Below, piece after piece: positions 1 to 21,068 of a stretch of 21,068 nucleotides of DNA. How positions within the stretch are numbered: the stretch's first letter is position 1; each line of letters opens with the position of its first letter. The stretch is taken from the IMG/VR virus record IMGVR_UViG_2778260996_000004. One strand, given 5' to 3'. Made by a program: the position numbers and the translations under genes. The notes beneath the pieces are model-generated. The model was given only the letters and a program-made list of their open reading frames with translations. It was not told the DNA's origin and searched no databases. This stretch comes from a virus (taxonomy: Duplodnaviria; Heunggongvirae; Uroviricota; Caudoviricetes).

Positions 1-55
1 GCACCACCCCGTCAGTAGCTGAACAGGAGGGACAGCTGATAGAAACAGAAGCCAC
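1..55 (-). CDS. insA: IS1 InsA, N-terminal fragment (truncated by window edge)
   Basis: Minus-strand translation from GTG (revcomp of 53-55) gives VASVSISCPSCSATDGVV, matching the InsA N-terminus as I recall it. Confidence 0.7.
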   Translation of the reverse strand, partial: MASVSISCPSCSATDGVV

Positions 56-110
56 TGGAGCACCTCAAAAACACCATCATACACTAAATCAGTAAGTTGG
101 CAGCATCACC
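1..110 (-). mobile_element. IS1 insertion sequence, left end (about 110 bp of a 768-bp element; remainder lies upstream of the window)
   Basis: Minus-strand reading of 1-110 is GGTGATGCTGCCAACTTACTGATTTAGTGTATGATGG...CTGACGGGGTGGTGC, which I recognise from memory as the IS1 left terminal inverted repeat plus insA leader (the same segment survives in Tn9/pACYC-type vectors). IR terminus at 110. No search run. Confidence 0.85.
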
Positions 111-121
111 GGGAGGTTATT

Positions 122-739
122 ATGGATAAAAATGTAGAGCATGTATTAGTTGATGCAATTGAAAATAAGCAATCTTTAACAGTCGTTTACTTAGGAGGGA
201 GCCAGCCCGGAACATTAAGGAATATTTCTCCGATTAGTATAAATGGGGATAAGTTGCGGGCAAGATGCCATAGTTCTGGAGCAGTAAAGGTTTTCAATCT
301 TGGGAAAATACAGTTACCCAGTGACTCCTGCGCGGTATCTATGCATTATGGAGATTTAGAAGTTAAAGCTTATGAGACGATGCAGAGCGTAAATGACAAC
401 TTTCATGCCCTTTATCCTGAAGGACGATGGGGTGTTGATTTTAATGAGCATCGCTTTGCTTTATTTGATTTTTTTAAAAACGGGAAACGAAAAAAAACGG
501 CATTTATGGCAATTGAGTTCAGGGAAAGAGATGAAGAGAAAATAATAACAGGTGTAACAATTGATATTGGTATATCTGGAACAGTGATTTCTGAGAAATC
601 CCGAATCCCAAAAAGACGACCATGGGTAGTGGTTGGTCCCGAACACGGAGAATACAGTACTTATTCAACTTTGGACAAGGCTGCTACAGCGTTTTTTGAG
701 AGGCTTTCGTTGATAGCATCCGGCCTGGAAGATAATTGA
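122..739 (+). CDS. hypothetical protein, 205 aa, AT-rich orphan/cargo gene; possible N-terminal SH3-like (WYL-like) beta-barrel; function unknown
   Basis: Intact ORF with GGGAGG (111-116) 5 nt before ATG 122; followed by an intrinsic terminator; composition visibly more AT-rich than the rest of the window (my rough estimate about 40% GC against more than 50% elsewhere). No family recognised. Confidence 0.75.
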   Translation: MDKNVEHVLVDAIENKQSLTVVYLGGSQPGTLRNISPISINGDKLRARCHSSGAVKVFNLGKIQLPSDSCAVSMHYGDLEVKAYETMQSVNDNFHALYPEGRWGVDFNEHRFALFDFFKNGKRKKTAFMAIEFRERDEEKIITGVTIDIGISGTVISEKSRIPKRRPWVVVGPEHGEYSTYSTLDKAATAFFERLSLIASGLEDN

Positions 740-868
740 TTTTATGTTTGGTATTCAGAGTTCGCCGTGCTTAAGAAAGTCAAGATTCTAAAAATACTGA
801 ATGAGCTACTTGTGTTATAACAAAAATGCTATTAGTGTGTTAAGAGTGGTTACTTCGCCACACAACTT

Positions 869-893
869 AAACCCGCCACTGAGCGGGTTTTTT
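869..893 (+). terminator. rho-independent terminator downstream of the 205-aa gene
   Basis: AAA-CCCGC-cactga-GCGGG-TTTTTT: 5-bp GC stem (872-876/883-887), 6-nt loop, T6 tract, A-tract on the 5' side. Confidence 0.6.
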
Positions 894-1015
894 GTACCTG
901 TAAACTTGGTGCAGTACAGTAAACACGCTGGTGGTCGTGAATACTGACTTTTTATCTTGCTGGCTTTTTAGACAAGAGTTATTGGTATGTCATGTTAACC
1001 AGAAGGGAAAAAGAC

Positions 1016-1219
1016 ATGCTAAAACAGCAAGATATGACAGAAACCGCCGCCGCAGTCCTTCATTTCTTACCTGCTGACAAGTGGGTAACGCCACGCATGA
1101 TGACGAGAACTACCGGAGTAAGCGAAGCCCGGTGCCAGTTAATACTGACTCAGTTAGTTCTGGCGGGGCTGGCGAAGGATAACGGCGGGTACGGGAATAA
1201 ATTCAGACGCTGCCAGTAA
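1016..1219 (+). CDS. small winged-helix-like DNA-binding protein (about 67 aa; ORF opens at 992)
   Basis: ORF 992-1219; internal ATG 1016 is preceded by AGAAGGGA. Segment TRTTGVSEARCQLILTQLVLAGLAK has the look of an HTH recognition helix. Short ORF, no family assignment. Confidence 0.45.
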   Translation: MLKQQDMTETAAAVLHFLPADKWVTPRMMTRTTGVSEARCQLILTQLVLAGLAKDNGGYGNKFRRCQ

Positions 1220-1369
1220 TGGCGGTTTCCTGCTGTGAAAATGGGCGGCTGGTGGGTGTTGGTAGCACCTGCCAGCCATTCGCTCATGCTTACTGGTCAC
1301 AAGCGAACCACGGCCCACTGCTTTAGCGCAAAAGCAGAGTGAGCCTACCAGAGTTACGCTTACTGATCC

Positions 1370-2422
1370 ATGAAAAATACTGTAAAAATAAACAGTGTTG
1401 ATTTAATCAACGCTGATTGCCTGCATTTTATTCAGTCCCTGCCTGATGATTCCATTGACCTGATTGTTACCGATCCGCCGTACTTCAAGGTGAAACCCAA
1501 CGGTTGGGACAATCAGTGGAAAGGGGACGAAGATTACCTTAAGTGGCTGGACCACTGTCTGGCCCAGTTCTGGCGGGTGTTAAAACCTGCCGGAAGCCTT
1601 TATCTGTTCTGTGGGCATCGCCTGGCATCTGATATTGAGATCATGATGCGTGAACGTTTCAACGTGCTTAACCATATCATCTGGGCGAAGCCGTCCGGAC
1701 GTTGGAATGGGTGTAATAAAGAAAGTCTGCGCGCATATTTTCCTGCCACAGAGCGCGTTCTGTTTGCTGAACATTACCAGGGGCCATATCGCGGCAAAAG
1801 TGACGGCTATGCAGCAAAAGAAAGGGAACTCAAACAGCACATAATGGCACCGCTGATATCGTATTTCAGGGATGCTCGTGCCGAACTGGGTATAACGGCA
1901 AAACAAATTGCCGAAGCCACAGGTAAGAAAAATATGGTTTCCCACTGGTTTGGTGCCAGTCAGTGGCAGTTGCCGAATGAGGCTGACTATCGGAAGTTAC
2001 AGGCACTGTTTTCCCGTATAGCGGCAGAGAAGTTTCAGGAACAACAACTGGAACAACCACACCACCAGCTGGTGGCATCTTATGATTCACTGAATCGCAA
2101 ATATTCTGAATTGCTGGATGAGTTTAAATCTCTCCGGCGCTATTTCTCCGTATCAGTCTCCGTGCCTTATACCGATGTCTGGACGCATAAACCCGTTCAG
2201 TTCTACCCGGGTAAACATCCGTGCGAGAAACCGGCGGATATGCTCCGGCAAATAATCAATGCCAGTAGTCGCCCTGGTGATCTGGTTGCTGATTTCTTTA
2301 TGGGATCCGGTTCCACAATAAAAGCAGCAATGGCGCTGGGGCGTCGGGCGTTAGGTGTTGAACTTGAGTCAGAGCGGTTTAATCAGACGGTGAAAGAGGT
2401 AAGTGAACTGGTGGGGAAATAA
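1370..2422 (+). CDS. DNA methyltransferase, beta-class amino-MTase (N6-adenine or N4-cytosine), phage orphan type
   Basis: DPPY motif IV near the N-terminus (LIVTDPPYF) and FxGxG motif I near the C-terminus (DFFMGSGST), the beta-class motif order; 350 aa. Confidence 0.9.
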   Translation: MKNTVKINSVDLINADCLHFIQSLPDDSIDLIVTDPPYFKVKPNGWDNQWKGDEDYLKWLDHCLAQFWRVLKPAGSLYLFCGHRLASDIEIMMRERFNVLNHIIWAKPSGRWNGCNKESLRAYFPATERVLFAEHYQGPYRGKSDGYAAKERELKQHIMAPLISYFRDARAELGITAKQIAEATGKKNMVSHWFGASQWQLPNEADYRKLQALFSRIAAEKFQEQQLEQPHHQLVASYDSLNRKYSELLDEFKSLRRYFSVSVSVPYTDVWTHKPVQFYPGKHPCEKPADMLRQIINASSRPGDLVADFFMGSGSTIKAAMALGRRALGVELESERFNQTVKEVSELVGK

Positions 2423-2429
2423 TTCTGGT

Positions 2430-2455
2430 GGCCACGTTGCGTGGCCTTTTTATTT
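2430..2455 (+). terminator. intrinsic terminator-like hairpin after the methyltransferase
   Basis: GGCCACG-ttg-CGTGGCC (7-bp perfect stem) followed by TTTTTATTT, 8 nt after the MTase stop. Confidence 0.5.
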
Positions 2456-2498
2456 CCAACACAGCACCCGCAAATATCGCGAGGTGAGAGATGACGAA

Positions 2499-2834
2499 AT
2501 GCCTCATAACCCAAATACCTGGCCGGACTGGCTGGAGTTGTTTCAGAGCTGGTGGCGTGGAGACACGCCGCTGGGTGCAGTGATTATGTCGATCGTTATG
2601 GCTGGTTTGCGCATCGCCTATTTTGGCGGTGGTGGTGGCTGGAAGCGAAAAACGCTCGAGATTTTGCTCTGTGGCGCTCTGACGCTGACCTTTGCATCCG
2701 CTCTTGAGTATGTCGGATGGCCTAAATCACTTTCTGTTGCCATTGGTGGCGGTGTGGGGCTGATCGGTGTCGATGCTATTCGTGGGGCTGCAATGCGAGT
2801 AATCGGTAACAAGTTTGGTGGCTCTAAGGAGTAA
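2499..2834 (+). CDS. putative holin, class I topology (three hydrophobic segments), 111 aa
   Basis: Sits directly upstream of the endolysin gene; three hydrophobic/Gly-rich segments and a charged C-terminal tail; GAGGTG upstream of ATG 2499. The ORF track extends it to GTG 2403, but that extension contains the terminator hairpin. Not lambda-S-like in sequence. Confidence 0.6.
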   Translation: MPHNPNTWPDWLELFQSWWRGDTPLGAVIMSIVMAGLRIAYFGGGGGWKRKTLEILLCGALTLTFASALEYVGWPKSLSVAIGGGVGLIGVDAIRGAAMRVIGNKFGGSKE

Positions 2835-2837
2835 TTT

Positions 2838-3314
2838 ATGCAGGTACTAAATTCCCAGCGTAAAGCTTTCCTCGATATGTTGGCGTGGTCAGAAGGAACG
2901 GATAACGGGCGACAGCCAACCCGCAATCACGGCTACGACGTTATTGTAGGTGGTGAGTTATTCACGGATTACTCCGATCATCCTCGCAAACTTGTCACGC
3001 TAAACCCCAAACTCAAATCAACAGCCGCCGGACGTTACCAGCTTCTTTCACGCTGGTGGGATGCTTACCGTAAACAGCTTGGCCTGAAAGATTTTTCTCC
3101 AGAAAGCCAGGACGCTGTAGCTCTGCAGCAGATTAAAGAGCGTGGCGCTTTACCGATGATTGATCGCGGTGATATTCGTCAGGCTATCGACCGTTGCAGC
3201 AATATCTGGGCTTCACTACCGGGCGCTGGTTATGGTCAGTTCGAGCATAAAGTTGACAGCCTGATTGCAAAATTCAAAGAAGCAGGCGGAACGGTCAGAG
3301 AGATTGAGGTATGA
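2838..3314 (+). CDS. R: endolysin, lambda R-type lytic transglycosylase
   Basis: 158 aa, near-identical to lambda R as I recall it ([22 protein letters not shown]...GTVREI.V); AAGGAG RBS at 2826-2831. Confidence 0.95.
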
Positions 3315-3778
3315 GCAGAGTAACCGCGATTATCTCCGCTCTGGTTATTTGTATCATCGCCTGCCTGTCATGGGCTGTTAATCATTACCGTGATAACGCC
3401 ATCGCCTACAAAGAACAGCGTGATAAAAAAGTCAGTGAGCTGAAGCAGGCGACCGCCACCATCGCTGACATGCAGCAGCGTCAGCGTGATGTTGCTGCGA
3501 TCGATGCAAAATACACGAAGGAGTTAGCCGATGCGAAAACTGAAAATGAAACTCTGCGCGCTGATGTTGCCGCTGGTCGTAAGCGCCTGCGGGTCAATGC
3601 CAGTTGCTCCGCAGCCGTGCGTGAAGCCACCGGACCCACCAGCATGGATAATGCAACCAGCCCCCGACTGGCAGACACCGCTGAACGGGATTATTTCACC
3701 CTCAGAGAACGGTTGATGACGATGCAGAAGCAACTGGAAGGGGCGCAGGAATATATCCGCACCCAGCGCATTAAGTAG
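3311..3778 (+). CDS. Rz: i-spanin Rz
   Basis: 155 aa, strongly lambda-Rz-like ([16 protein letters not shown]...); start overlaps the R stop (GTATGA). Confidence 0.9.
3531..3716 (+). CDS. Rz1: o-spanin Rz1 (lipoprotein), embedded in Rz in the +1 frame
   Basis: 61 aa; signal peptide with lipobox-like LVVSAC, proline-rich mature part ([30 protein letters not shown]) matching lambda Rz1; AAGGAG RBS at 3517-3522. Confidence 0.85.
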
Positions 3779-4162
3779 ATGGAGAAAAAACACGAATCTG
3801 TGGTTTTTACTGAGCGCGGTGTACACGGTGGAACATATGGCGGGAAGTTTGTTGCTTATGATTATGCAGCATGGCTAAACCCCGGATTTAAATATGCAGC
3901 CTATAAAGTCCTGGATGACTACTTCACCGGAGAACTTCAGCATCGCAACAGCTTAAGTGCGCAGCTCAATATGAAGTGTCATGAGTTTGATCAGAAAAAA
4001 GATATGGCGAGCTTCTGTGGACAAGGGCTGGCGGCATGGCGCTATACGAAGCCAGTGTTGGTCGCTGAGATTAACTCCCTGGCTAACCAGCTGCAGATAA
4101 CGATCCCCGGGCTGTCCGGTATTTGCCGGTATGAAATTACCGGAAGGCGCGGTCGTTACTGA
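3779..4162 (+). CDS. hypothetical protein, 127 aa, possible KilA-N/APSES-type DNA-binding domain
   Basis: ATG 3779 immediately follows the Rz stop (TAGATG). Motif GTYGGKFVAYDYAAWLNPGFKYAAYKVL resembles the KilA-N pattern from memory; no SD evident. Confidence 0.45.
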   Translation: MEKKHESVVFTERGVHGGTYGGKFVAYDYAAWLNPGFKYAAYKVLDDYFTGELQHRNSLSAQLNMKCHEFDQKKDMASFCGQGLAAWRYTKPVLVAEINSLANQLQITIPGLSGICRYEITGRRGRY

Positions 4163-4419
4163 GTAACAGCAGGCATTACAGCAGCCCTTCACTGAGGGGC
4201 TGCGATAATGTGAGGAATAAAAAACCGGCAGGGGAAATCCATTGAAGATTTGCCGGTGGCAAAAGATGGCCATGCTTTTAACCTTAGTAGCAGAGTTACG
4301 GAGTTCAACAACGACCGTCGCCGTTATCTTGCTGAAAGGCGTTTCAATGATTTTCATCAATTTATTCATCAGCAATGGTGATAATCACTCTCATTTTGGC
4401 GGGTCCTTCCGGTGGGGTG

Positions 4420-4450
4420 GCCTGCCACGGGGCGGGAGCGGCGCGGAAAA
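4420..4450. other. candidate cohesive-end site (cosN-like), with the AT-rich region 4450-4615 as candidate cosB/IHF region
   Basis: ACGGGGCGGGAGCGGCGCGG (4427-4446) shares the ACGGGGCGG core with lambda cosN as I recall it; lies about 170 bp upstream of the terminase small-subunit start and is followed by a strongly AT-rich stretch. Confidence 0.35.
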
Positions 4451-4615
4451 AGGCTAGTTTTTGAAATTTCATTCGTCATCACCACTACTGTAATGCATTG
4501 ATATTGCATTAGTTTTATTTTTATGGTGTCGATTTTGATTGTTTTTTGTTCATCACTAACACCGTTTGCCTAAAGTTGTTCGCAAGATGCATGTTTAAAA
4601 CATTCTGGAGCGGGT

Positions 4616-5110
4616 ATGGATCAAGAGTTAAAAAATCTGACGCTGAATATCAGTCAACTGGCGGCACTGTCAGGTGTACATCGCCAGACTGCTGCGGCAA
4701 GGCTGCAAAATCTACCCGTTGCAGGGGGGCATGAAAGCAACCTCAAGCTTTATCGGGTGGTTGATATTGTGTCGGCATTTCTGGCATTACCACCGCCGGT
4801 TGCAGAAGGCGAAATGGACGCGCATGAGCGCAAAGCCTGGTATCAGTCTGAACGTGAGCGTCTTAAGTTCGAACAGGAAACGGCACAACTCATTCCGGCC
4901 AGTGATGTCAGACGGGAGTTTGCCATCTGGGCAAAAGCGGTCGTGCAGGTACTGGAGACATTACCGGATATTCTGGAACGTGACTGCGGTCTGCAGCCTG
5001 CCGCTGTGAGCCGTGTTCAGTCCATTATTGATGATCTGCGCGATCAGATAGCCCTGCGGGTGACCGAAGCAGGTGCGGATGATGAGGAGGAATTACAGCA
5101 GGAGGAGTAA
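4616..5110 (+). CDS. terminase small subunit
   Basis: 164 aa; position immediately upstream of and overlapping the large terminase (TAATG); N-terminal HTH-like segment (LTLNISQLAALSGVHRQTAAARL); acidic C-terminus. Confidence 0.7.
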   Translation: MDQELKNLTLNISQLAALSGVHRQTAAARLQNLPVAGGHESNLKLYRVVDIVSAFLALPPPVAEGEMDAHERKAWYQSERERLKFEQETAQLIPASDVRREFAIWAKAVVQVLETLPDILERDCGLQPAAVSRVQSIIDDLRDQIALRVTEAGADDEEELQQEE

Positions 5111-7212
5111 TGCTGAATCAGGAAACCGCAAAGGCAGCACGAACCGATTCAGGTTATATCCTTCGCGCACCGAGACGAATGCGGGTTGCTGATGCCGTTG
5201 CTCAGTATATGCGGGTGCCCATGGGGGCAGGGAACTCAGTCCCGTGGGATCCGCTGGTGGCACCGTATGTTATTGAGCCGATGAACTGCCTGGCCTCGCG
5301 TGAATACGACGCAGTGATATTTGTTGGTCCGGCACGAACCGGCAAGACTATCGGCCTGATTGACGGCTGGGTGATTTACAACGTGATTTGCGATCCTGCG
5401 GATATGCTGATCATTCAGATGACGGAGGAAAAAGCCCGCGAACACTCCAAAAAACGACTTGCCAGAACGTTTCGCGTCAGCCCGGAAGTGGTCAGTCGCC
5501 TGAGTCCGAACAAAAATGACAACAACGTTTATGACAGAACATTCCTTGCTGGCAACTACCTGAAAATCGGCTGGCCGTCAGTCAATATCATGTCCTCATC
5601 AGATTATAAATGCGTGGCGCTGACGGATTATGACCGTTTTCCGGAAGATATTGATGGCGAGGGGGATGCCTTCTCTCTTGCCTCAAAACGTACCACCACA
5701 TTTATGTCCAGTGGTATGACGCTGGTGGAGAGTTCCCCCGGCAGGGATGTGAAGGATGTGAAATGGCGACGGACTTCACCGCATGAGGCTCCACCAACCA
5801 CGGGGATACTGTCACTCTATAACCGTGGCGATCGACGTCGCTGGTACTGGCCCTGCCCACACTGTGGTGAGTATTTTCAGCCCTGCGGCGATGTGGTTGC
5901 TGGTTTCCGTGATATTGCCGATCCTGTGCTGGCAAGTGAGGCGGCTTATATTCAGTGTCCTTCCTGTTCAGGACGGATTATGCCTGAACAAAAACGTGAG
6001 CTGAACGGACGTGGGGTCTGGTTGCGGGATGGTGAATCCATCAATGCGGATGGCAGTCGTTATGGTGATCCCCGACGCTCACGTATTGCGTCATTCTGGA
6101 TGGAGGGTCCGGCAGCTGCTTACCAGACACTCTCGCAACTCGTTTACAAACTGCTTACTGCAGAACAGGAATACGAGACAACCGGAAGTGAAGAAACACT
6201 CAAGACGGTTATCAATACCGACTGGGGATTACCTTATCTTCCCCGTGCCAGCATGGAGCAACGAAAAAGTGAACTGCTTGAGCAGCGGGCAGAGCCAGTT
6301 CCTTCCCGCAGTGTGCCGGATGGCGTTAATTTCCTGGTGGCGACAGTTGATGTGCAGGCGGGACGTCATCGCCGTTTTGTGGTTCAGGTAACGGGCTATG
6401 GCAGCCGTGGCGAACGCTGGATTATTGATCGTTACAACATCACGCAGTCATTGCGCGGTGACAGCGACGGGGAGAGCCAGCGAATTGATCCGGCCAGCTA
6501 TCCGGAAGACTGGGATGTCCTGCTGACGGATGTTTTTCATAAAAGCTGGCCGCTGGCCTCCGATCCTTCTCAACAAATGCGACTGATGGCAATGGCGGTG
6601 GATTCCGGCGGTGAAGACGGGGTCACTGATAATGCCTATAAATTCTGGCGTCGTTGCCGTCGTGATGGCCTTGGTAAACGTATTTACTTGTTTAAGGGCG
6701 ACAGCATCCGGCGCGCAAAACTGATCACCCGTACATTCCCTGATAACACCGGACGAACGGGCCGACGGGCGCAGGCCGCAGGTGATGTGCCGCTCTGGCT
6801 TCTTCAGACGGATGCCCTGAAAGACCGGGTGAATAACGCGTTATGGCGTGACTCTCCAGGTCCCGGCTATGTGCATTTCCCTGACTGGCTGGGGAGCTGG
6901 TTTTACGACGAACTGACGTATGAAGAGCGGAGCAGTGACGGGAAATGGAGTAAGCCGGGTCGCGGTGCCAACGAAGCTTTTGACCTGATGGTGTATGCCG
7001 AGGCTCTGGTCATTCTGCATGGATACGAAAAGATCCGCTGGCCGGATGCACCGGAATGGGCGAGCCGGGAAACCTGGCTGGAGTGTGTCCCGGACAGTAC
7101 CAAACCGTCACCCTCACCGGAACCGGTATCCACGCCTGTTAAAAAACAAAAACGGAAGAAAACAGTAACTGACGATGTTAACCCCTGGCTGACTTCCGGA
7201 GGATGGTTATGA
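5110..7212 (+). CDS. terminase large subunit, GpA family
   Basis: 700 aa; Walker-A-like GPARTGKT; Cys motifs CPHCGEYF...CPSC; position between small terminase and portal. Confidence 0.9.
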   Translation: MLNQETAKAARTDSGYILRAPRRMRVADAVAQYMRVPMGAGNSVPWDPLVAPYVIEPMNCLASREYDAVIFVGPARTGKTIGLIDGWVIYNVICDPADMLIIQMTEEKAREHSKKRLARTFRVSPEVVSRLSPNKNDNNVYDRTFLAGNYLKIGWPSVNIMSSSDYKCVALTDYDRFPEDIDGEGDAFSLASKRTTTFMSSGMTLVESSPGRDVKDVKWRRTSPHEAPPTTGILSLYNRGDRRRWYWPCPHCGEYFQPCGDVVAGFRDIADPVLASEAAYIQCPSCSGRIMPEQKRELNGRGVWLRDGESINADGSRYGDPRRSRIASFWMEGPAAAYQTLSQLVYKLLTAEQEYETTGSEETLKTVINTDWGLPYLPRASMEQRKSELLEQRAEPVPSRSVPDGVNFLVATVDVQAGRHRRFVVQVTGYGSRGERWIIDRYNITQSLRGDSDGESQRIDPASYPEDWDVLLTDVFHKSWPLASDPSQQMRLMAMAVDSGGEDGVTDNAYKFWRRCRRDGLGKRIYLFKGDSIRRAKLITRTFPDNTGRTGRRAQAAGDVPLWLLQTDALKDRVNNALWRDSPGPGYVHFPDWLGSWFYDELTYEERSSDGKWSKPGRGANEAFDLMVYAEALVILHGYEKIRWPDAPEWASRETWLECVPDSTKPSPSPEPVSTPVKKQKRKKTVTDDVNPWLTSGGWL

Positions 7213-7421
7213 ACCAGAATGATATCGAAGCCATGATTCAGCGTTATACGGAAGCTGAAATGGCGGTGCTGGACGGAAAATCCGTCACCTTTAATGGTCA
7301 GCAGATGACCATGGAAAACTTATCTGAGATCCGGCAGGGACGGCAGGAGTGGGAGCGCCGCCTTGCGGCTCTGATTACACGACGACGGGGGCATCCCGGG
7401 TACCGGCTGGCGAGGTTCTGA
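7209..7421 (+). CDS. head-tail joining protein, gpW-like
   Basis: 70 aa from ATG 7209 (GGAGG at 7198-7202, 6-nt spacer); C-terminal RRRGHPGY resembles the lambda W C-terminus; start overlaps the terminase stop, stop overlaps the portal start (TGATG). Confidence 0.6.
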   Translation: MNQNDIEAMIQRYTEAEMAVLDGKSVTFNGQQMTMENLSEIRQGRQEWERRLAALITRRRGHPGYRLARF

Positions 7422-8929
7422 TGGCAATTCTTGATGATGTGATTGGCGTTTTTTCACCAGGATGGAAAGCGGCAAGGCTGCGTTCCCGTGCGGTGATCCA
7501 GGCTTATGAGGCCGTAAAAACGACGCGGACACACAAAGCCCGGCGGGAAAACCGAACTGCCGACCAGTTAAGCCAGTACGGGGCCGTGTCGTTACGTGAG
7601 CAGGCCCGTTACCTTGATAACAACCACGATCTGGTTATTGGTGTATTTGACAAGCTGGAAGAACGGGTGGTGGGGAAAAACGGGATTATTGTCGAGCCAC
7701 ATCCGGTATTACGCAATGGGGCCATTGCCCGTGATCTGGCAGCGGAGATACGCACCCGATGGAGTGAATGGTCTGTCAGCCCGGAAGTCACCGGGCAGTT
7801 TACCCGTCCGATGCTGGAACGTCTGATGTTGCGTACCTGGCTGCGCGATGGTGAGGTGTTTGCCCAGATGGTTTCCGGGCGCATAAACAACCTGACGCCT
7901 TCTGCCGGTGTTCATTTCTGGCTGGAGGCGCTCGAGCCAGACTTTATTCCCATGACCAGTGATGAGAGCAACAGGCTGAATCAGGGCGTGTTTGTTGATG
8001 ACTGGGGGCGTCCCGAAAAATATCTGGTGTATAAAAGTCGTCCCGTATCCTGGCGGCAGATGGAAACCAAAGAAGTGGATGCAGAGCGAATGCTGCATCT
8101 TAAATTTGTTCGCCGTCTGCACCAGATGCGCGGGACGTCTTTGTTGTCCGGTGTGCTGATCCGCCTCAGTGCCCTGAAAGAGTATGAAGATTCTGAGCTG
8201 ACTGCAGCAAGGGTCGCCGCTGCTCTGGGGATGTACATCCGGAAAGGCGACGGGCAGAGCTATGAACCGGATGGTAATGGCAGCAAGGAGAATGAACGCG
8301 AGCTTACCATTCAGCCAGGCATTATTTACGACGATCTGAAACCCGGCGAAGAAATCGGAATGGTGAAGTCGGATCGTCCCAATCCTAACCTTGAAACTTT
8401 TCGTAATGGTCAGTTGCGTGCCGTGGCGGCGGGCAGTCGTCTGAGTTTTTCCAGTACGGCACGCAACTATAACGGCACTTACAGCGCCCAGCGTCAGGAG
8501 CTGGTTGAATCCACAGATGGCTACCTGATCCTGCAGGACTGGTTTATTGGTGCCGTCACCCGCCCGATGTATCGTGCCTGGCTGAAACAGGCTGTGGCAT
8601 CCGGTGTTATCAGGCTACCCCGCGATCTTGACCGTTCTTCACTGTATACCGCGGTGTATTCCGGACCGGTGATGCCGTGGATTGACCCTGTTAAGGAGGC
8701 TGAGGCCTGGAAAATCCAGATTCGTGGTGGAGCGGCGACAGAATCAGACTGGGTACGTGCTGGTGGTCGTAATCCGGATGATGTCAAACGTCGGCGCAAG
8801 GCCGAAATTGATGAAAACCGCAAGCTGGATCTGGTATTTGATACCGATCCGGCCAGTGATAAAGGAGGCAGCAGTGCCGCAACGAAACGACAGGAGCCGC
8901 AGCACACCGACGACCAGTCCGAAGAATAA
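7421..8929 (+). CDS. portal protein
   Basis: 502 aa from ATG 7421; position after terminase and W; size and layout typical of lambda-family portals. Confidence 0.85.
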   Translation: MAILDDVIGVFSPGWKAARLRSRAVIQAYEAVKTTRTHKARRENRTADQLSQYGAVSLREQARYLDNNHDLVIGVFDKLEERVVGKNGIIVEPHPVLRNGAIARDLAAEIRTRWSEWSVSPEVTGQFTRPMLERLMLRTWLRDGEVFAQMVSGRINNLTPSAGVHFWLEALEPDFIPMTSDESNRLNQGVFVDDWGRPEKYLVYKSRPVSWRQMETKEVDAERMLHLKFVRRLHQMRGTSLLSGVLIRLSALKEYEDSELTAARVAAALGMYIRKGDGQSYEPDGNGSKENERELTIQPGIIYDDLKPGEEIGMVKSDRPNPNLETFRNGQLRAVAAGSRLSFSSTARNYNGTYSAQRQELVESTDGYLILQDWFIGAVTRPMYRAWLKQAVASGVIRLPRDLDRSSLYTAVYSGPVMPWIDPVKEAEAWKIQIRGGAATESDWVRAGGRNPDDVKRRRKAEIDENRKLDLVFDTDPASDKGGSSAATKRQEPQHTDDQSEE

Positions 8930-10901
8930 TTCTTGGTTCAGGATGCAGGCTGGTCACCAGAGTGACGCGGATATTTATATTTATGACGAGATTGGTTTCT
9001 GGGGTGTTACAGCGAAGCAGTTTATCAGTGATCTGAATGCACTGGGCGATATCACCCACATTAATCTCCATATCAATTCACCGGGTGGCGATGTCTTTGA
9101 AGGCATCGCCATTTTTAATGCACTGAAAACACATGGTGCGTCCATTACCGTTTATGTCGACGGTGTGGCGGCGTCAATGGCGTCGGTCATTGCGATGGTG
9201 GGAAACCCGGTCATTATGCCGGAAAACACCTTCATGATGATTCATAAACCATTTGGCTTTACGGGCGGTGATGCGGAGGACATGCGCACCTATGCCGACC
9301 TGCTCGATAAGGTTGAGGCGGTTCTGTTACCCGCTTATGCACAGAAAACCGGGAAAACCACCGATGAAATTGCTGCCATGCTGGCGGATGAGACCTGGAT
9401 GTCCGGTGCCGAATGTCTGGCACATGGATTTGCTGATCAGGTGACGCCAGCCGTTAAGGCAATGGCATGTATTCAGTCAAAACGTACAGAGGAATTTAAA
9501 AAGATGCCGGAATCCATTCGAAACATGATTACTCCGCCACGCAACAGTGCTCCACGCGTACAGGATGATGAACCTGCAGCCTCCCGGACGCCAGTGCAGG
9601 CAGCAGCACCCGTGGTGGATGAAAACAGCATCCGTGCGCAGGTACTGGCAGAGCAAAAAGCGCGTGTAAACGGTATTAATGATCTGTTTGCCATGTTTGG
9701 CGGGCGTTATCAGACGCTGCAGGCTCAGTGTCTTGCCGATCCTGAATGTTCGCTGGAGCAGGCCCGCGAAAAGCTGTTGAACGAGATGGGGCGCGAGTCC
9801 ACGCCATCCAATAAAAATACCCCGGCTCATATTTATGCCGGTAACGGTAATTTTGTGGGGGACGGGATTCGCCAGGCGCTGATGGCGCGTGCCGGATTTG
9901 AAAAAACCGAACGTGATAATGTCTACAACGGGATGACCCTGCGTGAATATGCCCGTATGTCACTGACTGAACGGGGTATTGGGATTTCCAGTTATAACCC
10001 GATGCAGATGGTCGGTGCGGCGTTCACACACAGTACGTCTGACTTCGGTAATATTCTGCTGGATGTTGCGAACAAAGCCATTCTGCAGGGCTGGGAAGAT
10101 GCCCCTGAAACCTATGAACAGTGGACGCGGAAAGGTCAGTTGTCTGATTTTAAAATTGCCCATCGTGTGGGTATGGGGGGCTTCAGTGCTCTGCGTCAGG
10201 TGCGTGAAGGGGCGGAATATAAATACGTCACCACCGGAGATAAACAGGCCACTATTGCACTGGCGACCTATGGCGAGCTGTTCAGTATCACCCGTCAGGC
10301 CATTATCAATGATGATCTGAATATGCTGACCGATGTCCCGATGAAGCTGGGCCGTGCGGCGAAATCCACTATTGCCGATCTGGTTTATGCCATTCTGACG
10401 TCTAACCCGAAAATCTCCACAGATAATGTAAGTCTGTTCGATAAAGCGAAACATGCAAACGTACTGGAGAGCGCTGCAATGGACGTGGCATCGCTGGATA
10501 AAGCCCGCCAGTTGATGCGCGTTCAGAAAGAGGGGGAGCGTCATCTGAATATTCGTCCTGCGTTCGTACTGGTACCGACGGCGATGGAGTCTGTTGCTAA
10601 CCAGGTCATTCGCTCCTCAAGTGTCAAGGGGGCTGACATTAACGCCGGTATTATTAACCCGGTGAAAGATTTTGCGACCGTTATTGCAGAGCCTCGTCTT
10701 GATGATAACAGCCAGACCACCTTCTACCTGGCTGCGTCAAAAGGCTCCGATACGATTGAAGTGGCTTATCTCAACGGTGTGGATACGCCATATATTGATC
10801 AGATGGAGGGCTTCAGTGTGGATGGCGTGACAACGAAAGTGCGTATTGACGCCGGTGTCGCGCCAGTTGATCACCGCGGTCTGGTGAAATGTACGGCGTA
10901 A
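8874..10901 (+). CDS. prohead protease (ClpP/S14-type) - scaffold-like linker - major capsid protein fusion
   Basis: N-terminal ClpP-like region (IYIYDEIGFWG...INSPGGDV...MASVIAMVG), then a long C-terminal domain in the major-capsid position. Start ambiguous: GTG 8874 has a strong SD (AAAGGAGG 8861-8868) but overlaps the portal 3' end; ATG 8943 lacks an SD. Confidence 0.8.
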   Translation: MPQRNDRSRSTPTTSPKNNSWFRMQAGHQSDADIYIYDEIGFWGVTAKQFISDLNALGDITHINLHINSPGGDVFEGIAIFNALKTHGASITVYVDGVAASMASVIAMVGNPVIMPENTFMMIHKPFGFTGGDAEDMRTYADLLDKVEAVLLPAYAQKTGKTTDEIAAMLADETWMSGAECLAHGFADQVTPAVKAMACIQSKRTEEFKKMPESIRNMITPPRNSAPRVQDDEPAASRTPVQAAAPVVDENSIRAQVLAEQKARVNGINDLFAMFGGRYQTLQAQCLADPECSLEQAREKLLNEMGRESTPSNKNTPAHIYAGNGNFVGDGIRQALMARAGFEKTERDNVYNGMTLREYARMSLTERGIGISSYNPMQMVGAAFTHSTSDFGNILLDVANKAILQGWEDAPETYEQWTRKGQLSDFKIAHRVGMGGFSALRQVREGAEYKYVTTGDKQATIALATYGELFSITRQAIINDDLNMLTDVPMKLGRAAKSTIADLVYAILTSNPKISTDNVSLFDKAKHANVLESAAMDVASLDKARQLMRVQKEGERHLNIRPAFVLVPTAMESVANQVIRSSSVKGADINAGIINPVKDFATVIAEPRLDDNSQTTFYLAASKGSDTIEVAYLNGVDTPYIDQMEGFSVDGVTTKVRIDAGVAPVDHRGLVKCTA

Positions 10902-10924
10902 ACGTCGCAGACAACAACTCTGAT

Positions 10925-10944
10925 GGCCCGTAAGGGCTTTTTTT
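10925..10944 (+). terminator. weak intrinsic terminator/attenuator after the capsid gene
   Basis: GCCC-gtaa-GGGC stem followed by T7 tract, 25 nt after the capsid stop. Confidence 0.4.
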
Positions 10945-10987
10945 GTACCTGAAATCAGCCCCTGAACGGGGCTGTGCGGAGACAGTT

Positions 10988-11311
10988 ATGGCAAAGAATT
11001 TTGTAGAAGAAGGAAAAACGGTGGCGATTGTTGCCAGTGCAGCCATCAGCAGCGGAGACCTGGTGCAGGTGGGTGATGTTTTTGCGGTGGCGCTGACCGA
11101 TATTCCACAGGGTGAAACAGGCGACGGCCTGACCGAAGGTGTGTTTATGCTGCCTAAGCTGAAAACGGATGACATGAAAACGGGTAAGAAGGTTTATCTG
11201 AAGTCCGGAAAAGTTCAGCTGACTAACAGCGGCTCTGATCCGCTGGTCGGGGTTGTCTGGGCAGATGCCGGAACCAGTGCAGAAGAAGTGCCGGTAAAAC
11301 TCAATGTCTGA
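10988..11311 (+). CDS. small head-associated protein (107 aa), possibly DUF2190-like
   Basis: GGAG upstream of ATG 10988; position directly after the major capsid gene; Gly/Val-rich. Family assignment is from memory and weak. Confidence 0.5.
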   Translation: MAKNFVEEGKTVAIVASAAISSGDLVQVGDVFAVALTDIPQGETGDGLTEGVFMLPKLKTDDMKTGKKVYLKSGKVQLTNSGSDPLVGVVWADAGTSAEEVPVKLNV

Positions 11312-11579
11312 TCCCTTTTCCCGGCTGGCAGCGCGTATGGATGCGATCACGGTCAGAAAGATGGGAAAGACAGCCTCGATTAATGATGTCGATATGACTG
11401 TGATCCCGGGAGAAACACTGGCAGAGCTGAATGCTCTGTCCGGACCTGCGGTCTCTCTGGTGGTGTTTTCTTCGGGATACCGCCCACGGCGCGGGGATCG
11501 CGTTGTTTATGACGGACAACATTGGACGGTCACACGGCATGAACGCTTTAACGGTAAGCCAATGATCTTTATTGAGTAA
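11304..11579 (+). CDS. head-tail connector, FII-like
   Basis: 91 aa; sits where FII sits in lambda (before Z); RRGD motif similar to lambda FII; start overlaps the upstream stop (ATGTCTGA). Confidence 0.55.
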   Translation: MSDPFSRLAARMDAITVRKMGKTASINDVDMTVIPGETLAELNALSGPAVSLVVFSSGYRPRRGDRVVYDGQHWTVTRHERFNGKPMIFIE

Positions 11580-11590
11580 AGAGGTGTGGG

Positions 11591-12181
11591 ATGAAGGGGC
11601 TTGAGAATGCCATCCGCAATCTGAACAGCCTTGATACCCGTATGGTGCCACAGGCCAGCGCATGGGCGATAAACCGTGTGGCACAGAAAGCGGTCTCGGT
11701 TGCCACCCGGCAGGTTGCCGGGAATACCGTTGCGGGAGATAACCAGGTGAAAGGGATCCCCCTGAAACTGGTACGTCAGCGTGTCCGGGTGTTTAAAGCC
11801 AGTCCGTCAGGAAAAATGACGGCCAGGATCCGCGTTAACCGGGGCAATCTGCCCGCCATCAAACTGAACACAACACGGCGGCGTGCTGGTGAAGGACTGA
11901 GAGTGGGAAAATACTTTTTCCGGGGGGCATTTGTTCAGCAACTGGCGAATGGCCGCTGGCATGTTCTGAGGCGTCTTCCTGAAGCGCGTTTTGCAACAGG
12001 GCATGACTATCAGGGCAGGCCAAGGAAAAATCGTCTTCCTGTGGAGGTAGTGAAAATCCCGCTGTCCGGACCGCTGACACAGGCATTTGAAGATGCCCGC
12101 GACCGCATCATTGCTGCGGAAATGCCGAAACAGCTGGGGTATGTACTGAAACAACAACTGAGATTATGGCTGACCCGATGA
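11591..12181 (+). CDS. Z: minor tail protein Z (tail completion)
   Basis: 196 aa; clear similarity to lambda Z (MKGLE.A..NL...AINRVA...NGRWHV..R......EVVKIP...PL..AF...LG.L.QQLR). Confidence 0.9.
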   Translation: MKGLENAIRNLNSLDTRMVPQASAWAINRVAQKAVSVATRQVAGNTVAGDNQVKGIPLKLVRQRVRVFKASPSGKMTARIRVNRGNLPAIKLNTTRRRAGEGLRVGKYFFRGAFVQQLANGRWHVLRRLPEARFATGHDYQGRPRKNRLPVEVVKIPLSGPLTQAFEDARDRIIAAEMPKQLGYVLKQQLRLWLTR

Positions 12182-12579
12182 ACCGACATACACAAATCCG
12201 CCAGGTCGTACTGGCACGCCTTCGGGAACAGTGTGGAGACAGCGCCACGTTTTTTGACGGGCTTCCGGCATTTATTGATGCGCAGGAACTGCCTGCCGTG
12301 GCGGTGTGGCTGAGTGATGCTCAGTACACCGGAAAAATGACGGATGAAGATGACTGGCAGGCTGTTCTGCATATTGCCGTCTTCATCCGGGCACAGGCAC
12401 CGGATTCAGAGCTGGATATGTGGATGGAGAGCACCATTTTCCCGGCTCTGAATGATGTACCGGCACTTTCCGGACTCATCGACACCCTGATCCCACTCGG
12501 TTTTAACTATCAACGTGATAATGAGATGGCCACCTGGGCGATGGCGGAAATCACGTACCAGATCACGTACACGAATTAA
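12166..12579 (+). CDS. U: tail terminator protein U
   Basis: 137 aa; similarity to lambda U (ATFFDG.PA...FPAVAV.L..A.YTG...PDSELD.WMES.I.P..PALS.LI...TY.ITY); overlaps the Z stop. Confidence 0.9.
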   Translation: MADPMNRHTQIRQVVLARLREQCGDSATFFDGLPAFIDAQELPAVAVWLSDAQYTGKMTDEDDWQAVLHIAVFIRAQAPDSELDMWMESTIFPALNDVPALSGLIDTLIPLGFNYQRDNEMATWAMAEITYQITYTN

Positions 12580-12589
12580 GGAGGTGGTA

Positions 12590-13333
12590 ATGACCACACC
12601 AAATCCACTGGCAAAGACGAAAGGTGCGGGGACGACGTTCTGGATGTATACCGGCAACGGCGATGCGTTTGCGAATCCTCTGTCGGACACTGACTGGCTG
12701 CGTCTTGCGATGGTGAAGGATCTGCAACCTGGCGAAATGACCGCTGATGCAGAAGATGACACTTATCTCGATGATGAAGATGCAGACTGGAAAACGACAA
12801 CCCAGGGGCAGAAATCCGTCGGTGATACTTCGGCGACGCTGGCCTGGCGTCCGGGTGACAGCGGGCAGAAAAAACTGGTTCAGTTGTTCGACTCCGGTGA
12901 AGTCTGCGCGTTTCGTATCAAATATCCCAACGGCACTGTTGATGTTTTCCGTGGCTGGCTGAGTTCACTGGGTAAAACCATTGCCTCAAAAGACGTGATG
13001 ACCCGCACCGTGAAAATCAGCGGTGTGGGGCGTCCATATCTGGCAGAGGAGGGCACTCAAACTGTGGGCGTTACCGGGCTGACGGTGGCACCGGCATCCG
13101 CCAGTGTCAATGTGGGAGCAACCACCACGCTGACCTTTACAGTAAAACCTGACGGAGCCAGTGACAAAGCGATCAGTGTGCATTCGACAGATCCACAGAC
13201 TGCCACGGTGACCCTGAACGGGCTTGTGGCCACGGTGAAAGGCGTGAAGCAGGGCAGTGTCAGCATTGTGGGCATGACTTCTGACGGCGATTTTGTGGCA
13301 GTGGCTACGGTGACTGTCAGCGCCGCAGGTTAA
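12590..13333 (+). CDS. V: major tail protein V with C-terminal Ig-like (Big_2-type) domain
   Basis: 247 aa from ATG 12590 (AAGGAGG RBS); strong similarity to lambda V (KGAGTT.W.Y.G.GD..ANPLSD.DW.RLA.VKDL.PGE...NGTVDVFRGW). Confidence 0.9.
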   Translation: MTTPNPLAKTKGAGTTFWMYTGNGDAFANPLSDTDWLRLAMVKDLQPGEMTADAEDDTYLDDEDADWKTTTQGQKSVGDTSATLAWRPGDSGQKKLVQLFDSGEVCAFRIKYPNGTVDVFRGWLSSLGKTIASKDVMTRTVKISGVGRPYLAEEGTQTVGVTGLTVAPASASVNVGATTTLTFTVKPDGASDKAISVHSTDPQTATVTLNGLVATVKGVKQGSVSIVGMTSDGDFVAVATVTVSAAG

Positions 13334-13354
13334 CAGGACGATACTCATCATTTG

Positions 13355-13377
13355 CCCCGGTTATCCGGGGCTTTTTT
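13355..13377 (+). terminator. intrinsic terminator-like hairpin between V and G
   Basis: CCCCGG-ttat-CCGGGG followed by CTTTTTT. Confidence 0.45.
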
Positions 13378-13390
13378 GCAGGTGGAGAAC

Positions 13391-13780
13391 ATGATGTTTC
13401 TGAAACAGGGCACGTTTAATTATGAAAAGCAGTCCGTGGTGCTCAGTGAGCTGTCCGGGCTGCAGAGAATTGAATATCTGGCGTTTGTTCAGCAGCGAAC
13501 GGCAAAGTTTGATGCCGAAGAGGGAGAACTGCCGGAGGCTGAACGACAGATTGCTTTTCTGCGGATGGGGATGGATATCAATGCCTGGCTGGTTTCCCGC
13601 TCACTGTGGAATGCGGAACAGTCTCAGGATGTTGAGACGCTTTGCGCATCCGTAATTACAACATGGTCGTATGATGCCCTGGGTGCGGGGGCGGAGATGG
13701 TTCTGTCGCTGAGCGGTATGGGAGCCATTGAGAATGCCGGGGATTTGGAGCATGAGGTGCTGACGCCGGAAAAGTCCTGA
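13391..13780 (+). CDS. G: tail assembly chaperone G
   Basis: 129 aa from ATG 13391; similarity to lambda G (MFLK...LSELS.LQRIE.LA). Confidence 0.8.
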   Translation: MMFLKQGTFNYEKQSVVLSELSGLQRIEYLAFVQQRTAKFDAEEGELPEAERQIAFLRMGMDINAWLVSRSLWNAEQSQDVETLCASVITTWSYDALGAGAEMVLSLSGMGAIENAGDLEHEVLTPEKS

Positions 13781-14118
13781 CGCGGGAAATGCAGTTTGTC
13801 ATGCGGCTTGCCCGGGAGTTCCGGCGGGCAGACTGGCGGCGGATGCTGTCGGAAATGTCGGCCACTGAGCTTGGGGAGTGGGGCGATTATTTCCGGATGC
13901 AGAGCTTCAGTGATGTGTGGATGGATGCGCAGTTTGCCTCGCTGAAGGCATTGATCGTGAGAATGGTGTCCGGCAGCAGTGATGCTGCGGTGGCTGATTT
14001 CAGCCTTTTACCGGAAGAGAACGGGATACCGGAGCGAACGGACGAAGAACTGATGCATCTTGGGGAAGGTATTTCCGGAGGTGTGCGTTATGGACCAGAT
14101 AGCCAACCTGGTCATTGA
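13756..14118 (+). CDS. T: T-frame segment of tail assembly chaperone G-T, reached by programmed -1 frameshift from G
   Basis: The -1 frame relative to G is open from 13756 to 14118 and overlaps the last 8 codons of G; A-rich candidate slip site CCG GAA AAG at 13766-13774; conserved G/GT architecture of siphovirus tails. Confidence 0.65.
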   Translation, partial: GADAGKVLTREMQFVMRLAREFRRADWRRMLSEMSATELGEWGDYFRMQSFSDVWMDAQFASLKALIVRMVSGSSDAAVADFSLLPEENGIPERTDEELMHLGEGISGGVRYGPDSQPGH

Positions 14119-17100
14119 TTTGGGGATTGATGCGGCAGAGTTTAAAAATGAAATTCCCCGTATCAAAAACCTTCTGAATGGTGCAGCCAGCGATGCAGAA
14201 CGGTCTTCTGCCCGTATGCAGCGTTTTATGGAGCGTCAGACTCAGGCCGCCCGGCAGACAACGCAGGCGGCTTCTTCGGCTGCAACAGCCGCATCCGTCC
14301 ATGCGCAGACGGTGGAGAAGAACGCACAGGCTCATGAACGCATGGCCCGCGAGGTGGAGAAAACCCGCCAGCGCATGGAGGCGCTGAGCCAGAAAATGCG
14401 CGAGGAACAGGCGCAGGCCATGGCTCTGGCGGAGGCTCAGGATAAAGCGGCTGCTGCGTTTTATCGTCAGATTGACAGTGTGAAACAGGCCAGTGCGGGG
14501 CTGCAGGAATTACAGCGTATTCAGCAGCAGATCCGACAGGCCAGAAACAGTGGCGGGATTGGTCAGCAGGATTATCTGGCGCTGATTTCTGAGGTTACGG
14601 CGAAAACCCGTGTTCTTACACAGGCTGAGGAAGAGGCTACCCGACAGAAAGTGGCGTTTATCCGTCAGCTTAAAGAGCAGGCAACCCGCCAGAATCTTTC
14701 TTCTTCTGAGTTGCTTCGTGCTAAGGCTGCCCAGCTGGGGGTAAGCAGTGCTGCAGAAGTGTATATCCGCAAAATGGAGCAGGCAGGAAAAGCCACGCAT
14801 TCGCTGGGTCTGAAAAGTGCAGCGGCCCGTCAGGAGATAGGCGTTCTGATAGGTGAACTGGCCCGCGGAAATTTAGGTGCGCTGAGGGGATCCGGAATAA
14901 CGCTGGCTAACCGTGCCGGGTGGATAGACACATTGATGTCACCGAAAGGCATGATGCTGGGCGGGGTTATTGGCGGTATTGCCGCGGCCGTCTATGGTCT
15001 GGGTAAAGCCTGGTATGACGGTCAGAAGGAGGGGGAAGAATTTAACCGCCAGCTGTCACTGACGGGGCATTATGCCGGAGTCACTGCCGGGCAGCTGTGG
15101 ACGCTCAGTCGTGCTATTTCCGGGAATGGTATCACGCAACATGCTGCAGCCGGTGCGCTGGCTCAGGTGGTGGGGAGTGGTGCATTTCGTGGAAACGATA
15201 TCGGTATGGTGGCGAGAGCTGCCGCAAAGATGGAGCGATCGGTTGGCCAGTCGGTCAGCGATACCATAAATCAGTTTAAGCGGCTGAAGGATGATCCTGT
15301 AAATGCCGCGAAGGCTCTGGACAATGAGCTGCATTTTCTTACTGCCACTCAGCTTGAGCAGATACGCGTCCTTGGGGATCAGGGGCGGTCCAGTGATGCG
15401 GCACGGATAGCCATGTCTGCACTGGCAGAGGAAACCGGTCGGCGTACTGCGGATATTGATAATAACCTCAATGCGCTGGGCAGTACGCTGAAGTATCTGT
15501 CTGATTTATGGAGTCGTTTCTGGGATGCGGCCATGAATATTGGTCGTGAAGACTCGCTGGATGAACAGATTGCCGCTTTACAGGAGAAAGTGTCGCGGGC
15601 GAAAAGACTCCCCTGGACGGCATCATCTTCTCAGGTTGAATACGATCAGCAGCGTCTTAACGATCTTCAGGAGAAAAAACGCCAGAAGGATTTGCAGGAT
15701 GCAAAAGAGCAGGCAGAGCGGAATTATCAGGAGCAACAGAAACGCCGTAATGCTGAAAATGCTGCACTGAACCGGATGAATGAAACGGAAGCAGCACGAC
15801 ATCAGCGTGAAATTGCGCGTATTAATGCCATGCAGTACGCCGATCAGGCTGTCAGGGATGCGGCGATACAACGTGAAAATGAACGTTACGAGAAAGCCAT
15901 TAAGAAAAAAACATCTGAAAACCGCAATGATGAAGCCACCCGGTTGCTGTTGCAGTACAGTCAGCAGCAGGCGCAGGTGGAGGGGCAGATCGCCGCCGCC
16001 AGACAGTCCGCGGGACTGACCACGGAAAAAATGACAGAGGCGCATAAGCAGCTTCTGGCCCTGCAGCAGCGTATCAGTGACCTGGCGGGTAAAAAGCTGA
16101 CAGCAGATGAAAAAAGCGTGCTGGCGCATAAGGATGAGCTGATTCAGGCACTGACGCTGCTGGATGCAAAACAGCAGGAGCTGCAGAAGCAGACGGCGCT
16201 GAATGACCTGAAGAAAAAATCCATTCAGCTTGCCAGCCAGCTGGCGGAAGAGGAACGGGCTCTGCGTCAGCAACATGACCTGGATATCGCCACAACAGGA
16301 ATGGGAGATAAGCAGCGTCAGCGGTACCAGACACAGTTCAGCCTGCAGCAAAAATATCAGCAGCAGATGGAGCAACTGGAGCGTGACAGTAAACAGAAAG
16401 GAACATACGGCACAGATGAATACCGGAATGCTGAGCAGATGCTGACAGACAGCCTTAACCGGCAACTGAACGAAAACAGACGCTACTGGCAGGAACAGGA
16501 ACTGATGCAGGCAGACTGGAAAAACGGTGCCATGCGGGCGTTTCAGAATTTTACAGAGAGTGCGGATAACGCAGCAGGTACCGCTGAGCAGATGTTTACA
16601 GCGGCATTTAACAGTGCAGGTAATGCACTGGCGACGTTCTGTACCACCGGAAAACTGAACTTCAGATCTTTTACCGCCTCGCTCCTTTCTGATCTGGCAA
16701 AAATCATGTCGCAGATGGTCATGATGCAGGCAGTGAAGGGGATTGGTTCGGCGTTTGGCTGGGGGAGTGCAGCAGCTGCCAGTGTGACACCAAATGCGGA
16801 TGGCGGTGTTTATCAGTCTGCTGATTTGAGTCGCTACAGTGGCACGGTGGTTAACCGTCCGACGTTTTTTGCTTTTGCAAAAGGCGCGGGTGTGATGGGG
16901 GAAGCTGGACCTGAAGCCATTCTGCCACTGCGTCGTGGTGCTGACGGTAAGCTGGGGGTTGTGGCGGATATTGGTGGTTCAGGTATGGCGATGTTTGCCC
17001 CGCAGTACAACATCGAGATCAATAACGATGGCACGAACGGGCAGATAGGTCCGGCTGCCCTGAAGGTGGTTTATGACCTTGGGAAAAAAGCGGCAGCGGA

Positions 17101-17155
17101 CTTTATGCAACAGCAGGCCCGTGATGGTGGTCGGTTAAGTGGAGCATATCGGTAA
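14090..17155 (+). CDS. H: tail tape measure protein H
   Basis: 1021 aa from ATG 14090 (GGAGG at 14077-14081); long coiled-coil-like Q/A/E/R-rich body; C-terminal region lambda-H-like; position between T and M. Confidence 0.9.
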   Translation: MDQIANLVIDLGIDAAEFKNEIPRIKNLLNGAASDAERSSARMQRFMERQTQAARQTTQAASSAATAASVHAQTVEKNAQAHERMAREVEKTRQRMEALSQKMREEQAQAMALAEAQDKAAAAFYRQIDSVKQASAGLQELQRIQQQIRQARNSGGIGQQDYLALISEVTAKTRVLTQAEEEATRQKVAFIRQLKEQATRQNLSSSELLRAKAAQLGVSSAAEVYIRKMEQAGKATHSLGLKSAAARQEIGVLIGELARGNLGALRGSGITLANRAGWIDTLMSPKGMMLGGVIGGIAAAVYGLGKAWYDGQKEGEEFNRQLSLTGHYAGVTAGQLWTLSRAISGNGITQHAAAGALAQVVGSGAFRGNDIGMVARAAAKMERSVGQSVSDTINQFKRLKDDPVNAAKALDNELHFLTATQLEQIRVLGDQGRSSDAARIAMSALAEETGRRTADIDNNLNALGSTLKYLSDLWSRFWDAAMNIGREDSLDEQIAALQEKVSRAKRLPWTASSSQVEYDQQRLNDLQEKKRQKDLQDAKEQAERNYQEQQKRRNAENAALNRMNETEAARHQREIARINAMQYADQAVRDAAIQRENERYEKAIKKKTSENRNDEATRLLLQYSQQQAQVEGQIAAARQSAGLTTEKMTEAHKQLLALQQRISDLAGKKLTADEKSVLAHKDELIQALTLLDAKQQELQKQTALNDLKKKSIQLASQLAEEERALRQQHDLDIATTGMGDKQRQRYQTQFSLQQKYQQQMEQLERDSKQKGTYGTDEYRNAEQMLTDSLNRQLNENRRYWQEQELMQADWKNGAMRAFQNFTESADNAAGTAEQMFTAAFNSAGNALATFCTTGKLNFRSFTASLLSDLAKIMSQMVMMQAVKGIGSAFGWGSAAAASVTPNADGGVYQSADLSRYSGTVVNRPTFFAFAKGAGVMGEAGPEAILPLRRGADGKLGVVADIGGSGMAMFAPQYNIEINNDGTNGQIGPAALKVVYDLGKKAAADFMQQQARDGGRLSGAYR

Positions 17156-17484
17156 TGGAGACGTTTCACTGGAAAGTGCGCCCGGATATGAATGTGGTAT
17201 CAGAGCCGAAAGTGGTGACAGTGAAGCTGGGCGATGGTTATGAACAGCGTCGTGCGGCGGGACTGAATAACCAGTTGTCGACTTACAGCGTGACGATACG
17301 TGTTCGTAAATGTGAACACCCATCTTTAAAAGCTTTTCTGGAACGGCACGGCGGCGTCCGCGCATTTCAGTGGACGCCACCTTATGACTGGAAGCCGATC
17401 AGGGTGGTTTGTCGTAAATGGTCGGCAAGCGTGGGGGCGTTGTGGGTAACCATAACGGCAGATTTTGAACAGGTCGTGGCATAG
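17155..17484 (+). CDS. M: minor tail protein M
   Basis: 109 aa; lambda-M-like (F.WKV.P.M.V.S.P.V..V.FGDGY.QR...WTPPY.W....V.C.KWS); TAATG overlap with H. Confidence 0.9.
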   Translation: METFHWKVRPDMNVVSEPKVVTVKLGDGYEQRRAAGLNNQLSTYSVTIRVRKCEHPSLKAFLERHGGVRAFQWTPPYDWKPIRVVCRKWSASVGALWVTITADFEQVVA

Positions 17485-17493
17485 GAGGCTCTG

Positions 17494-18192
17494 ATGCAGG
17501 ATATTCCACAGGAAACACATCATGAGACGACACGCCTCACTCAGTCAGCCCAGGTGGTGCTCTGGGAAATCGATCTGACAGAGGTCGGTGGTGAACGTTA
17601 TTTTTTCTGTAATGAGCAGAACGAAAAAGGTGAGCCGGTTACCTGGCAGGGGCGGCAGTATCAGGCATACCCCATTCAGGGGGCGGGATTTGAACTGAAC
17701 GGCAAGGGCAGTGCTGCCCGTCCGACACTGACGGTTTCTAACCTGCACGGAATGGTCACCGGGATGGCGGAAGACCTGCAGAGTCTGGTCGGCGGAACGG
17801 TGGTCAGGCGTAAGGTTTACGCCCGTTTTCTGGATGCGGTGAACTTCGTCAACGGAAACAGTGACGCCGATCCGGAGCAGGAGGTGATCAGCCGCTGGCG
17901 CATCGAGCAGTGCAGCGAACTGAGCGCGGTCAGTGCCTCTTTTGTACTGTCCACGCCGACGGAAACGGACGGTGCTGTTTTTCCGGGGCGCATCATGCTG
18001 GCTAATACCTGCACCTGGACCTATCGCGGTGATGAGTGCGGTTATCACGGTCCGGCTGTCGCTGATGAATATGACCAGCCGACGTCCGATATCACGAAGG
18101 ATAAATGCAGCAAATGCCTGAGTGGTTGTAAGTTTCGCAATAACGTCGGCAACTTTGGCGGCTTCCTTTCCATTAACAAACTTTCGCAGTAA
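17494..18192 (+). CDS. L: minor tail protein L
   Basis: 232 aa; near-identical to lambda L as recalled; AGGAGG RBS at 17484-17489. Confidence 0.95.
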   Translation: MQDIPQETHHETTRLTQSAQVVLWEIDLTEVGGERYFFCNEQNEKGEPVTWQGRQYQAYPIQGAGFELNGKGSAARPTLTVSNLHGMVTGMAEDLQSLVGGTVVRRKVYARFLDAVNFVNGNSDADPEQEVISRWRIEQCSELSAVSASFVLSTPTETDGAVFPGRIMLANTCTWTYRGDECGYHGPAVADEYDQPTSDITKDKCSKCLSGCKFRNNVGNFGGFLSINKLSQ

Positions 18193-18196
18193 TCCC

Positions 18197-18940
18197 ATGA
18201 CACAGACAGAATCAGCGATTCTGGCGCACGCCCGGCGATGTGCGCCAGCGGAGTCGTGCGGCTTCGTGGTGAGAACGCCGGAGGGGGAAAGATATTTTCC
18301 CTGCGTGAATATCTCCGGTGAGCCGGAGGCGTATTTCCGTATGTCGCCGGAGGACTGGCTGCGGGCAGAGATGCAGGGTGAGATTGTGGCGCTGGTCCAC
18401 AGCCACCCCGGTGGTCTGCCCTGGCTGAGTGAGGCTGACAGGCGGCTGCAGGTGCAGAGCGATTTGCCTTGGTGGCTGGTCTGCCGGGGTGAGATTCATA
18501 AATTCCGCTGTGTGCCGCATCTTACCGGGCGTCGCTTTGAGCACGGGGTGACGGACTGTTACACGCTGTTCCGGGATGCTTATCATCTGGCGGGGATTGA
18601 GATGCCGGATTTTCATCGCGGGGATGACTGGTGGCGTCACGGTCAGAATCTCTATCTGGATAATCTGGAGGCCACAAGGCTGTATCAGGTGCCGTTGTCA
18701 GCGGCGCAGCCGGGCGATGTGCTGCTGTGCTGTTTTGGTTCATCGGTGCCGAATCATGCCGCCATTTACTGTGGTGACGGCGAGCTGCTGCACCATATTC
18801 CTGAACAACTGAGCAAACGAGAGAGGTATACCGACAAATGGCAGCGACGCACACACTCCCTCTGGCGTCACCGGGCATGGCACGCATCTGCCTTTACGGG
18901 GATTTGCAACGATTTGGCCGCCGCATCGACCTTCGTGTGA
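18197..18940 (+). CDS. K: tail tip assembly protein K (JAB/MPN plus NlpC/P60-like)
   Basis: 247 aa from ATG 18197; JAB-type motif elements (ESCG ... HSHPGG ... SEAD). Recalled lambda K is shorter; an internal Met 49 start would give 199 aa. Confidence 0.85.
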   Translation: MTQTESAILAHARRCAPAESCGFVVRTPEGERYFPCVNISGEPEAYFRMSPEDWLRAEMQGEIVALVHSHPGGLPWLSEADRRLQVQSDLPWWLVCRGEIHKFRCVPHLTGRRFEHGVTDCYTLFRDAYHLAGIEMPDFHRGDDWWRHGQNLYLDNLEATRLYQVPLSAAQPGDVLLCCFGSSVPNHAAIYCGDGELLHHIPEQLSKRERYTDKWQRRTHSLWRHRAWHASAFTGICNDLAAASTFV

Positions 18941-19485
18941 AAACGGGGGCCGAAGCCATCCGGGCGCTGGCCACACAGCTCCCGGCGTTTCGTCAGAAGC
19001 TGAATGACGGCTGGTATCAGGTGCGCATTGCCGGGCGTGATGCAGGTGAAACCGAATTATCTGCCCGTCTTAATGAGCCGCTGGCAAATGGTGCCGTGAT
19101 CCATATCGTGCCGCGTCTGGCGGGAGCTAAAAGTGGCGGTGTATTTCAGGTGGTGCTGGGGGCGGCGTTGATTGCGGTGGCATGGTGGAACCCTGTGGGC
19201 TGGCTGGGTGCCGCGGCTGTATCGGGCATGTATGCGGCAGGGGCCAGTATGATCCTGGGCGGTGTGGCGCAGATGCTGGCACCGAAAGCCAGGACGCCCA
19301 CGGCAGCCAGTACAGATAACGGCAAACAGAACACCTATTTCTCCTCACTGGATAACATGGTTGCTCAGGGCAATGTTTTGCCTGTTCTGTACGGTGAAAT
19401 GCGTGTGGGGTCGCGGGTGGTTTCTCAGGAGATCAGCACGGCAGACGAAGGGGACGGTGGTCAGGTTGTGGTGATTGGTCGCTGA
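18838..19485 (+). CDS. I: tail tip assembly protein I
   Basis: 215 aa; lambda-I-like, ubiquitin-like N-terminal region and hydrophobic Gly/Ala-rich middle; GAGAGG upstream; overlaps the K ORF by 103 nt in another frame. Confidence 0.85.
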   Translation: MAATHTLPLASPGMARICLYGDLQRFGRRIDLRVKTGAEAIRALATQLPAFRQKLNDGWYQVRIAGRDAGETELSARLNEPLANGAVIHIVPRLAGAKSGGVFQVVLGAALIAVAWWNPVGWLGAAAVSGMYAAGASMILGGVAQMLAPKARTPTAASTDNGKQNTYFSSLDNMVAQGNVLPVLYGEMRVGSRVVSQEISTADEGDGGQVVVIGR

Positions 19486-19502
19486 TGCAAAATGTTTTAT
19501 GT

Positions 19503-19530
19503 GAAACCGCCTGCGGGCGGTTTTGTCGTT
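19503..19530 (+). terminator. terminator-like hairpin between I and J
   Basis: CCGCC-tgc-GGGCGG followed by TTTTGTCGTTT. Confidence 0.4.
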
Positions 19531-19545
19531 TATGGAGCGTGAGGA

Positions 19546-21068
19546 ATGGGTAAAGGCAGCAGTAAGGGGCATACCCCGCGCGAAGCGAAGGACAACCTGA
19601 AGTCCACGCAGTTGCTGAGTGTGATTGATGCCATCAGCGAAGGGCCGATTGAAGGTCCGGTGGATGGCTTAAAAAGCGTGCTGCTGAACAGTACGCCGGT
19701 GCTGGACAGTGAGGGGAATACCAACATCTCCGGTGTCACGGTGGTGTTCCGGGCAGGTGAGCAGGAGCAGACTCCGCCGGAGGGGTTTGAATCCTCCGGC
19801 TCCGAGACGGTGCTGGGTACGGAAGTGAAATATGACACGCCGATCACCCGCACCATCACGTCGGCAAACATCGACCGTCTGCGCTTTACCTTCGGTGTAC
19901 AGGCACTGGTGGAAACCACCTCAAAGGGAGACAGGAATCCGTCGGAAGTTCGCCTGCTGGTTCAGATACAGCGTAACGGTGGCTGGGTGACGGAAAAAGA
20001 CATCACCATTAAGGGCAAAACCACCTCGCAGTATCTGGCCTCGGTGGTGGTGGATAACCTGCCTCCGCGCCCGTTCAATATCCGGATGCGCAGGATGACG
20101 CCGGACAGCACCACAGACCAGCTGCAGAACAAAACGCTCTGGTCGTCATACACCGAAATCATCGATGTGAAACAGGGCTACCCGAACACGGCACTGGTCG
20201 GCGTGCAGGTGGACTCGGAGCAGTTCGGCAGCCAGCAGGTGAGCCGTAATTATCATCTGCGCGGGCGTATTCTGCAGGTGCCGTCGAATTATAACCCGCA
20301 GACGCGGCAATACAGCGGTATCTGGGACGGAACGTTTAAACCGGCATACAGCAACAACATGGCCTGGTGTCTGTGGGATATGCTGACCCACCCGCGCTAC
20401 GGCATGGGGAAACGTCTTGGTGCGGCAGATGTGGATAAATGGGCGCTGTATGTTATCGGCCACTACTGCGACCAGTCGGTGCCGGACGGCTTTGGCAGCA
20501 CGGAGCCGCGCATCACCTGTAATGCCTGGCTGACCACACAGCGCAAGGCGTGGGATGTGCTCAGCGATTTCTGTTCGGCGATGCGCTGTATGCCGGTATG
20601 GAACGGGCAGACGCTGACGTTCGTGCAGGACCGGCCATCGGATAAGGTATGGACCTATAACCGCAGTAATGTGGTGATGCCGGATGATGGCGCGCCGTTC
20701 CGCTACAGTTTCAGCGCCCTGAAGGATCGCCATAATGCCGTTGAGGTGAACTGGATTGACCCGGATAACGGCTGGGAGACGGCGACAGAGCTTGTGGAGG
20801 ACACGCAGGCCATTGCCCGTTACGGTCGTAACGTCACGAAGATGGATGCCTTTGGCTGTACCAGTCGGGGGCAGGCACACCGCGCCGGGCTGTGGCTGAT
20901 TAAAACAGAACTGCTGGAAACGCAGACCGTGGATTTCAGCGTCGGCGCAGAAGGGCTTCGCCATGTACCGGGCGATGTTATTGAAATCTGTGATGATGAC
21001 TATGCCGGTATCAGCACCGGTGGTCGTGTGCTGGCGGTGAACAGCCAGACCCGGACGCTGACGCTCGA
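19546..21068 (+). CDS. J: tip attachment / host specificity protein J, N-terminal about 507 codons (continues past window end)
   Basis: ATG 19546 preceded by GAGG; translation MGKGSSKGHTPREAKDNLKSTQLLSVIDAISEGPIEGPVDGLKSV... is near-identical to the lambda J N-terminus as recalled; no stop before the window ends. Confidence 0.95.
   Translation, partial: MGKGSSKGHTPREAKDNLKSTQLLSVIDAISEGPIEGPVDGLKSVLLNSTPVLDSEGNTNISGVTVVFRAGEQEQTPPEGFESSGSETVLGTEVKYDTPITRTITSANIDRLRFTFGVQALVETTSKGDRNPSEVRLLVQIQRNGGWVTEKDITIKGKTTSQYLASVVVDNLPPRPFNIRMRRMTPDSTTDQLQNKTLWSSYTEIIDVKQGYPNTALVGVQVDSEQFGSQQVSRNYHLRGRILQVPSNYNPQTRQYSGIWDGTFKPAYSNNMAWCLWDMLTHPRYGMGKRLGAADVDKWALYVIGHYCDQSVPDGFGSTEPRITCNAWLTTQRKAWDVLSDFCSAMRCMPVWNGQTLTFVQDRPSDKVWTYNRSNVVMPDDGAPFRYSFSALKDRHNAVEVNWIDPDNGWETATELVEDTQAIARYGRNVTKMDAFGCTSRGQAHRAGLWLIKTELLETQTVDFSVGAEGLRHVPGDVIEICDDDYAGISTGGRVLAVNSQTRTLTL

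Follow-up and report, generated by a model that had tools for sequence, protein, structure and literature searches.

What becomes of a prophage gene, and of the late control region beside it, when the end of an insertion sequence comes to lie just 11 bp upstream of the gene's start codon? The question is raised by the left edge of a 21,068-nucleotide stretch of viral DNA (the window; IMG/VR record IMGVR_UViG_2778260996_000004, Caudoviricetes). The window opens inside an inverted IS1 sequence and continues into a gene for a protein of 205 amino acids (aa) with a predicted WYL domain. We consider it probable that a single IS1 element transposed recently into the 75-bp leader that separates the gene for the antiterminator Q from the WYL gene of a lambdoid prophage, that the WYL gene was cut off as a result, and that the late switch of the phage was left unchanged.

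An IS1 end adjoins the ribosome-binding site of the 205-aa gene

Bases 1-110 of the window match IS1A/IS1B at 110 of 110 positions (E 7e-50) and represent the left, insA-proximal end of the element on the minus strand. The same IS1A/IS1B element occurs about 72,700 times across 4,963 of the 5,426 complete E. coli genomes, and a match to a known element without a single mismatch leaves no room for chance. The annotated IS1A of E. coli K-12 (NC_000913, 19796-20563) was the reference for the boundary. Identity to it ends exactly at the annotated edge of the element, which is position 110 of the window, and the terminal inverted repeat reaches that edge with its canonical tip (GGTGATGCTGCCAACTTACTGAT...), as is expected of a real transposition. 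The GTG start of insA1 maps to position 55 (minus strand). As in IS1, insA is directed inward from a point some 55 bp from the left end; it runs away from the 205-aa gene, towards position 1, and its first 55 nt only are contained in the window. Scans for promoter consensus sequences, made on the window and on K-12 IS1A, also revealed a promoter-like sequence, CTGCCA-16-TATGAT (76-103, minus strand), that points into IS1 towards insA, a position that fits IS1's own insA promoter. The first-pass annotation of this DNA had described an inverted IS1 end with its repeat finishing at 110 and with insA directed away from the 205-aa gene, and it had named an alignment of 1-110 as the result that could overturn that description; the alignment bears the description out in each respect.

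The 11 bp between the IS1 tip and the ATG at 122 (111-121, plus strand; GGGAGGTTATT) are filled by a ribosome-binding site, GGGAGG (111-116), and a 5-nt spacer, just as had been read from the sequence at the outset. The sequence and its predicted folds identify the same 11 bp as a remnant of the 3' arm of an ancestral hairpin, which is preserved in relatives of the phage that are free of IS1.

The ancestral arrangement in IS1-free relatives

Versions of this locus that have no IS1 are common. The closest IS1-free relative is CP042947.1 (locus L031), which is 99.977% identical to the window over positions 111-17213 (17.1 kb). Its homology to the window begins at base 111, as does that of the other IS1-free relatives, and the long matches to window 1-1400 in complete E. 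coli genomes all begin at base 106 or 111. Four differences only separate the window from CP042947.1 (at 3207, 4724, 10175 and 15227), of which two are substitutions and two are changes in homopolymer length. The differences at 4724 and 10175 are the sole indels and involve G7 versus G6 homopolymers; the window versions keep a small terminase-like gene and a protease-capsid fusion gene open where CP042947.1 has both of them split, and these indels are probably sequencing errors in CP042947.1. All of the late open reading frames (ORFs) in the window are open, both frameshifts belonging to CP042947.1.

The gene for the antiterminator Q (123 aa, Pfam PF06530) ends 75 bp before the ATG in every IS1-free, gene-bearing locus that was fetched, and in each of the gene-bearing complete E. 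coli genomes examined it is this Q allele that lies directly upstream. The whole block, which takes in the C-terminal part of Q and the 205-aa gene and ends at window position 865, is carried by 51 of the 5,426 complete genomes. A sample of 40 records drawn from across the ranking showed coverage either of the full block or of just the first 43-162 nt, in Q, and this all-or-Q-only pattern indicates that Q, the 205-aa gene and the promoter travel as one module. The comparison with IS1-free relatives for which the first-pass annotation had called gives the ancestral upstream sequence as Q, an AT-rich leader of 75 bp and a hairpin. The annotation was also right to say that the insertion severs the 205-aa gene from its former upstream DNA: in the IS1-free twin, Q, the leader and the hairpin occupy that place.

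The hairpin forms the end of the ancestral leader and has a 17-bp stem, TAATAACCTCCTGATGA-tacctgt-TCAT(C/T)GGGAGGTTATTA (L031, 4974-5014), whose 3' arm takes in the ribosome-binding site together with the first base of the ATG. IS1 entered this arm between TCAT(C/T) and GGGAGG. The ancestral leader RNA has a predicted folding energy of -26.2 kcal/mol (z -5.4 against shuffles) with the ribosome-binding site paired; the leader now present in the window folds at -7.1 kcal/mol and is essentially unstructured. Two positions in the stem are not Watson-Crick pairs. Read on the plus strand they are G-U pairs, whereas the minus strand would have A-C mismatches there, which points to a plus-strand RNA structure and not to a palindrome in the DNA. 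The hairpin persists (-20.9 kcal/mol, z -3.4) in a second lineage, in which the protein is 72% identical; one C-G pair has there changed to U-G, one U-G pair has changed to U-A and one mismatch is new. In both lineages a TAnnnT hexamer (TATAAT, TATTAT or TACAGT) lies directly against the arm with which the ribosome-binding site is paired, and a transcript begun at this hexamer would be without that arm. Rfam and tRNA scans of the region returned nothing above threshold. A further promoter-like sequence, TGAACA-16-TATAAT, which matches at 10 of 12 positions, lies inside the hairpin on the minus strand (L001, 6003-5976) and reads back into Q; its position recalls that of the antisense paQ promoter of lambda, and it is weaker in the second lineage.

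A strain-specific insertion and the search for its other end

The pre-insertion site in L031 reads ...CCTGTTCATT|GGGAGGTTATTATG. On this basis GGGAGGTTA (111-119) is predicted to be the right-hand copy of a 9-bp target-site duplication, and the sequence is single-copy at the site in the IS1-free relatives. The exact junction between IS1 and the gene was absent from the 5,426 complete E. coli genomes (megablast), from species-representative genomes, from viral contigs and from metagenome contigs. The predicted left junction (...TTCAT(T/C)GGGAGGTTA|GGTAATGACTCC...) was not found in the collections either, with a variable gap of 0-6 nt allowed. Exact-protein look-ups with the 205-aa protein, the methyltransferase and the large terminase led to IS1-free contexts only, and near IS1 the window has no private protein variant in comparison with its relatives. 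With its junction missing from the 5,426 E. coli genomes and from three other collections, the insertion is strain-specific; it is an ordinary IS1 insertion of a familiar kind, and it is probably recent.

Six contigs with partial proteins starting 'EVIM...' were considered as IS1 junctions and were rejected, being without IS1 sequence and having differing prophage backgrounds. These six short-read contigs (L040-L045) start at GGAGGTTATTATG, the equivalent of window position 112/113, and two further contigs start in the hairpin loop. This clustering of contig breaks at the hairpin may be an effect of the palindrome on assembly or coverage, or it may reflect recurrent rearrangement. The window itself has its edges 110 nt inside IS1 (at the start) and inside the tail-fibre J gene (at 21068), both of which are commonly repeated within genomes. 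It may be a whole short-read contig bounded by repeats, and this would explain the absent upstream sequence.

An alternative with some claim to attention is that IS1 gave rise to an adjacent deletion or inversion that removed or moved the early region, Q included, so that the window would be the late-region remnant of a non-inducible prophage. IS1 is able to make adjacent deletions without target duplication (PMC9330008), the window does start inside IS1, and neither junction turned up in any collection searched. However, the break is at the IS1 tip, and the 17 kb to its right are 99.98% identical to an intact-looking prophage and have their late ORFs open, which points to a very recent event unaccompanied by other decay. 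It is a matter of general knowledge, too, that simple IS1 insertions are far commoner than deletions. We regard an adjacent rearrangement as unlikely, and prefer a simple insertion in the Q-gene leader.

The predicted late promoter lies downstream of the insertion

The Q protein (PF06530) is 57-59% identical to the Q proteins of Stx1a/Stx2a-converting phages in the phage collection. In the Stx phages TTTACG-16 bp-TATCAT-GATAAGAGTGGTTACATTGCCACGC...AACCCGCCGATGCGCGGGTTTTTTT is found right at the end of Q, where it overlaps the stop codon. The distance in Sakai Sp5 between a start 7 nt after TATCAT and the final T of the second terminator is 258 nt, and because this equals the published PR'-tR' distance, which was mapped by differential RNA-seq and Term-seq (PMC7547250), the Sp5 promoter is PR'. 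The Sakai Sp5 sequence and the published distance together provided our reference for PR'.

Homology to Stx phages, to PhiR40_1 and to the second lineage places the predicted PR' and Q-utilisation region of the window at 810-868 (plus strand). It consists of a -35 element TTGTGT (810-815), a 17-bp spacer, a -10 element TAGTGT (833-838) and a start at about 845, followed by GTTAAGAGTGGTTACTTCGCCACACAACTT. The hexamers are weak, with 3 of 6 matches each. An extended -10-like sequence, TGGTTACTT (847-855), sits where a sigma70-dependent pause element is expected; in phage 82 the pause is at +25. There follows, at 869-897 (plus strand), a terminator-like hairpin and T-run, AAACCCGCCACTGAGCGGGTTTTTT, which was recognised by its fold and by break-points in homology at 838 and 870. 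This hairpin corresponds by homology to the one that comes first after PR' in Stx phages, is an annotated terminator in phage Ayreon, and begins a block that is common to many phages with other Q alleles. The homology to phages of this kind starts at 838 (PhiR40_1) or at 870 (mEp460, Ayreon, Stx2c phages and cdtI), and these break-points coincide with the predicted -10/start and with the hairpin. Both lineages of this Q have in common the predicted -35 and the initial 11 spacer bases (TATAACAAAAA), which are not shared with other alleles; this fits a predicted allele-specific Q-binding site at 810-838.

The region has the components of an 82/933W-type late control region, namely a promoter, an initial transcribed region with a pause element, and a hairpin, all of them homologous to characterised cases, and these features of the sequence make it very likely that PR' is correctly assigned to approximately 810-897. 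In common with phage 82 and 933W-type Stx late control (PMC7547250) it has a homologous initial transcribed region, GTTAAGAGTGGTTAC(T/A)T..GCCAC, and the hairpin that comes next. It differs from the Stx phages in having a predicted -35, spacer and -10 that belong to this Q allele alone. Moreover, whereas PR' overlaps the Q stop codon in Stx phages, here the 75-bp leader, the 618-bp WYL gene and about 70 bp intervene.

The first-pass annotation had placed both Q and the late promoter upstream of IS1, and had supposed the late promoter to be displaced or disrupted there. The IS1-free relatives agree with it as far as Q is concerned, but the PR' homologue is downstream of the insertion, and 810-897 is identical between the window and its IS1-free twin, CP042947.1. 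Since the late switch is downstream and unchanged, and since Q acts in trans, late expression and induction are not expected to be blocked. Only a deletion of Q by the same IS1 would be expected to disturb late control: if Q is still present some 0.85 kb upstream of the ATG, it would act in trans on the intact late switch. Inducibility would be affected only in the case of the IS1-adjacent deletion that was considered above.

A different location for the late promoter has also to be weighed. If it were at the TATAAT/TATTAT box in the Q-gene leader, the 205-aa gene would be the first late gene and IS1 would lie inside the leader of the late operon, so that every late transcript would need to pass through it. 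Late promoters usually follow Q directly, the box is a perfect or 5/6 -10 element situated 40 bp before the ATG, and the second lineage keeps TAnnnT at this place. Its -35 match, however, is just 1-3 of 6, and the leader is without similarity to an initial transcribed region of the 82/933W type, a clear homologue of which is present at 839-897 instead. The conservation of the TATAACAAAAA spacer in two lineages of this Q, and its difference in other alleles, likewise speaks against a promoter in the leader, as does the presence of other cargo on the opposite strand in the same slot. We find this location improbable and retain the assignment of PR' to the region downstream of the WYL gene.

Consequences of the insertion for the 205-aa gene

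On our preferred reading of a single transposition event, the element would have landed in the 3' arm of an RNA hairpin in which the ribosome-binding site is normally held paired. The native upstream DNA, made up of Q, the leader and the hairpin's 5' arm, now stands off from the gene by one IS1 length, 768 bp for a complete element, or more. A candidate native promoter is the TATAAT/TATTAT box just before the hairpin, which is without a good -35. Transcription arriving from upstream would have to cross IS1 in the direction antisense to insAB. Polarity in either orientation is a classical property of IS1, and Prentki et al. reportedly described in 1986 IS1 insertions that were polar on neighbouring genes or that made hybrid promoters for them.

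A hybrid promoter using the IS1 end was one of the outcomes that the first-pass annotation had envisaged for the 205-aa gene, and our analysis speaks against it. The candidate that was revealed by a scan (97-123, plus strand) combines TTGGCA (97-102) with TATTAT (118-123) across a 15-bp spacer. It matches at 10 of 12 positions but is good only at this spacing, and its -10 overlaps the ATG. With spacers of 16, 17 and 18 bp the available -10 sequences are ATTATG, TTATGG and TATGGA, with 2/6, 1/6 and 3/6 matches, respectively. The start predicted from TATTAT is at about 130, inside the ORF and beyond both the ribosome-binding site and the ATG at 122, and the next in-frame methionine is residue 74, past the WYL domain. 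A promoter with a -10 at 16-18 bp and a start upstream of the ribosome-binding site was not found, and a consensus scan of window 1-121 and of the whole IS1 in this orientation detected no plus-strand promoter-like site. With a spacer that is too short and a start that falls after the ATG, a hybrid promoter that expresses the 205-aa gene is unlikely; TTGGCA-15-TATTAT might fire, though not usefully for this ORF.

It is instructive to set this geometry beside that of known cases. IS1 carries an outward -35 box, and hybrid promoters arise when a correctly spaced -10 is provided (PMC8764528, PMC9330008); the effects of IS1 insertions in E. coli ST131 range with geometry from a 7-log2 increase to a decrease (PMC8764528). 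The afaA, osmB and ugd insertions in ST131 involve the same IS1 end, with TTGGCA 8 bp from the tip (PMC8764528), and in the window, as in those cases, an AT-rich region lies upstream of the gene and the distance to the -10 sets the outcome. Unlike the situation in ST131, the sole good -10 is 15 bp away and over the start codon, which gives no productive hybrid promoter, and the insertion also removes the hairpin that buries the ribosome-binding site.

Activation of the 205-aa gene by the IS1 end, whether by a hybrid promoter or by outward transcription and with over-expression now that the ribosome-binding site is freed from the hairpin, has in its favour the known capacity of the outward -35 box (PMC9330008, PMC8764528) and the 10/12 match of TTGGCA-15-TATTAT, but it is very improbable given a 15-bp spacer, a start near 130 from which translation at Met 74 would remove the WYL domain, -10 matches of just 1-3/6 at 16-18 bp and no plus-strand promoter-like site elsewhere in IS1. 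The lack of a usable outward promoter in these scans, taken together with the polarity of IS1, suggests that the gene is silenced, and loss of expression is the most likely net effect of the insertion. The 205-aa gene would be transcriptionally silent, or reliant on rare read-through, in spite of its exposed ribosome-binding site.

The WYL gene and its slot beside Q

The 205-aa gene (122-739, plus strand), for which RefSeq has the identical start in relatives (WP_000360285/6), is predicted to encode an N-terminal WYL domain without a helix-turn-helix (HTH) and a C-terminal alpha/beta domain. The match to Pfam PF13280 (WYL) scores 16.5 bits, which is below the gathering cut-off of 21.8 (E 0.0085), the PADLOC WYL models match at E 0.0014-0.0066, and the protein has the WYL (Sm/SH3-like beta-barrel) fold. 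Pfam and a fold search found no N-terminal winged-helix/HTH; the protein begins with the WYL domain. In this it differs from the HTH-WYL-WCX regulators, which have an N-terminal winged helix; the WYL regulators DriD, CapW, BrxR and PafBC are the closest known WYL systems. No function could be assigned from the PADLOC and NCBIfam libraries, and the protein belongs to PHROG 8498 (function unknown). Our best guess is that it is a putative HTH-less accessory protein that binds a ligand or ssDNA. The description 'orphan cargo gene', which had been applied to it in the first instance, is not sustained. An exhaustive HMMER search found about 490 clusters at 50% identity (E <= 0.001), the majority of them full-length at 185-210 aa, and the linkage of the gene to one Q allele is consistent in the complete E. 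coli genomes examined. The literature searched yielded no relevant account of a WYL-domain protein in the late-control region of a lambdoid phage.

In relatives, the slot directly after Q contains an NYN-domain gene or a 148-aa gene, each on the opposite strand, or an OmpC-like porin gene, and it looks like a hot spot for cargo. Loci with alternative cargo after a PF06530-type Q are L021 (2383-3246), L013 (1961-2407), L017 (1773 onward) and L030 (5826-6908). The 205-aa gene resembles the morons found between Q and the lysis genes of lambdoid phages (stx, nanS-p and porin genes) in occupying a variable slot beside Q. Unlike those morons, which are located after tR', it lies between Q and its promoter and is strictly co-inherited with one Q allele. 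Phage Ayreon has the homologue of the 869-897 hairpin twice (L014, 1813-1856 and 2492-2530), flanking two small genes, as if an insertion of cargo had duplicated the terminator.

The first ORF after the predicted late promoter is a conserved 67-aa gene (1016-1219, plus strand), identified from gene calls in relatives and assigned to PHROG 331, and it is followed by a DNA methyltransferase (1370-2422) and by the lysis cassette, the neighbouring genes being recognised by Pfam hits. The 158-aa endolysin (2838-3314) has no Pfam match at E <= 0.01. We take it to be plainly lambda R-like (a transglycosylase), and the missing match looks like a gap in family coverage and not the sign of a novel protein.

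Implications for the late control of lambdoid prophages

A more ambitious proposal is that the Q-linked WYL gene is a deliberately gated component of a switch, of which IS1 would have produced a natural knock-out or decoupling. Transcripts that read through from Q would carry the hairpin and be translationally silent, while a promoter whose -10 abuts the arm pairing with the ribosome-binding site would start inside the hairpin and produce a translatable mRNA, in the lysogen for example. The HTH-less WYL protein might then detect a signal in the form of a nucleic acid or nucleotide, with effects on the late switch or on superinfection. We offer this proposal as a long shot.

Considered as an event, the insertion is a routine case of IS1 interrupting an accessory gene of a prophage. 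The value of the analysis is corrective: the predicted late promoter and terminator are downstream of the insertion and intact, and the IS1 element should not be counted as evidence against the inducibility of this prophage. The arrangement of Q, hairpin, WYL gene and PR' appears to be undescribed, and a WYL gene that is situated between one Q allele and its own predicted late promoter, behind a conserved hairpin, is of modest interest for phage biologists.

Follow-up and report, generated by a model that had tools for sequence, protein, structure and literature searches.

A gene of deviant base composition lies next to the lysis genes of a lambdoid prophage, and the question raised by this locus is what such a gene encodes and what it does for the element that carries it. 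It was found near the start of a stretch of 21,068 nucleotides of viral DNA (IMG/VR record IMGVR_UViG_2778260996_000004, Caudoviricetes), which was analyzed as a whole and is called the window here. Apart from the gene, the window corresponds to the late region of a lambdoid siphovirus prophage. Downstream of the gene are found coding regions for an N6/N4 DNA methyltransferase, an S-type holin, an endolysin, an Rz spanin, and the small and large terminase subunits, and after these the genes for portal, head protease/major head, tape measure, and minor tail proteins. In the initial annotation, which was derived from the sequence alone, the gene was described as an orphan with a candidate accessory or defense function.

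The gene and its protein family

The ATG open reading frame comprises positions 122 to 739 on the plus strand with the stop codon at 737-739, and its translation into 205 amino acids is identical to the sequence quoted in the initial annotation. A GGGAGG motif is located 5 nt upstream of the ATG. The GC content of the gene is 39.5% (GC3 31.6%) compared to 53.9% in the region 1370..21068, which confirms the claim of a composition unlike that of the prophage. Only 1.5% of the 618-nt segments of the window are as GC-poor as the gene, and every one of these overlaps it, i.e. the gene is the AT-richest stretch of the window. The encoded soluble two-domain protein has a mass of 23 kDa and a pI of 6.6, is near neutral overall, and lacks a transmembrane segment.

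The view that the protein belongs to no family had to be abandoned. Its entire length aligns to PHROG 8498 (E 3e-126) and a part of it to PHROG 31886, and some copies carry the PGAP label 'WYL domain-containing protein'. In an exhaustive HMMER profile search, 954 representatives were found with E <= 1e-3, among them 191 with E <= 1e-30, each representative standing for a cluster at 50% identity (~950 clusters); a word-indexed search returned nine relatives only. Nearly all representatives are standalone proteins of 187-210 amino acids with a constant architecture of ~195 residues that has the WYL helix at its start, and those with a name are all annotated as 'hypothetical'. Members were present in 2 of 50,697 sequenced phage genomes. 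Residue conservation and Pfam counts given below refer to 133 family members, and related loci were searched with an alignment of 5 sequences.

Fusions are rare. They comprise an N-terminal transmembrane helix with a coiled coil, a C-terminal zinc ribbon with a transmembrane segment, an N-terminal BRCT domain, or 160-180 residues of unknown sequence, and a search of PADLOC with the fused variants gave nothing system-specific. A BRCT fusion of 288 amino acids is encoded by the Enterobacter soli plasmid pENTAS02, a P2-like phage-plasmid (L006, 4725-5591), flanked by an integrase on one side and by an HTH regulator with a membrane protein on the other. For the BRCT part of this fusion, there is also a match at the C-terminus of PDC-S48, a PADLOC candidate.

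The N-terminal WYL domain

Recent work has identified WYL domains as the sensors of ssDNA by which BREX, CBASS, and DNA-damage responses are activated. To our knowledge, every characterized WYL domain binds single-stranded nucleic acid, and all characterized WYL sensors known to us are coupled to a DNA-binding or enzymatic output.

Codons 1-66 (122..319) very likely encode a WYL domain (PF13280). The AF2 model of the protein (mean pLDDT 86) contains an N-terminal helix, beginning at residue 3, followed by an Sm/SH3-like five-stranded barrel. The Pfam WYL model scores 16.5 bits with the window protein (E 0.0085), which is below the gathering cutoff of 21.8, and matches 47 of the 133 family members at E <= 0.01 with a best value of 4.8e-08. 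When the family profile was compared to the PDB, the WYL domain of DriD was found at E 1.2e-4, followed by BrxR and CapW, and hhalign aligned the WYL domain alone to BrxR with a probability of 82%. A fold search among the viral models of BFVD retrieved small beta-barrels and unnamed proteins only. A loose resemblance of this part to WYL/SH3-like domains had been suggested from its sequence pattern, together with a fold comparison on a predicted structure as the way to examine it. Pfam, the PDB profile match, hhalign, and the model, with its Sm/SH3-like barrel and the matches to the WYL domains of DriD, BrxR, and CapW, bear out this guess.

The Trp-Tyr-Leu tripeptide is absent; the central strand reads K44-L-R-A-R48-C with L-R-A in place of WYL. 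In accepted members of the domain family this motif is degenerate, too, as exemplified by RWHVR in CapW and BrxR (PMC11662680). Conserved in this part of the protein are the loop YxGGSQPGxxRxIxP, the strand K-[VL]-R-A-R-C, and the residues K56, F58, and K62. The conserved residues align to the RT-loop serines, the RWHVR strand, and the 3-10-helix arginine of BrxR, and S27, R33, K44, R46, R48, K56, and K62 are the counterparts of pocket-lining residues in DriD, CapW, and BrxR. Among the 133 members, R33 and K56 are invariant, K/R62 is found in 132, S27 in 123, R/K48 in 101, R46 in 92, and K/R44 in 90. In CapW, ssDNA is contacted by the serine of the RT loop, by the 3-10-helix arginine, and by arginines that flank the WYL strand (PMC11662680); the equivalent pocket residues of BrxR bind sulphate (PMC9122601). 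The ligand of the WYL domain probably is a nucleic acid. It would be single stranded, and ssDNA originating from phage replication, restriction, or DNA damage appears to be the most likely candidate.

The C-terminal domain

The two domains are connected by a linker (codons 67-85, 320..376) with pLDDT values of 39-55 and variable alignment columns. The C-terminal domain (codons 86-205 plus stop, 377..739) displays a family-specific alpha-beta3-[variable acidic loop, aa 134-165]-beta2-alpha fold without a match to any known family. Its near-invariant motifs are GW, FKNGKxxK, and RPWxV, accompanied by A187 and F191. The initial annotation characterized the C-terminal half as basic, which applies to two conserved motifs only, since the net charge of this half is ~-1. 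The statement that it has no catalytic motif was substantiated by the conservation analysis and the Pfam scan: no catalytic constellation is conserved among the 133 members and no effector domain was recognizable.

An HTH domain was found neither in the window protein, by means of Pfam, NCBIfam, PADLOC, and the model, nor in the 133 family members. The C-terminal domain was also compared to the WCX/C-terminal domain of BrxR-type regulators, and no homology was detectable. In a forced global alignment 'GWxV...LxxFKNG' was placed opposite to 'RLWNV...LALKNP' of BrxR, but this apparent resemblance was not significant in comparison to shuffled controls. The C-terminal domain may represent an output or partner-binding module that relays the signal via protein-protein contacts or oligomerization. 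Possibly, it also contributes to the crevice for the ligand, a role taken by WCX in the regulators.

A variable cargo slot downstream of Q

Where E. coli prophages are uninterrupted, 75 bp separate the start of the gene from an upstream Q antiterminator gene coding for 124 amino acids. The gene is followed by ~270 bp of non-coding sequence, an ORF of 67 codons, the same methyltransferase gene as in the window, and the lysis genes. In phages that lack the gene, homology to the window sets in again at position 821/822, 832, or 870 in the individual phages. The gene-less relatives compared include mEp460, Ayreon, and Stx2c phages, in which homology begins at the terminator described below. Between Q and the resumed homology, Ayreon carries an ORF of 141 codons, PhiR40_1 a minus-strand ORF of 148 codons, and cdtI two minus-strand ORFs. 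In Stx2c-converting phages the slot presumably contains the stx2c genes, judged from the phage name, as no features were listed under this match. The occurrence of unrelated cargo at this place in other phages indicates that the position is a real cargo hotspot, with Q as its left border and a conserved terminator, the 67-codon ORF, and the methyltransferase gene as its right border. The moron position between the regulatory side and the lysis genes that had been proposed for the gene is thus corroborated by its post-Q site, the variable slot, and the deviant GC content.

An AT-rich 3' tail specific to the cargo (740..821, plus strand; 33.6% GC from 740 to 870) follows the gene. The intrinsic terminator AAACCCGC-cactga-GCGGGTTT, followed by TTT (869..893, plus strand), is located 130 nt past the stop codon of the gene and is supported by its fold, by homology to the phage backbone, and by the record of Ayreon, in which a terminator is annotated at the equivalent place. 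It had been interpreted as the gene's own terminator. However, it starts the conserved backbone common to gene-less phages and hence bounds the slot rather than belonging to the gene.

The gene is present in 74 of 5,426 complete E. coli genomes and is always chromosomal. It occurs as two discrete alleles, one with 52 copies of >=99% nucleotide identity and another with 22 copies at ~78%. Between the two alleles dN/dS is 0.22 overall, 0.13 for the WYL domain, 0.24 for the C-terminal domain, and 0.79 for the linker; both domains are under purifying selection. Consensus scans detected no sigma-70-like promoter upstream of the gene on the plus strand, neither in the window nor in the native loci. 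A late promoter or qut site was not found by comparison to PhiR40_1 and cdtI, whose Q alleles are too diverged to be aligned past the Q stop codon, and none of the sequenced phages has the Q allele of the native loci. Since no promoter was located, the timing of transcription of the gene is inferred.

Several further features of the window were recorded. On the minus strand, positions 861-997 matched the Rfam model of STnc130, an enterobacterial sRNA, but below threshold (30.1 bits, gathering threshold 55). This match overlaps the backbone terminator region and is also found in the native locus L001. Nothing above the Rfam threshold and no tRNAs were identified in the window or the native locus. 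The ORF at 992-1219 (1016-1219 in another annotation; 67-75 codons) belongs to PHROG 331 with weak hints to a MarR/Ren-like HTH. Together with the methyltransferase gene it forms a backbone pair common to mEp460, cdtI, Ayreon, and Stx2c phages. The methyltransferase of 350 amino acids (1370-2422) contains a large insertion, as its match to a Pfam profile of 221 positions is spread over residues 29-341. A terminator-like hairpin is situated at 2430-2446, just past the methyltransferase stop codon. The holin ORF of 143 codons (2403-2834) begins with a GTG inside the end of the methyltransferase gene; its true start is probably internal because the Pfam holin match is confined to residues 35-137. 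An ORF of 127 codons (3779-4162), flanked by the genes for Rz and the small terminase subunit, matches Rha-like regulator families (PHROG 10441 and 129). The region ~4350-4650 is low in GC (~41%), contains no convincing ORF, and is possibly a cos region or a small cargo slot. Finally, a minus-strand ORF of 272 codons (20146-20964) amid the plus-strand tail genes has no PHROG match at E <= 1e-5 and may be spurious or another cargo gene.

A hairpin at the ribosome binding site and its disruption by IS1

In the native loci the 5' UTR contains the inverted repeat AACCTCCTGATGA-N7-TCAT(C/T)GGGAGGTT, which forms a 13-bp stem pairing the entire Shine-Dalgarno sequence. This UTR folds with -26.1 kcal/mol (z -5.4), and no shuffled sequence folded equally well. 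In the 78%-identical allele the stem is kept (-19.4 kcal/mol, z -3.5) despite the diverged surrounding UTR. A strong ribosome binding site of its own had been put forward as a sign of the gene's autonomy. The GGGAGG is indeed present, but the argument fails, as in the native loci the site is sequestered in the hairpin. The native hairpin is followed by UUAUUAU and could act as an attenuator as well.

In the window this structure is lost (-5.9 kcal/mol, z +1.2). Positions 1..110 are the end of an IS1 element on the minus strand, identical (100%) to thousands of annotated IS1 copies, which was overlooked in the initial annotation. A query including this end matched E. coli genomes at >74,000 places, whereas the similarity to native loci does not begin before 106/111. 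Position 1 of the window already lies within the IS element, whose inverted-repeat end abuts the Shine-Dalgarno sequence of the gene. As an alignment to uninterrupted loci shows, IS1 has taken the place of the part of the native 5' UTR next to Q, together with the 5' arm of the hairpin, and cuts the gene off from Q. Positions 111..121 (Shine-Dalgarno GGGAGG at 111-116 plus spacer) represent the 3' arm of the native hairpin, which is unpaired here. A second, independent IS1 insertion was found in the hairpin loop of another prophage (L033, IMGVR_UViG_2563366940_000006, ~7960-8000), there with the other IS end and only a few bases from the IS1 junction of the window. Both insertions part Q from the late genes and remove the stem sequestering the Shine-Dalgarno sequence. 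They could reflect a preference for AT-rich targets, selection to cripple the late operon of the prophage, or derepression of the gene.

For one Q allele, its 3' two-thirds plus the intergenic region were detected in 52 genomes, which is the count of the gene allele with >=99% identity, and for 5 of 5 accessions seen in both listings, Q allele and gene allele coincide. These matching counts and accessions indicate that the gene forms one mosaic module with the hairpin and the C-terminal part of Q. In the native locus L001 this module is located at 6570-7016 and meets the window at 111. With all other Q alleles, similarity is limited to the first ~135-160 nt, so that the mosaic junction lies inside Q. 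The locus is a compact model of cargo-gene control, with a hairpin hiding the ribosome binding site, a link to one Q allele, and two independent disruptions by IS1.

Genomic neighborhoods of homologues

Temperate phages keep exclusion genes that are expressed in the lysogen, such as rexAB of lambda, after cI and between the genes of repressor and integrase. The family gene is found directly behind a short CI-type repressor gene, in the same orientation as the latter and divergent from cro-like/replication genes, in five temperate phages that are unrelated to each other (L066, L067, L074/75, L076, L082). An integrase gene adjoins the family gene in L006, L007, L081, and L082. The gene order in L076 (5639-9363) is CI-like HTH (112 aa), WYL-family protein (292 aa), RexA, and integrase. 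RexA was identified by PADLOC (1.9e-59), RexB is absent, and the family member (P0127), a distant, membrane-anchored protein with a coiled coil, is found in place of the membrane partner of RexA. This is the single locus in which the family is associated with RexA. RexA is absent from the window and the native E. coli loci, and the ORF downstream of the family member of L081 is not RexA-like.

In Leucothrix (L009) the family gene is located beside NsnA/PD-T4-2-like, HEPN, and NERD genes, and in L078 near PIN, Fic, and GNAT genes. Other copies are found beside Rha or after tail genes, and one in a cyanophage of 209 kb. About one third of the sampled contexts are uninformative chromosomal neighborhoods, and across ~25 contexts neither a conserved neighbor or partner gene nor an adjoining regulated operon was found. 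PADLOC-DB 2.0 contained no system-specific model matching the window protein but only generic CRISPR-associated WYL models (E 0.0014 and 0.0066). A count of homologues and an inspection of their surroundings had been suggested as a check of the proposed defense function. The count gave 954 representatives, and the contexts of homologues beside defense genes, at the rexAB position, or next to RexA are consistent with such a function; the uninformative third of the contexts and the missing PADLOC system model count against it.

Possible functions

We tentatively favor the possibility that the gene product is a prophage-encoded superinfection-exclusion or defense factor. This reading is ranked first because of the rexAB-like placement of homologues, the operon with RexA, the neighboring defense genes, and the restrained translation. 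The protein would act in the conflict between mobile elements, of one phage with another or with its host, with the hairpin keeping its translation low. Against an exclusion role count the location of the E. coli copy after Q, which is a late position and not part of the lysogeny module, and the lack of both a recognizable effector domain and a system-specific PADLOC match. The association with RexA in a single locus, the uninformative third of the sampled contexts, the failure to locate a promoter, the WYL score of the window protein below the Pfam threshold, and the missing W-Y-L tripeptide also speak against this reading.

Alternatively, the protein might serve the phage as an anti-defense decoy. 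An HTH-less WYL protein could soak up the short ssDNA alarm fragments of CapW, BrxR, and other ssDNA-activated regulators, or form dead-end complexes with these, so that defense operons stay off during induction or infection. CapW has been reported to be triggered by induction of a lambda prophage and to limit virion production through CBASS (PMC11662680), which makes this idea attractive as the window copy follows Q, a position consistent with expression in the lytic phase. The WYL pocket resembles that of CapW, BrxR, and DriD without their DNA-binding output domain, and the homologue in the 209-kb cyanophage would also fit. Yet we regard a decoy as unlikely. Many homologues are co-transcribed with the CI repressor gene and would be made in the quiescent lysogen, and a stoichiometric sponge needs abundance whereas the hairpin sequestering the Shine-Dalgarno sequence argues for low translation. 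Membrane-anchored variants and the operon with RexA fit defense better, no homology to WCX was found that would support heterodimerization with host regulators, and members are present in only 2 of the 50,697 sequenced phages.

A role in the lysis-lysogeny decision appears improbable as well. Here the protein would sense ssDNA as a sign of DNA damage and act on the phage repressor or on RecA-ssDNA filaments to tune induction, similar to a non-proteolytic ImmA-type anti-repressor or a PsiB-like RecA modulator. The gene order CI-X-Int indeed mirrors ImmR-ImmA-Int, but no protease or other catalytic motif is conserved, and the likeness to PsiB is that of a generic alpha/beta sandwich, for which frataxin scores higher. 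Furthermore, a position downstream of Q and far from the immunity region, as in E. coli, would be odd for a sensor of induction, and members are also found outside prophages.

That the gene is a decayed fragment of a wHTH-WYL-WCX regulator or a spurious, functionless AT-rich ORF, as might be suspected from the Pfam WYL score below threshold, the lack of an HTH in the window protein, and the separation of the window copy from its native upstream region by IS1, can be dismissed as highly improbable in view of the 954 representatives sharing the ~195-residue architecture from the WYL helix onwards, the near-invariant motifs of the C-terminal domain itself, dN/dS values of 0.13-0.24 in both domains, the confident AF2 model, and the lack of homology to the C-terminal domain of BrxR; family size, conservation, and dN/dS led us to reject both variants.

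In a wider and rather doubtful interpretation, the family would constitute a new class of phage-encoded output-less WYL sensors that read or intercept the ssDNA alarm of infected or damaged cells. They would be either the first viral decoy for the ssDNA signal of CapW/BrxR or a one-protein exclusion module with a novel C-terminal effector able to replace RexB beside RexA, and their translation would be gated by a hairpin at the ribosome binding site that co-evolves with a dedicated Q allele. Once known, the function should reveal how prophages use, or blunt, the danger signal of their hosts, and it will assign a role to a new protein domain.

Comparison with known systems

WYL proteins as such are already known. 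The phage-borne form without HTH and enzyme but with a conserved novel C-terminal domain is undescribed in the literature searched, which contained nothing on the PHROG 8498 family or on a phage WYL protein of this composition. With ~950 clusters the family combines a sensor with an unknown conserved domain, mainly in temperate phages at positions of exclusion genes.

The regulators CapW (CBASS), BrxR (BREX), DriD, and PafBC share a wHTH-WYL-WCX organization. In contrast, the window protein starts at the WYL helix and lacks the winged HTH, the linker, and the three-helix bundle; its C-terminal domain has no detectable homology to the WCX domain of BrxR type, and no regulated operon adjoins the gene. 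WYL1 is an accessory protein with an RHH DNA-binding domain that works together with Cas13d. From WYL1 and from WYL domains fused to helicases or nucleases the phage family differs in having neither a CRISPR association nor a fused enzyme. With lambda RexAB, several homologues in temperate phages share the position after CI, and the member in L076 shares an operon with a RexA homologue. However, the family bears no likeness to RexA or RexB in sequence or fold, and the window copy is located after Q instead of cI and has no RexA neighbor.

A parallel in location is offered by the lambdoid morons between Q and the lysis genes, such as stx and the cargo of cdtI and Ayreon; the window gene occupies the same variable slot and is of deviant base composition. 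The proteins of these morons are unrelated to the one described here. What sets the window gene apart from these morons is a terminator that belongs to the shared backbone, the lack of a detectable promoter of its own, and its genetic linkage to one Q allele.

What the first reader, a model, noticed from the sequence alone, without database searches (positions are those of the whole stretch)
992..2455. Small winged-helix ORF paired with an orphan beta-class DNA methyltransferase
A methyltransferase with DPPY near the N-terminus and FxGxG near the C-terminus (beta-class order) has no cognate restriction gene in the window and is bracketed by terminators at 869-893 and 2430-2455. Directly upstream is a roughly 67-aa ORF with a convincing HTH recognition helix. 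Together they could be a phage anti-restriction methylase with a small controller, or a methylation-sensitive regulatory pair. With the 205-aa gene this forms a three-gene accessory block between IS1 and the holin. The MTase start has no visible SD, so translation may depend on upstream context.
Basis: partly seen in the sequence, partly recalled or inferred. Interest (0 to 1): 0.55.

Follow-up and report, generated by a model that had tools for sequence, protein, structure and literature searches.

The report
Phage hypermethylase with structured RNA leader
The gene pair is real: a prophage copy of the known "methylate every adenine" enzyme family (M.EcoGII) sits behind a small conserved winged-helix protein. 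The new observation is a conserved, folded 150-base RNA leader between them that probably keeps this toxic enzyme switched off until the phage's late stage.

Summary
Window 1016-1219 encodes a 67-aa winged-helix (wH) protein under purifying selection. Window 1370-2422 encodes an intact beta-class N6-adenine MTase, flanked by intrinsic terminators at 869-893 and 2430-2455. The window holds no restriction gene.

The MTase is not an unknown orphan. [quoted passage not shown] It lies in the late operon, after the Q/tR' region and before the lysis genes.

The wH gene is a frequent partner: 31 of 51 MTase clusters, including a remote homologue clade. It is lost in some relatives and has no known function.

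The unexpected part is the ~150-nt spacer, which is more conserved than the wH gene. It folds into covarying helices and matches no Rfam family. It occurs once per locus, always abutting the MTase start, or a Com-like zinc-ribbon ORF in some relatives. It can pair with the SD-less start region.

Best reading: a late-expressed anti-restriction hypermethylase, locked by terminators and a structured leader. The wH role is unresolved; a regulatory role is plausible but not shown. The 205-aa gene is a separate, variable moron.

The parts
1..110 (-). End of an IS1 copy. It is inserted 11 nt upstream of the ATG of the 205-aa gene, between the Q/pR' region and the late genes.
   Evidence: 110/110 match to the IS1 terminus as I recalled it. 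The window aligns to E. coli E189 only from base 111 onward, and E189 has Q directly upstream instead.
122..739 (+). 205-aa ORF of unknown function. It is a variable moron and not part of the MTase module.
   Evidence: phrog_8498, unknown function. Weak WYL hit below threshold, E = 0.0085. Replaced by other genes or absent in SfV, Ayreon and L004-L007.
869..893 (+). Intrinsic terminator (stem 869-876/883-890 plus T-run). It corresponds to the terminator that follows Q/pR' (tR'-type) in relatives.
   Evidence: Read from the sequence. Annotated as a terminator in SfV and Ayreon. In L008 the equivalent position carries an isrJ match directly after Q.
956..995 (+). Conserved, unstructured sequence block upstream of the wH gene: CTTGCTG-N16-(C)AGAGTTAY-TGTRTGTCA. 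Its role is unknown.
   Evidence: Invariant columns in 18-21 species-level loci. RNAalifold finds no consensus structure. No sigma-70-type match.
1016..1219 (+). Small winged-helix protein, 67 aa, allele A. Invariant MLKQQDMTETA N-terminus and RCQLILTQL in helix 3.
1209..1226 (+). Hairpin T0 (1209-1214 / 1221-1226) with the wH stop codon in its loop, followed by a U-rich tract. In other clades the same position holds a full intrinsic terminator.
   Evidence: All 6 pairs show changes on both sides, 91% of cells paired. 5 of 6 pairs do so on the plain MAFFT alignment. Group-2 loci have GGCGG-TTTTTTT terminators here.
1228..1369 (+). Structured RNA leader of the MTase. Helices: P0 1234-1238/1297-1301; P1a 1241-1246/1282-1287; P1b 1247-1258/1266-1277; P3 1312-1324/1331-1345. 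The alternative start-proximal helix P5 is 1295-1305/1357-1368.
   Evidence: Covariance model R1 finds it once per locus, on the + strand only, abutting the MTase or Com-like ORF start: 72/90 and 57/72 sources. Covariation; P5. Energies. No Rfam family. No conserved uORF.
1370..2422 (+). Beta-class N6-adenine DNA methyltransferase of the M.EcoGII family (350 aa), with no SD.
   Evidence: Pfam N6_N4_Mtase 1.3e-42. 283/349 identical to M.EcoGII. phrog_67; PADLOC MTase_II. The identical protein is found on more than 1000 contigs.
2430..2455 (+). Intrinsic terminator between the MTase and the holin gene.
   Evidence: Scan: stem 2430-2446 with 7 pairs, then TTTTTATTTC. Annotated in SfV and Ayreon.
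2499..2834 (+). Lambda-family holin S, the first lysis gene. It marks the downstream border of the module.
   Evidence: Pfam Phage_holin_3_1 5.9e-27. E189 annotation.

Best explanation
The module is the DNA-hypermethylation cassette of a lambdoid prophage.

[quoted passage not shown] It lies in the late operon, downstream of Q/pR'/tR' and upstream of the lysis genes. It would therefore be transcribed only when Q-modified RNA polymerase reads through the terminators at 869-893 and at T0. Late in infection it would methylate progeny phage DNA and so blunt adenine-sensitive restriction in the next host.

The enzyme is toxic, so expression is locked at several levels. There are terminators on both sides, there is no Shine-Dalgarno sequence, and there is a conserved ~140-nt structured leader. 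A switch segment of the leader (GGUCAC-AAGCG, 1295-1305) can pair in two ways: with the 5' strand UGUGA (P0), or with CGCUU-AC-UGAUC directly in front of the AUG (P5).

The small winged-helix protein is an ancient but dispensable accessory of this cassette. Its most likely role is modulation of the cassette's expression or use, but no direct evidence assigns it a target.

Shown here: the identity of the parts, synteny, coding selection on the wH gene, RNA covariation, and the specificity of the leader for this gene.

Inferred: non-specific activity of this particular enzyme, Q-dependent timing, translational gating by the leader, and any role of the wH protein.
For: - MTase family: 81% identity over the full length to M.EcoGII. 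A 95%-identical M.EcoGII-type gene (L022) carries the same wH and leader upstream.
- Literature: M.EcoGII and M.EcoGI are non-specific, prophage-borne, not expressed in the lysogen and deleterious when expressed (PMC5778455). [quoted passage not shown]
- Position: the order Q - terminator - [wH] - leader - MTase - terminator - S/R/Rz holds across three Q families. isrJ, which I take to be the short pR' transcript, lies just upstream in L008.
- Leader structure on the model-fitted alignment: 91.2% of cells paired against 77.8% shuffled; 32 of 41 pairs change on both sides; score 0.367 against 0.151, 0/500 shuffles reach it; slid controls reach at most 0.093.
- Leader structure on a plain MAFFT alignment: 89.9% paired against at most 49.8% slid; 14 pairs with double changes against 5.3.
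- Specificity: one hit per locus, + strand only, always abutting the MTase or Com-like ORF start, in 1.27 Mb searched.
- Start-proximal helix P5: covariation score 0.216 against 0.153 shuffled, 0/500; slid at most 0.109. The window's minimum-energy fold (-58.8 kcal/mol) contains P5. Mean probability unpaired for -15..-1 is 0.33. The P0-enforced fold is -54.1.
- wH gene: real, conserved and syntenic. Remote homologues occupy the same slot in another clade (hhalign probability 95%, E = 3e-8).
- Precedent for the logic: Com-like zinc-ribbon ORFs sit between leader and MTase in some relatives. Com activates mom translation in Mu (PMC6483171). Com homologues precede alpha-class non-specific adenine MTases in Mu-like prophages (PMC3299994).
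Against: - No expression, methylation or binding data exist for this locus. Activity is inferred from 81% identity, and the target-recognition region is the most diverged part.
- In this window an IS1 copy separates Q/pR' from the late genes, so this particular copy may be poorly expressed or the prophage defective.
- P5 has only moderate support, and its register differs between clades. P0 has no double changes on the unfitted alignment.
- The invariant leader motifs (AAUGGGCG, GGCCCA, GAGCCUA) are unexplained by any helix I could test.
- The leader's invariants persist where the wH gene is absent, so the wH protein is unlikely to be what constrains them.
- wH net charge, by my residue count, is +4 (allele A), -1 (allele B) and about -3 (remote clade). 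That is atypical for a nucleic-acid binder.
Confidence: 0.6

Rival explanations
1. The small wH protein is a C-protein-like transcriptional controller. It binds DNA operators near its own gene or the MTase gene and times MTase transcription.
For: Winged-helix fold with generic transcription-factor matches (TrmBL2, IclR, ArsR, MarR). Invariant polar residues in helix 3 (R39, Q41, T45, Q46). A conserved DNA block lies upstream of its gene, and ACCAGAGTTA is repeated 14 nt before the MTase ATG in the E. coli type. In group-2 loci the palindrome type after the wH gene tracks the wH subtype.
Against: There is no restriction gene to coordinate with. No sigma-70-like promoter lies between the wH gene and the MTase in the window. 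The spacer is filled by RNA structure that covaries as RNA. The second ACCAGAGTTA copy is absent in the Proteus and Plesiomonas types. Allele B and the remote clade are acidic, and helix-3 residues are not kept there. The MTase and leader persist without the wH gene. Pfam HTH-type hits are all below threshold.
Confidence: 0.2
2. The leader is an autoregulatory operator for the MTase itself. The enzyme, which in the M.EcoGII family also binds and methylates RNA, binds its own 5' leader and represses its own translation, capping the dose of a toxic protein. The wH protein is irrelevant to this loop.
For: The MTase is the only protein that always accompanies the leader, across Q types and with or without the wH or Com-like genes. 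M.EcoGII acts on single-stranded RNA and DNA (PMC5778455 abstract). The invariant single-stranded motifs are not explained by pairing.
Against: No data. In Com-type loci the leader precedes the Com-like ORF, not the MTase directly. About 9 of 51 MTase clusters lack a detectable leader.
Confidence: 0.25
3. The wH protein works with the product of the MTase rather than on its expression. It could read or shield heavily m6A-modified or structurally altered DNA, for example against m6A-dependent type IV nucleases. Alternatively it could bind and modulate the MTase.
Against: By my inspection the Zalpha signature residues (Asn/Tyr in helix 3, Trp in the wing) are not present. The match may only reflect the size of a minimal wH. 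Two alleles ~50% identical sit in front of 99%-identical MTases, which is not what tight protein-protein co-evolution predicts. The wH gene is dispensable in several lineages.
Confidence: 0.2
4. The spacer is conserved for a non-RNA reason: a hidden small ORF or a DNA-level site. The apparent structure is incidental.
For: An invariant AUG lies inside AAUGGGCG, and ORFs of 7-36 codons start there. The helix pairing UGGGC with GCCCA never varies, so it says nothing either way.
Against: uORF length, frame and peptide are not conserved, and 1-nt indels are common. P1b is rebuilt from entirely different sequences in Proteus, group-2, L168 and L141 while keeping pairing. 32 of 41 pairs change on both sides.
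Confidence: 0.05

Closest known systems
M.EcoGII / M.EcoGI (E. coli O104:H4 C227-11 prophages; Murray et al. 2018, PMC5778455)
   Same: Beta-class motif order, 349-350 aa, 81% identity. Prophage-borne orphan. Lambdoid late-region context. A 95%-identical relative (L022) has the same wH and leader upstream.
   Different: 19% sequence divergence, concentrated in the central target-recognition region. Activity of this allele is untested. The upstream wH gene and structured leader are not mentioned in the sections of that paper that I read.
Phage Mu com-mom operon (Com zinc-finger translational activator; PMC6483171) and Com plus alpha-class non-specific adenine MTases of Mu-like prophages (Drozdz et al. 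2012, PMC3299994)
   Same: A toxic, late, anti-restriction adenine-modifying enzyme that is silent in lysogens. A small upstream-encoded protein. mRNA structure at the start of the modification gene. In some relatives of this MTase (L155, L157, L159, L166, L175, L179) a Com-like CxxC...CxxC ORF sits immediately upstream of the MTase.
   Different: The window has no Com. Its small protein is a winged helix without a zinc ribbon, lies upstream of the leader, and is separated from the MTase by 150 nt. The RNA is larger (about 140 nt with several helices). The enzyme is a beta-class MTase, not Mom or an alpha-class MTase.
Controller (C) proteins of restriction-modification systems
   Same: A small helix-turn-helix-type protein encoded just upstream of a modification-related gene.
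   Different: No restriction gene. Winged-helix rather than Xre-type HTH. No C-box-like operator pair identified. The spacer is an RNA structure, not a promoter.
Zalpha domains (ADAR1, PKZ, poxvirus E3L) and minimal winged-helix regulators (TrmB/MarR/ArsR/IclR DNA-binding domains; SelB mRNA-binding wH)
   Different: 10-24% identity. The Zalpha signature residues are not evident. Pfam MarR_2 and TrmB hits are far below threshold (E = 0.058 and 0.17). NCBIfam gives no hit, although some RefSeq records label allele B 'TrmB family'.

Membership tests
M.EcoGII-type beta-class non-specific N6-adenine MTase | Beta-class order: motif IV (DPPY) N-terminal, central target-recognition domain, motif I (FxGxG) C-terminal | tested here: met
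   DPPY at residues 35-38 and FMGSG near residue 310. Pfam N6_N4_Mtase spans 29-341, E = 1.3e-42.
M.EcoGII-type beta-class non-specific N6-adenine MTase | Full-length close sequence similarity to M.EcoGII | tested here: met
   283/349 identical (81%), 91% positives, against the sequence in PMC11551740 Suppl. Table S1, which was read by machine and has minor noise.
M.EcoGII-type beta-class non-specific N6-adenine MTase | Methylates adenine in any sequence context | not testable with these tools
   Needs SMRT/nanopore sequencing or LC-MS of DNA from cells expressing this allele.
M.EcoGII-type beta-class non-specific N6-adenine MTase | Prophage-borne, orphan, not expressed in the lysogen | tested here: inconclusive
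   Prophage late-region location and absence of a restriction gene are met. Expression state cannot be tested here.
R-M controller (C) protein | Small Xre-type HTH protein that controls a linked restriction gene through C-box operators | tested here: not met
   No restriction gene in 21 kb. The fold is a winged helix. PADLOC gives no hit. No operator-like inverted repeat found upstream.
Mu Com-type translational activator | Zinc-ribbon protein of about 40-60 aa with CxxC...CxxC, encoded immediately upstream of the modification gene | tested here: not met
   The window's small protein has only two Cys and a wH fold. Com-like ORFs do occur in relatives (Pfam Zn_ribbon_Com E = 0.0016, below threshold).
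Mu com-mom-type translational control (mechanism) | mRNA secondary structure that occludes the translation start of the modification gene | tested here: inconclusive
   Helix P5 (1295-1305/1357-1368) is in the minimum-energy fold and has moderate covariation. The AUG itself is predicted mostly unpaired (0.79).
Zalpha (Z-DNA/Z-RNA binding) domain | wH fold plus conserved Asn/Tyr in helix 3 and Trp in the wing | tested here: not met
Any Rfam 15 RNA family (for the leader) | Covariance-model match at or near the gathering score | tested here: not met
   No hit in 1205-1390 at E <= 10 on the + strand, at E <= 1 over 1-5000, or at E <= 0.1 in nine related loci.
Intrinsic (Rho-independent) terminators flanking the pair | GC-rich hairpin followed by a T-run | tested here: met
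   2430-2455 found by the scan. 869-893 seen by eye and annotated in SfV and Ayreon.

The most novel reading that the evidence does not exclude
The ~140-nt leader is a previously undescribed class of cis-regulatory RNA that gates translation of non-specific m6A methyltransferases in phages of Enterobacterales. It would be a true two-state switch (P0 against the start-proximal P5). A trans-acting factor would flip it by recognising its invariant single-stranded motifs. That factor could be the winged-helix protein, the MTase itself as feedback, or a small ligand such as SAM/SAH.
Probability: 0.3. Interest if true: 0.75.

Novelty: new variant of a known kind. Interest (0 to 1): 0.6.

Why it matters
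- M.EcoGII is a widely used chromatin-footprinting enzyme and a textbook example of a toxic, lysogen-silent phage function. How its expression is held off and released has not been described in anything I could find.
- The cassette (wH, leader and MTase) is very common. One variant matches 1711 and another 2337 of 5426 complete E. coli genomes, with up to 8 copies per genome.
- A conserved structured leader gives a concrete, testable handle on that control. It extends the Mu com-mom logic to lambdoid phages, using different parts.
- It would also add an RNA family to the catalogue.
- It flags phrog_331, the small wH protein, as a candidate partner worth testing.

Tried and rejected
1. Three-gene block including the 205-aa ORF: rejected. 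That ORF lies before the tR'-type terminator and is replaced or absent in relatives.
2. wH as a substitute for antiterminator Q in the remote clade: rejected. That clade has a sigma-70-like promoter plus terminator in front of the leader. However, a Q gene (Pfam 6e-43) lies 6 kb upstream.
3. wH and Com-like ORFs as alternatives: rejected. L155 carries a wH-like ORF (motif-level similarity by eye; below the HMM threshold), the leader, a Com-like ORF and the MTase together.
4. Conserved uORF or termination-reinitiation at the UGA in CUGAUC: rejected. No ORF of conserved frame or length exists.
5. Alternative helices P2 and P4: weak or moderate support only. The long-range UGGGC:GCCCA pairing never varies and is therefore uninformative.
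6. RNAalifold on the diverse MAFFT alignment A3 failed because the variable helices misalign. This was solved with a covariance model.
7. Promoter or RNA structure in the conserved block upstream of the wH gene: no sigma-70 match and no consensus structure. The 10-nt inverted repeat 953-962/1025-1034 around the wH ribosome-binding site shows no clear covariation.
8. Literature searches for SfV orf47/orf48 and for lambdoid late-region methylases found nothing on the small ORF or the leader.
9. Known-family labels for the wH protein: Pfam below threshold; NCBIfam and PADLOC none; PHROG 'unknown function'.
Full report
**1. What is in the window**

The window is the late region of a lambdoid prophage of E. 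coli.

- Bases 1-110 are the end of an IS1 copy, 110/110 to the IS1 terminus as I recalled it.
- From base 111 the window is collinear with E. coli E189 at 98-99% identity. There the order is Q, a 205-aa gene, the small ORF, the MTase, then holin, endolysin and Rz, followed by terminase, portal and head genes.
- The remaining large ORFs of the window are lambda-type tail genes. The window therefore holds no restriction gene.
The MTase is 1370-2422 (350 aa), with DPPY at residues 35-38, FMGSG near residue 310 and Pfam N6_N4_Mtase E = 1.3e-42.
- The terminator at 2430-2455 was found by the scan. The one at 869-893 is visible in the sequence and is annotated in phages SfV and Ayreon.
- The small ORF's conserved start is ATG 1016 (67 aa), with an AAGGG Shine-Dalgarno. 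ATG 992 is not conserved.
- No SD precedes ATG 1370.

**2. The MTase is a member of a characterised family**

- The same DNA occurs in phages SfV (orf47/orf48), mEp460, cdtI, Ayreon and Stx2c phages. It matches 1711 of 5426 complete E. coli genomes.
- The protein is 81% identical (283/349) to M.EcoGII. I took that sequence from Suppl. Table S1 of PMC11551740.
- Murray et al. 2018 (PMC5778455) showed that M.EcoGII and M.EcoGI methylate adenine in any context. They are prophage-borne, not expressed in the lysogen and harmful when expressed. The authors proposed that they protect phage DNA from restriction. A 2025 review groups M.EcoGII with Mu Mom in this respect.
- A locus whose MTase is 95% identical to M.EcoGII (L022) has the same upstream organisation. 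That variant matches 2337 of 5426 E. coli genomes, with up to 8 places per genome.
- Non-specific activity of the window's allele is an inference from this similarity.

**3. Position in the late operon**

- In SfV, Ayreon, E189, L004-L008 and wH-less loci the order is Q - terminator - [variable moron] - [wH] - leader - MTase - terminator - S R Rz. This holds behind three different Q families.
- In L008 an isrJ match, which I take to be the short pR' transcript, lies directly between Q and the small ORF.
- The terminator at 869-893 therefore corresponds to the tR'-type terminator, and the pair lies downstream of it. From established lambda biology, such genes are expressed only when Q-modified polymerase reads through. 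This fits the reported silence in lysogens, but it is inferred rather than shown.
- The 205-aa gene lies upstream of that terminator. It is replaced by unrelated genes or absent in relatives, so it is not part of the module.

**4. The small ORF is a real, conserved winged-helix gene**

- Homologues are confined to Enterobacterales and fall in PHROG 331, 'unknown function'. NCBIfam and PADLOC give nothing. Pfam MarR_2 and TrmB hits are far below threshold.
- Across 22 species-level loci pN/pS is 0.37. In helix 3 it is 0.10, with pS = 0.66. The motif RCQLILTQL is invariant even where the MTase is only 58-62% identical.
- Two alleles, A (67 aa) and B (63-65 aa), are about 50% identical yet sit in front of 99%-identical MTases.
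- A clade with 77-97-aa ORFs in the same slot is remotely homologous (hhalign probability 95%, E = 3e-8).

**5. Synteny and its limits**

- 21 of 23 species-level loci found with small-protein patterns have the MTase start 340-354 nt downstream of the small ORF start.
- 78 of 80 viral contigs found with the MTase have the small ORF.
- Over 51 MTase clusters (90% identity) with at least 600 nt of upstream sequence, I tallied from the per-cluster table: a wH gene of either type in 31, the leader in 42, and a Com-like ORF in 3. The sample mixes MTase-seeded and wH-seeded loci.
- In L117, L162, L171 and L234 the order is Q - terminator - leader - MTase, without the wH gene. In L101 a recombination removed all but its last 46 nt. 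The wH gene is therefore frequent but dispensable.

**6. The spacer is a structured RNA**

- The gap between the small ORF stop and the MTase ATG is 142-152 nt in all type-1 loci. It is more conserved than the small ORF itself.
- A covariance model built from 22 sequences (R1) finds one copy per locus, on the + strand only, ending at the MTase start. It hit 72 of 90 sources, and 57 of 72 sources carrying 10-kb flanks (1.27 Mb, both strands), with no hit elsewhere.
- Helices in window coordinates:
  - T0: 1209-1214/1221-1226, with the stop codon in the loop.
  - P0: 1234-1238/1297-1301.
  - P1a: 1241-1246/1282-1287.
  - P1b: 1247-1258/1266-1277.
  - P3: 1312-1324/1331-1345.
- On the model-fitted alignment 91.2% of cells pair (77.8% shuffled). 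32 of 41 pairs change on both sides. The covariation score is 0.367 against 0.151 (0/500 shuffles) and at most 0.093 when partners are slid.
- On a plain MAFFT alignment 89.9% pair (at most 49.8% slid). 14 pairs have double changes against 5.3 expected.
- P1b is rebuilt from unrelated sequences in Proteus, group-2, L168 and L141.
- No Rfam family matches. No uORF is conserved.

**7. A possible switch**

- The segment GGUCAC-AAGCG (1295-1305) can pair with UGUGA (P0), or with CGCUU-AC-UGAUC (1357-1368), which abuts the AUG (P5).
- Without fitting, P5 scores 0.216 against 0.153 shuffled (0/500) and at most 0.109 slid. Its register differs by clade: GGA:UCC, GGGC:GCCC, CAUGG:CCAUG.
- The window's minimum-energy fold (-58.8 kcal/mol) contains P5. 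The P0-enforced fold is -54.1. Positions -15..-1 are mostly paired (mean probability unpaired 0.33), while the AUG is largely open.
- This supports a leader that restrains initiation at an SD-less start, but only moderately.
- The invariant motifs AAUGGGCG, GGCCCA and GAGCCUA remain unexplained.

**8. Relatives with Com**

- In L155, L157, L159, L166 and L175 a 38-41-aa CxxC...CxxC ORF lies between the leader and the MTase. Its best Pfam hit is Zn_ribbon_Com (E = 0.0016, below threshold). L179 has a Com-like ORF but no detectable leader.
- Com is the translational activator of mom in Mu (PMC6483171). Com homologues precede alpha-class non-specific adenine MTases in Mu-like prophages (PMC3299994).
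- L155 also has a wH-like ORF upstream, judged by motif similarity only. The wH and Com-like genes are therefore not alternatives.

**9. Verdict**

- The pair is real and the anti-restriction reading is well supported by homology.
- The 'controller' role of the wH protein is plausible but unsupported by anything specific, and there is some evidence against it.
- The main addition is an undescribed structured leader tied to this MTase family.

Noticed in passing
window 1-121: An IS1 end abuts the ribosome-binding site of the 205-aa gene. Relative to E. coli E189, IS1 is inserted 11 nt before that ATG. It cuts the late genes, including the MTase and the lysis cassette, off from Q/pR'. This prophage copy may be defective or depend on read-through of IS1.
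   Followed up: partly
window 122-739: The 205-aa ORF (phrog_8498, unknown function; weak sub-threshold WYL hit) lies between Q and the tR'-type terminator in E189. A gene in that position would be transcribed from the constitutive late promoter in a lysogen. It is a candidate lysogenic-conversion or defence moron.
   Followed up: partly
window 956-995 and 1347-1356: The conserved block CTTGCTG-N16-(C)AGAGTTAY-TGTRTGTCA upstream of the small ORF has no consensus RNA structure and no sigma-70 match. Its core, ACAAGAGTTA in the window (ACCAGAGTTA in most relatives), recurs as ACCAGAGTTA 14 nt before the MTase ATG in E. coli-type loci only.
   Followed up: partly
window 953-962 and 1025-1034: A perfect 10-nt inverted repeat (TATCTTGCTG / CAGCAAGATA) brackets the SD and start codon of the small ORF. 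Both arms are nearly invariant in Enterobacteriaceae, which may explain the nucleotide-level invariance of codons 4-7. No clear compensatory changes were seen.
   Followed up: partly
L155 2365-2490, L157 2362-2487 (also L159, L166, L175, L179): Com-like zinc-ribbon ORFs of 38-42 aa lie immediately upstream of beta-class M.EcoGII-family MTases. Except in L179 they lie downstream of the leader. This is a com-mom-like arrangement in a different enzyme class.
   Followed up: partly
L120 2241-2365 (group-2 loci L119-L156): After the remote wH homologue comes a covarying palindrome (TTGGGACC-ACG-GGTCCCAA, or GTGCGACC...GGTCGCAC). Next is a sigma-70-like promoter (TTGCAA-17-TATCAT) with a -10-like TATAAC about 20 nt downstream. 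An intrinsic terminator follows, directly before the leader. The layout resembles pR'-tR', although Q lies 6 kb upstream.
   Followed up: partly
L008 3847-3917 and 5501-5703; L022 5374-6031: Rfam isrJ lies directly after Q and before the small ORF. STnc100 copies and tRNAs lie between the MTase and the lysis genes in related prophages.
   Followed up: no
window 861-997, minus strand: Weak full-length Rfam match to the Salmonella sRNA STnc130 (30 bits against a gathering score of 55, E = 0.13). It lies antisense to the terminator and the region upstream of the small ORF.
   Followed up: no
window 1381-1395: A short hairpin just inside the MTase ORF (ACUG-N8-CAGU, codons 4-9) is predicted in all five clade representatives folded. 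It could be coding-driven.
   Followed up: no

Follow-up and report, generated by a model that had tools for sequence, protein, structure and literature searches.

The small reading frame that lies between a methyltransferase gene and a lambda-type endolysin gene in a Caudoviricetes genome raises the question of whether this phage uses a holin taken from outside the lambda S family, and of where the gene begins. The locus is part of IMG/VR record IMGVR_UViG_2778260996_000004, and the whole stretch of 21,068 nt that was analysed is referred to here as the window. The initial annotation regarded the holin as not lambda-S-like, and the lysis cassette as a foreign holin joined to a lambda-type transglycosylase and spanins. 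Sequence comparisons give strong reason for a different reading: positions 2499–2834 very probably hold the holin gene of a phage or prophage of lambdoid (mEp460-like) type, namely the SfV-type allele within the lambda S (class I) family, which starts at ATG 2499 and resides in a recombinant cassette. Features of the region are listed in Table 1.

Table 1. Genes and sequence elements in and around the lysis cassette, in window coordinates
Feature	Position	Strand	Remarks
DNA N6/N4 methyltransferase	1370..2422	+	PF01555 E=1.3e-42; immediately upstream; same module as SfV orf48
Upstream in-frame extension	2403..2498	+	32 codons from GTG 2403; judged non-coding leader
Intrinsic-terminator-like hairpin and T-run	2430..2455 (stem 2430-2446)	+	8 nt past the methyltransferase stop codon
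Possible SD-occluding stem-loop (CACCCGC / GCG-A-GGUG)	2465..2486	+	positional analogue of the lambda sdi hairpin; seen in MFE and centroid folds
Shine-Dalgarno-like GAGGTGA	2481..2487	+	conserved in the subfamily; GG(A/G)GGTG(A) in alignments
Out-of-frame ATG ORF, 30 codons	2491..2583	+	MTKCLITQIPGRTGWSCFRAGGVETRRWVQ*; located where the dual start of relatives has its first Met; probably not a gene
Holin gene S	2499..2834	+	111 aa plus stop; predicted single-start allele of SfV type, lambda S / class I holin family
Endolysin R, 158 aa	2838..3314	+	PHROG 90; lambda-R-type soluble transglycosylase; N-terminus free of hydrophobic or SAR segments
Inner-membrane spanin Rz, 155 aa	3311..3778	+	PF03245 E=7e-50
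Outer-membrane lipoprotein spanin Rz1, 61 aa	3531..3716	+	PF06085 E=1.4e-18; embedded in Rz, in another frame

Family models group the 111-aa protein with lambda S. The TIGR01594 model (holin_lambda; cut-off 55.05 bits) gives 125.3 bits (E=1.1e-36) over residues 1–108 and profile positions 2–105 of 107, and lambda S itself scores 127.3 with the same tools. PF05106 (Phage_holin_3_1; cut-off 23.8 bits) is matched over profile positions 2–99 of 99 with 95.6 bits (E=2.6e-27), compared with 105.3 bits for lambda S, and PHROG 126 yields 135.7 bits (E=1.2e-39), compared with 139. When a profile of the subfamily is aligned with lambda S by hhalign, the two correspond end to end over 106 columns (probability 97.2%, E=3e-11). 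In pairwise comparison, BLASTP finds lambda S at E=2e-6, with 25% identity over 79 aa, and global identity is 21.6%.

The closest named homologue is SfV S (NP_599081.1), which has the same 111-aa length and the same ATG and is 99.1% identical (110/111); a single residue differs, in the C-terminal tail, where SfV has GSSKE and the present holin GGSKE. The same S allele also occurs in SfII, SfIV, mEp460_4F5 and an E. coli prophage (WP_001120501.1), and the SfII record labels the protein ‘class I holin’. The holin is already annotated and known, and is an ordinary phage holin.

An origin in a family unrelated to lambda S, with subsequent joining to lambda-type R, Rz and Rz1, is extremely improbable. 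It might be suspected from the low global identity, from megablast similarity to lambda, which begins only at 2856, and from a tblastn search at E≤1e-5 among phage records, which does not reach lambda. However, three independent curated models give the holin scores near lambda S's own, the profile alignment runs through the whole of lambda S at 97% probability, the Met-Lys-Met (MKM) start is kept in relatives, and both proteins share their length, the three hydrophobic segments, a Gly motif in the loop and a basic tail. Alignment against holin families, which had been proposed as a check, places the protein in the lambda S family, and at family level the description as not lambda-S-like has to be given up. 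Judged by these alignments, the holin is a divergent allele within the lambda S family and not a separate holin class. It should be pointed out that missing nucleotide similarity, or missing obvious amino-acid similarity, to lambda S need not mean a different holin family.

Lambda S, which specifies the S105 holin and the S107 antiholin, is the prototype of class I. It has in common with the present protein a length of about 105–111 aa, three hydrophobic segments, a basic C-terminal tail and a loop with Gly residues that joins segments 1 and 2 (NGG in lambda S, GGGGG here). Each of the two genes is followed directly by that of an R-type endolysin and by Rz/Rz1; in the window S ends at 2834 and is followed by R (2838), Rz (3311) and Rz1 (3531). 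The two differ in that only 22–25% of residues are identical, and the N-terminal periplasmic segment is longer in the present holin, where a short additional helix is predicted (residues 8–20). In addition, S and R overlap by 17 nt in lambda, whereas a 3-nt gap separates them here. Other members of the subfamily, termed ‘phage holin, lambda family’, come from Salmonella, Klebsiella, Pantoea, Erwinia, Izhakiella and Serratia prophages; they have a dual start and are 58–93% identical to the holin along the whole protein. Many of these are paired with GH19 endolysins, as in Salmonella and Klebsiella loci, and with DUF2514 spanin-like genes, and not with lambda R and Rz. The pinholin or S21 family (about 70 aa, two TMDs, a SAR endolysin as partner) was also considered and was ruled out by the 111-aa length, the three hydrophobic segments and an R protein without a SAR domain.

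The hydrophobic segments, three in number, the Gly run and the charged tail that had been noted at the outset are all present. In a Kyte-Doolittle plot the maxima are centred close to residues 32, 61 and 86, parallel to the lambda S profile, and FGGGGGW occupies residues 42–48. The C-terminal tail, residues 95–111 (RGAAMRVIGNKFGGSKE), carries four basic residues (R95, R100, K105, K110) and one acidic residue (E111), and aligns to KRFAAKKAGVEDGRNQ of lambda S. Charges read from the sequence are a net −2 in the N-terminal segment, KRK in loop 1 and +4/−1 (net +3) in the C-tail. This distribution agrees with the positive-inside rule, and an N-out, C-in topology is thus consistent with it. An AF2 model built on a 67-sequence alignment has helices at residues 8–20, 24–42, 48–72 and 76–105; given its low confidence (mean pLDDT 59, pTM 0.30), the secondary structure alone was used. 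Lambda S105 is a three-TMD class I holin with its N-terminus out and its C-terminus in (PMC10865782). By analogy, the present holin would have three transmembrane helices (about residues 24–42, 53–71 and 77–95) in the same N-out, C-in arrangement.

The second point at issue is the start codon. As first described, the open frame begins at GTG 2403 within the 3′ end of the methyltransferase gene and spans the hairpin downstream of it; it overlaps that gene by 20 nt in another frame and would encode 143 aa. ATG 2499 is in frame and yields the 111-aa form, and the matches to Pfam, NCBIfam and PHROG profiles all begin at residues 1–3 of this form; nothing in the same searches aligned to the 32-codon extension. 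Of 17 other subfamily loci, 11 have a stop that closes the frame 2–6 codons ahead of the start; the Shigella sister allele (95–97% identical), with TAA two codons upstream, is one of them, and relatives have unrelated leaders. Both SfV and E. coli RefSeq genomes carry the gene as a 336-nt annotation, and the NCBI/PGAP product WP_001120501.1 is 111 aa, as is SfV S.

Substitution patterns over 2403–2498 give no coding signal, with the five closest E. coli and Shigella copies identical. Because the leader is invariant in these five copies, its coding status is not readable from substitutions, and stop-codon positions in the more distant loci were used in their place. It is very unlikely that the 143-aa form is translated, either by itself or together with the 111-aa form and with a regulatory role for the longer product. 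The frame is open from 2403, AAGAGG is found at 2394–2399, and the long form has been chosen in one RAST-annotated phage record and in some metagenome gene calls, and only there. Nevertheless, a spacing of 3 nt between AAGAGG and the GTG is poor for a Shine-Dalgarno (SD) sequence, and the extension overlaps the methylase 3′ end, crosses a terminator hairpin and has no profile match. The stops and unrelated leaders of homologous loci, as well as the choice of 111 aa by the SfV and PGAP annotators, also argue against it. Sequence comparison thus gives good support to ATG 2499 as the start, in preference to GTG 2403, and the initial choice of this codon stands. The appropriate annotation is a lambda-family class I holin with its start at ATG 2499; neither a 143-aa ORF nor a foreign holin family should be assigned, and beyond correct annotation the matter has little importance.

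GTG 2484 and GTG 2403 are the only in-frame start codons upstream of ATG 2499. GTG 2484 was rejected as an antiholin start: it sits inside the SD sequence and has no separate SD, and the added residues, Arg-Asp-Asp-Glu, would be net negative, which is opposite to the logic of lambda S107. Minus-strand ORFs at 2618–2926, 2379–2507 and 2383–2514 overlap the gene and were treated as antisense artefacts; the only one long enough to test had no PHROG match.

The hairpin between the methyltransferase and S genes has the sequence GGCCACG-TTG-CGTGGCC at 2430–2446, a stem of 7 bp with 6 G-C pairs, and is followed by TTTTTATTT to 2455. The 7-bp stem is seen in the centroid fold, and the SfV annotation lists the same element as a putative rho-independent terminator. 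A comparable hairpin and T-run is found 46–161 nt upstream of S in half of the other subfamily loci examined (7/14). As a class, terminator-like matches show no enrichment in this region (5, compared with 4.4 expected from shuffles), and it is position, stem quality and annotation that make the 2430–2446 hairpin credible. A second terminator-like match, at 2519–2535 inside the holin gene, was dismissed as chance.

The GAGGTG said to precede ATG 2499 is indeed present, at 2481–2486, but its spacing is unfavourable. It ends 12 nt upstream of the ATG (14 nt from the GAGG core), which is long for a ribosome-binding site, and the same core is 6 nt upstream of the out-of-frame ATG 2491. The efficiency of initiation at ATG 2499 is therefore uncertain. 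The SD motif, GGAGGTGA, is conserved in dual-start subfamily members (Salmonella, Klebsiella etc.), and its distance to ATG 2499 equals the distance between the SD and the second Met of these relatives.

ATG 2499 is preceded by the codons GAC GAA (Asp-Glu), and an in-frame Met1-Lys2-Met3 is missing. ATG-AAR/CGT-ATG, which specifies Met-Lys-Met or Met-Arg-Met, is found in 15 of 17 other subfamily loci and in lambda; the dual-start motif is a regulatory hallmark of lambda S and is not demanded by the family models. Alleles of relatives that have the same N-terminus plus MK exist (MKMPHNPNTW...). In the DNA alignment one such allele has GAGAGATCATGAAAATGCCT where the present allele has GAGAGAT-GACG-AAATGCCT, and the MKM start in one locus (L014) reads GAGAGATCATGAAAATG. 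Since the present allele has no in-frame Met-Lys-Met, it cannot produce a lambda-style, N-terminally extended (S107-type) antiholin. That the SfI/II/IV/V holins have no dual start has already been stated, and the lysis timing of SfV-type phages without a dual-start antiholin was flagged as open in the same work (PMC3851460).

Translational control might replace the antiholin in the single-start allele, with ATG 2491, at an optimal spacing from the SD, as a decoy start that would draw ribosomes away from ATG 2499, and with an sdi-like hairpin that occludes the SD; together these would set holin dosage and lysis time. This is unlikely, although several observations are in keeping with it. Only 6 nt separate ATG 2491 from the GAGG core, compared with 14 nt for ATG 2499, and this first ATG falls at the Met1 position in the alignment; the 2465–2486 hairpin sequesters the SD in both MFE and centroid folds; and the leader, invariant in five copies, is found in 399 of 5426 complete E. 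coli genomes. Invariance may merely reflect recent spread, however, and a decoy is dispensable, since the other allele with a single start (Shigella L016/L017) lacks any ATG upstream. Statistically, the hairpin signal is weak as well. All 16 leaders folded, that of lambda included, have the SD as the 3′ arm of a hairpin in the MFE structure, but composition-matched shuffles equal this SD pairing in 12–80% of trials, and RNAalifold found no consensus structure in a MAFFT alignment of the leaders. The 30-aa ORF from ATG 2491 has no family match in PHROG. Two database proteins (P0014 and P0048) open with its peptide and then run on in the holin frame; these are read as frameshift variants or sequencing errors. 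Similarly doubtful is the wider suggestion that the predominant E. coli/Shigella allele may time lysis purely by translation initiation, whereby only a fraction of ribosomes would reach the true start at 2499.

Reading the gene as an SfV-type lambda S allele suggests a mode of action like that of lambda S105. The gene would be part of the late operon, where Q-modified RNA polymerase would read through the terminator hairpin, and translation would begin at ATG 2499. The 111-aa product would cross the inner membrane as three transmembrane helices, in the N-out, C-in arrangement, and might accumulate and then trigger into large holes. These would let out the soluble R transglycosylase, and Rz/Rz1 would afterwards disrupt the outer membrane. 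Release of a soluble endolysin through holes is consistent with the R protein, which lacks a hydrophobic or SAR segment at its N-terminus and shares 94% identity with lambda R. We infer hole formation, topology and the N-terminus of the holin by homology.

With respect to mosaicism, the initial view is partly upheld: the cassette is mosaic, yet its holin is not from a foreign family. Identity to the lambda proteins is 21.6% for S, 94.3% for R, 75.5% for Rz and 73.8% for Rz1, the last with a lipobox-like VSAC when read from the translation. SfV provides the complementary picture. R is 91.8% identical to SfV R, whereas Rz is only 19% identical to SfV Rz; the downstream Rz/Rz1 of SfV are unrelated (16–19% identity), and the window has lambda-like spanins. 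At the nucleotide level, megablast aligns SfV at 95% over 2300–3251, which covers only the last 123 nt of the methyltransferase gene; the methyltransferase 3′ end, terminator, leader and R 5′ part all match at this level. Within R, the nucleotide sequence resembles that of SfV in the 5′ part and that of lambda from about 3209 onwards. By this comparison the cassette is a recombinant of common modules, SfV-like in the methylase, terminator, S and the 5′ part of R, and lambda-like in the 3′ part of R and in Rz/Rz1. Mosaicism in the alignments thus holds as a shuffling of alleles. The case illustrates that recombination in lambdoid lysis cassettes takes place at the boundaries of genes or of parts of genes: compared with lambda, one junction coincides with the S/R boundary, and compared with SfV, another falls within the 3′ part of R. 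In PhiR55_1, the closest whole-genome relative, a 71-aa S and a 177-aa lysozyme occupy the same position.

The 111-aa protein read from ATG 2499 (MPHNPNTWPDWLELFQSWWRGDTPLGAVIMSIVMAGLRIAYFGGGGGWKRKTLEILLCGALTLTFASALEYVGWPKSLSVAIGGGVGLIGVDAIRGAAMRVIGNKFGGSKE) belongs, by its profile matches, to the lambda S family, though as a divergent member. It matches PF05106 'Phage holin family (Lysis protein S)' (E=2.6e-27, covering positions 2-99 of the 99 in the profile), the NCBIfam equivalog model TIGR01594 'phage holin, lambda family' (125.3 bits, cut-off 55) and PHROG 126 'holin/anti-holin' (E=1.2e-39). Lambda S (from NC_001416), run against the same Pfam, NCBIfam and PHROG libraries as a comparison, scores nearly the same (PF05106 105.3, TIGR01594 127.3 and PHROG 126 139 bits). 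BLASTP finds 25% identity between the two proteins over 79 residues only, yet with E=2e-6, and the alignment of a 67-member subfamily profile to lambda S runs from one end to the other (106 columns, probability 97.2%, E=3e-11). In this alignment the Gly run (YFGGGGGWKRKT) lies opposite the lambda RYNGGAFTKT loop, and the basic tail opposite the lambda KRFAAKKAG tail. The three shared models and the end-to-end alignment contradict the initial annotation, which called the holin foreign and not lambda-S-like; at the family level this is wrong.

The gene is already known, as a well-annotated SfV-type lambda-family class I holin. Shigella phage SfV matches window 2300-3251 at 95% (megablast), a stretch running from the methylase 3′ end through the terminator and S to include most of R. 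At the equivalent positions the SfV record carries annotations for S (336 nt) and for a 'putative rho-independent terminator', and its S protein is identical to the window holin at 110/111 residues. By tblastn the subtype is found in only 28 phage records, which include SfV, SfII (annotated 'class I holin'), SfIV, mEp460_4F5 and several E. coli phages. RefSeq WP_001120501.1 'phage holin, lambda family' is the same 111-aa protein, annotated in prophages of E. coli EC12 and O157:H7. Of the 5426 complete E. coli genomes, 399 contain the 66-nt leader and start region.

Features of the holin region and of the genes around it
Feature	Position	Strand	Description	Identity to lambda	Identity to SfV
Conserved phage ORF, function unknown, upstream of methyltransferase	122-739	+	PHROG 8498, full-length, E=3e-126		
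Conserved phage ORF, function unknown, upstream of methyltransferase	992-1219	+	PHROG 331		
DNA methyltransferase	1370-2422	+	350 aa, PF01555		
Long ORF	GTG 2403 to stop 2832-2834	+	143 aa, six-frame ORF list		
Out-of-frame ATG and 30-codon ORF	2491-2583	+	overlaps holin start, at relatives' dual-start Met1 position		
S (holin)	2499-2834	+	111 aa	21.6%	99.1%
R	2838-3314			94.3%	91.8%
Rz	3311-3778			75.5%	19%
Rz1	3531-3716		embedded in Rz	73.8%	16%
ORF directly after Rz	3779-4162	+	127 aa, ORF11CD3 domain, weak KilA-N match, PHROG 10441 (antirepressor or Rha-like C-terminal region)		
Small terminase gene	4616-5110				

The ORF, hairpin, ATG, hydrophobic segments, Gly run and charged tail had been described accurately. 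GTG 2403 lies 20 nt within the 3′ end of the methyltransferase gene, in another frame. The sequence GGCCACG-TTG-CGTGGCC at 2430-2446, located 8 nt past the methylase stop and followed by TTTTTATTT, is a hairpin in both the minimum-energy and centroid folds (2420-2520 folded). The 111-aa protein has three hydropathy peaks (Kyte-Doolittle) with centres near residues 32, 61 and 86; the Gly run is between the first two, and the C-terminal 17 residues include 4 basic and 1 acidic. GAGGTG is present at 2481-2486, but its spacing needs correcting, as ATG 2499 is 12 nt downstream (14 nt from the GAGG core).

Initiation is very probably at ATG 2499, as first proposed. The family profiles all begin within the first three residues of the 111-aa form, the start used by the curated SfV and PGAP annotation, and none covers the 32-codon upstream extension. 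The 143-aa form appears in some metagenome gene calls and in a single RAST record, and AAGAGG sits 3 nt ahead of GTG 2403; however, this form requires translation across the terminator hairpin. In 17 other subfamily loci (from Salmonella, Klebsiella, Shigella, Izhakiella, Serratia, Rosenbergiella, Pantoea, Raoultella and Phytobacter) and in lambda, the upstream sequence is unrelated to the window leader, and the frame is stopped 2-6 codons upstream of the start in lambda and in 11 of the 17. The Shigella flexneri sister allele (L016/L017), with 95-97% protein identity to the window holin, has a TAA two codons ahead of the equivalent ATG and is without other in-frame starts. Substitution patterns in the leader give no information because it is identical in the five closest copies.

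Of the products of the lambda dual start, the longer, with its extra positive charge, is the antiholin. The motif of this dual start (Blasi and Young, 1996, via PMC3851460), ATG-AAA/AAG/CGT-ATG (M-K-M or M-R-M), begins 15/17 other subfamily loci, as it does lambda S. Most protein clusters begin MKM..., and some alleles begin MKMPHNPNTWPDWLELFQS, which is the window N-terminus with Met-Lys added. Set against the window (GAGGTGAGAGAT-GACG-AAATGCCT), the DNA of one of these alleles (L014, GAGGTGAGAGATCATGAAAATGCCT) shows a loss of the first in-frame Met via a few small changes within a 10-nt stretch. The changes left Asp-Glu codons ahead of ATG 2499, and the out-of-frame ATG 2491 also arose from them. 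ATG 2499 thus corresponds to lambda Met3, the S105 start, and the allele is unable to make an S107-type antiholin. The loss is already known: the SfIV genome paper (PMC3851460) reports the holins of SfI, SfII, SfIV and SfV to be without the dual start, and gives lysis timing in these phages as unexplained. The single-start leader is much the commoner one in complete E. coli, with 399 genomes versus 30 for one dual-start leader tested. In L016/L017 (at 2480-2503) the dual start is missing as well, apparently through an independent event (GAGAGATAA CTA CAA ATG), and the N-terminal segment is shorter by three residues (WPD). The SD-to-start stretch is a hot spot of small indels.

ATG 2491 is 6 nt from the GAGG core, an ideal SD spacing, and might compete with ATG 2499 for initiation. 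Its ORF has no family match, and a function as a decoy start seems quite improbable because the Shigella single-start allele has no such upstream ATG. Two database proteins (P0014 and P0048) start with the ATG 2491 peptide (MTKCLITQIP...) and then pass into the holin frame, presumably from indels or sequencing errors.

In a candidate hairpin at 2465-2486 (+), CACCCGC...GCG-A-GGUG, the SD would be occluded much as in the lambda sdi element. The SD is the 3′ arm of a small minimum-energy hairpin in 16/16 leaders folded (these include L006, L010, L014-L032 and lambda, L001 1361-1377), with differing inner stems. The same pairing appears in 12-80% of composition-matched shuffles, a weak statistical support, and RNAalifold on a MAFFT alignment gave no consensus structure.

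The holin gene would be part of a late operon, in which the terminator at 2430-2455 would be passed by Q-modified polymerase. A hairpin and T-run are found 46-161 nt upstream of S in 7/14 other subfamily loci examined. The Q antiterminator gene is ~2-3 kb upstream in SfV and EC12; none is present within the window, and in this genome Q would lie beyond the window's left end. The holin would insert N-out, C-in: its charges (N-segment net -2, KRK in loop 1, positive C-tail) agree with the S105 topology described in PMC10865782. AF2 helices are at 8-20, 24-42, 48-72 and 76-105, with low confidence (pLDDT 59). The N-terminus of R has no hydrophobic segment, and R therefore needs a large-hole holin, not a pinholin. 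The holin would serve R in this way, and Rz and Rz1 (PF03245, PF06085) would complete the cassette. In Pfam-A (E<=0.1) and NCBIfam there is no match for window R or lambda R (L001 1694-2170); window R matches PHROG 90 (endolysin) at 2.5e-64, and its RefSeq name is 'glycoside hydrolase family 24'.

The proposal of a mosaic cassette stands. S, R, Rz and Rz1 differ in the partner they resemble, and the mosaicism, judged from these identities, is a shuffling of alleles rather than of families. Lambda nucleotide similarity begins at 2856, 18 nt into R (megablast). Nucleotide identity of R to SfV is 85-100% in blocks to ~3208 and then 64-70%, whereas that to lambda is 75% in the first two blocks and 94-96% in the last three. 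The whole lysis cassette is a swappable module. PhiR55_1 and relatives, the closest phages over the whole window (96%), have in common with it the methylase on one side and the genes for terminase, head and tail on the other, but their lysis cassette in between (L035 2702-4333 in PhiR55_1, opposite window 2499-3778) is wholly different: it consists of S (71 aa), a YdfR-family gene and a lysozyme of 177 aa. Salmonella and Klebsiella loci have this holin subfamily adjoining GH19 endolysins. Module exchange of this kind is the norm among lambdoid phages.

The ORF after Rz fills the slot of lambda bor (opposite strand) and of O157 prophage iss. There are no tRNA genes anywhere in the window. Window 4591 aligns to the first position of the linear mEp460 and Ayreon phage records, and a cos site or genome end is probably located just upstream of the small terminase gene; the window would then cover the junction of the two ends, as prophage or circular DNA does.

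What the first reader, a model, noticed from the sequence alone, without database searches (positions are those of the whole stretch)
3779..4420. Moron slot between the spanin gene and cos holds a KilA-N-like ORF
The 127-aa ORF starts on the nucleotide after the Rz stop without an SD, suggesting translational coupling to the lysis genes. It is followed by about 260 bp of apparently non-coding DNA containing hairpins (for example GCAGCCC-ttcactga-GGGCTGC at 4178-4200). Lambda carries different, opposite-strand cargo in the equivalent position, so this is a second accessory locus in the window. KilA-N-type proteins are DNA-binding and sometimes toxic to the host.
Basis: partly seen in the sequence, partly recalled or inferred. 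Interest (0 to 1): 0.5.

Follow-up and report, generated by a model that had tools for sequence, protein, structure and literature searches.

The report
Truncated KilA-N gene remnant beside cos
The 127-codon reading frame after the phage spanin gene is a leftover fragment of a known KilA-N/ORF11CD3 gene (HK620 hkbK) spliced to the tail of a second dead gene, so it is most likely an ordinary recombination scar rather than a working accessory gene.

Summary
ORF 3779-4162 starts on the base after the Rz stop and has no Shine-Dalgarno. About 267 bp without a credible gene follow, up to cosN, and they contain a strong hairpin.

The ORF is codons 52-163 of the 165-codon hkbK gene of phage HK620. It has lost the first half of the KilA-N fold and keeps only the last third of that domain plus an intact ORF11CD3 helical hairpin. 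Its last 13 codons come from the final 19 codons of a phiP27 L33-type gene, read out of frame. The hairpin is that gene's conserved 3' hairpin.

The ATG is a lineage-specific C-to-A change. The ancestral codon is CTG (Leu). It is present in 38 of 44 related viral loci, and about 97 of 100 complete E. coli genomes with this junction differ from the window by one base there.

Full-length hkbK is under strong purifying selection (dN/dS 0.01-0.07). The truncated copies show 2 synonymous against 9 non-synonymous polymorphisms. Neighbouring genes in the same loci show 70 against 22 (p = 0.0003).

Best reading: a decaying remnant of two morons, transcribed passively with the late operon. The only clearly functional DNA here is cosQ/cosN. 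Interest is low.

The parts
3311..3778 (+). Rz (i-spanin), intact. Its TAG stop at 3776-3778 forms the 5' junction of the remnant.
   Evidence: Pfam Phage_lysis 7.4e-50 and PHROG 13 Rz-like spanin.
3531..3716 (+). Rz1 (o-spanin lipoprotein) embedded in Rz in another frame. Listed for context.
   Evidence: 61-aa [25 protein letters not shown].... Same arrangement as lambda Rz/Rz1.
3779..4162 (+). The 127-aa chimeric ORF: 5'-truncated hkbK plus an out-of-frame tail. The ATG at 3779 is a derived C-to-A change.
Evidence: Annotated as hypothetical protein WP_000412156.1 in E. coli JE86-ST05.
3779..4113 (+). Segment derived from hkbK, codons 52-163 of the 165-codon gene. It keeps the last two strands and last helix of the KilA-N fold plus the complete ORF11CD3 helical hairpin.
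   Evidence: DNA alignment with HK620, protein alignment, Pfam, and secondary structure of the full-length model.
4107..4113 (+). CCGGGCT, the heptamer shared by both parent genes, within which the 3' crossover lies.
   Evidence: Comparison of window, HK620, STEC719 and phiP27 sequences.
4107..4166 (+). Fossil of the last 19 codons plus stop of a phiP27 L33-type gene (PHROG 1935). The 127-aa ORF reads this DNA in a different frame.
   Evidence: Translation gives PGCPVFAGMKLPEGAVVTE*, matching the end of phiP27 L33. Two relatives with a 1-nt deletion read it in the L33 frame.
4174..4210 (+). Strong conserved hairpin that follows the L33-type gene stop in other phages. No U-run follows it on either strand.
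   Evidence: dG -25.1 kcal/mol, z -4.7. Inverted repeat I1. 92.7-97.6% identical over about 41 nt in phiP27, Fels-1 and an Actinobacillus phage. Alignment.
4218..4257 (-). Second hairpin followed by U6 on the minus strand. It looks like a terminator, but no function is shown.
   Evidence: dG -13.5 kcal/mol, z -3.5. Not picked up by the simple terminator scan. It lies in an approximately 85-nt block that is nearly invariant in four diverged prophages.
4401..4407 (+). GGGTCCT, which aligns with the lambda sequence 30 nt upstream of cosN. From my own knowledge this is cosQ.
   Evidence: Local alignment of window 4378-4470 with the joined lambda ends.
4430..4441 (+). Predicted cosN cohesive-end sequence GGGCGGGAGCGG (lambda has GGGCGGCGACCT).
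   Evidence: The phage cdtI record ends at the base equivalent to 4429. Alignment to the lambda ends.
4616..5110 (+). Terminase small subunit (DUF1441 type). It marks the downstream limit of the slot.
   Evidence: Pfam DUF1441 2.7e-41 and PHROG 141.

Best explanation
The interval is a recombination scar built from two former accessory genes. It is not a working moron.

Ancestral state (shown): in HK620, ECP1, Stx phage 2851 and Salmonella phages S107 and FSL SP-016, Rz is followed by a 200-340 bp spacer. After the spacer comes a 165-codon KilA-N + ORF11CD3 gene (hkbK), and an 85-codon gene (hkbL) overlaps its end.

Step 1 (shown by alignment): a deletion of 495 bp relative to HK620 removed the spacer and the first 51 codons of hkbK. 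Codon 52 (CTG) was joined directly to the Rz stop codon. One viral contig still has this 5' junction together with the native hkbK stop and an intact hkbL.

Step 2 (shown): a crossover inside a shared CCGGGCT heptamer joined codon 163 of hkbK to the last 19 codons of a phiP27 L33-type gene, one base out of frame. This gave the unrelated 13-residue tail. It also brought in that gene's 3' hairpin and the DNA next to cos.

Step 3 (shown): in a minority lineage that includes this window, CTG became ATG.

Consequences (inferred): the DNA is transcribed passively, because the late transcript must cross it to reach the terminase genes. In the ATG lineage, ribosomes finishing Rz may restart at UAG-AUG and make a little of the 127-aa product. 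That product lacks two of the four strands and three helices of the KilA-N/APSES fold, so KilA-type DNA binding or toxicity is not expected. Only the ORF11CD3 helical hairpin is whole. The fragment appears to be drifting. The functional elements in the interval are cosQ and cosN.
For: - Origin: residues 1-114 are 97% identical to HK620 HkbK residues 52-165. Relative to HK620, 495 bp are missing at the Rz junction.
- Gene order: the Rz-spacer-hkbK-hkbL order is the same in five phages.
- Domain content: full-length HkbK scores KilA-N 58.5 bits over profile positions 6-106, plus ORF11CD3. The window ORF scores KilA-N 15.9 bits, below the cut-off, over positions 71-106 only, plus ORF11CD3 at 51 bits.
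- Start codon in viral and phage loci: 38 of 44 loci with the same junction have CTG and 6 have ATG. All ATG loci long enough to compare have an Rz identical to the window's, which fits a single origin.
- Start codon in complete genomes: of 5,426 complete E. coli genomes, 100 carry the junction. Only 3 match the window exactly; the rest differ by one base.
- Start codon in the phage record: the cdtI record notes 'Start codon is not identified'.
- Selection on full-length hkbK: pairwise dN/dS is 0.007-0.074.
- Selection on truncated copies: they show 2 synonymous and 9 non-synonymous polymorphic sites, with 85 synonymous and 296 non-synonymous sites available.
- Selection control: Rz, terS and terL in the same loci show 70 synonymous and 22 non-synonymous. 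Fisher p = 2.7e-4.
- Tail: two loci carry a 1-nt deletion at codon 113 that changes the whole tail.
- Tail origin: window 4107-4166 translates to the exact C-terminus of phiP27 L33 in another frame.
- Intermediate state: the contig with intact hkbL is L024.
- Promoter: no promoter-like site lies upstream of the ORF.
Against: - The hkbK-derived reading frame is unbroken in every locus that reaches that far. At below 1% divergence this is also expected by chance.
- The polymorphism sample is small (11 sites). Very recent polymorphism inflates dN/dS in general. The flanking-gene control answers this only in part, and Rz carries an overlapping Rz1 frame.
- Small stand-alone ORF11CD3 proteins exist in PHROGs 23489, 16011 and 20738. 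A truncated product could therefore in principle keep some activity.
- CTG-type copies have an in-frame GTG at codon 8 that annotation pipelines use as a start (120-aa cluster P0001).
- No expression data were available.
Confidence: 0.8

Rival explanations
1. The fragment has become a small functional gene. The new ATG abutting the Rz stop lets ribosomes restart, and a stand-alone ORF11CD3 helical-hairpin protein is made late in infection. It might bind partners of full-length KilA-N/ORF11CD3 proteins, for example as a dominant-negative against related phages.
For: - Stop and start are adjacent (TAG ATG) and lie inside the late operon.
- The ORF11CD3 domain is complete at 51 bits.
- Short ORF11CD3-only families exist in PHROGs.
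- The frame is open in all copies.
Against: - The ATG occurs in only 3 of 100 complete genomes with the junction and 6 of 44 viral and phage loci, apparently from a single origin.
- Polymorphism is 2 synonymous to 9 non-synonymous.
- The tail is frameshifted in some copies.
- There is no Shine-Dalgarno sequence.
Confidence: 0.1
2. The DNA is kept for a role in cis rather than for its protein. It could act as spacer or structured RNA/DNA between the lysis genes and cos, with the conserved hairpin (4174-4210) and the adjacent invariant block (4219 to about 4300) serving as RNA-processing, RNA-stability or packaging-related signals.
For: - The hairpin is 92.7-97.6% identical across phiP27, Fels-1 and an Actinobacillus phage, in otherwise different surroundings.
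- It is thermodynamically exceptional.
- The block from 4219 to about 4300 is nearly invariant in four diverged prophages, while the next 85 nt differ at about 30 positions.
- Few sites segregate in 4163-4429.
Against: - This reading concerns 4166-4429, not the ORF itself.
- The hairpin has no U-run.
- Nothing in Rfam matches.
- In phiP27 an HNH gene separates the hairpin from cos, so a fixed distance to cos is not required.
- High identity may simply reflect recent exchange.
Confidence: 0.25
3. The ORF is expressed as a C-terminal extension of Rz by read-through of the UAG stop, since the two frames are the same. This would give an Rz-HkbK' fusion.
For: The ORF is in frame with Rz by construction: 3779 - 3311 = 468, which is 156 codons.
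Against: - No read-through signal is known or visible here.
- The arrangement is an accident of a deletion junction.
- Such a fusion would probably harm spanin function.
Confidence: 0.02

Closest known systems
HkbK of coliphage HK620 (NP_112071, 165 aa; KilA-N + ORF11CD3) and its orthologues in ECP1, Stx phages 2851/1717 and Salmonella phages S107 and FSL SP-016
   Same: The same gene by descent: 93-97% amino-acid identity over residues 52-165. It sits in the same position, downstream of Rz in the late operon.
   Different: The window copy lacks the upstream spacer and codons 1-51, and so half of the KilA-N fold. It also lacks the native stop and the partner gene hkbL. It carries a foreign 13-residue tail and a start codon created by mutation.
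orf60 of phage cdtI (YP_001272573), Orf23 of phage phi458, and WP_000412156.1 of E. coli JE86-ST05
   Same: The same truncated ORF at 98-100% identity in the same context. PHROG 10441 matches end to end.
   Different: cdtI and phi458 have CTG at the junction, and their annotators started the ORF at a GTG 21 nt downstream. The window and JE86-ST05 have ATG.
phiP27 L33 (NP_543085; PHROG 1935, function unknown) with its 3' hairpin
   Same: Window 4107-4166 encodes its last 19 residues exactly. The hairpin that follows is 97.6% identical.
   Different: Only the 3' end of the gene survives in the window, and the 127-aa ORF reads it in the wrong frame.
Phage lambda Rz-cos interval (bor, lambdap78, lambdap79) and lambda cosQ/cosN
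   Same: The same variable slot between the spanin gene and cos. The window sequence at 4378-4470 aligns with lambda cosQ-cosN.
   Different: Lambda carries about 2 kb with intact genes on the opposite strand. Here there are 651 bp of co-oriented gene debris. The small terminase is a DUF1441 type, not Nu1.
KilA-N/APSES DNA-binding proteins (P1 KilA, BstA N-terminal domain, yeast Mbp1)
   Different: The window product keeps only the last third of the domain, so these activities cannot be carried over to it.

Membership tests
KilA-N domain proteins (Pfam PF04383) | Match to the domain model above the curated cut-off, covering the domain | tested here: not met
   15.9 bits against a cut-off of 23.8, covering profile positions 71-106 of 107 only. 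Full-length HkbK gives 58.5 bits over positions 6-106.
KilA-N domain proteins (Pfam PF04383) | Complete APSES-like fold (four-stranded sheet plus helices) | tested here: not met
   In the model of the 165-aa homologue, E2-6, E9-13, H21-28, H36-41 and most of H43-54 precede residue 52, where the window ORF begins. The fold was confirmed against Mbp1.
KilA-N domain proteins (Pfam PF04383) | Descent from a KilA-N gene | tested here: met
   97% identity to HkbK residues 52-165, with a DNA alignment that shows the deletion.
ORF11CD3 domain (Pfam PF10549; part of the Bro/KilA domain-shuffling network, PMC10111431) | Full-length match above the curated cut-off | tested here: met
   51 bits against a cut-off of 25; residues 58-110 match profile positions 1-54 of 54.
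Moron (autonomous accessory gene in a phage late region) | Own promoter, so that it can be expressed from the prophage | tested here: not met
   No promoter-like site lies upstream of 3779, and the ORF abuts Rz. The ancestral 200-340 bp spacer is deleted.
Moron (autonomous accessory gene in a phage late region) | Own intrinsic terminator | tested here: inconclusive
   A strong hairpin at 4174-4210 follows the ORF, but no U-run follows it and the scan found no terminator.
Moron (autonomous accessory gene in a phage late region) | Intact gene conserved under purifying selection | tested here: not met
   2 synonymous against 9 non-synonymous polymorphisms, compared with 70 against 22 in flanking genes. 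A frameshifted tail occurs in two loci.
Translationally coupled gene pair | Start codon adjacent to or overlapping the upstream stop, conserved among relatives | tested here: not met
   TAG-ATG is present in the window. However, 38 of 44 viral and phage loci have TAG-CTG, and about 97 of 100 complete E. coli genomes with the junction differ from the window by one base.
Lambda-type cos site | cosN with a 12-nt G+C-rich end, and the cosQ heptamer about 30 nt upstream | tested here: met
   Alignment to the lambda ends, with GGGTCCT at 4401-4407. The cdtI genome record ends at the base equivalent to 4429. Cleavage itself cannot be tested here.

The most novel reading that the evidence does not exclude
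A single C-to-A change has turned a dead gene fragment into a translatable ORF by placing an AUG directly against the Rz stop codon. If so, this is a phage proto-gene caught at birth. Its product, half a KilA-N domain plus a whole ORF11CD3 hairpin, might interfere with full-length KilA-N/ORF11CD3 proteins of co-resident or invading phages.
Probability: 0.07. Interest if true: 0.4.

Novelty: already known. Interest (0 to 1): 0.12.

Why it matters
It matters mainly for annotation. Pipelines label this ORF 'hypothetical protein', 'DNA-binding protein' or 'protein KilA'. Reading it as a KilA-N toxin or regulator would be wrong.

It is also a clean, datable example of how the slot between the lysis genes and cos in lambdoid phages changes over time. 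A deletion, a short-homology crossover and a point mutation can each be seen, and an intermediate state is still present in the databases.

The conserved 41-nt hairpin shared with phiP27 and Fels-1 is the only element here that might repay experimental work.

Tried and rejected
- Rfam at a permissive threshold over 3600-4700 gave only chance-level snoRNA and CrcZ matches.
- A minus-strand protein gene in 4222-4375 is annotated in one E. coli genome (98 aa). I rejected it. Its length and C-terminus differ in every relative (67, 98 and 140 aa). It has no family match. Substitutions show no codon periodicity.
- The plus-strand small ORFs, phi458 Orf24 at 4256-4381 and a 71-aa ORF crossing cosN, were rejected for the same lack of periodicity.
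- Prophage anti-sRNAs (AgvB/AsxR) were considered for the hairpins. They map to the moron site just downstream of pR', not to this slot (PMC4104026).
- The helper-embedded satellite paper that mentions ORF11CD3 only lists the domain as part of the Bro network. It gives no link to this junction.
- PADLOC gave only a weak match to candidate PDC-S22 over the KilA-N remnant. NCBIfam gave nothing.
- I looked for microhomology at the 5' deletion junction and found only the dinucleotide AG.
- I did not predict the structure of the truncated product. An alignment-driven model would not reveal whether a half domain is stable.

Full report
**What is in the sequence**

The window is a lambdoid prophage late region. 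In order it contains:
- a DNA methyltransferase;
- a holin, an endolysin, and Rz with embedded Rz1;
- the ORF in question;
- cos;
- a DUF1441-type small terminase and a lambda-A-like large terminase, followed by head genes.

The ORF runs from 3779 to 4162 (127 aa). Rz stops with TAG at 3776-3778 and the ATG follows immediately, so the two are also in the same frame. No Shine-Dalgarno-like sequence precedes the ATG. The 267 bp from the ORF stop to 4429 hold no credible gene.

Its core is at 4181-4203 rather than 4178-4200. It belongs to a longer structure with arms at 4174-4191 and 4193-4210 (dG -25.1 kcal/mol, z = -4.7). Lambda does carry opposite-strand genes (bor, lambdap78) in the equivalent interval.

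**What the ORF is**

Pfam finds a complete ORF11CD3 domain (residues 58-110, 51 bits). It finds only the last third of KilA-N (profile 71-106 of 107), at 15.9 bits and below the cut-off. PHROG 129 matches through positions 64-175 of 273, which points to an internal fragment.

tblastn and DNA alignment show that residues 1-114 are 97% identical to residues 52-165 of HkbK of phage HK620. HkbK is a 165-aa protein with a full KilA-N domain (58.5 bits) followed by ORF11CD3.

In HK620, ECP1, Stx phage 2851 and Salmonella phages S107 and FSL SP-016 the order is the same. Rz comes first, then a 200-340 bp spacer, then hkbK (498 bp), then hkbL (258 bp) overlapping the hkbK stop. Relative to HK620 the window lacks 495 bp: the spacer and the first 51 codons of hkbK.

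**The start codon**

In HK620 the codon at the junction is CTG (Leu52). Phages phi458 and cdtI share the window's junction and also have TAG-CTG. The cdtI record says 'Start codon is not identified'.

A scan of viral contigs for the junction, with the first base left free, returned 42 loci. Adding phi458 and cdtI gives 44, of which 38 have C and 6 have A. The A-type loci long enough to compare have an Rz identical to the window's, so one mutation in one lineage is enough to explain them.

Among 5,426 complete E. coli genomes, 100 carry the junction. Only 3 match the window exactly, and the rest differ at one base. The abutting stop and start that suggested translational coupling is therefore an accident: a deletion end-point plus a later point mutation. 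It is not a conserved design.

**The 3' end**

Homology to hkbK stops at 4113, two codons before the native stop. From 4107 onward the sequence is the 3' end of a different phage gene. Window 4107-4166 translates to PGCPVFAGMKLPEGAVVTE*. This is the exact C-terminus of phiP27 L33, a PHROG 1935 protein of unknown function with a longer allele in E. coli strain 204446.

The two parents share the heptamer CCGGGCT (4107-4113), where the crossover must lie. The join is one base out of frame, which creates the unrelated tail SGICRYEITGRRGRY. Two related loci have lost one T at codon 113 and read the L33 frame instead.

One viral contig (L024) has the 5' junction together with the native hkbK stop and an intact hkbL. 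The 5' deletion therefore came first.

**Selection**

Full-length hkbK genes differ mostly at synonymous sites, with dN/dS of 0.007-0.074 over the retained part.

Among 38 truncated copies without indels there are 2 synonymous and 9 non-synonymous segregating sites. With 85 synonymous and 296 non-synonymous sites available, this is what neutrality predicts.

In the same loci and at similar divergence, Rz, terS and terL together show 70 synonymous and 22 non-synonymous. Fisher p = 2.7e-4.

The sample is small, and young polymorphism inflates dN/dS. Even so, the contrast with neighbouring genes points to relaxed constraint.

**The non-coding stretch**

- **Hairpin at 4174-4210.** It follows the L33 stop directly in phiP27. 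It recurs at 92.7-97.6% identity over about 41 nt in Fels-1 and an Actinobacillus phage, and in a variant with a more perfect stem in E. coli 204446 and an Stx2k phage. No U-run follows it on either strand. Its role is unknown.
- **Second hairpin at 4224-4257.** It is followed by U6 on the minus strand and looks like a terminator. No minus-strand gene can be supported.
- **Open frames in 4219-4400.** Three frames stay open here in four diverged homologues, but substitutions are spread evenly over the three codon positions.
- **cos.** From 4378 the sequence aligns with lambda cosQ-cosN. GGGTCCT lies at 4401-4407. The predicted cohesive end GGGCGGGAGCGG lies at 4430-4441. The cdtI genome record ends at the base equivalent to 4429.

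**Mechanism and verdict**

The best-supported account is that this interval is debris from two accessory genes, produced by a deletion and a short-homology crossover. It is transcribed only because the late transcript has to cross it.

In the ATG lineage some restart of translation after Rz is plausible. Even so, the product cannot have an intact KilA-N fold, and nothing indicates selection for it. I put this reading at about 0.8.

The rivals are a newly functional ORF11CD3 mini-protein (about 0.1) and a cis-acting role for the hairpin region. The second is compatible with the main reading and concerns 4166-4300 only.

The ORF is already in the databases: cdtI orf60, phi458 Orf23, WP_000412156.1 and PHROG 10441. 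Variable content in the Rz-cos slot is well known. Novelty is nil and interest is low. The practical value is in warning against annotating this ORF as a KilA-N protein.

Noticed in passing
window 4174-4210; L056 (phiP27) 2001-2041; L057 (Fels-1) 2001-2040: A hairpin of about 41 nt is 92.7-97.6% identical in phages whose flanking sequences otherwise differ (phiP27, Fels-1, an Actinobacillus phage, cdtI type). A second variant with a more perfect stem occurs in E. coli 204446 and an Stx2k phage. No U-run follows it. It could be an RNA-processing or stability signal, or a recombination hotspot at a module boundary.
   Followed up: partly
L046 2700-2840, L048 2400-2500, L058 about 2050-2180 (absent from the window between 4215 and 4222): Related prophages carry an extra segment of about 130 bp flanked by direct repeats of AATAAAAAACCGG. 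Its minus strand encodes a short, very hydrophobic peptide (...LVCCINAWVVLAVFAG...). This resembles a small membrane toxin or an insertion footprint.
   Followed up: no
window 4219-4400: Two plus frames and one minus frame all stay open over about 180 nt in four homologues that differ at 33-35 positions. One plus frame runs across cosN. Substitutions show no codon periodicity, so this looks like chance, but it is unusual.
   Followed up: yes
window 4219 to about 4300: A block of about 85 nt next to the hairpins is almost invariant in prophages whose next 85 nt, and whose small terminase genes, have diverged. It contains a terminator-like hairpin for the minus strand (4218-4257).
   Followed up: partly
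window 2403-2834 and 2430-2456: The mechanical holin ORF (143 aa, GTG start) begins upstream of a good intrinsic terminator that follows the methyltransferase gene (GGCCACG-ttg-CGTGGCC plus a T-run). The holin domain starts at residue 35. The real start is probably the ATG near 2499.
   Followed up: partly
window 122-739, 992-1219, 1370-2422: Upstream of the lysis genes lie three ORFs: a 205-aa ORF with a weak WYL-like match, a 75-aa ORF with faint winged-helix hits, and an N6/N4 DNA methyltransferase. The 75-aa ORF and the methyltransferase have counterparts in phage cdtI (orf55, orf56).
   Followed up: no
L054 (E. coli JE86-ST05) 3196-4278: The prophage that shares the ATG allele carries an ompC-like porin gene on the opposite strand between Q and the lysis genes. 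Its lysis cassette (essD/rrrD type) also differs from the window's. The mosaic boundary must therefore lie inside or just upstream of Rz.
   Followed up: no

What the first reader, a model, noticed from the sequence alone, without database searches (positions are those of the whole stretch)
4420..4615. Candidate cosN-like site and AT-rich terminase-binding region
ACGGGGCGGGAGCGGCGCGG shares its first 9 nt with the lambda cosN region as I recall it but diverges across the remainder, so the cohesive ends may differ from lambda. The spacing to the small terminase start (about 170 bp) and the adjacent AT-rich tract fit a cosB/IHF region. An intact cos would indicate the prophage is still packageable.
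Basis: partly seen in the sequence, partly recalled or inferred. Interest (0 to 1): 0.45.

Follow-up and report, generated by a model that had tools for sequence, protein, structure and literature searches.

The report
Lambda-type cos packaging site of prophage
This stretch is the DNA-packaging (cos) site of a lambda-like E. coli prophage, built like lambda's but with different sticky ends. The same site occurs in known, viable phages, so it is a correct but ordinary finding.

Summary
ACGGGGCGGGAGCGGCGCGG lies at 4427-4446, its first 9 nt equal lambda's cosN junction, and a 29-31% GC tract runs on to the small-terminase start at 4616.

It is a lambda-type cos site:
- cosQ GGGTCCT at 4401-4407, identical to lambda.
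- cosN at 4428-4443, with a predicted 12-nt 5' end GGGCGGGAGCGG (4430-4441).
- A conserved I2-like spacer at 4444-4470.
- A cosB with candidate R3 (4475-4484), an IHF site (4491-4503, minus strand), inverted R2 (4524-4533) and R1 (4549-4558).

The predicted end differs from lambda only at positions 7, 8, 9, 11 and 12. That is the half the Feiss laboratory reports as naturally variable.

The GenBank records of phages cdtI and Tritos begin and end exactly at the predicted nick. Plaque-forming phage mEp460 has an identical cosN and a near-identical cosB.

The small terminase is Pfam DUF1441, not Nu1. Its modelled N-terminus is a winged helix-turn-helix whose best structural match is lambda TerS.

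No virion ends have been measured for this variant as far as I could find, and the R sites are inferred from comparison with relatives. "Intact cos means packageable" overreaches.

Verdict: new member of a known kind, low interest.

The parts
4401..4407 (+). cosQ (GGGTCCT), the packaging-termination element. It starts 29 nt before the predicted top-strand nick.
   Evidence: Identical to lambda 48473-48479, which starts 30 nt before the nick. Invariant in 73 unique relatives with >=99% identical TerS. The conserved block begins here and the DNA to its left is mosaic.
4428..4443 (.). cosN, the nicking site: CG|GGGCGGGAGCGG|CG. The predicted nicks are 4429|4430 on the top strand and 4441|4442 on the bottom strand. 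The predicted 12-nt 5' cohesive end is 4430-4441.
   Evidence: Positional homology with lambda. The left half (1-6) and both flanking CG pairs are identical to lambda; differences are at 7, 8, 9, 11 and 12. The cdtI and Tritos records start at GGGCGGGAGCGT and end at ...CTGCCACG. mEp460 has the identical sequence. Two-fold symmetry is 8/16 and 12/22 about 4435|4436. Position 12 is G in 14 and T in 59 of 73 relatives.
4444..4470 (+). Conserved spacer between cosN and cosB (CGGAAAAAGGCTAGTTTTTGAAATTTC). It occupies the position of lambda's I2 segment.
   Evidence: Conserved from E. coli to Enterobacter, Providencia and Gifsy-2 relatives (invariant ATTTTTG...TTT) and partly in lambda. It is shared with cdtI and Tritos up to bp +33, after which their cosB diverges.
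4475..4484 (+). Candidate R3, a small-terminase binding site (GTCATCACCA, core CATCACCAC), at bp +46 to +55.
   Evidence: Matches R1 at 8/10 in direct orientation. The homologous position holds a related motif in relatives with 66-86% identical TerS. It is replaced by an unrelated sequence in cdtI and Tritos, whose TerS recognition helix differs. Inferred, not shown.
4491..4503 (-). I1-like IHF site (TATCAATGCATTA on the minus strand), followed on the plus strand by a T-rich tract at 4513-4522.
   Evidence: The only exact WATCAANNNNTTR match in the 21-kb window (0.56 expected anywhere). The strongly variable positions 4495 and 4496 fall in the consensus NNNN, while the specified positions are conserved. 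The same motif sits at +64 to +76 in cdtI, where the flanking R sequences differ.
4524..4533 (-). Candidate R2, inverted (TGGTGTCGAT; reverse complement ATCGACACCA).
   Evidence: GTGTCGA is conserved across genera. In relatives the best inverted match to R1 lies at this same position: Gifsy-2 10/10, PhiR47_1 8/10, JGI contig 8/10, L099 8/10. In the window itself it is only 6/10, which is not significant alone.
4541..4558 (+). T-run plus candidate R1 (TTTTTTGT TCATCACTA; R1 is 4549-4558).
   Evidence: The most conserved cosB block in alignment A3: GTTTTTTGTTCATCAC is nearly invariant from E. coli to Providencia.
4561..4615 (+). Leader between R1 and the TerS start, carrying the ribosome-binding site GGAG at 4607-4610.
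   Evidence: Conserved in E. coli members. It is missing in the Salmonella, Enterobacter and JGI-metagenome relatives, and in one E. coli relative (L103), where the start codon follows R1 directly. No Rfam match and no better-than-chance promoter or terminator.
4616..5110 (+). Small terminase (TerS), Pfam DUF1441, with an N-terminal winged helix-turn-helix at residues ~9-56.
   Evidence: PF07278, E 2.7e-41. The AF2 model has pLDDT 79.9 with a beta-alpha-alpha-wing-alpha N-terminus. The Foldseek top hit is 6hn7_B, lambda TerS 1-98 (identity of the chain from PMC6739421). hhalign aligns residues 8-55 to Nu1 1-50.
5110..7212 (+). Large terminase (TerL) of the lambda gpA family, the enzyme expected to nick cosN.
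   Evidence: GpA_ATPase E 8.5e-72 and GpA_nuclease E 1.1e-85. 25% identity to lambda gpA over 623 aa, E 6e-19.

Best explanation
The region 4401-4615 is the cohesive-end site (cos) of a lambdoid prophage, organised like lambda's.

Proposed mechanism:
1. The DUF1441-type small terminase binds through its N-terminal winged helix-turn-helix to short repeats in the AT-rich cosB: R3 at about 4475-4484, inverted R2 at about 4524-4533 and R1 at about 4549-4558.
2. Host IHF bends the DNA at 4491-4503, between R3 and R2.
3. This anchors the gpA-family large terminase on cosN (4428-4443).
4. The large terminase makes nicks 12 bp apart, at 4429|4430 on the top strand and 4441|4442 on the bottom strand. 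This leaves 5'-GGGCGGGAGCGG cohesive ends.
5. Packaging proceeds rightwards into the terminase and head genes.
6. It ends at the next cos, where cosQ (4401-4407) is needed for the terminal cut.

Shown here: the sequence homology, the positions, and the protein family and fold.

Inferred from lambda: the exact nick positions, the polarity of the overhang, and binding of TerS and IHF.
For: cosQ and cosN:
- cosQ is 7/7 identical to lambda, at 29 against 30 nt from the nick.
- The cosN left half is 6/6 identical, and both flanking CG pairs and the following CGCGG match lambda.
- All five differences lie in positions 7-12. Feiss et al. report that half as naturally variable, and report cosQ and the flanking CG pairs as conserved (PMC4669245).

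Database records:
- The cdtI and Tritos records open exactly at this nick.
- The related phage LLS record annotates bp 1-12 as a 5' cohesive site at the homologous point.
- mEp460, phi458 and 569R4 are propagated phages carrying the same cosN and cosB.

Proteins and spacing:
- TerL is gpA-type.
- The TerS N-terminus is a wHTH whose best match is lambda TerS.
- The TerS start is at +187 against +191 in lambda.

cosB:
- The only IHF consensus in the window is here, and its strongly variable positions fall on N positions.
- R3, R2 and R1 blocks are conserved at fixed positions across genera, and R2 and R1 change together between lineages.
- cosB and the TerS recognition helix are swapped together in cdtI and Tritos, while cosQ-cosN is kept.
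Against: - I found no measured virion ends for this cosN variant. The cdtI paper was not available, so the record boundaries may rest on analogy with lambda.
- Inside the window the R2-R1 similarity is only 6/10, with a shuffle p of about 0.7. An 8/10 to 10/13 direct repeat is expected by chance in an AT-rich 170-bp tract.
- The cosN two-fold symmetry is modest: 8/16 is reached by 11% of window positions and 12/22 by 3%.
- TerS shows no BLAST similarity to Nu1. The Foldseek E-value is 0.058 and the hhalign probability is only 16-23%.
Confidence: 0.88

Rival explanations
1. The site is a sequence-intact but biologically idle cos. The prophage is defective elsewhere, for example in induction, excision or replication, so the site is never used unless a related helper phage supplies terminase.
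For: Only 21 kb of the prophage is visible. The exact source genome is not among the complete E. coli genomes (best 98.3% identity over 84% coverage), so the regulatory half could not be checked. Many E. coli lambdoid prophages are defective (general knowledge).
Against: The cos-to-TerS block is nearly invariant in 73 unique relatives. It matches plaque-forming phages, and the packaging, head and tail genes in the window are full length. An idle site would still be a cos, so this rival concerns activity, not identity.
Confidence: 0.25
2. It is a cos site, but the cut geometry differs from the lambda-based prediction. The nicks could be shifted by a base or two, or the overhang could be other than 12 nt.
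For: Five of twelve overhang positions differ from lambda. VT1-Sakai has 11 rather than 12 nt between the conserved CACG and CGCGG, so the length may not be fixed in the family. TerL is only 25% identical to gpA. There is a second imperfect palindrome centred on 4428|4429.
Against: Both flanking CG pairs, the left half and the 12-bp distance between the conserved flanks are kept exactly as in lambda. Independent depositors opened cdtI, Tritos and LLS at the homologous nick.
Confidence: 0.08
3. The GC-rich 20-mer is a chance resemblance inside a small protein-coding gene (ORF 4242-4457). Similar ORFs are annotated across this spot in phi458, mEp460 and Ayreon. On this view the AT-rich tract is just a promoter or leader for the terminase genes.
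For: A 71-aa ORF spans the site. GenBank records annotate hypothetical proteins there. A 9-mer match alone is expected 0.18 times per window.
Against: The ORF has no Pfam hit. Its 5' two-thirds is mosaic and unrelated in relatives, while conservation starts abruptly at cosQ. The composite cosQ+cosN pattern never arose in shuffles. Promoter-like matches are no better than chance (2 found against 0.8 +/- 0.8 expected) and there is no terminator or Rfam hit.
Confidence: 0.02

Closest known systems
Phage lambda cos (cosQ-cosN-I2-cosB with R3-I1-R2-R1; gpNu1/gpA terminase)
   Same: - Order and spacing of the subsites.
- cosQ is 7/7 identical.
- cosN positions 1-6, the flanking CG pairs and the following CGCGG are identical.
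- An IHF site lies between a direct and an inverted repeat.
- TerS starts at +187 against +191.
- TerL is gpA-family and the TerS DNA-binding domain is a wHTH.
   Different: - The cohesive end differs at positions 7, 8, 9, 11 and 12.
- The R-site sequences are unrelated (TCATCAC/TCGACAC-type against CGTTTCC-type).
- R2 and R1 are about 25 bp apart against about 50 bp in lambda.
- TerS belongs to Pfam DUF1441 and has no BLAST similarity to Nu1.
- TerL is only 25% identical.
cos of phages mEp460, phi458, Ayreon and vB_EcoS-569R4 (same cos module; unannotated in their records)
   Same: mEp460 has the identical cosN (GGGCGGGAGCGG). Its cosB is 94-98% identical and its TerS 99.4% identical. These are propagated phages.
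   Different: - phi458 and 569R4 have T at position 12.
- There are a few substitutions around the IHF site.
- The DNA to the left of cosQ is mosaic.
- None of these records marks cos.
Phages cdtI and Tritos (records opened at the homologous nick)
   Same: cosQ, cosN (GGGCGGGAGCGT) and the spacer up to +33 are essentially identical. An IHF consensus lies at the same distance.
   Different: cosB beyond +33 is unrelated, and the N-terminal DNA-binding region of TerS differs (TerS is 42% identical overall). This parallels lambda and phage 21, which share cosQ and cosN but differ in packaging specificity.
Gifsy-2, mEp213, LLS and VT1-Sakai cos (DUF1441-TerS lambdoid phages with a ClpP-capsid fusion head)
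   Same: The same TerS family (48-59% identical), the same cosB layout, and clear R2/R1 inverted repeats in Gifsy-2. LLS annotates a 12-nt 5' end, GGGCGGCGCGCT.
   Different: - The cohesive-end sequences differ.
- Gifsy-2 has GGTACTC-type sequence in place of GGGTCCT.
- LLS has a shorter cosB.
- VT1-Sakai has 11 nt between the conserved flanks.

Membership tests
[quoted passage not shown] | The cohesive-end sequence resembles lambda's, with the left half conserved and variation confined to bp 7-12. | tested here: met
   GGGCGGGAGCGG against GGGCGGCGACCT: 7/12 identical, positions 1-6 all identical, differences at 7, 8, 9, 11 and 12. The expected pattern is from PMC4669245.
[quoted passage not shown] | Physical virion ends are 12-nt 5' overhangs at this position. 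| not testable with these tools
   There is only indirect support. The cdtI, Tritos and LLS records open at the homologous nick. I found no end-mapping data.
[quoted passage not shown] | A 7-bp cosQ (GGGTCCT) lies about 30 bp upstream of the nick. | tested here: met
   At 4401-4407, starting 29 nt before the nick and identical to lambda. Invariant in 73 relatives.
[quoted passage not shown] | 5'-CG-3' pairs flank both nick positions, and cosN has partial two-fold symmetry. | tested here: met
   CG at 4428-4429 and at 4442-4443. Symmetry is 8/16 and 12/22 (lambda 10/16 by the same script). It is only modestly above background.
[quoted passage not shown] | A complex cosB: R3, then the I1 IHF site, then inverted R2, then R1. 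| tested here: inconclusive
   The IHF consensus is met. R blocks are conserved at fixed positions across genera, and R2 and R1 co-vary in relatives. In the window itself R2 against R1 is 6/10 and not significant. Binding was not tested.
[quoted passage not shown] | A gpA-family large terminase is encoded just downstream. | tested here: met
   PF05876 and PF20454 match at full length. BLASTP to lambda gpA gives E 6e-19.
Pfam Phage_Nu1 (lambda gpNu1 small terminase family) | Sequence membership in the Nu1 family. | tested here: not met
   The only Pfam hit is DUF1441, PF07278. BLASTP to Nu1 gives E 20. TerS is therefore not filed as a Nu1-family member.
Pfam Phage_Nu1 (lambda gpNu1 small terminase family) | An N-terminal winged helix-turn-helix DNA-binding domain (works like Nu1). 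| tested here: met
   The model shows beta-alpha-alpha-wing-alpha at pLDDT 75-87. The Foldseek top hit is lambda TerS 1-98 (probability 0.99, E 0.058, target-normalised TM-score 0.57), followed by MerR-family proteins. hhalign aligns the same segment. The scores are sub-threshold, so this is support rather than proof.
Headful (pac) or HK97-type 3'-overhang packaging | A terminase of the headful or HK97 type, and no lambda-like cosN or cosQ. | tested here: not met
   TerL matches only the gpA ATPase and nuclease families, and cosQ and cosN are present.

The most novel reading that the evidence does not exclude
The DUF1441 small terminases and their TCATCAC/TCGACAC-type cosB may form one or more packaging-specificity groups distinct from the lambda, 21 and N15 groups. 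Their features would be:
- A compact R2-R1 pair about 25 bp apart.
- Recombination joints immediately left of cosQ and right of the I2-like spacer (+33), which let cosB and the TerS DNA-binding domain be exchanged as a cassette.
- A natural G/T polymorphism at cohesive-end position 12, which would regularly produce virions with mismatched ends.
Probability: 0.45. Interest if true: 0.3.

Novelty: new member of a known kind. Interest (0 to 1): 0.15.

Why it matters
Practical value only.

- It fixes where this prophage's virion genome would begin and end. This helps in orienting and annotating the roughly 29% of complete E. coli genomes (1564 of 5426) that carry this or a related cos module. RefSeq labels its small terminase only as "DUF1441 family protein" and does not mark cos.
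- It predicts sticky ends that are incompatible with lambda's.
- It shows the DNA signals (cosQ, left half of cosN) conserved far better than the proteins that read them: TerL is 25% identical and TerS is not alignable by BLAST.

It opens no new question. The subsite logic and the pattern of natural cosN variation are already described by the Feiss laboratory.

Tried and rejected
- Literature search for the end sequence (GGGCGGGAGCG) found only unrelated G-quadruplex and primer papers.
- The cdtI paper (Asakura 2007) and Vahanian et al. 2017 on cosN natural history are not held. I therefore could not learn whether the cdtI ends were measured, or whether this variant is already catalogued.
- The Ayreon, LF82/Tritos and infant-gut phage papers give no end mapping.
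- The single-sequence AF2 model of TerS was useless for the N-terminus, with pLDDT below 50.
- PDB sequence searches gave only sub-threshold hits: an HTH protein (YbaQ, E 0.25) in the profile search and an unrelated acyl carrier protein in the single-sequence search.
- The repeat finder on the region did not report the R candidates. It reported only short repeats around the IHF site and near the TerS start.
- Internal repeat statistics cannot establish R sites in the window alone.
- The palindrome TAATGCA-N7-TGCATTA around the IHF site was considered as a protein-binding dyad. I rejected it as a conserved feature because it is a minority allele and relatives have different, non-homologous dyads.
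- The exact source genome was not found. The 100% match of the 261-bp core to strain JE86-ST05 lies in a prophage with a different left flank.

Full report
OBSERVATION. I fetched lambda's ends from its GenBank record. It finishes ...GGGTCCTTTCCGGTGATCCGACAGGTTACG and begins GGGCGGCGACCTCGCGGGTTTTCG. The match resumes after the 12-nt end (CGCGG), giving 15 of 20 identical positions. A 9-mer alone is weak: 0.18 matches are expected per window and 16 of 100 shuffles had one. The composite GGGTCCT-N(15-30)-CGGGGCGG never appeared in 100 shuffles. About 60% of 100 positions spanning the site are identical to lambda. The tract 4450-4599 is 29-31% GC against about 53% around it. The next gene starts at 4616.

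CONTEXT. The window is the late region of a lambdoid prophage:
- Rz at 3311-3778 and an ORF11CD3-domain gene at 3779-4162.
- The non-coding stretch studied here.
- A 164-aa DUF1441 protein at 4616-5110.
- A gpA-type large terminase (ATPase and nuclease domains) at 5110-7212.
- A lambda-family portal and a ClpP-protease/capsid fusion.

Phage records annotate the DUF1441 protein as the small terminase. From 4591 onward the window is about 97% identical to the plaque-forming phages mEp460 and Ayreon. It is 96-97% identical over 81-88% of its length to phi458, 569R4 and the PhiR phages.

ANATOMY OF COS.
- cosQ: GGGTCCT at 4401-4407 is identical to lambda 48473-48479. It starts 29 nt before the predicted nick, against 30 nt in lambda.
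- cosN: by positional homology the top-strand nick is 4429|4430 and the bottom-strand nick is 4441|4442. The predicted 5' end is GGGCGGGAGCGG.
- Comparison with lambda's GGGCGGCGACCT: positions 1-6 and both flanking CG pairs are the same. Positions 7, 8, 9, 11 and 12 differ.
- This is the pattern Feiss et al. describe for natural lambda-like phages: bp 7-12 vary, while cosQ and the CG pairs at the nicks are conserved (PMC4669245).
- Symmetry: my script reproduces the published 10/16 two-fold symmetry for lambda. It gives 8/16 and 12/22 for the window about 4435|4436, which is only modestly above background.

INDEPENDENT SUPPORT FOR THE NICK POSITION.
- The GenBank record of phage cdtI begins GGGCGGGAGCGTCGCGG and ends ...GGCCTGCCACG.
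- The linear record of phage Tritos, a plaque-forming prophage of strain LF82 (PMC9928086), does the same.
- The record of the related phage LLS annotates bp 1-12 as a 5' single-stranded cohesive site at the homologous place (inferred by its authors, PMC12315714).
- I could not obtain the cdtI paper, so these may be inferences by analogy rather than measurements.
- mEp460 carries exactly GGGCGGGAGCGG|CGCGG with nearly the same cosB. phi458, 569R4 and PhiR47_1 carry GGGCGGGAGCGT.

POPULATION VIEW. Eighty IMG/VR loci with >=99% identical TerS gave 73 unique upstream sequences.
- The block from cosQ to the TerS start is almost invariant, whereas DNA to the left of about 4399 is mosaic.
- Cohesive-end position 12 is G in 14 sequences and T in 59.
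- A match to 4380-4640 exists in 1564 of 5426 complete E. coli genomes. RefSeq leaves cos unmarked and calls TerS a "DUF1441 family protein".

COSB.
- IHF site: the only exact IHF consensus (WATCAANNNNTTR) in the whole 21-kb window is at 4491-4503 on the minus strand. The two most variable positions there, 4495 and 4496, are N positions of the consensus. cdtI has the same motif at the same distance although its flanking sequence is unrelated.
- R sites, data used: I fetched upstream regions of TerS homologues that are 48-86% identical, from E. coli, Salmonella, Enterobacter, Providencia, a metagenome and Gifsy-2, and aligned them.
- R sites, conserved blocks: the I2-like spacer ATTTTTG..TTT; CATCACCAC (candidate R3, window 4475-4484); the IHF motif; GTGTCGA (candidate R2, inverted, 4524-4533); and GTTTTTTGTTCATCAC (T-run plus candidate R1, 4549-4558).
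- R sites, position: in eight of the ten sequences the best inverted match to R1 lies at the same place, 25 bp upstream.
- R sites, co-variation: the pair changes together between lineages. Gifsy-2 has TTCGACACTG twice (10/10, p<0.001). PhiR47_1 scores 8/10 (p 0.002), a JGI contig 8/10 (p 0.02) and L099 8/10 with TCAACATA in both.
- R sites, limitation: in the window itself R2 against R1 is only 6/10 and not significant. R3 against R1 is 8/10. The R3-I1-R2-R1 layout is therefore supported by comparison, not by the window alone.
- The layout matches what Murialdo and Feiss state for lambda, phi80, 21 and Gifsy-1 (PMC9026076). Here R2 and R1 are about 25 bp apart rather than about 50 bp.

SMALL TERMINASE.
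- It has no BLAST similarity to lambda Nu1, and Pfam places it in DUF1441.
- Profile comparison aligns residues 8-55 with Nu1 residues 1-50, the DNA-binding domain. This is weak (single-comparison E about 1e-3, probability 16-23%).
- An AlphaFold model built on 45 homologues (mean pLDDT 79.9) shows strand-helix-helix-wing-helix at the N-terminus.
- Its best Foldseek match in the PDB is chain B of 6HN7, which is lambda TerS residues 1-98 (PMC6739421). The scores are probability 0.99, E 0.058 and target-normalised TM-score 0.57. MerR-family regulators follow.
- cdtI and Tritos share cosQ, cosN and the spacer up to +33 with the window. They then have an unrelated cosB and a different helix-turn-helix sequence: HRDTVKKRL against HRQTAAARL. 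That is the lambda/21 situation, in which cosN is shared but cosB and the TerS DNA-binding domain set the specificity.

ALTERNATIVES.
- Coding ORF: the 71-aa ORF 4242-4457 across the site has no family match. It is not conserved to the left of cosQ in relatives.
- Promoter or RNA: there is no Rfam family, no terminator and no better-than-chance promoter.
- Defective prophage: whether the prophage is inducible cannot be judged from the window, and the source genome was not found.
- Shifted cut: a shifted cut or a different overhang length cannot be excluded without end mapping. VT1-Sakai has 11 nt between the conserved flanks.

VERDICT. The inference that an intact cos means a packageable prophage goes too far. 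The site is a further example of a well-described kind. The same module sits, unannotated, in several sequenced viable phages and in over a quarter of complete E. coli genomes.

Noticed in passing
window 4380-4397: GATAATCACTCTCATTTT, just left of cosQ, is shared with lambda 48451-48470 (TGATAATCATTATCA, a near-perfect palindrome that resembles a Fur box) and with VT1-Sakai. It is replaced by unrelated DNA in most close relatives. Its function is unknown.
   Followed up: no
L012 (VT1-Sakai) ~750-765: VT1-Sakai has 11 rather than 12 nt between the conserved CACG and CGCGG flanks (GGGCGGGCGGG). This suggests either a shorter overhang or a damaged cosN.
   Followed up: no
L011 (Gifsy-2) ~500-520; L104, L105, L106: Gifsy-2 and the Providencia, Klebsiella aerogenes and JGI relatives carry AAAGGTACTCC where the others have GGGTCCT. 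cosQ is therefore not invariant across the DUF1441-TerS phages.
   Followed up: partly
L007/L008 (LR595868, mEp460_4F5): This linear record opens 4 nt left of the predicted nick and lacks 3 nt inside the cohesive end (GGGCGGGAGC---GCGG). This looks like an assembly artefact at physical DNA ends.
   Followed up: no
window 4242-4457; L013 307-432; L014 113-361; L015 139-423: Hypothetical ORFs are annotated over or beside cos in several phage records. mEp460_059 and Ayreon's 'putative late gene regulator' run across cosQ and cosN, and phi458 Orf24 ends just short of cosQ. They are probably not genes, because conservation starts at cosQ regardless of reading frame.
   Followed up: partly
window 4491-4511: The dyad TAATGCA-N7-TGCATTA around the IHF core is a minority allele (G4506 in 7 of 73, T4509 in 9 of 73). 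phi458 has a different perfect dyad, CCACTGTAAT-N8-ATTACAGTGG, on another centre. This is unexplained.
   Followed up: partly
window 4421-4436: An imperfect palindrome, CCTGCCAC|GGGGCGGG (12/16), is centred one base left of the top-strand nick. It is absent from lambda.
   Followed up: no
window 4561-4615: A 55-bp leader between R1 and the TerS start is conserved in E. coli members. It is absent from the Salmonella, Enterobacter and JGI-metagenome relatives, and from one E. coli relative (L103). It contains a 16-nt imperfect palindrome at 4577-4602.
   Followed up: no
window 4441: Cohesive-end position 12 is polymorphic (G in 14, T in 59 of 73 unique sequences) among phages with >=99% identical TerS. 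Co-infection could therefore yield genomes with mismatched ends, as studied for lambda/N15.
   Followed up: partly
window 1-820: The first ~820 nt lie outside the otherwise colinear matches to related phages and prophages, which begin at about 820. When the first 6 kb was searched, nearly all E. coli genomes matched at many places, plasmids included. This hints at a widespread or repeated element somewhere in that stretch. It was not localised or examined.
   Followed up: no

Follow-up and report, generated by a model that had tools for sequence, protein, structure and literature searches.

The fusion arrangement and a start inside the portal gene are both established in Gifsy-2-type and lambda-type head modules. 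[quoted passage not shown] 2010, Virology 402:355; NC_010393, 22471-24561) carries a ClpP-like protease, a central linker and the major capsid protein in one gene. The HK97 protease, gp4, is the product of a separate gene and is of a different family from the protease described here, which forms the upstream part of a single ORF with the capsid protein.

The window analysed here (the whole stretch of 21,068 nucleotides) belongs to a phage of the E. coli mEp460/cdtI group, with 99% nucleotide identity. Its fusion protein was 69% identical to the Gifsy-2 product over 668 aa, with the same three parts, and the gene order was shared as well: large terminase, small W-like gene, lambda-type portal, fusion gene, DUF2190 decoration gene and tail genes. 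The gene is the well-known fused head-protease/scaffold/coat gene of Gifsy-2-type lambdoid prophages.

Architecture and family of the fusion gene

The genes and domains of the head module are listed below, with positions counted in the window.

7421..8929, + strand: portal gene, Phage_portal_2 (lambda-family portal), Pfam E 3.5e-82; its last 56 nt are shared with the fusion gene
8874..10901, + strand: protease/linker/capsid fusion gene, 675 aa plus stop; NF045540, PHROG 133 and Gifsy-2 homology
8964..9446, + strand: ClpP-like serine protease domain, aa 31-191; Pfam CLP_protease E 2.8e-36
9174-9176 and 9243-9245, + strand: catalytic Ser101 and His124, from alignment to solved ClpP structures
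9507..9995, + strand: linker, presumed scaffolding (delta-like) region, aa 212-374, from the homologue alignment
9996..10889, + strand: major capsid protein domain, aa 375-672; Pfam Phage_capsid_4 E 8.6e-55, plus Mu-like_gpT
10925..10948, + strand: terminator-like hairpin and T-run separating the capsid and decoration genes
10988..11311, + strand: separate decoration/cement gene (DUF2190); Pfam Phage_cement_2 E 3.6e-20

The portal start at ATG 7421 is the one annotated in mEp460, Ayreon and cdtI. The stop codon of the fusion gene lies at 10899-10901, giving 675 aa from GTG 8874 or 652 aa from ATG 8943. That one ORF holds a ClpP-like protease, a linker and the major capsid protein had been proposed in the preliminary description, and was confirmed by Pfam matches and by the NCBIfam model NF045540 ('ClpP-like prohead protease/major capsid protein fusion protein'), which scored 985.3 bits against a cutoff of 475 over aa 32-674; since this profile starts only at residue 32, it is silent on the choice of start. 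The protein also matched NF045542 (215.7 bits, cutoff 120) and PHROG 133 (1201 bits).

In the protease domain, the CLP_protease match reached 125.6 bits (cutoff 20.2). Aligned to solved ClpP structures, the AASM motif (Ser101) and the MIHxP motif (MIHKP in the window, His124) sit on the catalytic Ser and His, and both residues were invariant in an alignment of homologues. The candidates for the third catalytic residue are Asp172 and Glu173. Within the linker, conserved segments come after a variable spacer rich in Pro, Gln and Ala, and no Pfam family matched it significantly; it is presumed to be the scaffold by its likeness to Gifsy-2, HK97 and lambda Nu3. The capsid domain scored 187.3 bits for Phage_capsid_4 (cutoff 27) and 33.4 bits for Mu-like_gpT (cutoff 20.1), and from its sequence is presumed to adopt the HK97 fold. 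An AlphaFold2 model built on a shallow alignment (22 sequences, 75-96% identity) had a mean pLDDT of 35.6 and was unusable. The mEp460 and Ayreon records label the downstream hairpin a rho-independent terminator, and the gene behind it is labelled 'head decoration' or 'DUF2190 family protein' in relatives.

Of the 5426 complete E. coli genomes, 2075 (38%) contained matching DNA, and carriers of the gene include Stx- and Cdt-converting phages. PGAP names the product of the E. coli copies after NF045540. Alignment-based scans of viral and metagenome contigs returned only E. coli prophages of 98-100% identity, and these were used solely for a population check of 158 loci.

Initiation at the portal junction

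The following features lie at the junction of the portal and fusion genes.

8861..8868, + strand: Shine-Dalgarno sequence AAAGGAGG, 5 nt before GTG; read as K-G-G in the portal frame
8874..8876, + strand: GTG, most likely the initiation codon of the fusion gene; position and spacing kept in all Enterobacterales relatives, and used in RefSeq
8877..8921, + strand: variable basic N-terminal extension, aa 2-16, PQRNDRSRSTPTTSP, wholly inside the portal overlap
8922..8942, + strand: conserved motif K-N-N-S-W-F-R, aa 17-23, lost if the start is ATG 8943
8943..8945, + strand: ATG (Met24), in frame and without a Shine-Dalgarno sequence; start in the mEp460, cdtI and Ayreon GenBank records

Translation of the fusion protein most likely starts at GTG 8874, with ATG 8943 as the codon of an internal Met24; we put the probability of this reading, which is drawn from comparative sequence data, at about 0.88. 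The layout of the junction was as first described: the GTG has a near-perfect Shine-Dalgarno sequence, its form overlaps the portal 3' end by 56 nt (8874-8929, the portal stop being TAA 8927-8929), the ATG lies clear of the portal gene, 13 nt 3' of its stop, and the choice shifts the N-terminus by 23 residues, V/M-PQRNDRSRSTPTTSPKNNSWFR. Between 8874 and 8943 there is no further ATG, GTG or TTG. Folding of the region for RNA structure masking the Shine-Dalgarno sequence and GTG gave only a weak 4-bp hairpin (z-score -1.8, not significant).

Across 13 diverse Enterobacterales (about 68-78% aa identity), the Shine-Dalgarno sequence AAAGGAG[G/T]C and a start codon were kept at a fixed distance, the portal overlap ranging from 53 to 59 nt; in Sodalis the start codon at this position is ATG. 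The Shine-Dalgarno sequence and the GTG did not vary at all among 158 near-identical loci. Part of this conservation could be driven by the portal, because the Shine-Dalgarno sequence coincides with its conserved D-K-G-G motif. Existing records are divided. The GTG start is used by RefSeq/PGAP for the copy in E. coli JE86-ST05 (WP_001136589.1; 99.9% identical over 8700-9400) and in the Stx2d phage record LC567830 for a homologue of about 78% identity, and the ATG start is annotated in mEp460 (RefSeq NC_019716), Ayreon, cdtI and Providencia PSTCR8lys.

A homologue alignment had been suggested in the preliminary description as a test of the GTG start, with a uniform ATG start and no upstream conservation as the adverse outcome, and the opposite was found. 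The motif K-N-x-S-W-[FY] 5' of Met24 was kept in Enterobacterales, Pasteurellaceae, Pseudomonas and more distant relatives, and its codons varied as in coding sequence (TCT/TCC/TCG/TCA, TTC/TTT, AGG vs CGN). In many relatives a stop codon stands just upstream and the protein then begins M-K-x-W-[FY]-x-I, so that the protein always includes the motif. Conservation of the 23 codons was borne out for the last seven or so (KNNSWFR) and not for the first 16 or so, which encode a basic, low-complexity extension that varies among relatives in both sequence and length and is missing where the protein begins M-K-x-W-[FY]. In profile and tblastn comparisons, homology set in at residues 15-22 of the GTG form.

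Use of both starts, with a 675-aa protein as the main product and a lesser 652-aa one devoid of the W-F segment, is improbable. Both start codons were invariant in the 158 near-identical loci, and translational coupling offers a plausible mechanism for reinitiation after the portal stop, but the ATG is not conserved outside Enterobacterales and a conserved structural segment would be missing from the short form.

That ATG 8943 is the sole true start, yielding a 652-aa protein with no portal overlap, perhaps by reinitiation after the portal stop, is a shade less probable still. ATG is the commoner start codon, the portal stop is close by, most Enterobacterales retain the Met, and several GenBank/RefSeq phage records are annotated in this way. 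Against this, the ATG has no Shine-Dalgarno sequence, the family-wide motif would be removed, the 13 nt from the portal stop to the ATG evolve in a coding-like manner, and the codon at the Met24 position encodes Ile in Gifsy-2, Fels-1, Sodalis, Pseudomonas BR213a and most Pasteurellaceae relatives.

Starts further upstream were rejected. None of ATG 8778 (the start taken in the 707-aa P0003 cluster), GTG 8856 and the ATG/TTG near 8811 has a Shine-Dalgarno sequence, and relatives carry in-frame stops in this region, such as the one 13 codons ahead of the GTG in locus L016. At 8856 the ATG/GTG arises incidentally from the portal N-D/S-D codons, and several relatives lack it. A programmed +1 frameshift producing a portal-protease-capsid fusion, which would explain why the protease frame is open from 8673 within the portal gene (67 codons 5' of GTG) and why at least 10 database proteins of 1158/1159 aa join portal, ClpP and capsid, was likewise rejected as next to impossible: the frame switch is scattered among these proteins and therefore reflects random 1-nt deletions or sequencing errors and not a slippery site, and the upstream open frame is unconserved, with an in-frame stop 13 codons upstream in L016 and L022.

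With GTG 8874 as the start, the protease in the mEp460, cdtI, Ayreon and Providencia PSTCR8lys records is probably 23 residues short and has lost the conserved W-F segment, and a protease or polyprotein expressed from the ATG may misfold. The practical weight of this is annotation correction only, and the new content does not go beyond amending the mEp460, cdtI and Ayreon records, RefSeq already having the GTG. Virion proteomics would probably be unable to settle the start, since mature heads have presumably lost the N-terminal protease part, as is reported for Gifsy-2.

A candidate nested start at the protease/linker boundary

Two further features were identified inside the fusion gene.

9489..9493, + strand: candidate internal Shine-Dalgarno sequence GAGGA, 10 nt before ATG 9504
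9504..9506, + strand: in-frame ATG (Met211), candidate nested start at the protease/linker boundary, for a 465-aa scaffold-capsid product

Of the conserved internal Met codons, that of Met211 alone had an SD-like duplex in all 20 of 20 fused homologues, and synonymous-site conservation was seen at the SD-like motif. The Glu206 codon (-5 from Met211) was GAG in 17 of 17 sequences, against 30% GAG at ten other conserved Glu columns. GAGG/AGGAG was retained despite differing encoded amino acids (K-E, T-R, L-R, Q-E) in loci L278, L250 and L032 and in Pseudomonas. Non-fused ClpP-scaffold relatives had no nested start at the homologous position, where Ala or Ser is found, so that the internal ATG and its GAGG-type Shine-Dalgarno sequence were conserved in the fused lineage only.

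This pattern tentatively suggests, at somewhat less than even odds, a nested gene in which initiation at ATG 9504 behind GAGGA would yield a scaffold-capsid protein lacking the protease, the ratio of the two products determining how many copies of the protease each procapsid receives, as happens in lambda with Nu3, which is nested in C. If true, the nested start would add how such phages set their protease-to-capsid stoichiometry, and it is the sole potentially new element of the locus.

Proposed assembly model and comparison with Gifsy-2, lambda and HK97

In the proposed mechanism, GTG 8874 and the strong Shine-Dalgarno sequence in the portal 3' end would drive translation of a 675-aa head polyprotein, in which a ClpP-like (S14) prohead protease at the N-terminus is followed by a scaffold-like linker and, at the C-terminus, by the HK97-type major capsid protein. 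Met24 would then be the hydrophobic residue of a conserved W-F-x-[M/I] segment at the protease N-terminus. By analogy with Gifsy-2, HK97 and lambda, the polyprotein may build a procapsid on the portal, after which the protease may remove itself and the linker, and the mature capsid domain may expand before the separate DUF2190 cement protein binds.

In Gifsy-2 the fusion start also lies inside the portal gene, with an annotated overlap of 86 nt, but the start is an ATG, the N-terminal extension is different and longer, and Ile stands at the Met24 position.

In lambda, gene C likewise starts at a GTG inside the portal gene B, behind GAGGAGGAG with a 4-nt spacer, although the overlap is 20 nt compared with 56 nt in the window. 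The preliminary description had contrasted the fusion with separate lambda genes C, Nu3, D and E. This contrast holds for the joining of protease and capsid, since lambda E is a gene of its own with D lying between Nu3 and E. It does not extend to D, no equivalent of which has been absorbed, the decoration protein being separate in both phages (cement gene at 10988-11311 in the window), nor fully to C and Nu3, which are nested in one reading frame, so that protease is followed by scaffold in the same frame there too. The lambda C protein is an S49 peptidase, whereas the window protease is of the ClpP/S14 type; Pfam and NCBIfam gave no S49 family match in the fusion protein, only a weak hit to SppA_dom (22.3 bits, cutoff 155).

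As for HK97, the window capsid domain matches a phage capsid protein family, and the gp5 capsid protein has its own N-terminal scaffold-like region, which is cut off by the phage protease gp4. With this delta domain, gp5 is comparable to the 465-aa product that the fusion gene may encode from ATG 9504.

The protease-capsid fusion gene

The preliminary description had placed a ClpP-like prohead protease, a linker and the major capsid domain in a single ORF, with a GTG start inside the portal gene and a rival, non-overlapping ATG, and both the domains and the start region were recovered as described.

Features of the fusion gene and its neighbours (window coordinates unless given as aa of the 675-aa protein)
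ORF upstream of the fusion gene: lambda-family portal (Pfam)
8861-8868: Shine-Dalgarno sequence (SD) AAAGGAGG, 5-nt spacer to GTG 8874
8927-8929: TAA stop of the portal ORF; 56-nt overlap with the GTG-started fusion gene
8943: ATG in the protease frame, 13 nt 3' of the portal stop, without SD
9489-9493: GAGGA, SD-like, upstream of ATG 9504; spacing 10-11 nt, long for an SD
9504: in-frame ATG (Met211), preceded by GAGGA and placed exactly where protease and linker meet
10901: end of the fusion ORF; 675 aa (GTG) or 652 aa (ATG)
aa 31-191: Clp protease domain (Pfam)
aa 375-672: Phage_capsid_4 capsid domain (Pfam)
10988-11311: separate decoration gene, downstream (Pfam Phage_cement_2/DUF2190)

Ser101 and His124 matched the ClpP catalytic Ser and His in an alignment with solved ClpP structures. 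The domain matches show one ORF predicted to encode an intact protease, linker and capsid domain, followed by a separate cement gene, and the strong SD within the portal gene shows a site at which initiation would be independent and high-level. By analogy with Gifsy-2, HK97 and lambda, the linker would serve as a delta-like scaffold domain, and polyprotein and portal would assemble together to form a procapsid; the protease would then digest the linker as well as itself, and the mature capsid would expand and bind the decoration protein. Virion proteomics would therefore probably miss the N-terminus of the precursor.

A terminator-like GC hairpin with a T-run (10925-10948) lies between the fusion and decoration genes, within the expected single late operon; the mEp460 and Ayreon records call a rho-independent terminator. 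Phage records label the small ORF 3' of the decoration gene (11304-11579) 'minor tail protein' or 'head-tail joining protein FII-like'; PGAP's label for it, 'DNA breaking-rejoining protein', seems misleading given the head-tail joining position.

Choice of start codon

The protease frame was translated upstream in 80 related genomic loci and in phage loci. The motif K-N-x-S-W-[FY] just before Met24 (ATG 8943) was conserved in Enterobacterales, Pasteurellaceae, Pseudomonas and far more distant relatives, while its codons varied (Ser TCT/TCC/TCG/TCA, Phe TTC/TTT, Arg AGG versus CGC/CGT/CGG). Such changes are typical of coding sequence, and a start at ATG 8943 would leave the 13 nt that carry them non-coding. 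Many relatives have a stop codon directly upstream and begin M-K-x-W-[FY]-x-I (e.g. MKNRKWWDI, MNKWYKI, MKSWFSI, MKNWYSI), so that the W-[FY] segment is always within the protein. Moreover, Gifsy-2, Fels-1, Sodalis, Pseudomonas BR213a and most of the Pasteurellaceae relatives carry Ile in place of Met24, and their genes cannot start there.

In 13 diverse Enterobacterales prophages (~68-78% aa identity), AAAGGAG[G/T]C followed after 5-6 nt by a start codon was invariant, with GTG in 12, ATG in Sodalis, and portal overlaps of 53-59 nt; SD and GTG were both invariant across 158 near-identical loci. In profile and tblastn comparisons, similarity to other phage ClpP-like proteases set in at residues 15-22, counted from the GTG. 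Conservation upstream of the ATG, the check proposed earlier, was partial: of the 23 additional residues, just the final seven were conserved, and residues 2-16, a variable and basic extension, coincide with the portal overlap. No other start codon was found between 8874 and 8943, the upstream candidates 8778, 8811 and 8856 had no SD and their equivalents in relatives sit behind in-frame stops, and RNA folding around the start gave no significant structure. From these comparisons, GTG 8874 is very probably (about 0.88) the principal start.

A minor product from ATG 8943, e.g. by reinitiation after the portal stop, is improbable and found no support. The equivalent ATG is the annotated start in mEp460, Ayreon, cdtI and Providencia PSTCR8lys. 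A programmed frameshift joining portal to protease-capsid was rejected: inside the portal gene the reading frame of the protease stays open over the 67 codons that precede the GTG (open stretch within 8673-8929), and at least ten 1158/1159-aa portal+ClpP+capsid "fusions" are in the protein database, but these change frame at scattered positions, as expected of random 1-nt deletions or sequencing errors, and the open frame is not kept in relatives. Through that open frame, such errors yield spurious proteins in public assemblies (P0006-P0017, P0043 and P0070 among the database proteins; one deposited as 'phage portal protein').

RefSeq already has the correct start, GTG 8874: its PGAP annotation of E. 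coli JE86-ST05 (99.9% identity over 8700-9400) opens the gene at the GTG with an identical 56-nt overlap, and so does the record of Stx2d phage LC567830 for a homologue of ~78% identity. In a related group with an additional ATG (M-K-N-K-S-W-F), the records take that ATG. Four start codons are in use across records (8778, 8874, 8943 and this intermediate ATG), under product names as varied as 'head-tail preconnector protein Nu3', 'Major Capsid Protein', 'head maturation protease', 'protease/scaffold protein' and 'Clp protease ClpP'. What is gained is a corrected annotation of several phage records.

Candidate nested start at Met211

Met211 may be a nested start giving a 465-aa scaffold-capsid product. 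An SD-like duplex preceded it in 20/20 sequences (mean -6.2 kcal/mol versus background -1.7), these sequences being phylogenetically related. Among 16 conserved Met columns, only Met211 and Met137 had such a duplex in every Met-carrying sequence, and at Met137 the GGAGG lies just ~2 nt from the ATG and belongs to a conserved motif, GGDAEDM. At -5, the Glu codon (E206) was GAG in 17/17, against an average of 30% for the ten other conserved Glu columns, though E206 is the only conserved Glu preceding a GA codon and a codon-pair effect is possible.

GAGG/AGGAG was retained despite differing amino acids in relative loci L278 (AAG GAG), L250 (ACG AGG T) and L032 (TTG AGG) and in Pseudomonas (CAG GAG), and also in Providencia and Gifsy-2. 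Motif and ATG were kept, synonymous sites included, in fused homologues from Enterobacterales, Pasteurellaceae, Pseudomonas and marine Gammaproteobacteria; the feature was not found in the more distant fused homologues L253-L258. In non-fused ClpP-scaffold relatives the corresponding residue is Ala or Ser, so Met211 is not structurally required. The nested start is a testable hypothesis.

Comparison with known phages

Identity to the region was 99.0-99.6% for the E. coli phages mEp460, cdtI, Ayreon, Tritos and phi458, and ~78% for the head genes in several Stx-converting phages and in VT1-Sakai. Of 5426 complete E. coli genomes, 2075 contain matching DNA; PGAP names the gene there 'ClpP-like prohead protease/major capsid protein fusion protein'. 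The fusion protein matched NCBIfam NF045540 (985 bits; cutoff 475) and PHROG 133 (1201 bits), and was 69% identical over 668 residues to that of Gifsy-2, where gene order is the same and the gene was described in 2010 (Effantin et al. 2010, as summarised in PMC12315714). It belongs, as an ordinary member, to a known and very common family; given these matches, the non-lambda fusion is real yet previously known. Lambda D, listed earlier among the separate lambda genes, is not replaced by the fusion, since a decoration gene of its own follows. Nor is the start arrangement non-lambda: lambda gene C (start region at NC_001416 4400-4440) likewise starts at a GTG behind GAGGAGGAG inside portal gene B, with an overlap of 20 nt against 56 nt here, and lambda Nu3, nested in C, is the analogue of the candidate 465-aa product.

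What the first reader, a model, noticed from the sequence alone, without database searches (positions are those of the whole stretch)
13756..13790. Programmed -1 frameshift joining G to T
The T reading frame is open from 13756, overlapping the last 8 codons of G, and it is the -1 frame relative to G. This is the layout needed for the conserved G/GT tail-chaperone frameshift. The only A-rich candidate slip site is CCG GAA AAG (13766-13774), which differs from the lambda GGGAAAG heptamer as I recall it.
Basis: partly seen in the sequence, partly recalled or inferred. Interest (0 to 1): 0.45.

Follow-up and report, generated by a model that had tools for sequence, protein, structure and literature searches.

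The report
Lambda-type G/GT tail chaperone frameshift
This is the well-known -1 ribosomal frameshift that joins the phage tail-assembly genes G and T into a minor GT fusion protein; here it uses the slip sequence G_GAA_AAG, which is already annotated at the same spot in phages N15, phi80 and LLS, so the call is correct but ordinary.

Summary
G (13391-13780) ends in TGA at 13778. The T frame is the -1 frame and is open from 13756, after a TGA at 13753. The only shift-prone site in the overlap is G_GAA_AAG (13768-13774). G and T match the lambda G and T equivalog families and lie between the V and H homologues. The window is an E. coli lambdoid phage of the mEp460/cdtI/Ayreon type, and this module is in 1848 of 5426 complete E. 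coli genomes.

In 60 distinct homologous junctions from many enterobacterial genera, T is always -1 to G. An in-register A_AAG or A_AAA always lies in the overlap, and 46 carry exactly G_GAA_AAG. Lambda's G_GGA_AAG is the minority form (5). The residue before the heptamer varies, but the third base of its codon is G in 56 of 58 four-fold codons (background 0.41).

ATG 13789 has no Shine-Dalgarno pairing, occurs in only 5 of 64 distinct contexts, and 33 of 64 contexts have no start codon there at all. GenBank records for N15, phi80 and LLS annotate GGAAAAG in this register as the -1 slippery sequence.

Verdict: a correct call of a known mechanism. The slippage is not annotated in the close records examined for this clade. 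One small open question remains: this heptamer was used in vitro as a poorly slippery comparison.

The parts
13391..13780 (+). Gene G, the tail assembly chaperone and zero-frame product. It is 129 aa from ATG 13391, or 128 aa from ATG 13394 as PGAP calls it.
   Evidence: PF06894 Phage_TAC_2 E=1.8e-39; TIGR01674 phage_lambda_G equivalog E=9.7e-57; SD pairing -7.0 kcal/mol upstream.
13768..13774 (+). Slip heptamer G_GAA_AAG. The zero frame reads GAA (Glu) in the P site and AAG (Lys) in the A site; after the -1 slip the tRNAs pair with GGA and AAA.
   Evidence: It is the only in-register A_AAG in the overlap. It is identical in 46 of 60 distinct homologous contexts and invariant in 91 close copies. 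The same heptamer and register are annotated as the slippery sequence in N15, phi80 and LLS.
13753..13755 (+). TGA stop in the -1 frame. It sets the 5' limit of the window in which a -1 shift can be productive.
13778..13780 (+). G stop codon (TGA), one codon after the heptamer. It sets the 3' limit of the shift window.
   Evidence: Across the family the stop lies 0, 1 or 5 codons after the AAG.
13774..14118 (+). T segment in the -1 frame, read from the last base of the heptamer (GTC = Val) to TGA 14116-14118. It contributes 114 aa to the fusion. The predicted GT is 242 aa with junction ...LTPEK|VLTREMQF...
   Evidence: PF06223 E=5.1e-15; TIGR01715 phage_lam_T equivalog E=3.4e-40, with the profile starting at residue 5, which is upstream of Met 13789. 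The fusion is colinear with phi80, LLS, N15 and lambda GT through the junction.
13789..13791 (+). ATG used by PGAP and by phage annotators as the start of a stand-alone T. It is probably just an internal Met codon of GT.
   Evidence: Anti-SD duplex is only -1.1 kcal/mol. An ATG at this position occurs in 5 of 64 contexts, and it is CTG in Gifsy-1, Gifsy-2 and Fels-1.
13754..13759 (+). SD-like GAGGTG, 8 nt 5' of the heptamer. It is a possible dnaX-type 5' stimulator; this is inferred, not shown.
   Evidence: Anti-SD duplex -9.2 kcal/mol. An SD-like 4-mer lies at -17..-5 in 25 of 64 contexts, against 18% in a local control, and in 10 of 19 lineage groups. It is absent in the N15/phi80 group and in lambda.
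12590..13333 (+). Gene V, the major tail tube protein with a C-terminal Ig-like domain. It is the upstream neighbour that defines the synteny.
   Evidence: PF16461 E=1.5e-66 and PF02368. Coordinates were mapped from the Ayreon annotation.
14090..17155 (+). Gene H, the tape measure protein. It is the downstream neighbour, and its start overlaps the end of T by 29 nt.
   Evidence: PF06791, PF09718 and PF24622; SD pairing -13.3 kcal/mol.

Best explanation
A programmed -1 ribosomal frameshift at G_GAA_AAG (13768-13774) makes two proteins from one message. Most ribosomes translating G read GAA AAG TCC and stop at TGA 13778, giving the 129-aa chaperone G.

A minority slip back one base while tRNA-Glu sits on GAA and tRNA-Lys sits on AAG. 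E. coli's single tRNA-Lys (mnm5s2UUU) re-pairs with AAA. tRNA-Glu re-pairs with GGA, keeping positions 1 and 3 and forming a G.U at position 2. Translation then continues with GTC CTG ACG... in the T frame to 14118. The product is a 242-aa GT fusion with junction ...LTPEK-VLTREMQF...

By analogy with lambda, G and the G part of GT coat the tape measure protein H, and the T part recruits the tube protein V. The low GT:G ratio is fixed by the shift efficiency.

Shown here: the geometry, the homology, the nucleotide-level conservation of the heptamer including its first G, the lack of a conserved start codon for T, and the absence of a conserved 3' structure. Inferred: that the slip occurs, its efficiency (probably a few percent or less), tandem as opposed to single-tRNA slippage, and any help from the upstream GAGGTG.
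For: 1. Frames and overlap.
2. G and T hit the lambda G and T equivalog families and lie between V and H.
3. In every homologous locus analysed (76 of the 78 genome-contig loci) plus Gifsy-1, Gifsy-2, Fels-1 and lambda, a G-like ORF of about 130-185 codons (where the contig holds it whole) ends inside an open T frame that is -1 to it.
4. Of 60 distinct contexts, G_GAA_AAG is in 46, G_GGA_AAG in 5, G_GTA_AAG in 4, G_GCA_AAA in 2, A_GAA_AAG in 2 and G_GGA_AAA in 1. An in-register A_AAR is therefore universal.
5. The codon before the heptamer encodes A, P, L, T, V, K or M, yet ends in G in 56 of 58 four-fold cases. Background G3 is 0.41 and the binomial P is 8e-20, overstated by shared ancestry.
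6. Elsewhere in the G ORFs, E-K is GAA_AAG in only 28 of 63 dicodons.
7. DNA that is only 67-70% identical overall (Gifsy-1, Gifsy-2, Fels-1) keeps CCGGAAAAG exactly.
8. T-frame protein conservation (invariant E5 and F8) extends upstream of ATG 13789 back to the slip site.
9. ATG 13789 has -1.1 kcal/mol anti-SD pairing, against -7.0 for G and -13.3 for H. 33 of 64 contexts have no ATG, GTG or TTG between the slip site and the conserved LAR motif.
10. N15, phi80 and LLS annotate GGAAAAG in this register as the -1 slippery sequence, and phi80 and LLS carry joined G-T CDSs.
11. Atkins et al. 2016 (PMC5009743) describe the lambda G/GT 30:1 ratio and the shiftiness of A_AAG with E. coli tRNA-Lys.
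Against: There is no direct evidence of a GT protein for this phage or, as far as I could find, for any G_GAA_AAG carrier. The heptamer is not of the canonical X_XXY_YYZ form. Peng et al. 2019 (PMC6924986) used G GAA AAG in a reconstituted E. coli system as the 'less slippery / unfavorable' sequence and saw mainly 0-frame product. No conserved downstream stimulatory structure was found: the RNAalifold consensus energy is -2.4 kcal/mol and the window's own fold scores z = -1.0. None of the close phage or RefSeq records examined annotates the join, and the exact fusion sequence is absent from a 15-billion-protein collection. That shows an annotation habit, not biology.
Confidence: 0.9

Rival explanations
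1. T is made on its own by independent initiation at ATG 13789 (109 aa), as PGAP and most phage records annotate it, and no fusion is needed.
For: The ATG is 9 nt after the G stop, so termination-reinitiation coupling is conceivable. PGAP and the phage records annotate it this way. A 109-aa T is recorded on at least 1000 contigs.
Against: Anti-SD pairing is only -1.1 kcal/mol. This ATG is CTG in Gifsy-1, Gifsy-2 and Fels-1, and Gifsy-2 also lacks the next Met. An ATG at this position occurs in only 5 of 64 contexts, and 33 of 64 have no start codon at all before the conserved domain. T-frame residues upstream of the ATG are conserved. This model does not explain why the heptamer and its first G are conserved at synonymous sites. 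From my own knowledge of lambda (Levin et al. 1993), T sequences are made only as GT.
Confidence: 0.05
2. The shift is ribosomal, but only tRNA-Lys slips on the A_AAG tetramer, either in the A site or in the P site with an empty A site. tRNA-Glu re-pairing plays no part, and the conserved first G serves another purpose.
For: A_AAG alone is a known low-level shift site in E. coli, and its efficiency depends on the two 5' bases (Atkins 2016). The P-site codon varies across the family (GAA, GGA, GTA, GCA), while A_AAR is universal. [quoted passage not shown] The protein product would be identical.
Against: Heptamer position 1 is G in 56 of 58 four-fold codons although the amino acid varies. That is what P-site re-pairing of a GNA-reading tRNA onto GGN would select for, since it keeps first-position G:C pairing. 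Two Morganella contexts with A_GAA_AAG show the G is not absolute.
Confidence: 0.25
3. The GT reading frame is restored at the RNA level: RNA polymerase slips on the A run and deletes or adds a base in a fraction of transcripts.
For: The heptamer contains a run of four A. Transcriptional slippage does produce frame changes in some bacterial and phage genes (Atkins 2016).
Against: The run is only 4 A here and 3 A in the lambda-type and Pantoea-type sites. From my own knowledge, productive slippage needs runs of about 7 or more. The constraint on the register and on the G at position 1 fits codon-anticodon re-pairing, not polymerase slippage.
Confidence: 0.01

Closest known systems
Bacteriophage lambda G/GT programmed -1 frameshift (Levin, Hendrix and Casjens 1993; Xu, Hendrix and Duda 2004, 2013, 2014, as cited in PMC5009743)
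   Same: The V-G-T-H gene order is the same. G and T belong to the same equivalog families (TIGR01674, TIGR01715). T is in the -1 frame and overlaps the 3' end of G. The A-site slip is the same, A_AAG to AAA. Val is the first T-frame residue in both (K|V). No conserved 3' stimulatory structure was found.
   Different: The P-site codon is GAA (Glu), not GGA (Gly), so the heptamer is not the canonical X_XXY_YYZ and re-pairing leaves a second-position G.U. The G stop is 1 codon after the slip site, against 5 in lambda, and the overlap is 22 nt against 61. GT is 34% identical to lambda GT. T lacks lambda's C-terminal duplication.
Phage N15 genes 14/15, phi80 gpG/gpG-T and phage LLS genes 11/12 (GenBank NC_001901, FN582354, PQ299149)
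   Same: The heptamer GGAAAAG is identical, in the identical register (G_GAA_AAG). It is annotated there as the 'slippery sequence for -1 translational frameshift', and phi80 and LLS carry joined CDSs. The junction is EK|(A/V)L.
   Different: GT is only 37-38% identical. In those phages G continues for 5 codons after the slip, against 1 here. They lack the SD-like element that sits 8-10 nt upstream in this clade.
Gifsy-1, Gifsy-2 and Fels-1 prophages of Salmonella LT2
   Same: These are the closest named relatives outside E. coli, at 67-70% nucleotide identity. They keep CCGGAAAAG followed by one codon and then TGA. The Gifsy-1 and Gifsy-2 records describe T as part of a G frameshift hybrid.
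   Different: They have CTG where this window has ATG 13789, and their overlap is 28 nt.
E. coli dnaX -1 frameshift (A_AAA_AAG with a 5' SD-like element and a 3' hairpin)
   Same: It uses the same A-site event, tRNA-Lys moving from AAG to AAA. This window has an SD-like GAGGTG 8 nt upstream of the heptamer, close to the 10-nt spacing of dnaX (the dnaX cassette sequence is in PMC6924986).
   Different: There is no 3' hairpin here. The P-site codon is not slippery. The SD-like element is not conserved family-wide (10 of 19 lineage groups) and its effect is untested. dnaX efficiency is very high, whereas a low ratio is expected here.

Membership tests
Lambda-type G/GT tail assembly chaperone frameshift | Two short ORFs lie between the major tail tube gene and the tape measure gene | tested here: met
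   V (PF16461) is at 12590-13333, G at 13391-13780, T up to 14118, and H (PF06791, PF09718) at 14090-17155.
Lambda-type G/GT tail assembly chaperone frameshift | The upstream ORF is homologous to gpG | tested here: met
   PF06894 E=1.8e-39; TIGR01674 equivalog at 190.7 bits against a cut-off of 74.45.
Lambda-type G/GT tail assembly chaperone frameshift | The downstream ORF is homologous to gpT | tested here: met
   PF06223 E=5.1e-15; TIGR01715 equivalog at 136.8 bits against a cut-off of 77.35.
Lambda-type G/GT tail assembly chaperone frameshift | The downstream ORF is in the -1 frame and is open across the 3' end of G | tested here: met
   The -1 frame is open from 13756 and the G stop is at 13778. 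The same holds in all homologous loci analysed.
Lambda-type G/GT tail assembly chaperone frameshift | A canonical X_XXY_YYZ slippery heptamer lies in register inside the overlap | tested here: not met
   The site is G_GAA_AAG. The YYZ part (A_AAG) is canonical, but XXY = GAA is not GGA, so P-site re-pairing onto GGA has a second-position G.U. This non-canonical form is the majority in the family, 46 of 60, and is the annotated site in N15, phi80 and LLS. The strict pattern therefore does not define membership of this family.
Lambda-type G/GT tail assembly chaperone frameshift | The shift-prone site is conserved at nucleotide level among relatives beyond what the protein requires | tested here: met
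   The first G of the heptamer is kept in 56 of 58 four-fold codons although the residue varies (background 0.41). GAA_AAG is fixed at this position, whereas it makes up 28 of 63 E-K dicodons elsewhere in the G ORFs.
Lambda-type G/GT tail assembly chaperone frameshift | T has no translation start of its own | tested here: inconclusive
   An ATG exists at 13789, but it has no SD pairing (-1.1 kcal/mol). An ATG at that position occurs in only 5 of 64 contexts, and 33 of 64 contexts have no start codon at all. Initiation cannot be excluded from sequence alone.
Lambda-type G/GT tail assembly chaperone frameshift | A GT fusion protein is produced at a low, fixed ratio to G (about 1:30 in lambda) and is required for tail assembly | not testable with these tools
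   This needs a western blot, mass spectrometry, a reporter assay or genetics. The lambda ratio is taken from PMC5009743.
dnaX-type 5' Shine-Dalgarno-like frameshift stimulator | An SD-like sequence lies about 6-17 nt upstream of the shift site | tested here: met
   GAGGTG is at 13754-13759, with 8 nt to the heptamer and an anti-SD duplex of -9.2 kcal/mol.
dnaX-type 5' Shine-Dalgarno-like frameshift stimulator | The element is conserved with the shift site and stimulates shifting | tested here: inconclusive
   It is present in 25 of 64 contexts, against 18% in a local control, and in 10 of 19 lineage groups. It is absent from the N15/phi80 group and from lambda. The region codes for an acidic tail rich in GAG and GAA, which produces such words by chance. 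Stimulation is untested.

The most novel reading that the evidence does not exclude
G_GAA_AAG has a second-position mismatch on P-site re-pairing and was used in vitro as the 'unfavorable for slippage' comparison. It is nevertheless the dominant, purifying-selected shift site of enterobacterial lambda-like G/T genes, with its first G conserved at synonymous level. The most novel reading is that this site works through a non-standard route. One possibility is that tRNA-Glu (mnm5s2U34) tolerates a middle-position G.U in the P site. Another is that the site depends on context stimulators such as the upstream GAGGTG or the nearby stop codon. Under this reading the choice between GAA and GGA tunes the GT:G ratio to tail length or assembly kinetics.
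Probability: 0.12. Interest if true: 0.45.

Novelty: already known. Interest (0 to 1): 0.15.

Why it matters
There are two practical points.

**Annotation.** This G-T module is in 1848 of 5426 complete E. coli genomes. In every close record I examined, T is annotated as a stand-alone 109-aa protein starting at an ATG that is probably never used as a start. The exact predicted 242-aa GT fusion is absent from a 15-billion-protein collection. Pipelines could add the slippage join by homology to N15 and phi80.

**Mechanism.** The survey shows that lambda's textbook G_GGA_AAG is the minority form (5 of 60 contexts) and that G_GAA_AAG is the norm (46 of 60), with clear synonymous-site constraint on heptamer position 1. 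That gives frameshift specialists a natural, strongly selected example of a heptamer with a P-site second-position mismatch, which a reconstituted system scored as poorly slippery. It is a modest refinement and not a new phenomenon.

Tried and rejected
1. **Downstream stimulatory structure.** The window's 96 nt after the heptamer fold at -39.9 kcal/mol, with z = -1.0 against shuffles. The RNAalifold consensus of 16 diverse homologues is -2.4 kcal/mol with essentially no covariation. Rejected.
2. **Enrichment of the word GGAAAAG in the window.** 4 copies against 3.25 expected. Not informative.
3. **Within-clade polymorphism.** The heptamer is invariant in 91 copies and 63 haplotypes, but only about 1 variable site would be expected in 7 nt. 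Weak evidence alone.
4. **The +1 frame model.** The +1 model finds only short upstream ORFs (6-102 codons, mostly under 65). Rejected.
5. **Other slip sites in the overlap.** No other in-register A_AAR or X_XXY_YYZ lies between 13756 and 13777. The GGGAAAT at 13784-13790 is downstream of the G stop and cannot serve.
6. **Literature.** Xu et al. 2004 (Mol Cell) and Licznar et al. 2003 (EMBO J) are not held. Searches for GGAAAAG or 'G GAA AAG' with frameshift, phage or slippery terms returned only Peng et al. 2019 as relevant. I therefore could not establish whether any G_GAA_AAG G/T site has been tested experimentally.
7. **Exact look-up of the predicted GT fusion (242 and 241 aa).** Not in the collection.
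8. **SD-like stimulator as a family-wide feature.** Rejected as universal (10 of 19 lineage groups). Kept only as a clade-level hypothesis.

Full report
**What is in the sequence.**
G runs in the frame whose codons start at positions with mod3=2. It starts at ATG 13391 (or the adjacent ATG 13394) and ends ...GTG CTG ACG CCG GAA AAG TCC TGA, with the stop at 13778-13780. The frame one base back (mod3=1) has a TGA at 13753-13755 and is then open from 13756 to TGA 14116-14118. Inside that overlap the only in-register shift-prone sequence is G_GAA_AAG at 13768-13774.

**Is it more than chance?**
The bare heptamer is not enriched in the window: 4 copies against 3.25 expected. Its placement is what stands out. 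In-register A_AAG occurs at 13 of 5289 codons in the window's 17 main ORFs, so about 0.017 would be expected in a 7-codon overlap. The site at 13772 is followed by 115 open -1 codons, against at most 37 for the other twelve.

**What the genes are.**
- The upstream ORF matches Pfam Phage_TAC_2 (E=1.8e-39) and the NCBIfam equivalog phage_lambda_G (E=9.7e-57).
- The -1 frame matches Phage_tail_T (E=5.1e-15) and the equivalog phage_lam_T (E=3.4e-40).
- The neighbours are a lambda-type tube protein V with an Ig-like domain and a lambda-type tape measure H.
- The rest of the window is a lambdoid late region: terminase, lambda-family portal, a ClpP-capsid ORF, Z, U, then M, L, K and I.

At DNA level the G-T segment is 97.5-99.3% identical to E. 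coli phages Ayreon, phi458, cdtI, mEp460 and relatives. It is present in 1848 of 5426 complete E. coli genomes. None of the close records I examined joins G to T. PGAP calls T from the ATG at 13789, and Ayreon calls it from a later start.

**Comparative evidence.**
Gifsy-1, Gifsy-2 and Fels-1 are only 67-70% identical in DNA. They keep CC GGAAAAG (T/C)CC TGA exactly and have the same -1 geometry.

A scan of one genome per species with a T-protein profile returned 78 loci from Escherichia, Citrobacter, Kluyvera, Kosakonia, Enterobacter, Klebsiella, Pantoea, Proteus, Providencia, Morganella, Edwardsiella, Sodalis and others. In all 76 loci that could be analysed, a G-like ORF of about 130-185 codons (where the contig holds it whole) ends inside an open T frame that is -1 to it. 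The +1 alternative never gives a comparable ORF.

Among 60 distinct 120-nt contexts the in-register heptamers are:

| Heptamer | Contexts | Note |
|---|---|---|
| G_GAA_AAG | 46 | this window's form |
| G_GGA_AAG | 5 | lambda type |
| G_GTA_AAG | 4 | Pantoea |
| G_GCA_AAA | 2 | |
| A_GAA_AAG | 2 | Morganella |
| G_GGA_AAA | 1 | |

The A-site element A_AAR is therefore universal, and the window's heptamer is the family norm, not an oddity.

The constraint acts on nucleotides and not on protein. The residue before the heptamer is A, P, L, T, V, K or M, yet its codon ends in G in 56 of 58 four-fold cases. Background G3 in the same ORFs is 0.41, giving a binomial P of 8e-20, which shared ancestry overstates. 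GAA_AAG is fixed at this position, whereas it accounts for only 28 of 63 E-K dicodons elsewhere in the G ORFs. Within the close clade the heptamer is invariant in 91 copies and 63 haplotypes, with polymorphic sites at 13758 and 13777 on either side. That is weak evidence on its own.

**Independent initiation of T.**
- The ATG at 13789 has -1.1 kcal/mol of anti-SD pairing, against -7.0 for G and -13.3 for H.
- It is CTG in Gifsy-1, Gifsy-2 and Fels-1, and Gifsy-2 also lacks the following Met.
- Across 64 distinct contexts an ATG at that position occurs in 5, and 33 have no ATG, GTG or TTG anywhere between the slip site and the conserved LAR motif.
- T-frame residues upstream of that ATG are conserved (invariant E5 and F8), and the equivalog profile starts upstream of it.
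- The predicted fusion (128 aa of G through Lys, then VLTREMQF..., 242 aa in all) aligns colinearly through the junction with the joined gpG-T proteins of phi80 and LLS and with N15 and lambda GT.

**Prior knowledge.**
GenBank records for N15 (misc_feature 10027-10033), phi80 (10194-10200, with a joined gpG-T CDS) and LLS ('minus-one programmed translational frameshift site GGAAAAG', also joined) mark exactly GGAAAAG in exactly this register. The Gifsy-1 and Gifsy-2 records describe T as part of a G frameshift hybrid.

The biology of lambda G/GT is summarised in Atkins et al. 2016, PMC5009743: a 30:1 ratio, G binding the tape measure, and T recruiting the tube protein. The same review describes the shiftiness of A_AAG with E. 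coli's single tRNA-Lys and its dependence on the 5' context.

The finding is therefore a correct recognition of a known mechanism, using a heptamer that is already annotated in homologues.

**Mechanistic detail and what is left open.**
The likely event is tandem slippage: tRNA-Lys moves from AAG to AAA, and tRNA-Glu moves from GAA to GGA with a second-position G.U. The conservation of heptamer position 1 argues that P-site re-pairing matters. The variability of the P-site codon across the family (GAA, GGA, GTA, GCA) shows that re-pairing need not be perfect.

Peng et al. 2019 (PMC6924986) used AUG GAA AAG as the 'less slippery / unfavorable' comparison to G GGA AAG in a reconstituted system and saw mainly 0-frame product. 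This is compatible with a site that only needs to deliver a few percent of GT, but the actual efficiency here is unknown.

I looked for stimulators:
- There is no conserved 3' structure.
- An SD-like GAGGTG lies 8 nt 5' of the heptamer (anti-SD duplex -9.2 kcal/mol), close to the dnaX spacing.
- SD-like 4-mers at -17..-5 occur in 25 of 64 contexts, against 18% in a local control. They are present in only 10 of 19 lineage groups and absent from the N15/phi80 group and from lambda.
- This part of G codes for an acidic tail, which generates such words by chance.

I keep the SD-like element as a clade-level hypothesis only.

**Limits.**
No experiment was possible. I could not read Xu et al. 2004 or Licznar et al. 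2003, so I cannot say whether a G_GAA_AAG G/T site has been verified at the protein level. The binomial P-values ignore phylogenetic non-independence. The grouping of the contexts into 19 lineage groups is only a crude guide to how many independent observations there are.

**Verdict.**
Novelty is 'already known' and interest is low (0.15). There are two useful by-products. First, the slippage is missing from every close phage and RefSeq record I examined for this very common E. coli prophage module, and the exact fusion protein is in no public protein collection searched. Second, G_GAA_AAG, and not lambda's G_GGA_AAG, is the prevailing shift site in this family.

Noticed in passing
window 13354-13377 (+): A strong intrinsic-terminator-like hairpin (GCCCCGG TTAT CCGGGGC, then T6) sits between V and G inside the late operon. 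The same spot is annotated as a terminator or stem-loop in the Ayreon, mEp460, N15 and HK225 records. It may lower expression of G, T and H relative to V unless it is antiterminated.
   Followed up: partly
window 11363-11369 (+), inside ORF 11304-11579: A canonical lambda-type G_GGA_AAG lies in register inside the PF13856 (Gifsy-2 family) head-tail gene. The -1 frame is open for only 5 codons, so a slip would just truncate the protein. It is probably incidental.
   Followed up: partly
window 13423-13429 (+): There is a second in-frame GAA_AAG early in G (T_GAA_AAG, codons 12-13). The -1 frame is open for only 7 codons. It lacks the G at position 1 that is conserved at the real site.
   Followed up: partly
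window 13754-13759 (+): An SD-like GAGGTG lies 8 nt upstream of the slip heptamer (anti-SD duplex -9.2 kcal/mol), at a dnaX-like spacing. Comparable elements are present in 10 of 19 lineage groups but absent from the N15/phi80 group and from lambda. It could also be a by-product of the acidic C-terminal tail of G.
   Followed up: partly
loci L060-L072 and L080-L084: Lambda G/T junctions with one identical 120-nt context sit on short, low-coverage contigs of assemblies titled Neobacillus, Kitasatospora, Oceanobacillus, Shewanella, Pseudomonas, Chromatium, Leeuwenhoekiella, Paenibacillus, Enterococcus and others. This looks like lambda DNA contamination of those assemblies. MAGs titled 'Bacillota bacterium' (L009) and 'Geobacteraceae' (L051) carry enterobacterial prophage G/T, which suggests mis-binning.
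   Followed up: no
loci L016, L018, L020, L021, L052-L057, L058: The family has rarer heptamer variants: Pantoea G_GTA_AAG, Morganella A_GAA_AAG, Kluyvera and Ewingella G_GCA_AAA followed directly by TAG, and Providencia G_GGA_AAA followed by TAG. In 11 contexts the G stop codon directly abuts the slip site.
   Followed up: partly
window 8682-10901 (+): A ClpP-type protease domain (PF00574) and a capsid domain (PF25209) lie in one long ORF. This is a protease-capsid fusion arrangement that differs from lambda's C/Nu3/E layout. A T_AAA_AAG lies in register at 9497-9503 with 22 open -1 codons.
   Followed up: no
window 14076-14118 (+): The end of T overlaps the start of the tape measure gene H by 29 nt. 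H's strong SD (GGAGGTG, -13.3 kcal/mol) is embedded in the conserved GGVRYG-coding end of T.
   Followed up: no
window 13394-13777 and 13789-14115: The separate G (128 aa) and T (109 aa) proteins are each recorded on at least 1000 contigs in public collections. The exact predicted GT fusion (242 or 241 aa) is recorded nowhere, which indicates a systematic annotation gap for this prophage clade.
   Followed up: yes
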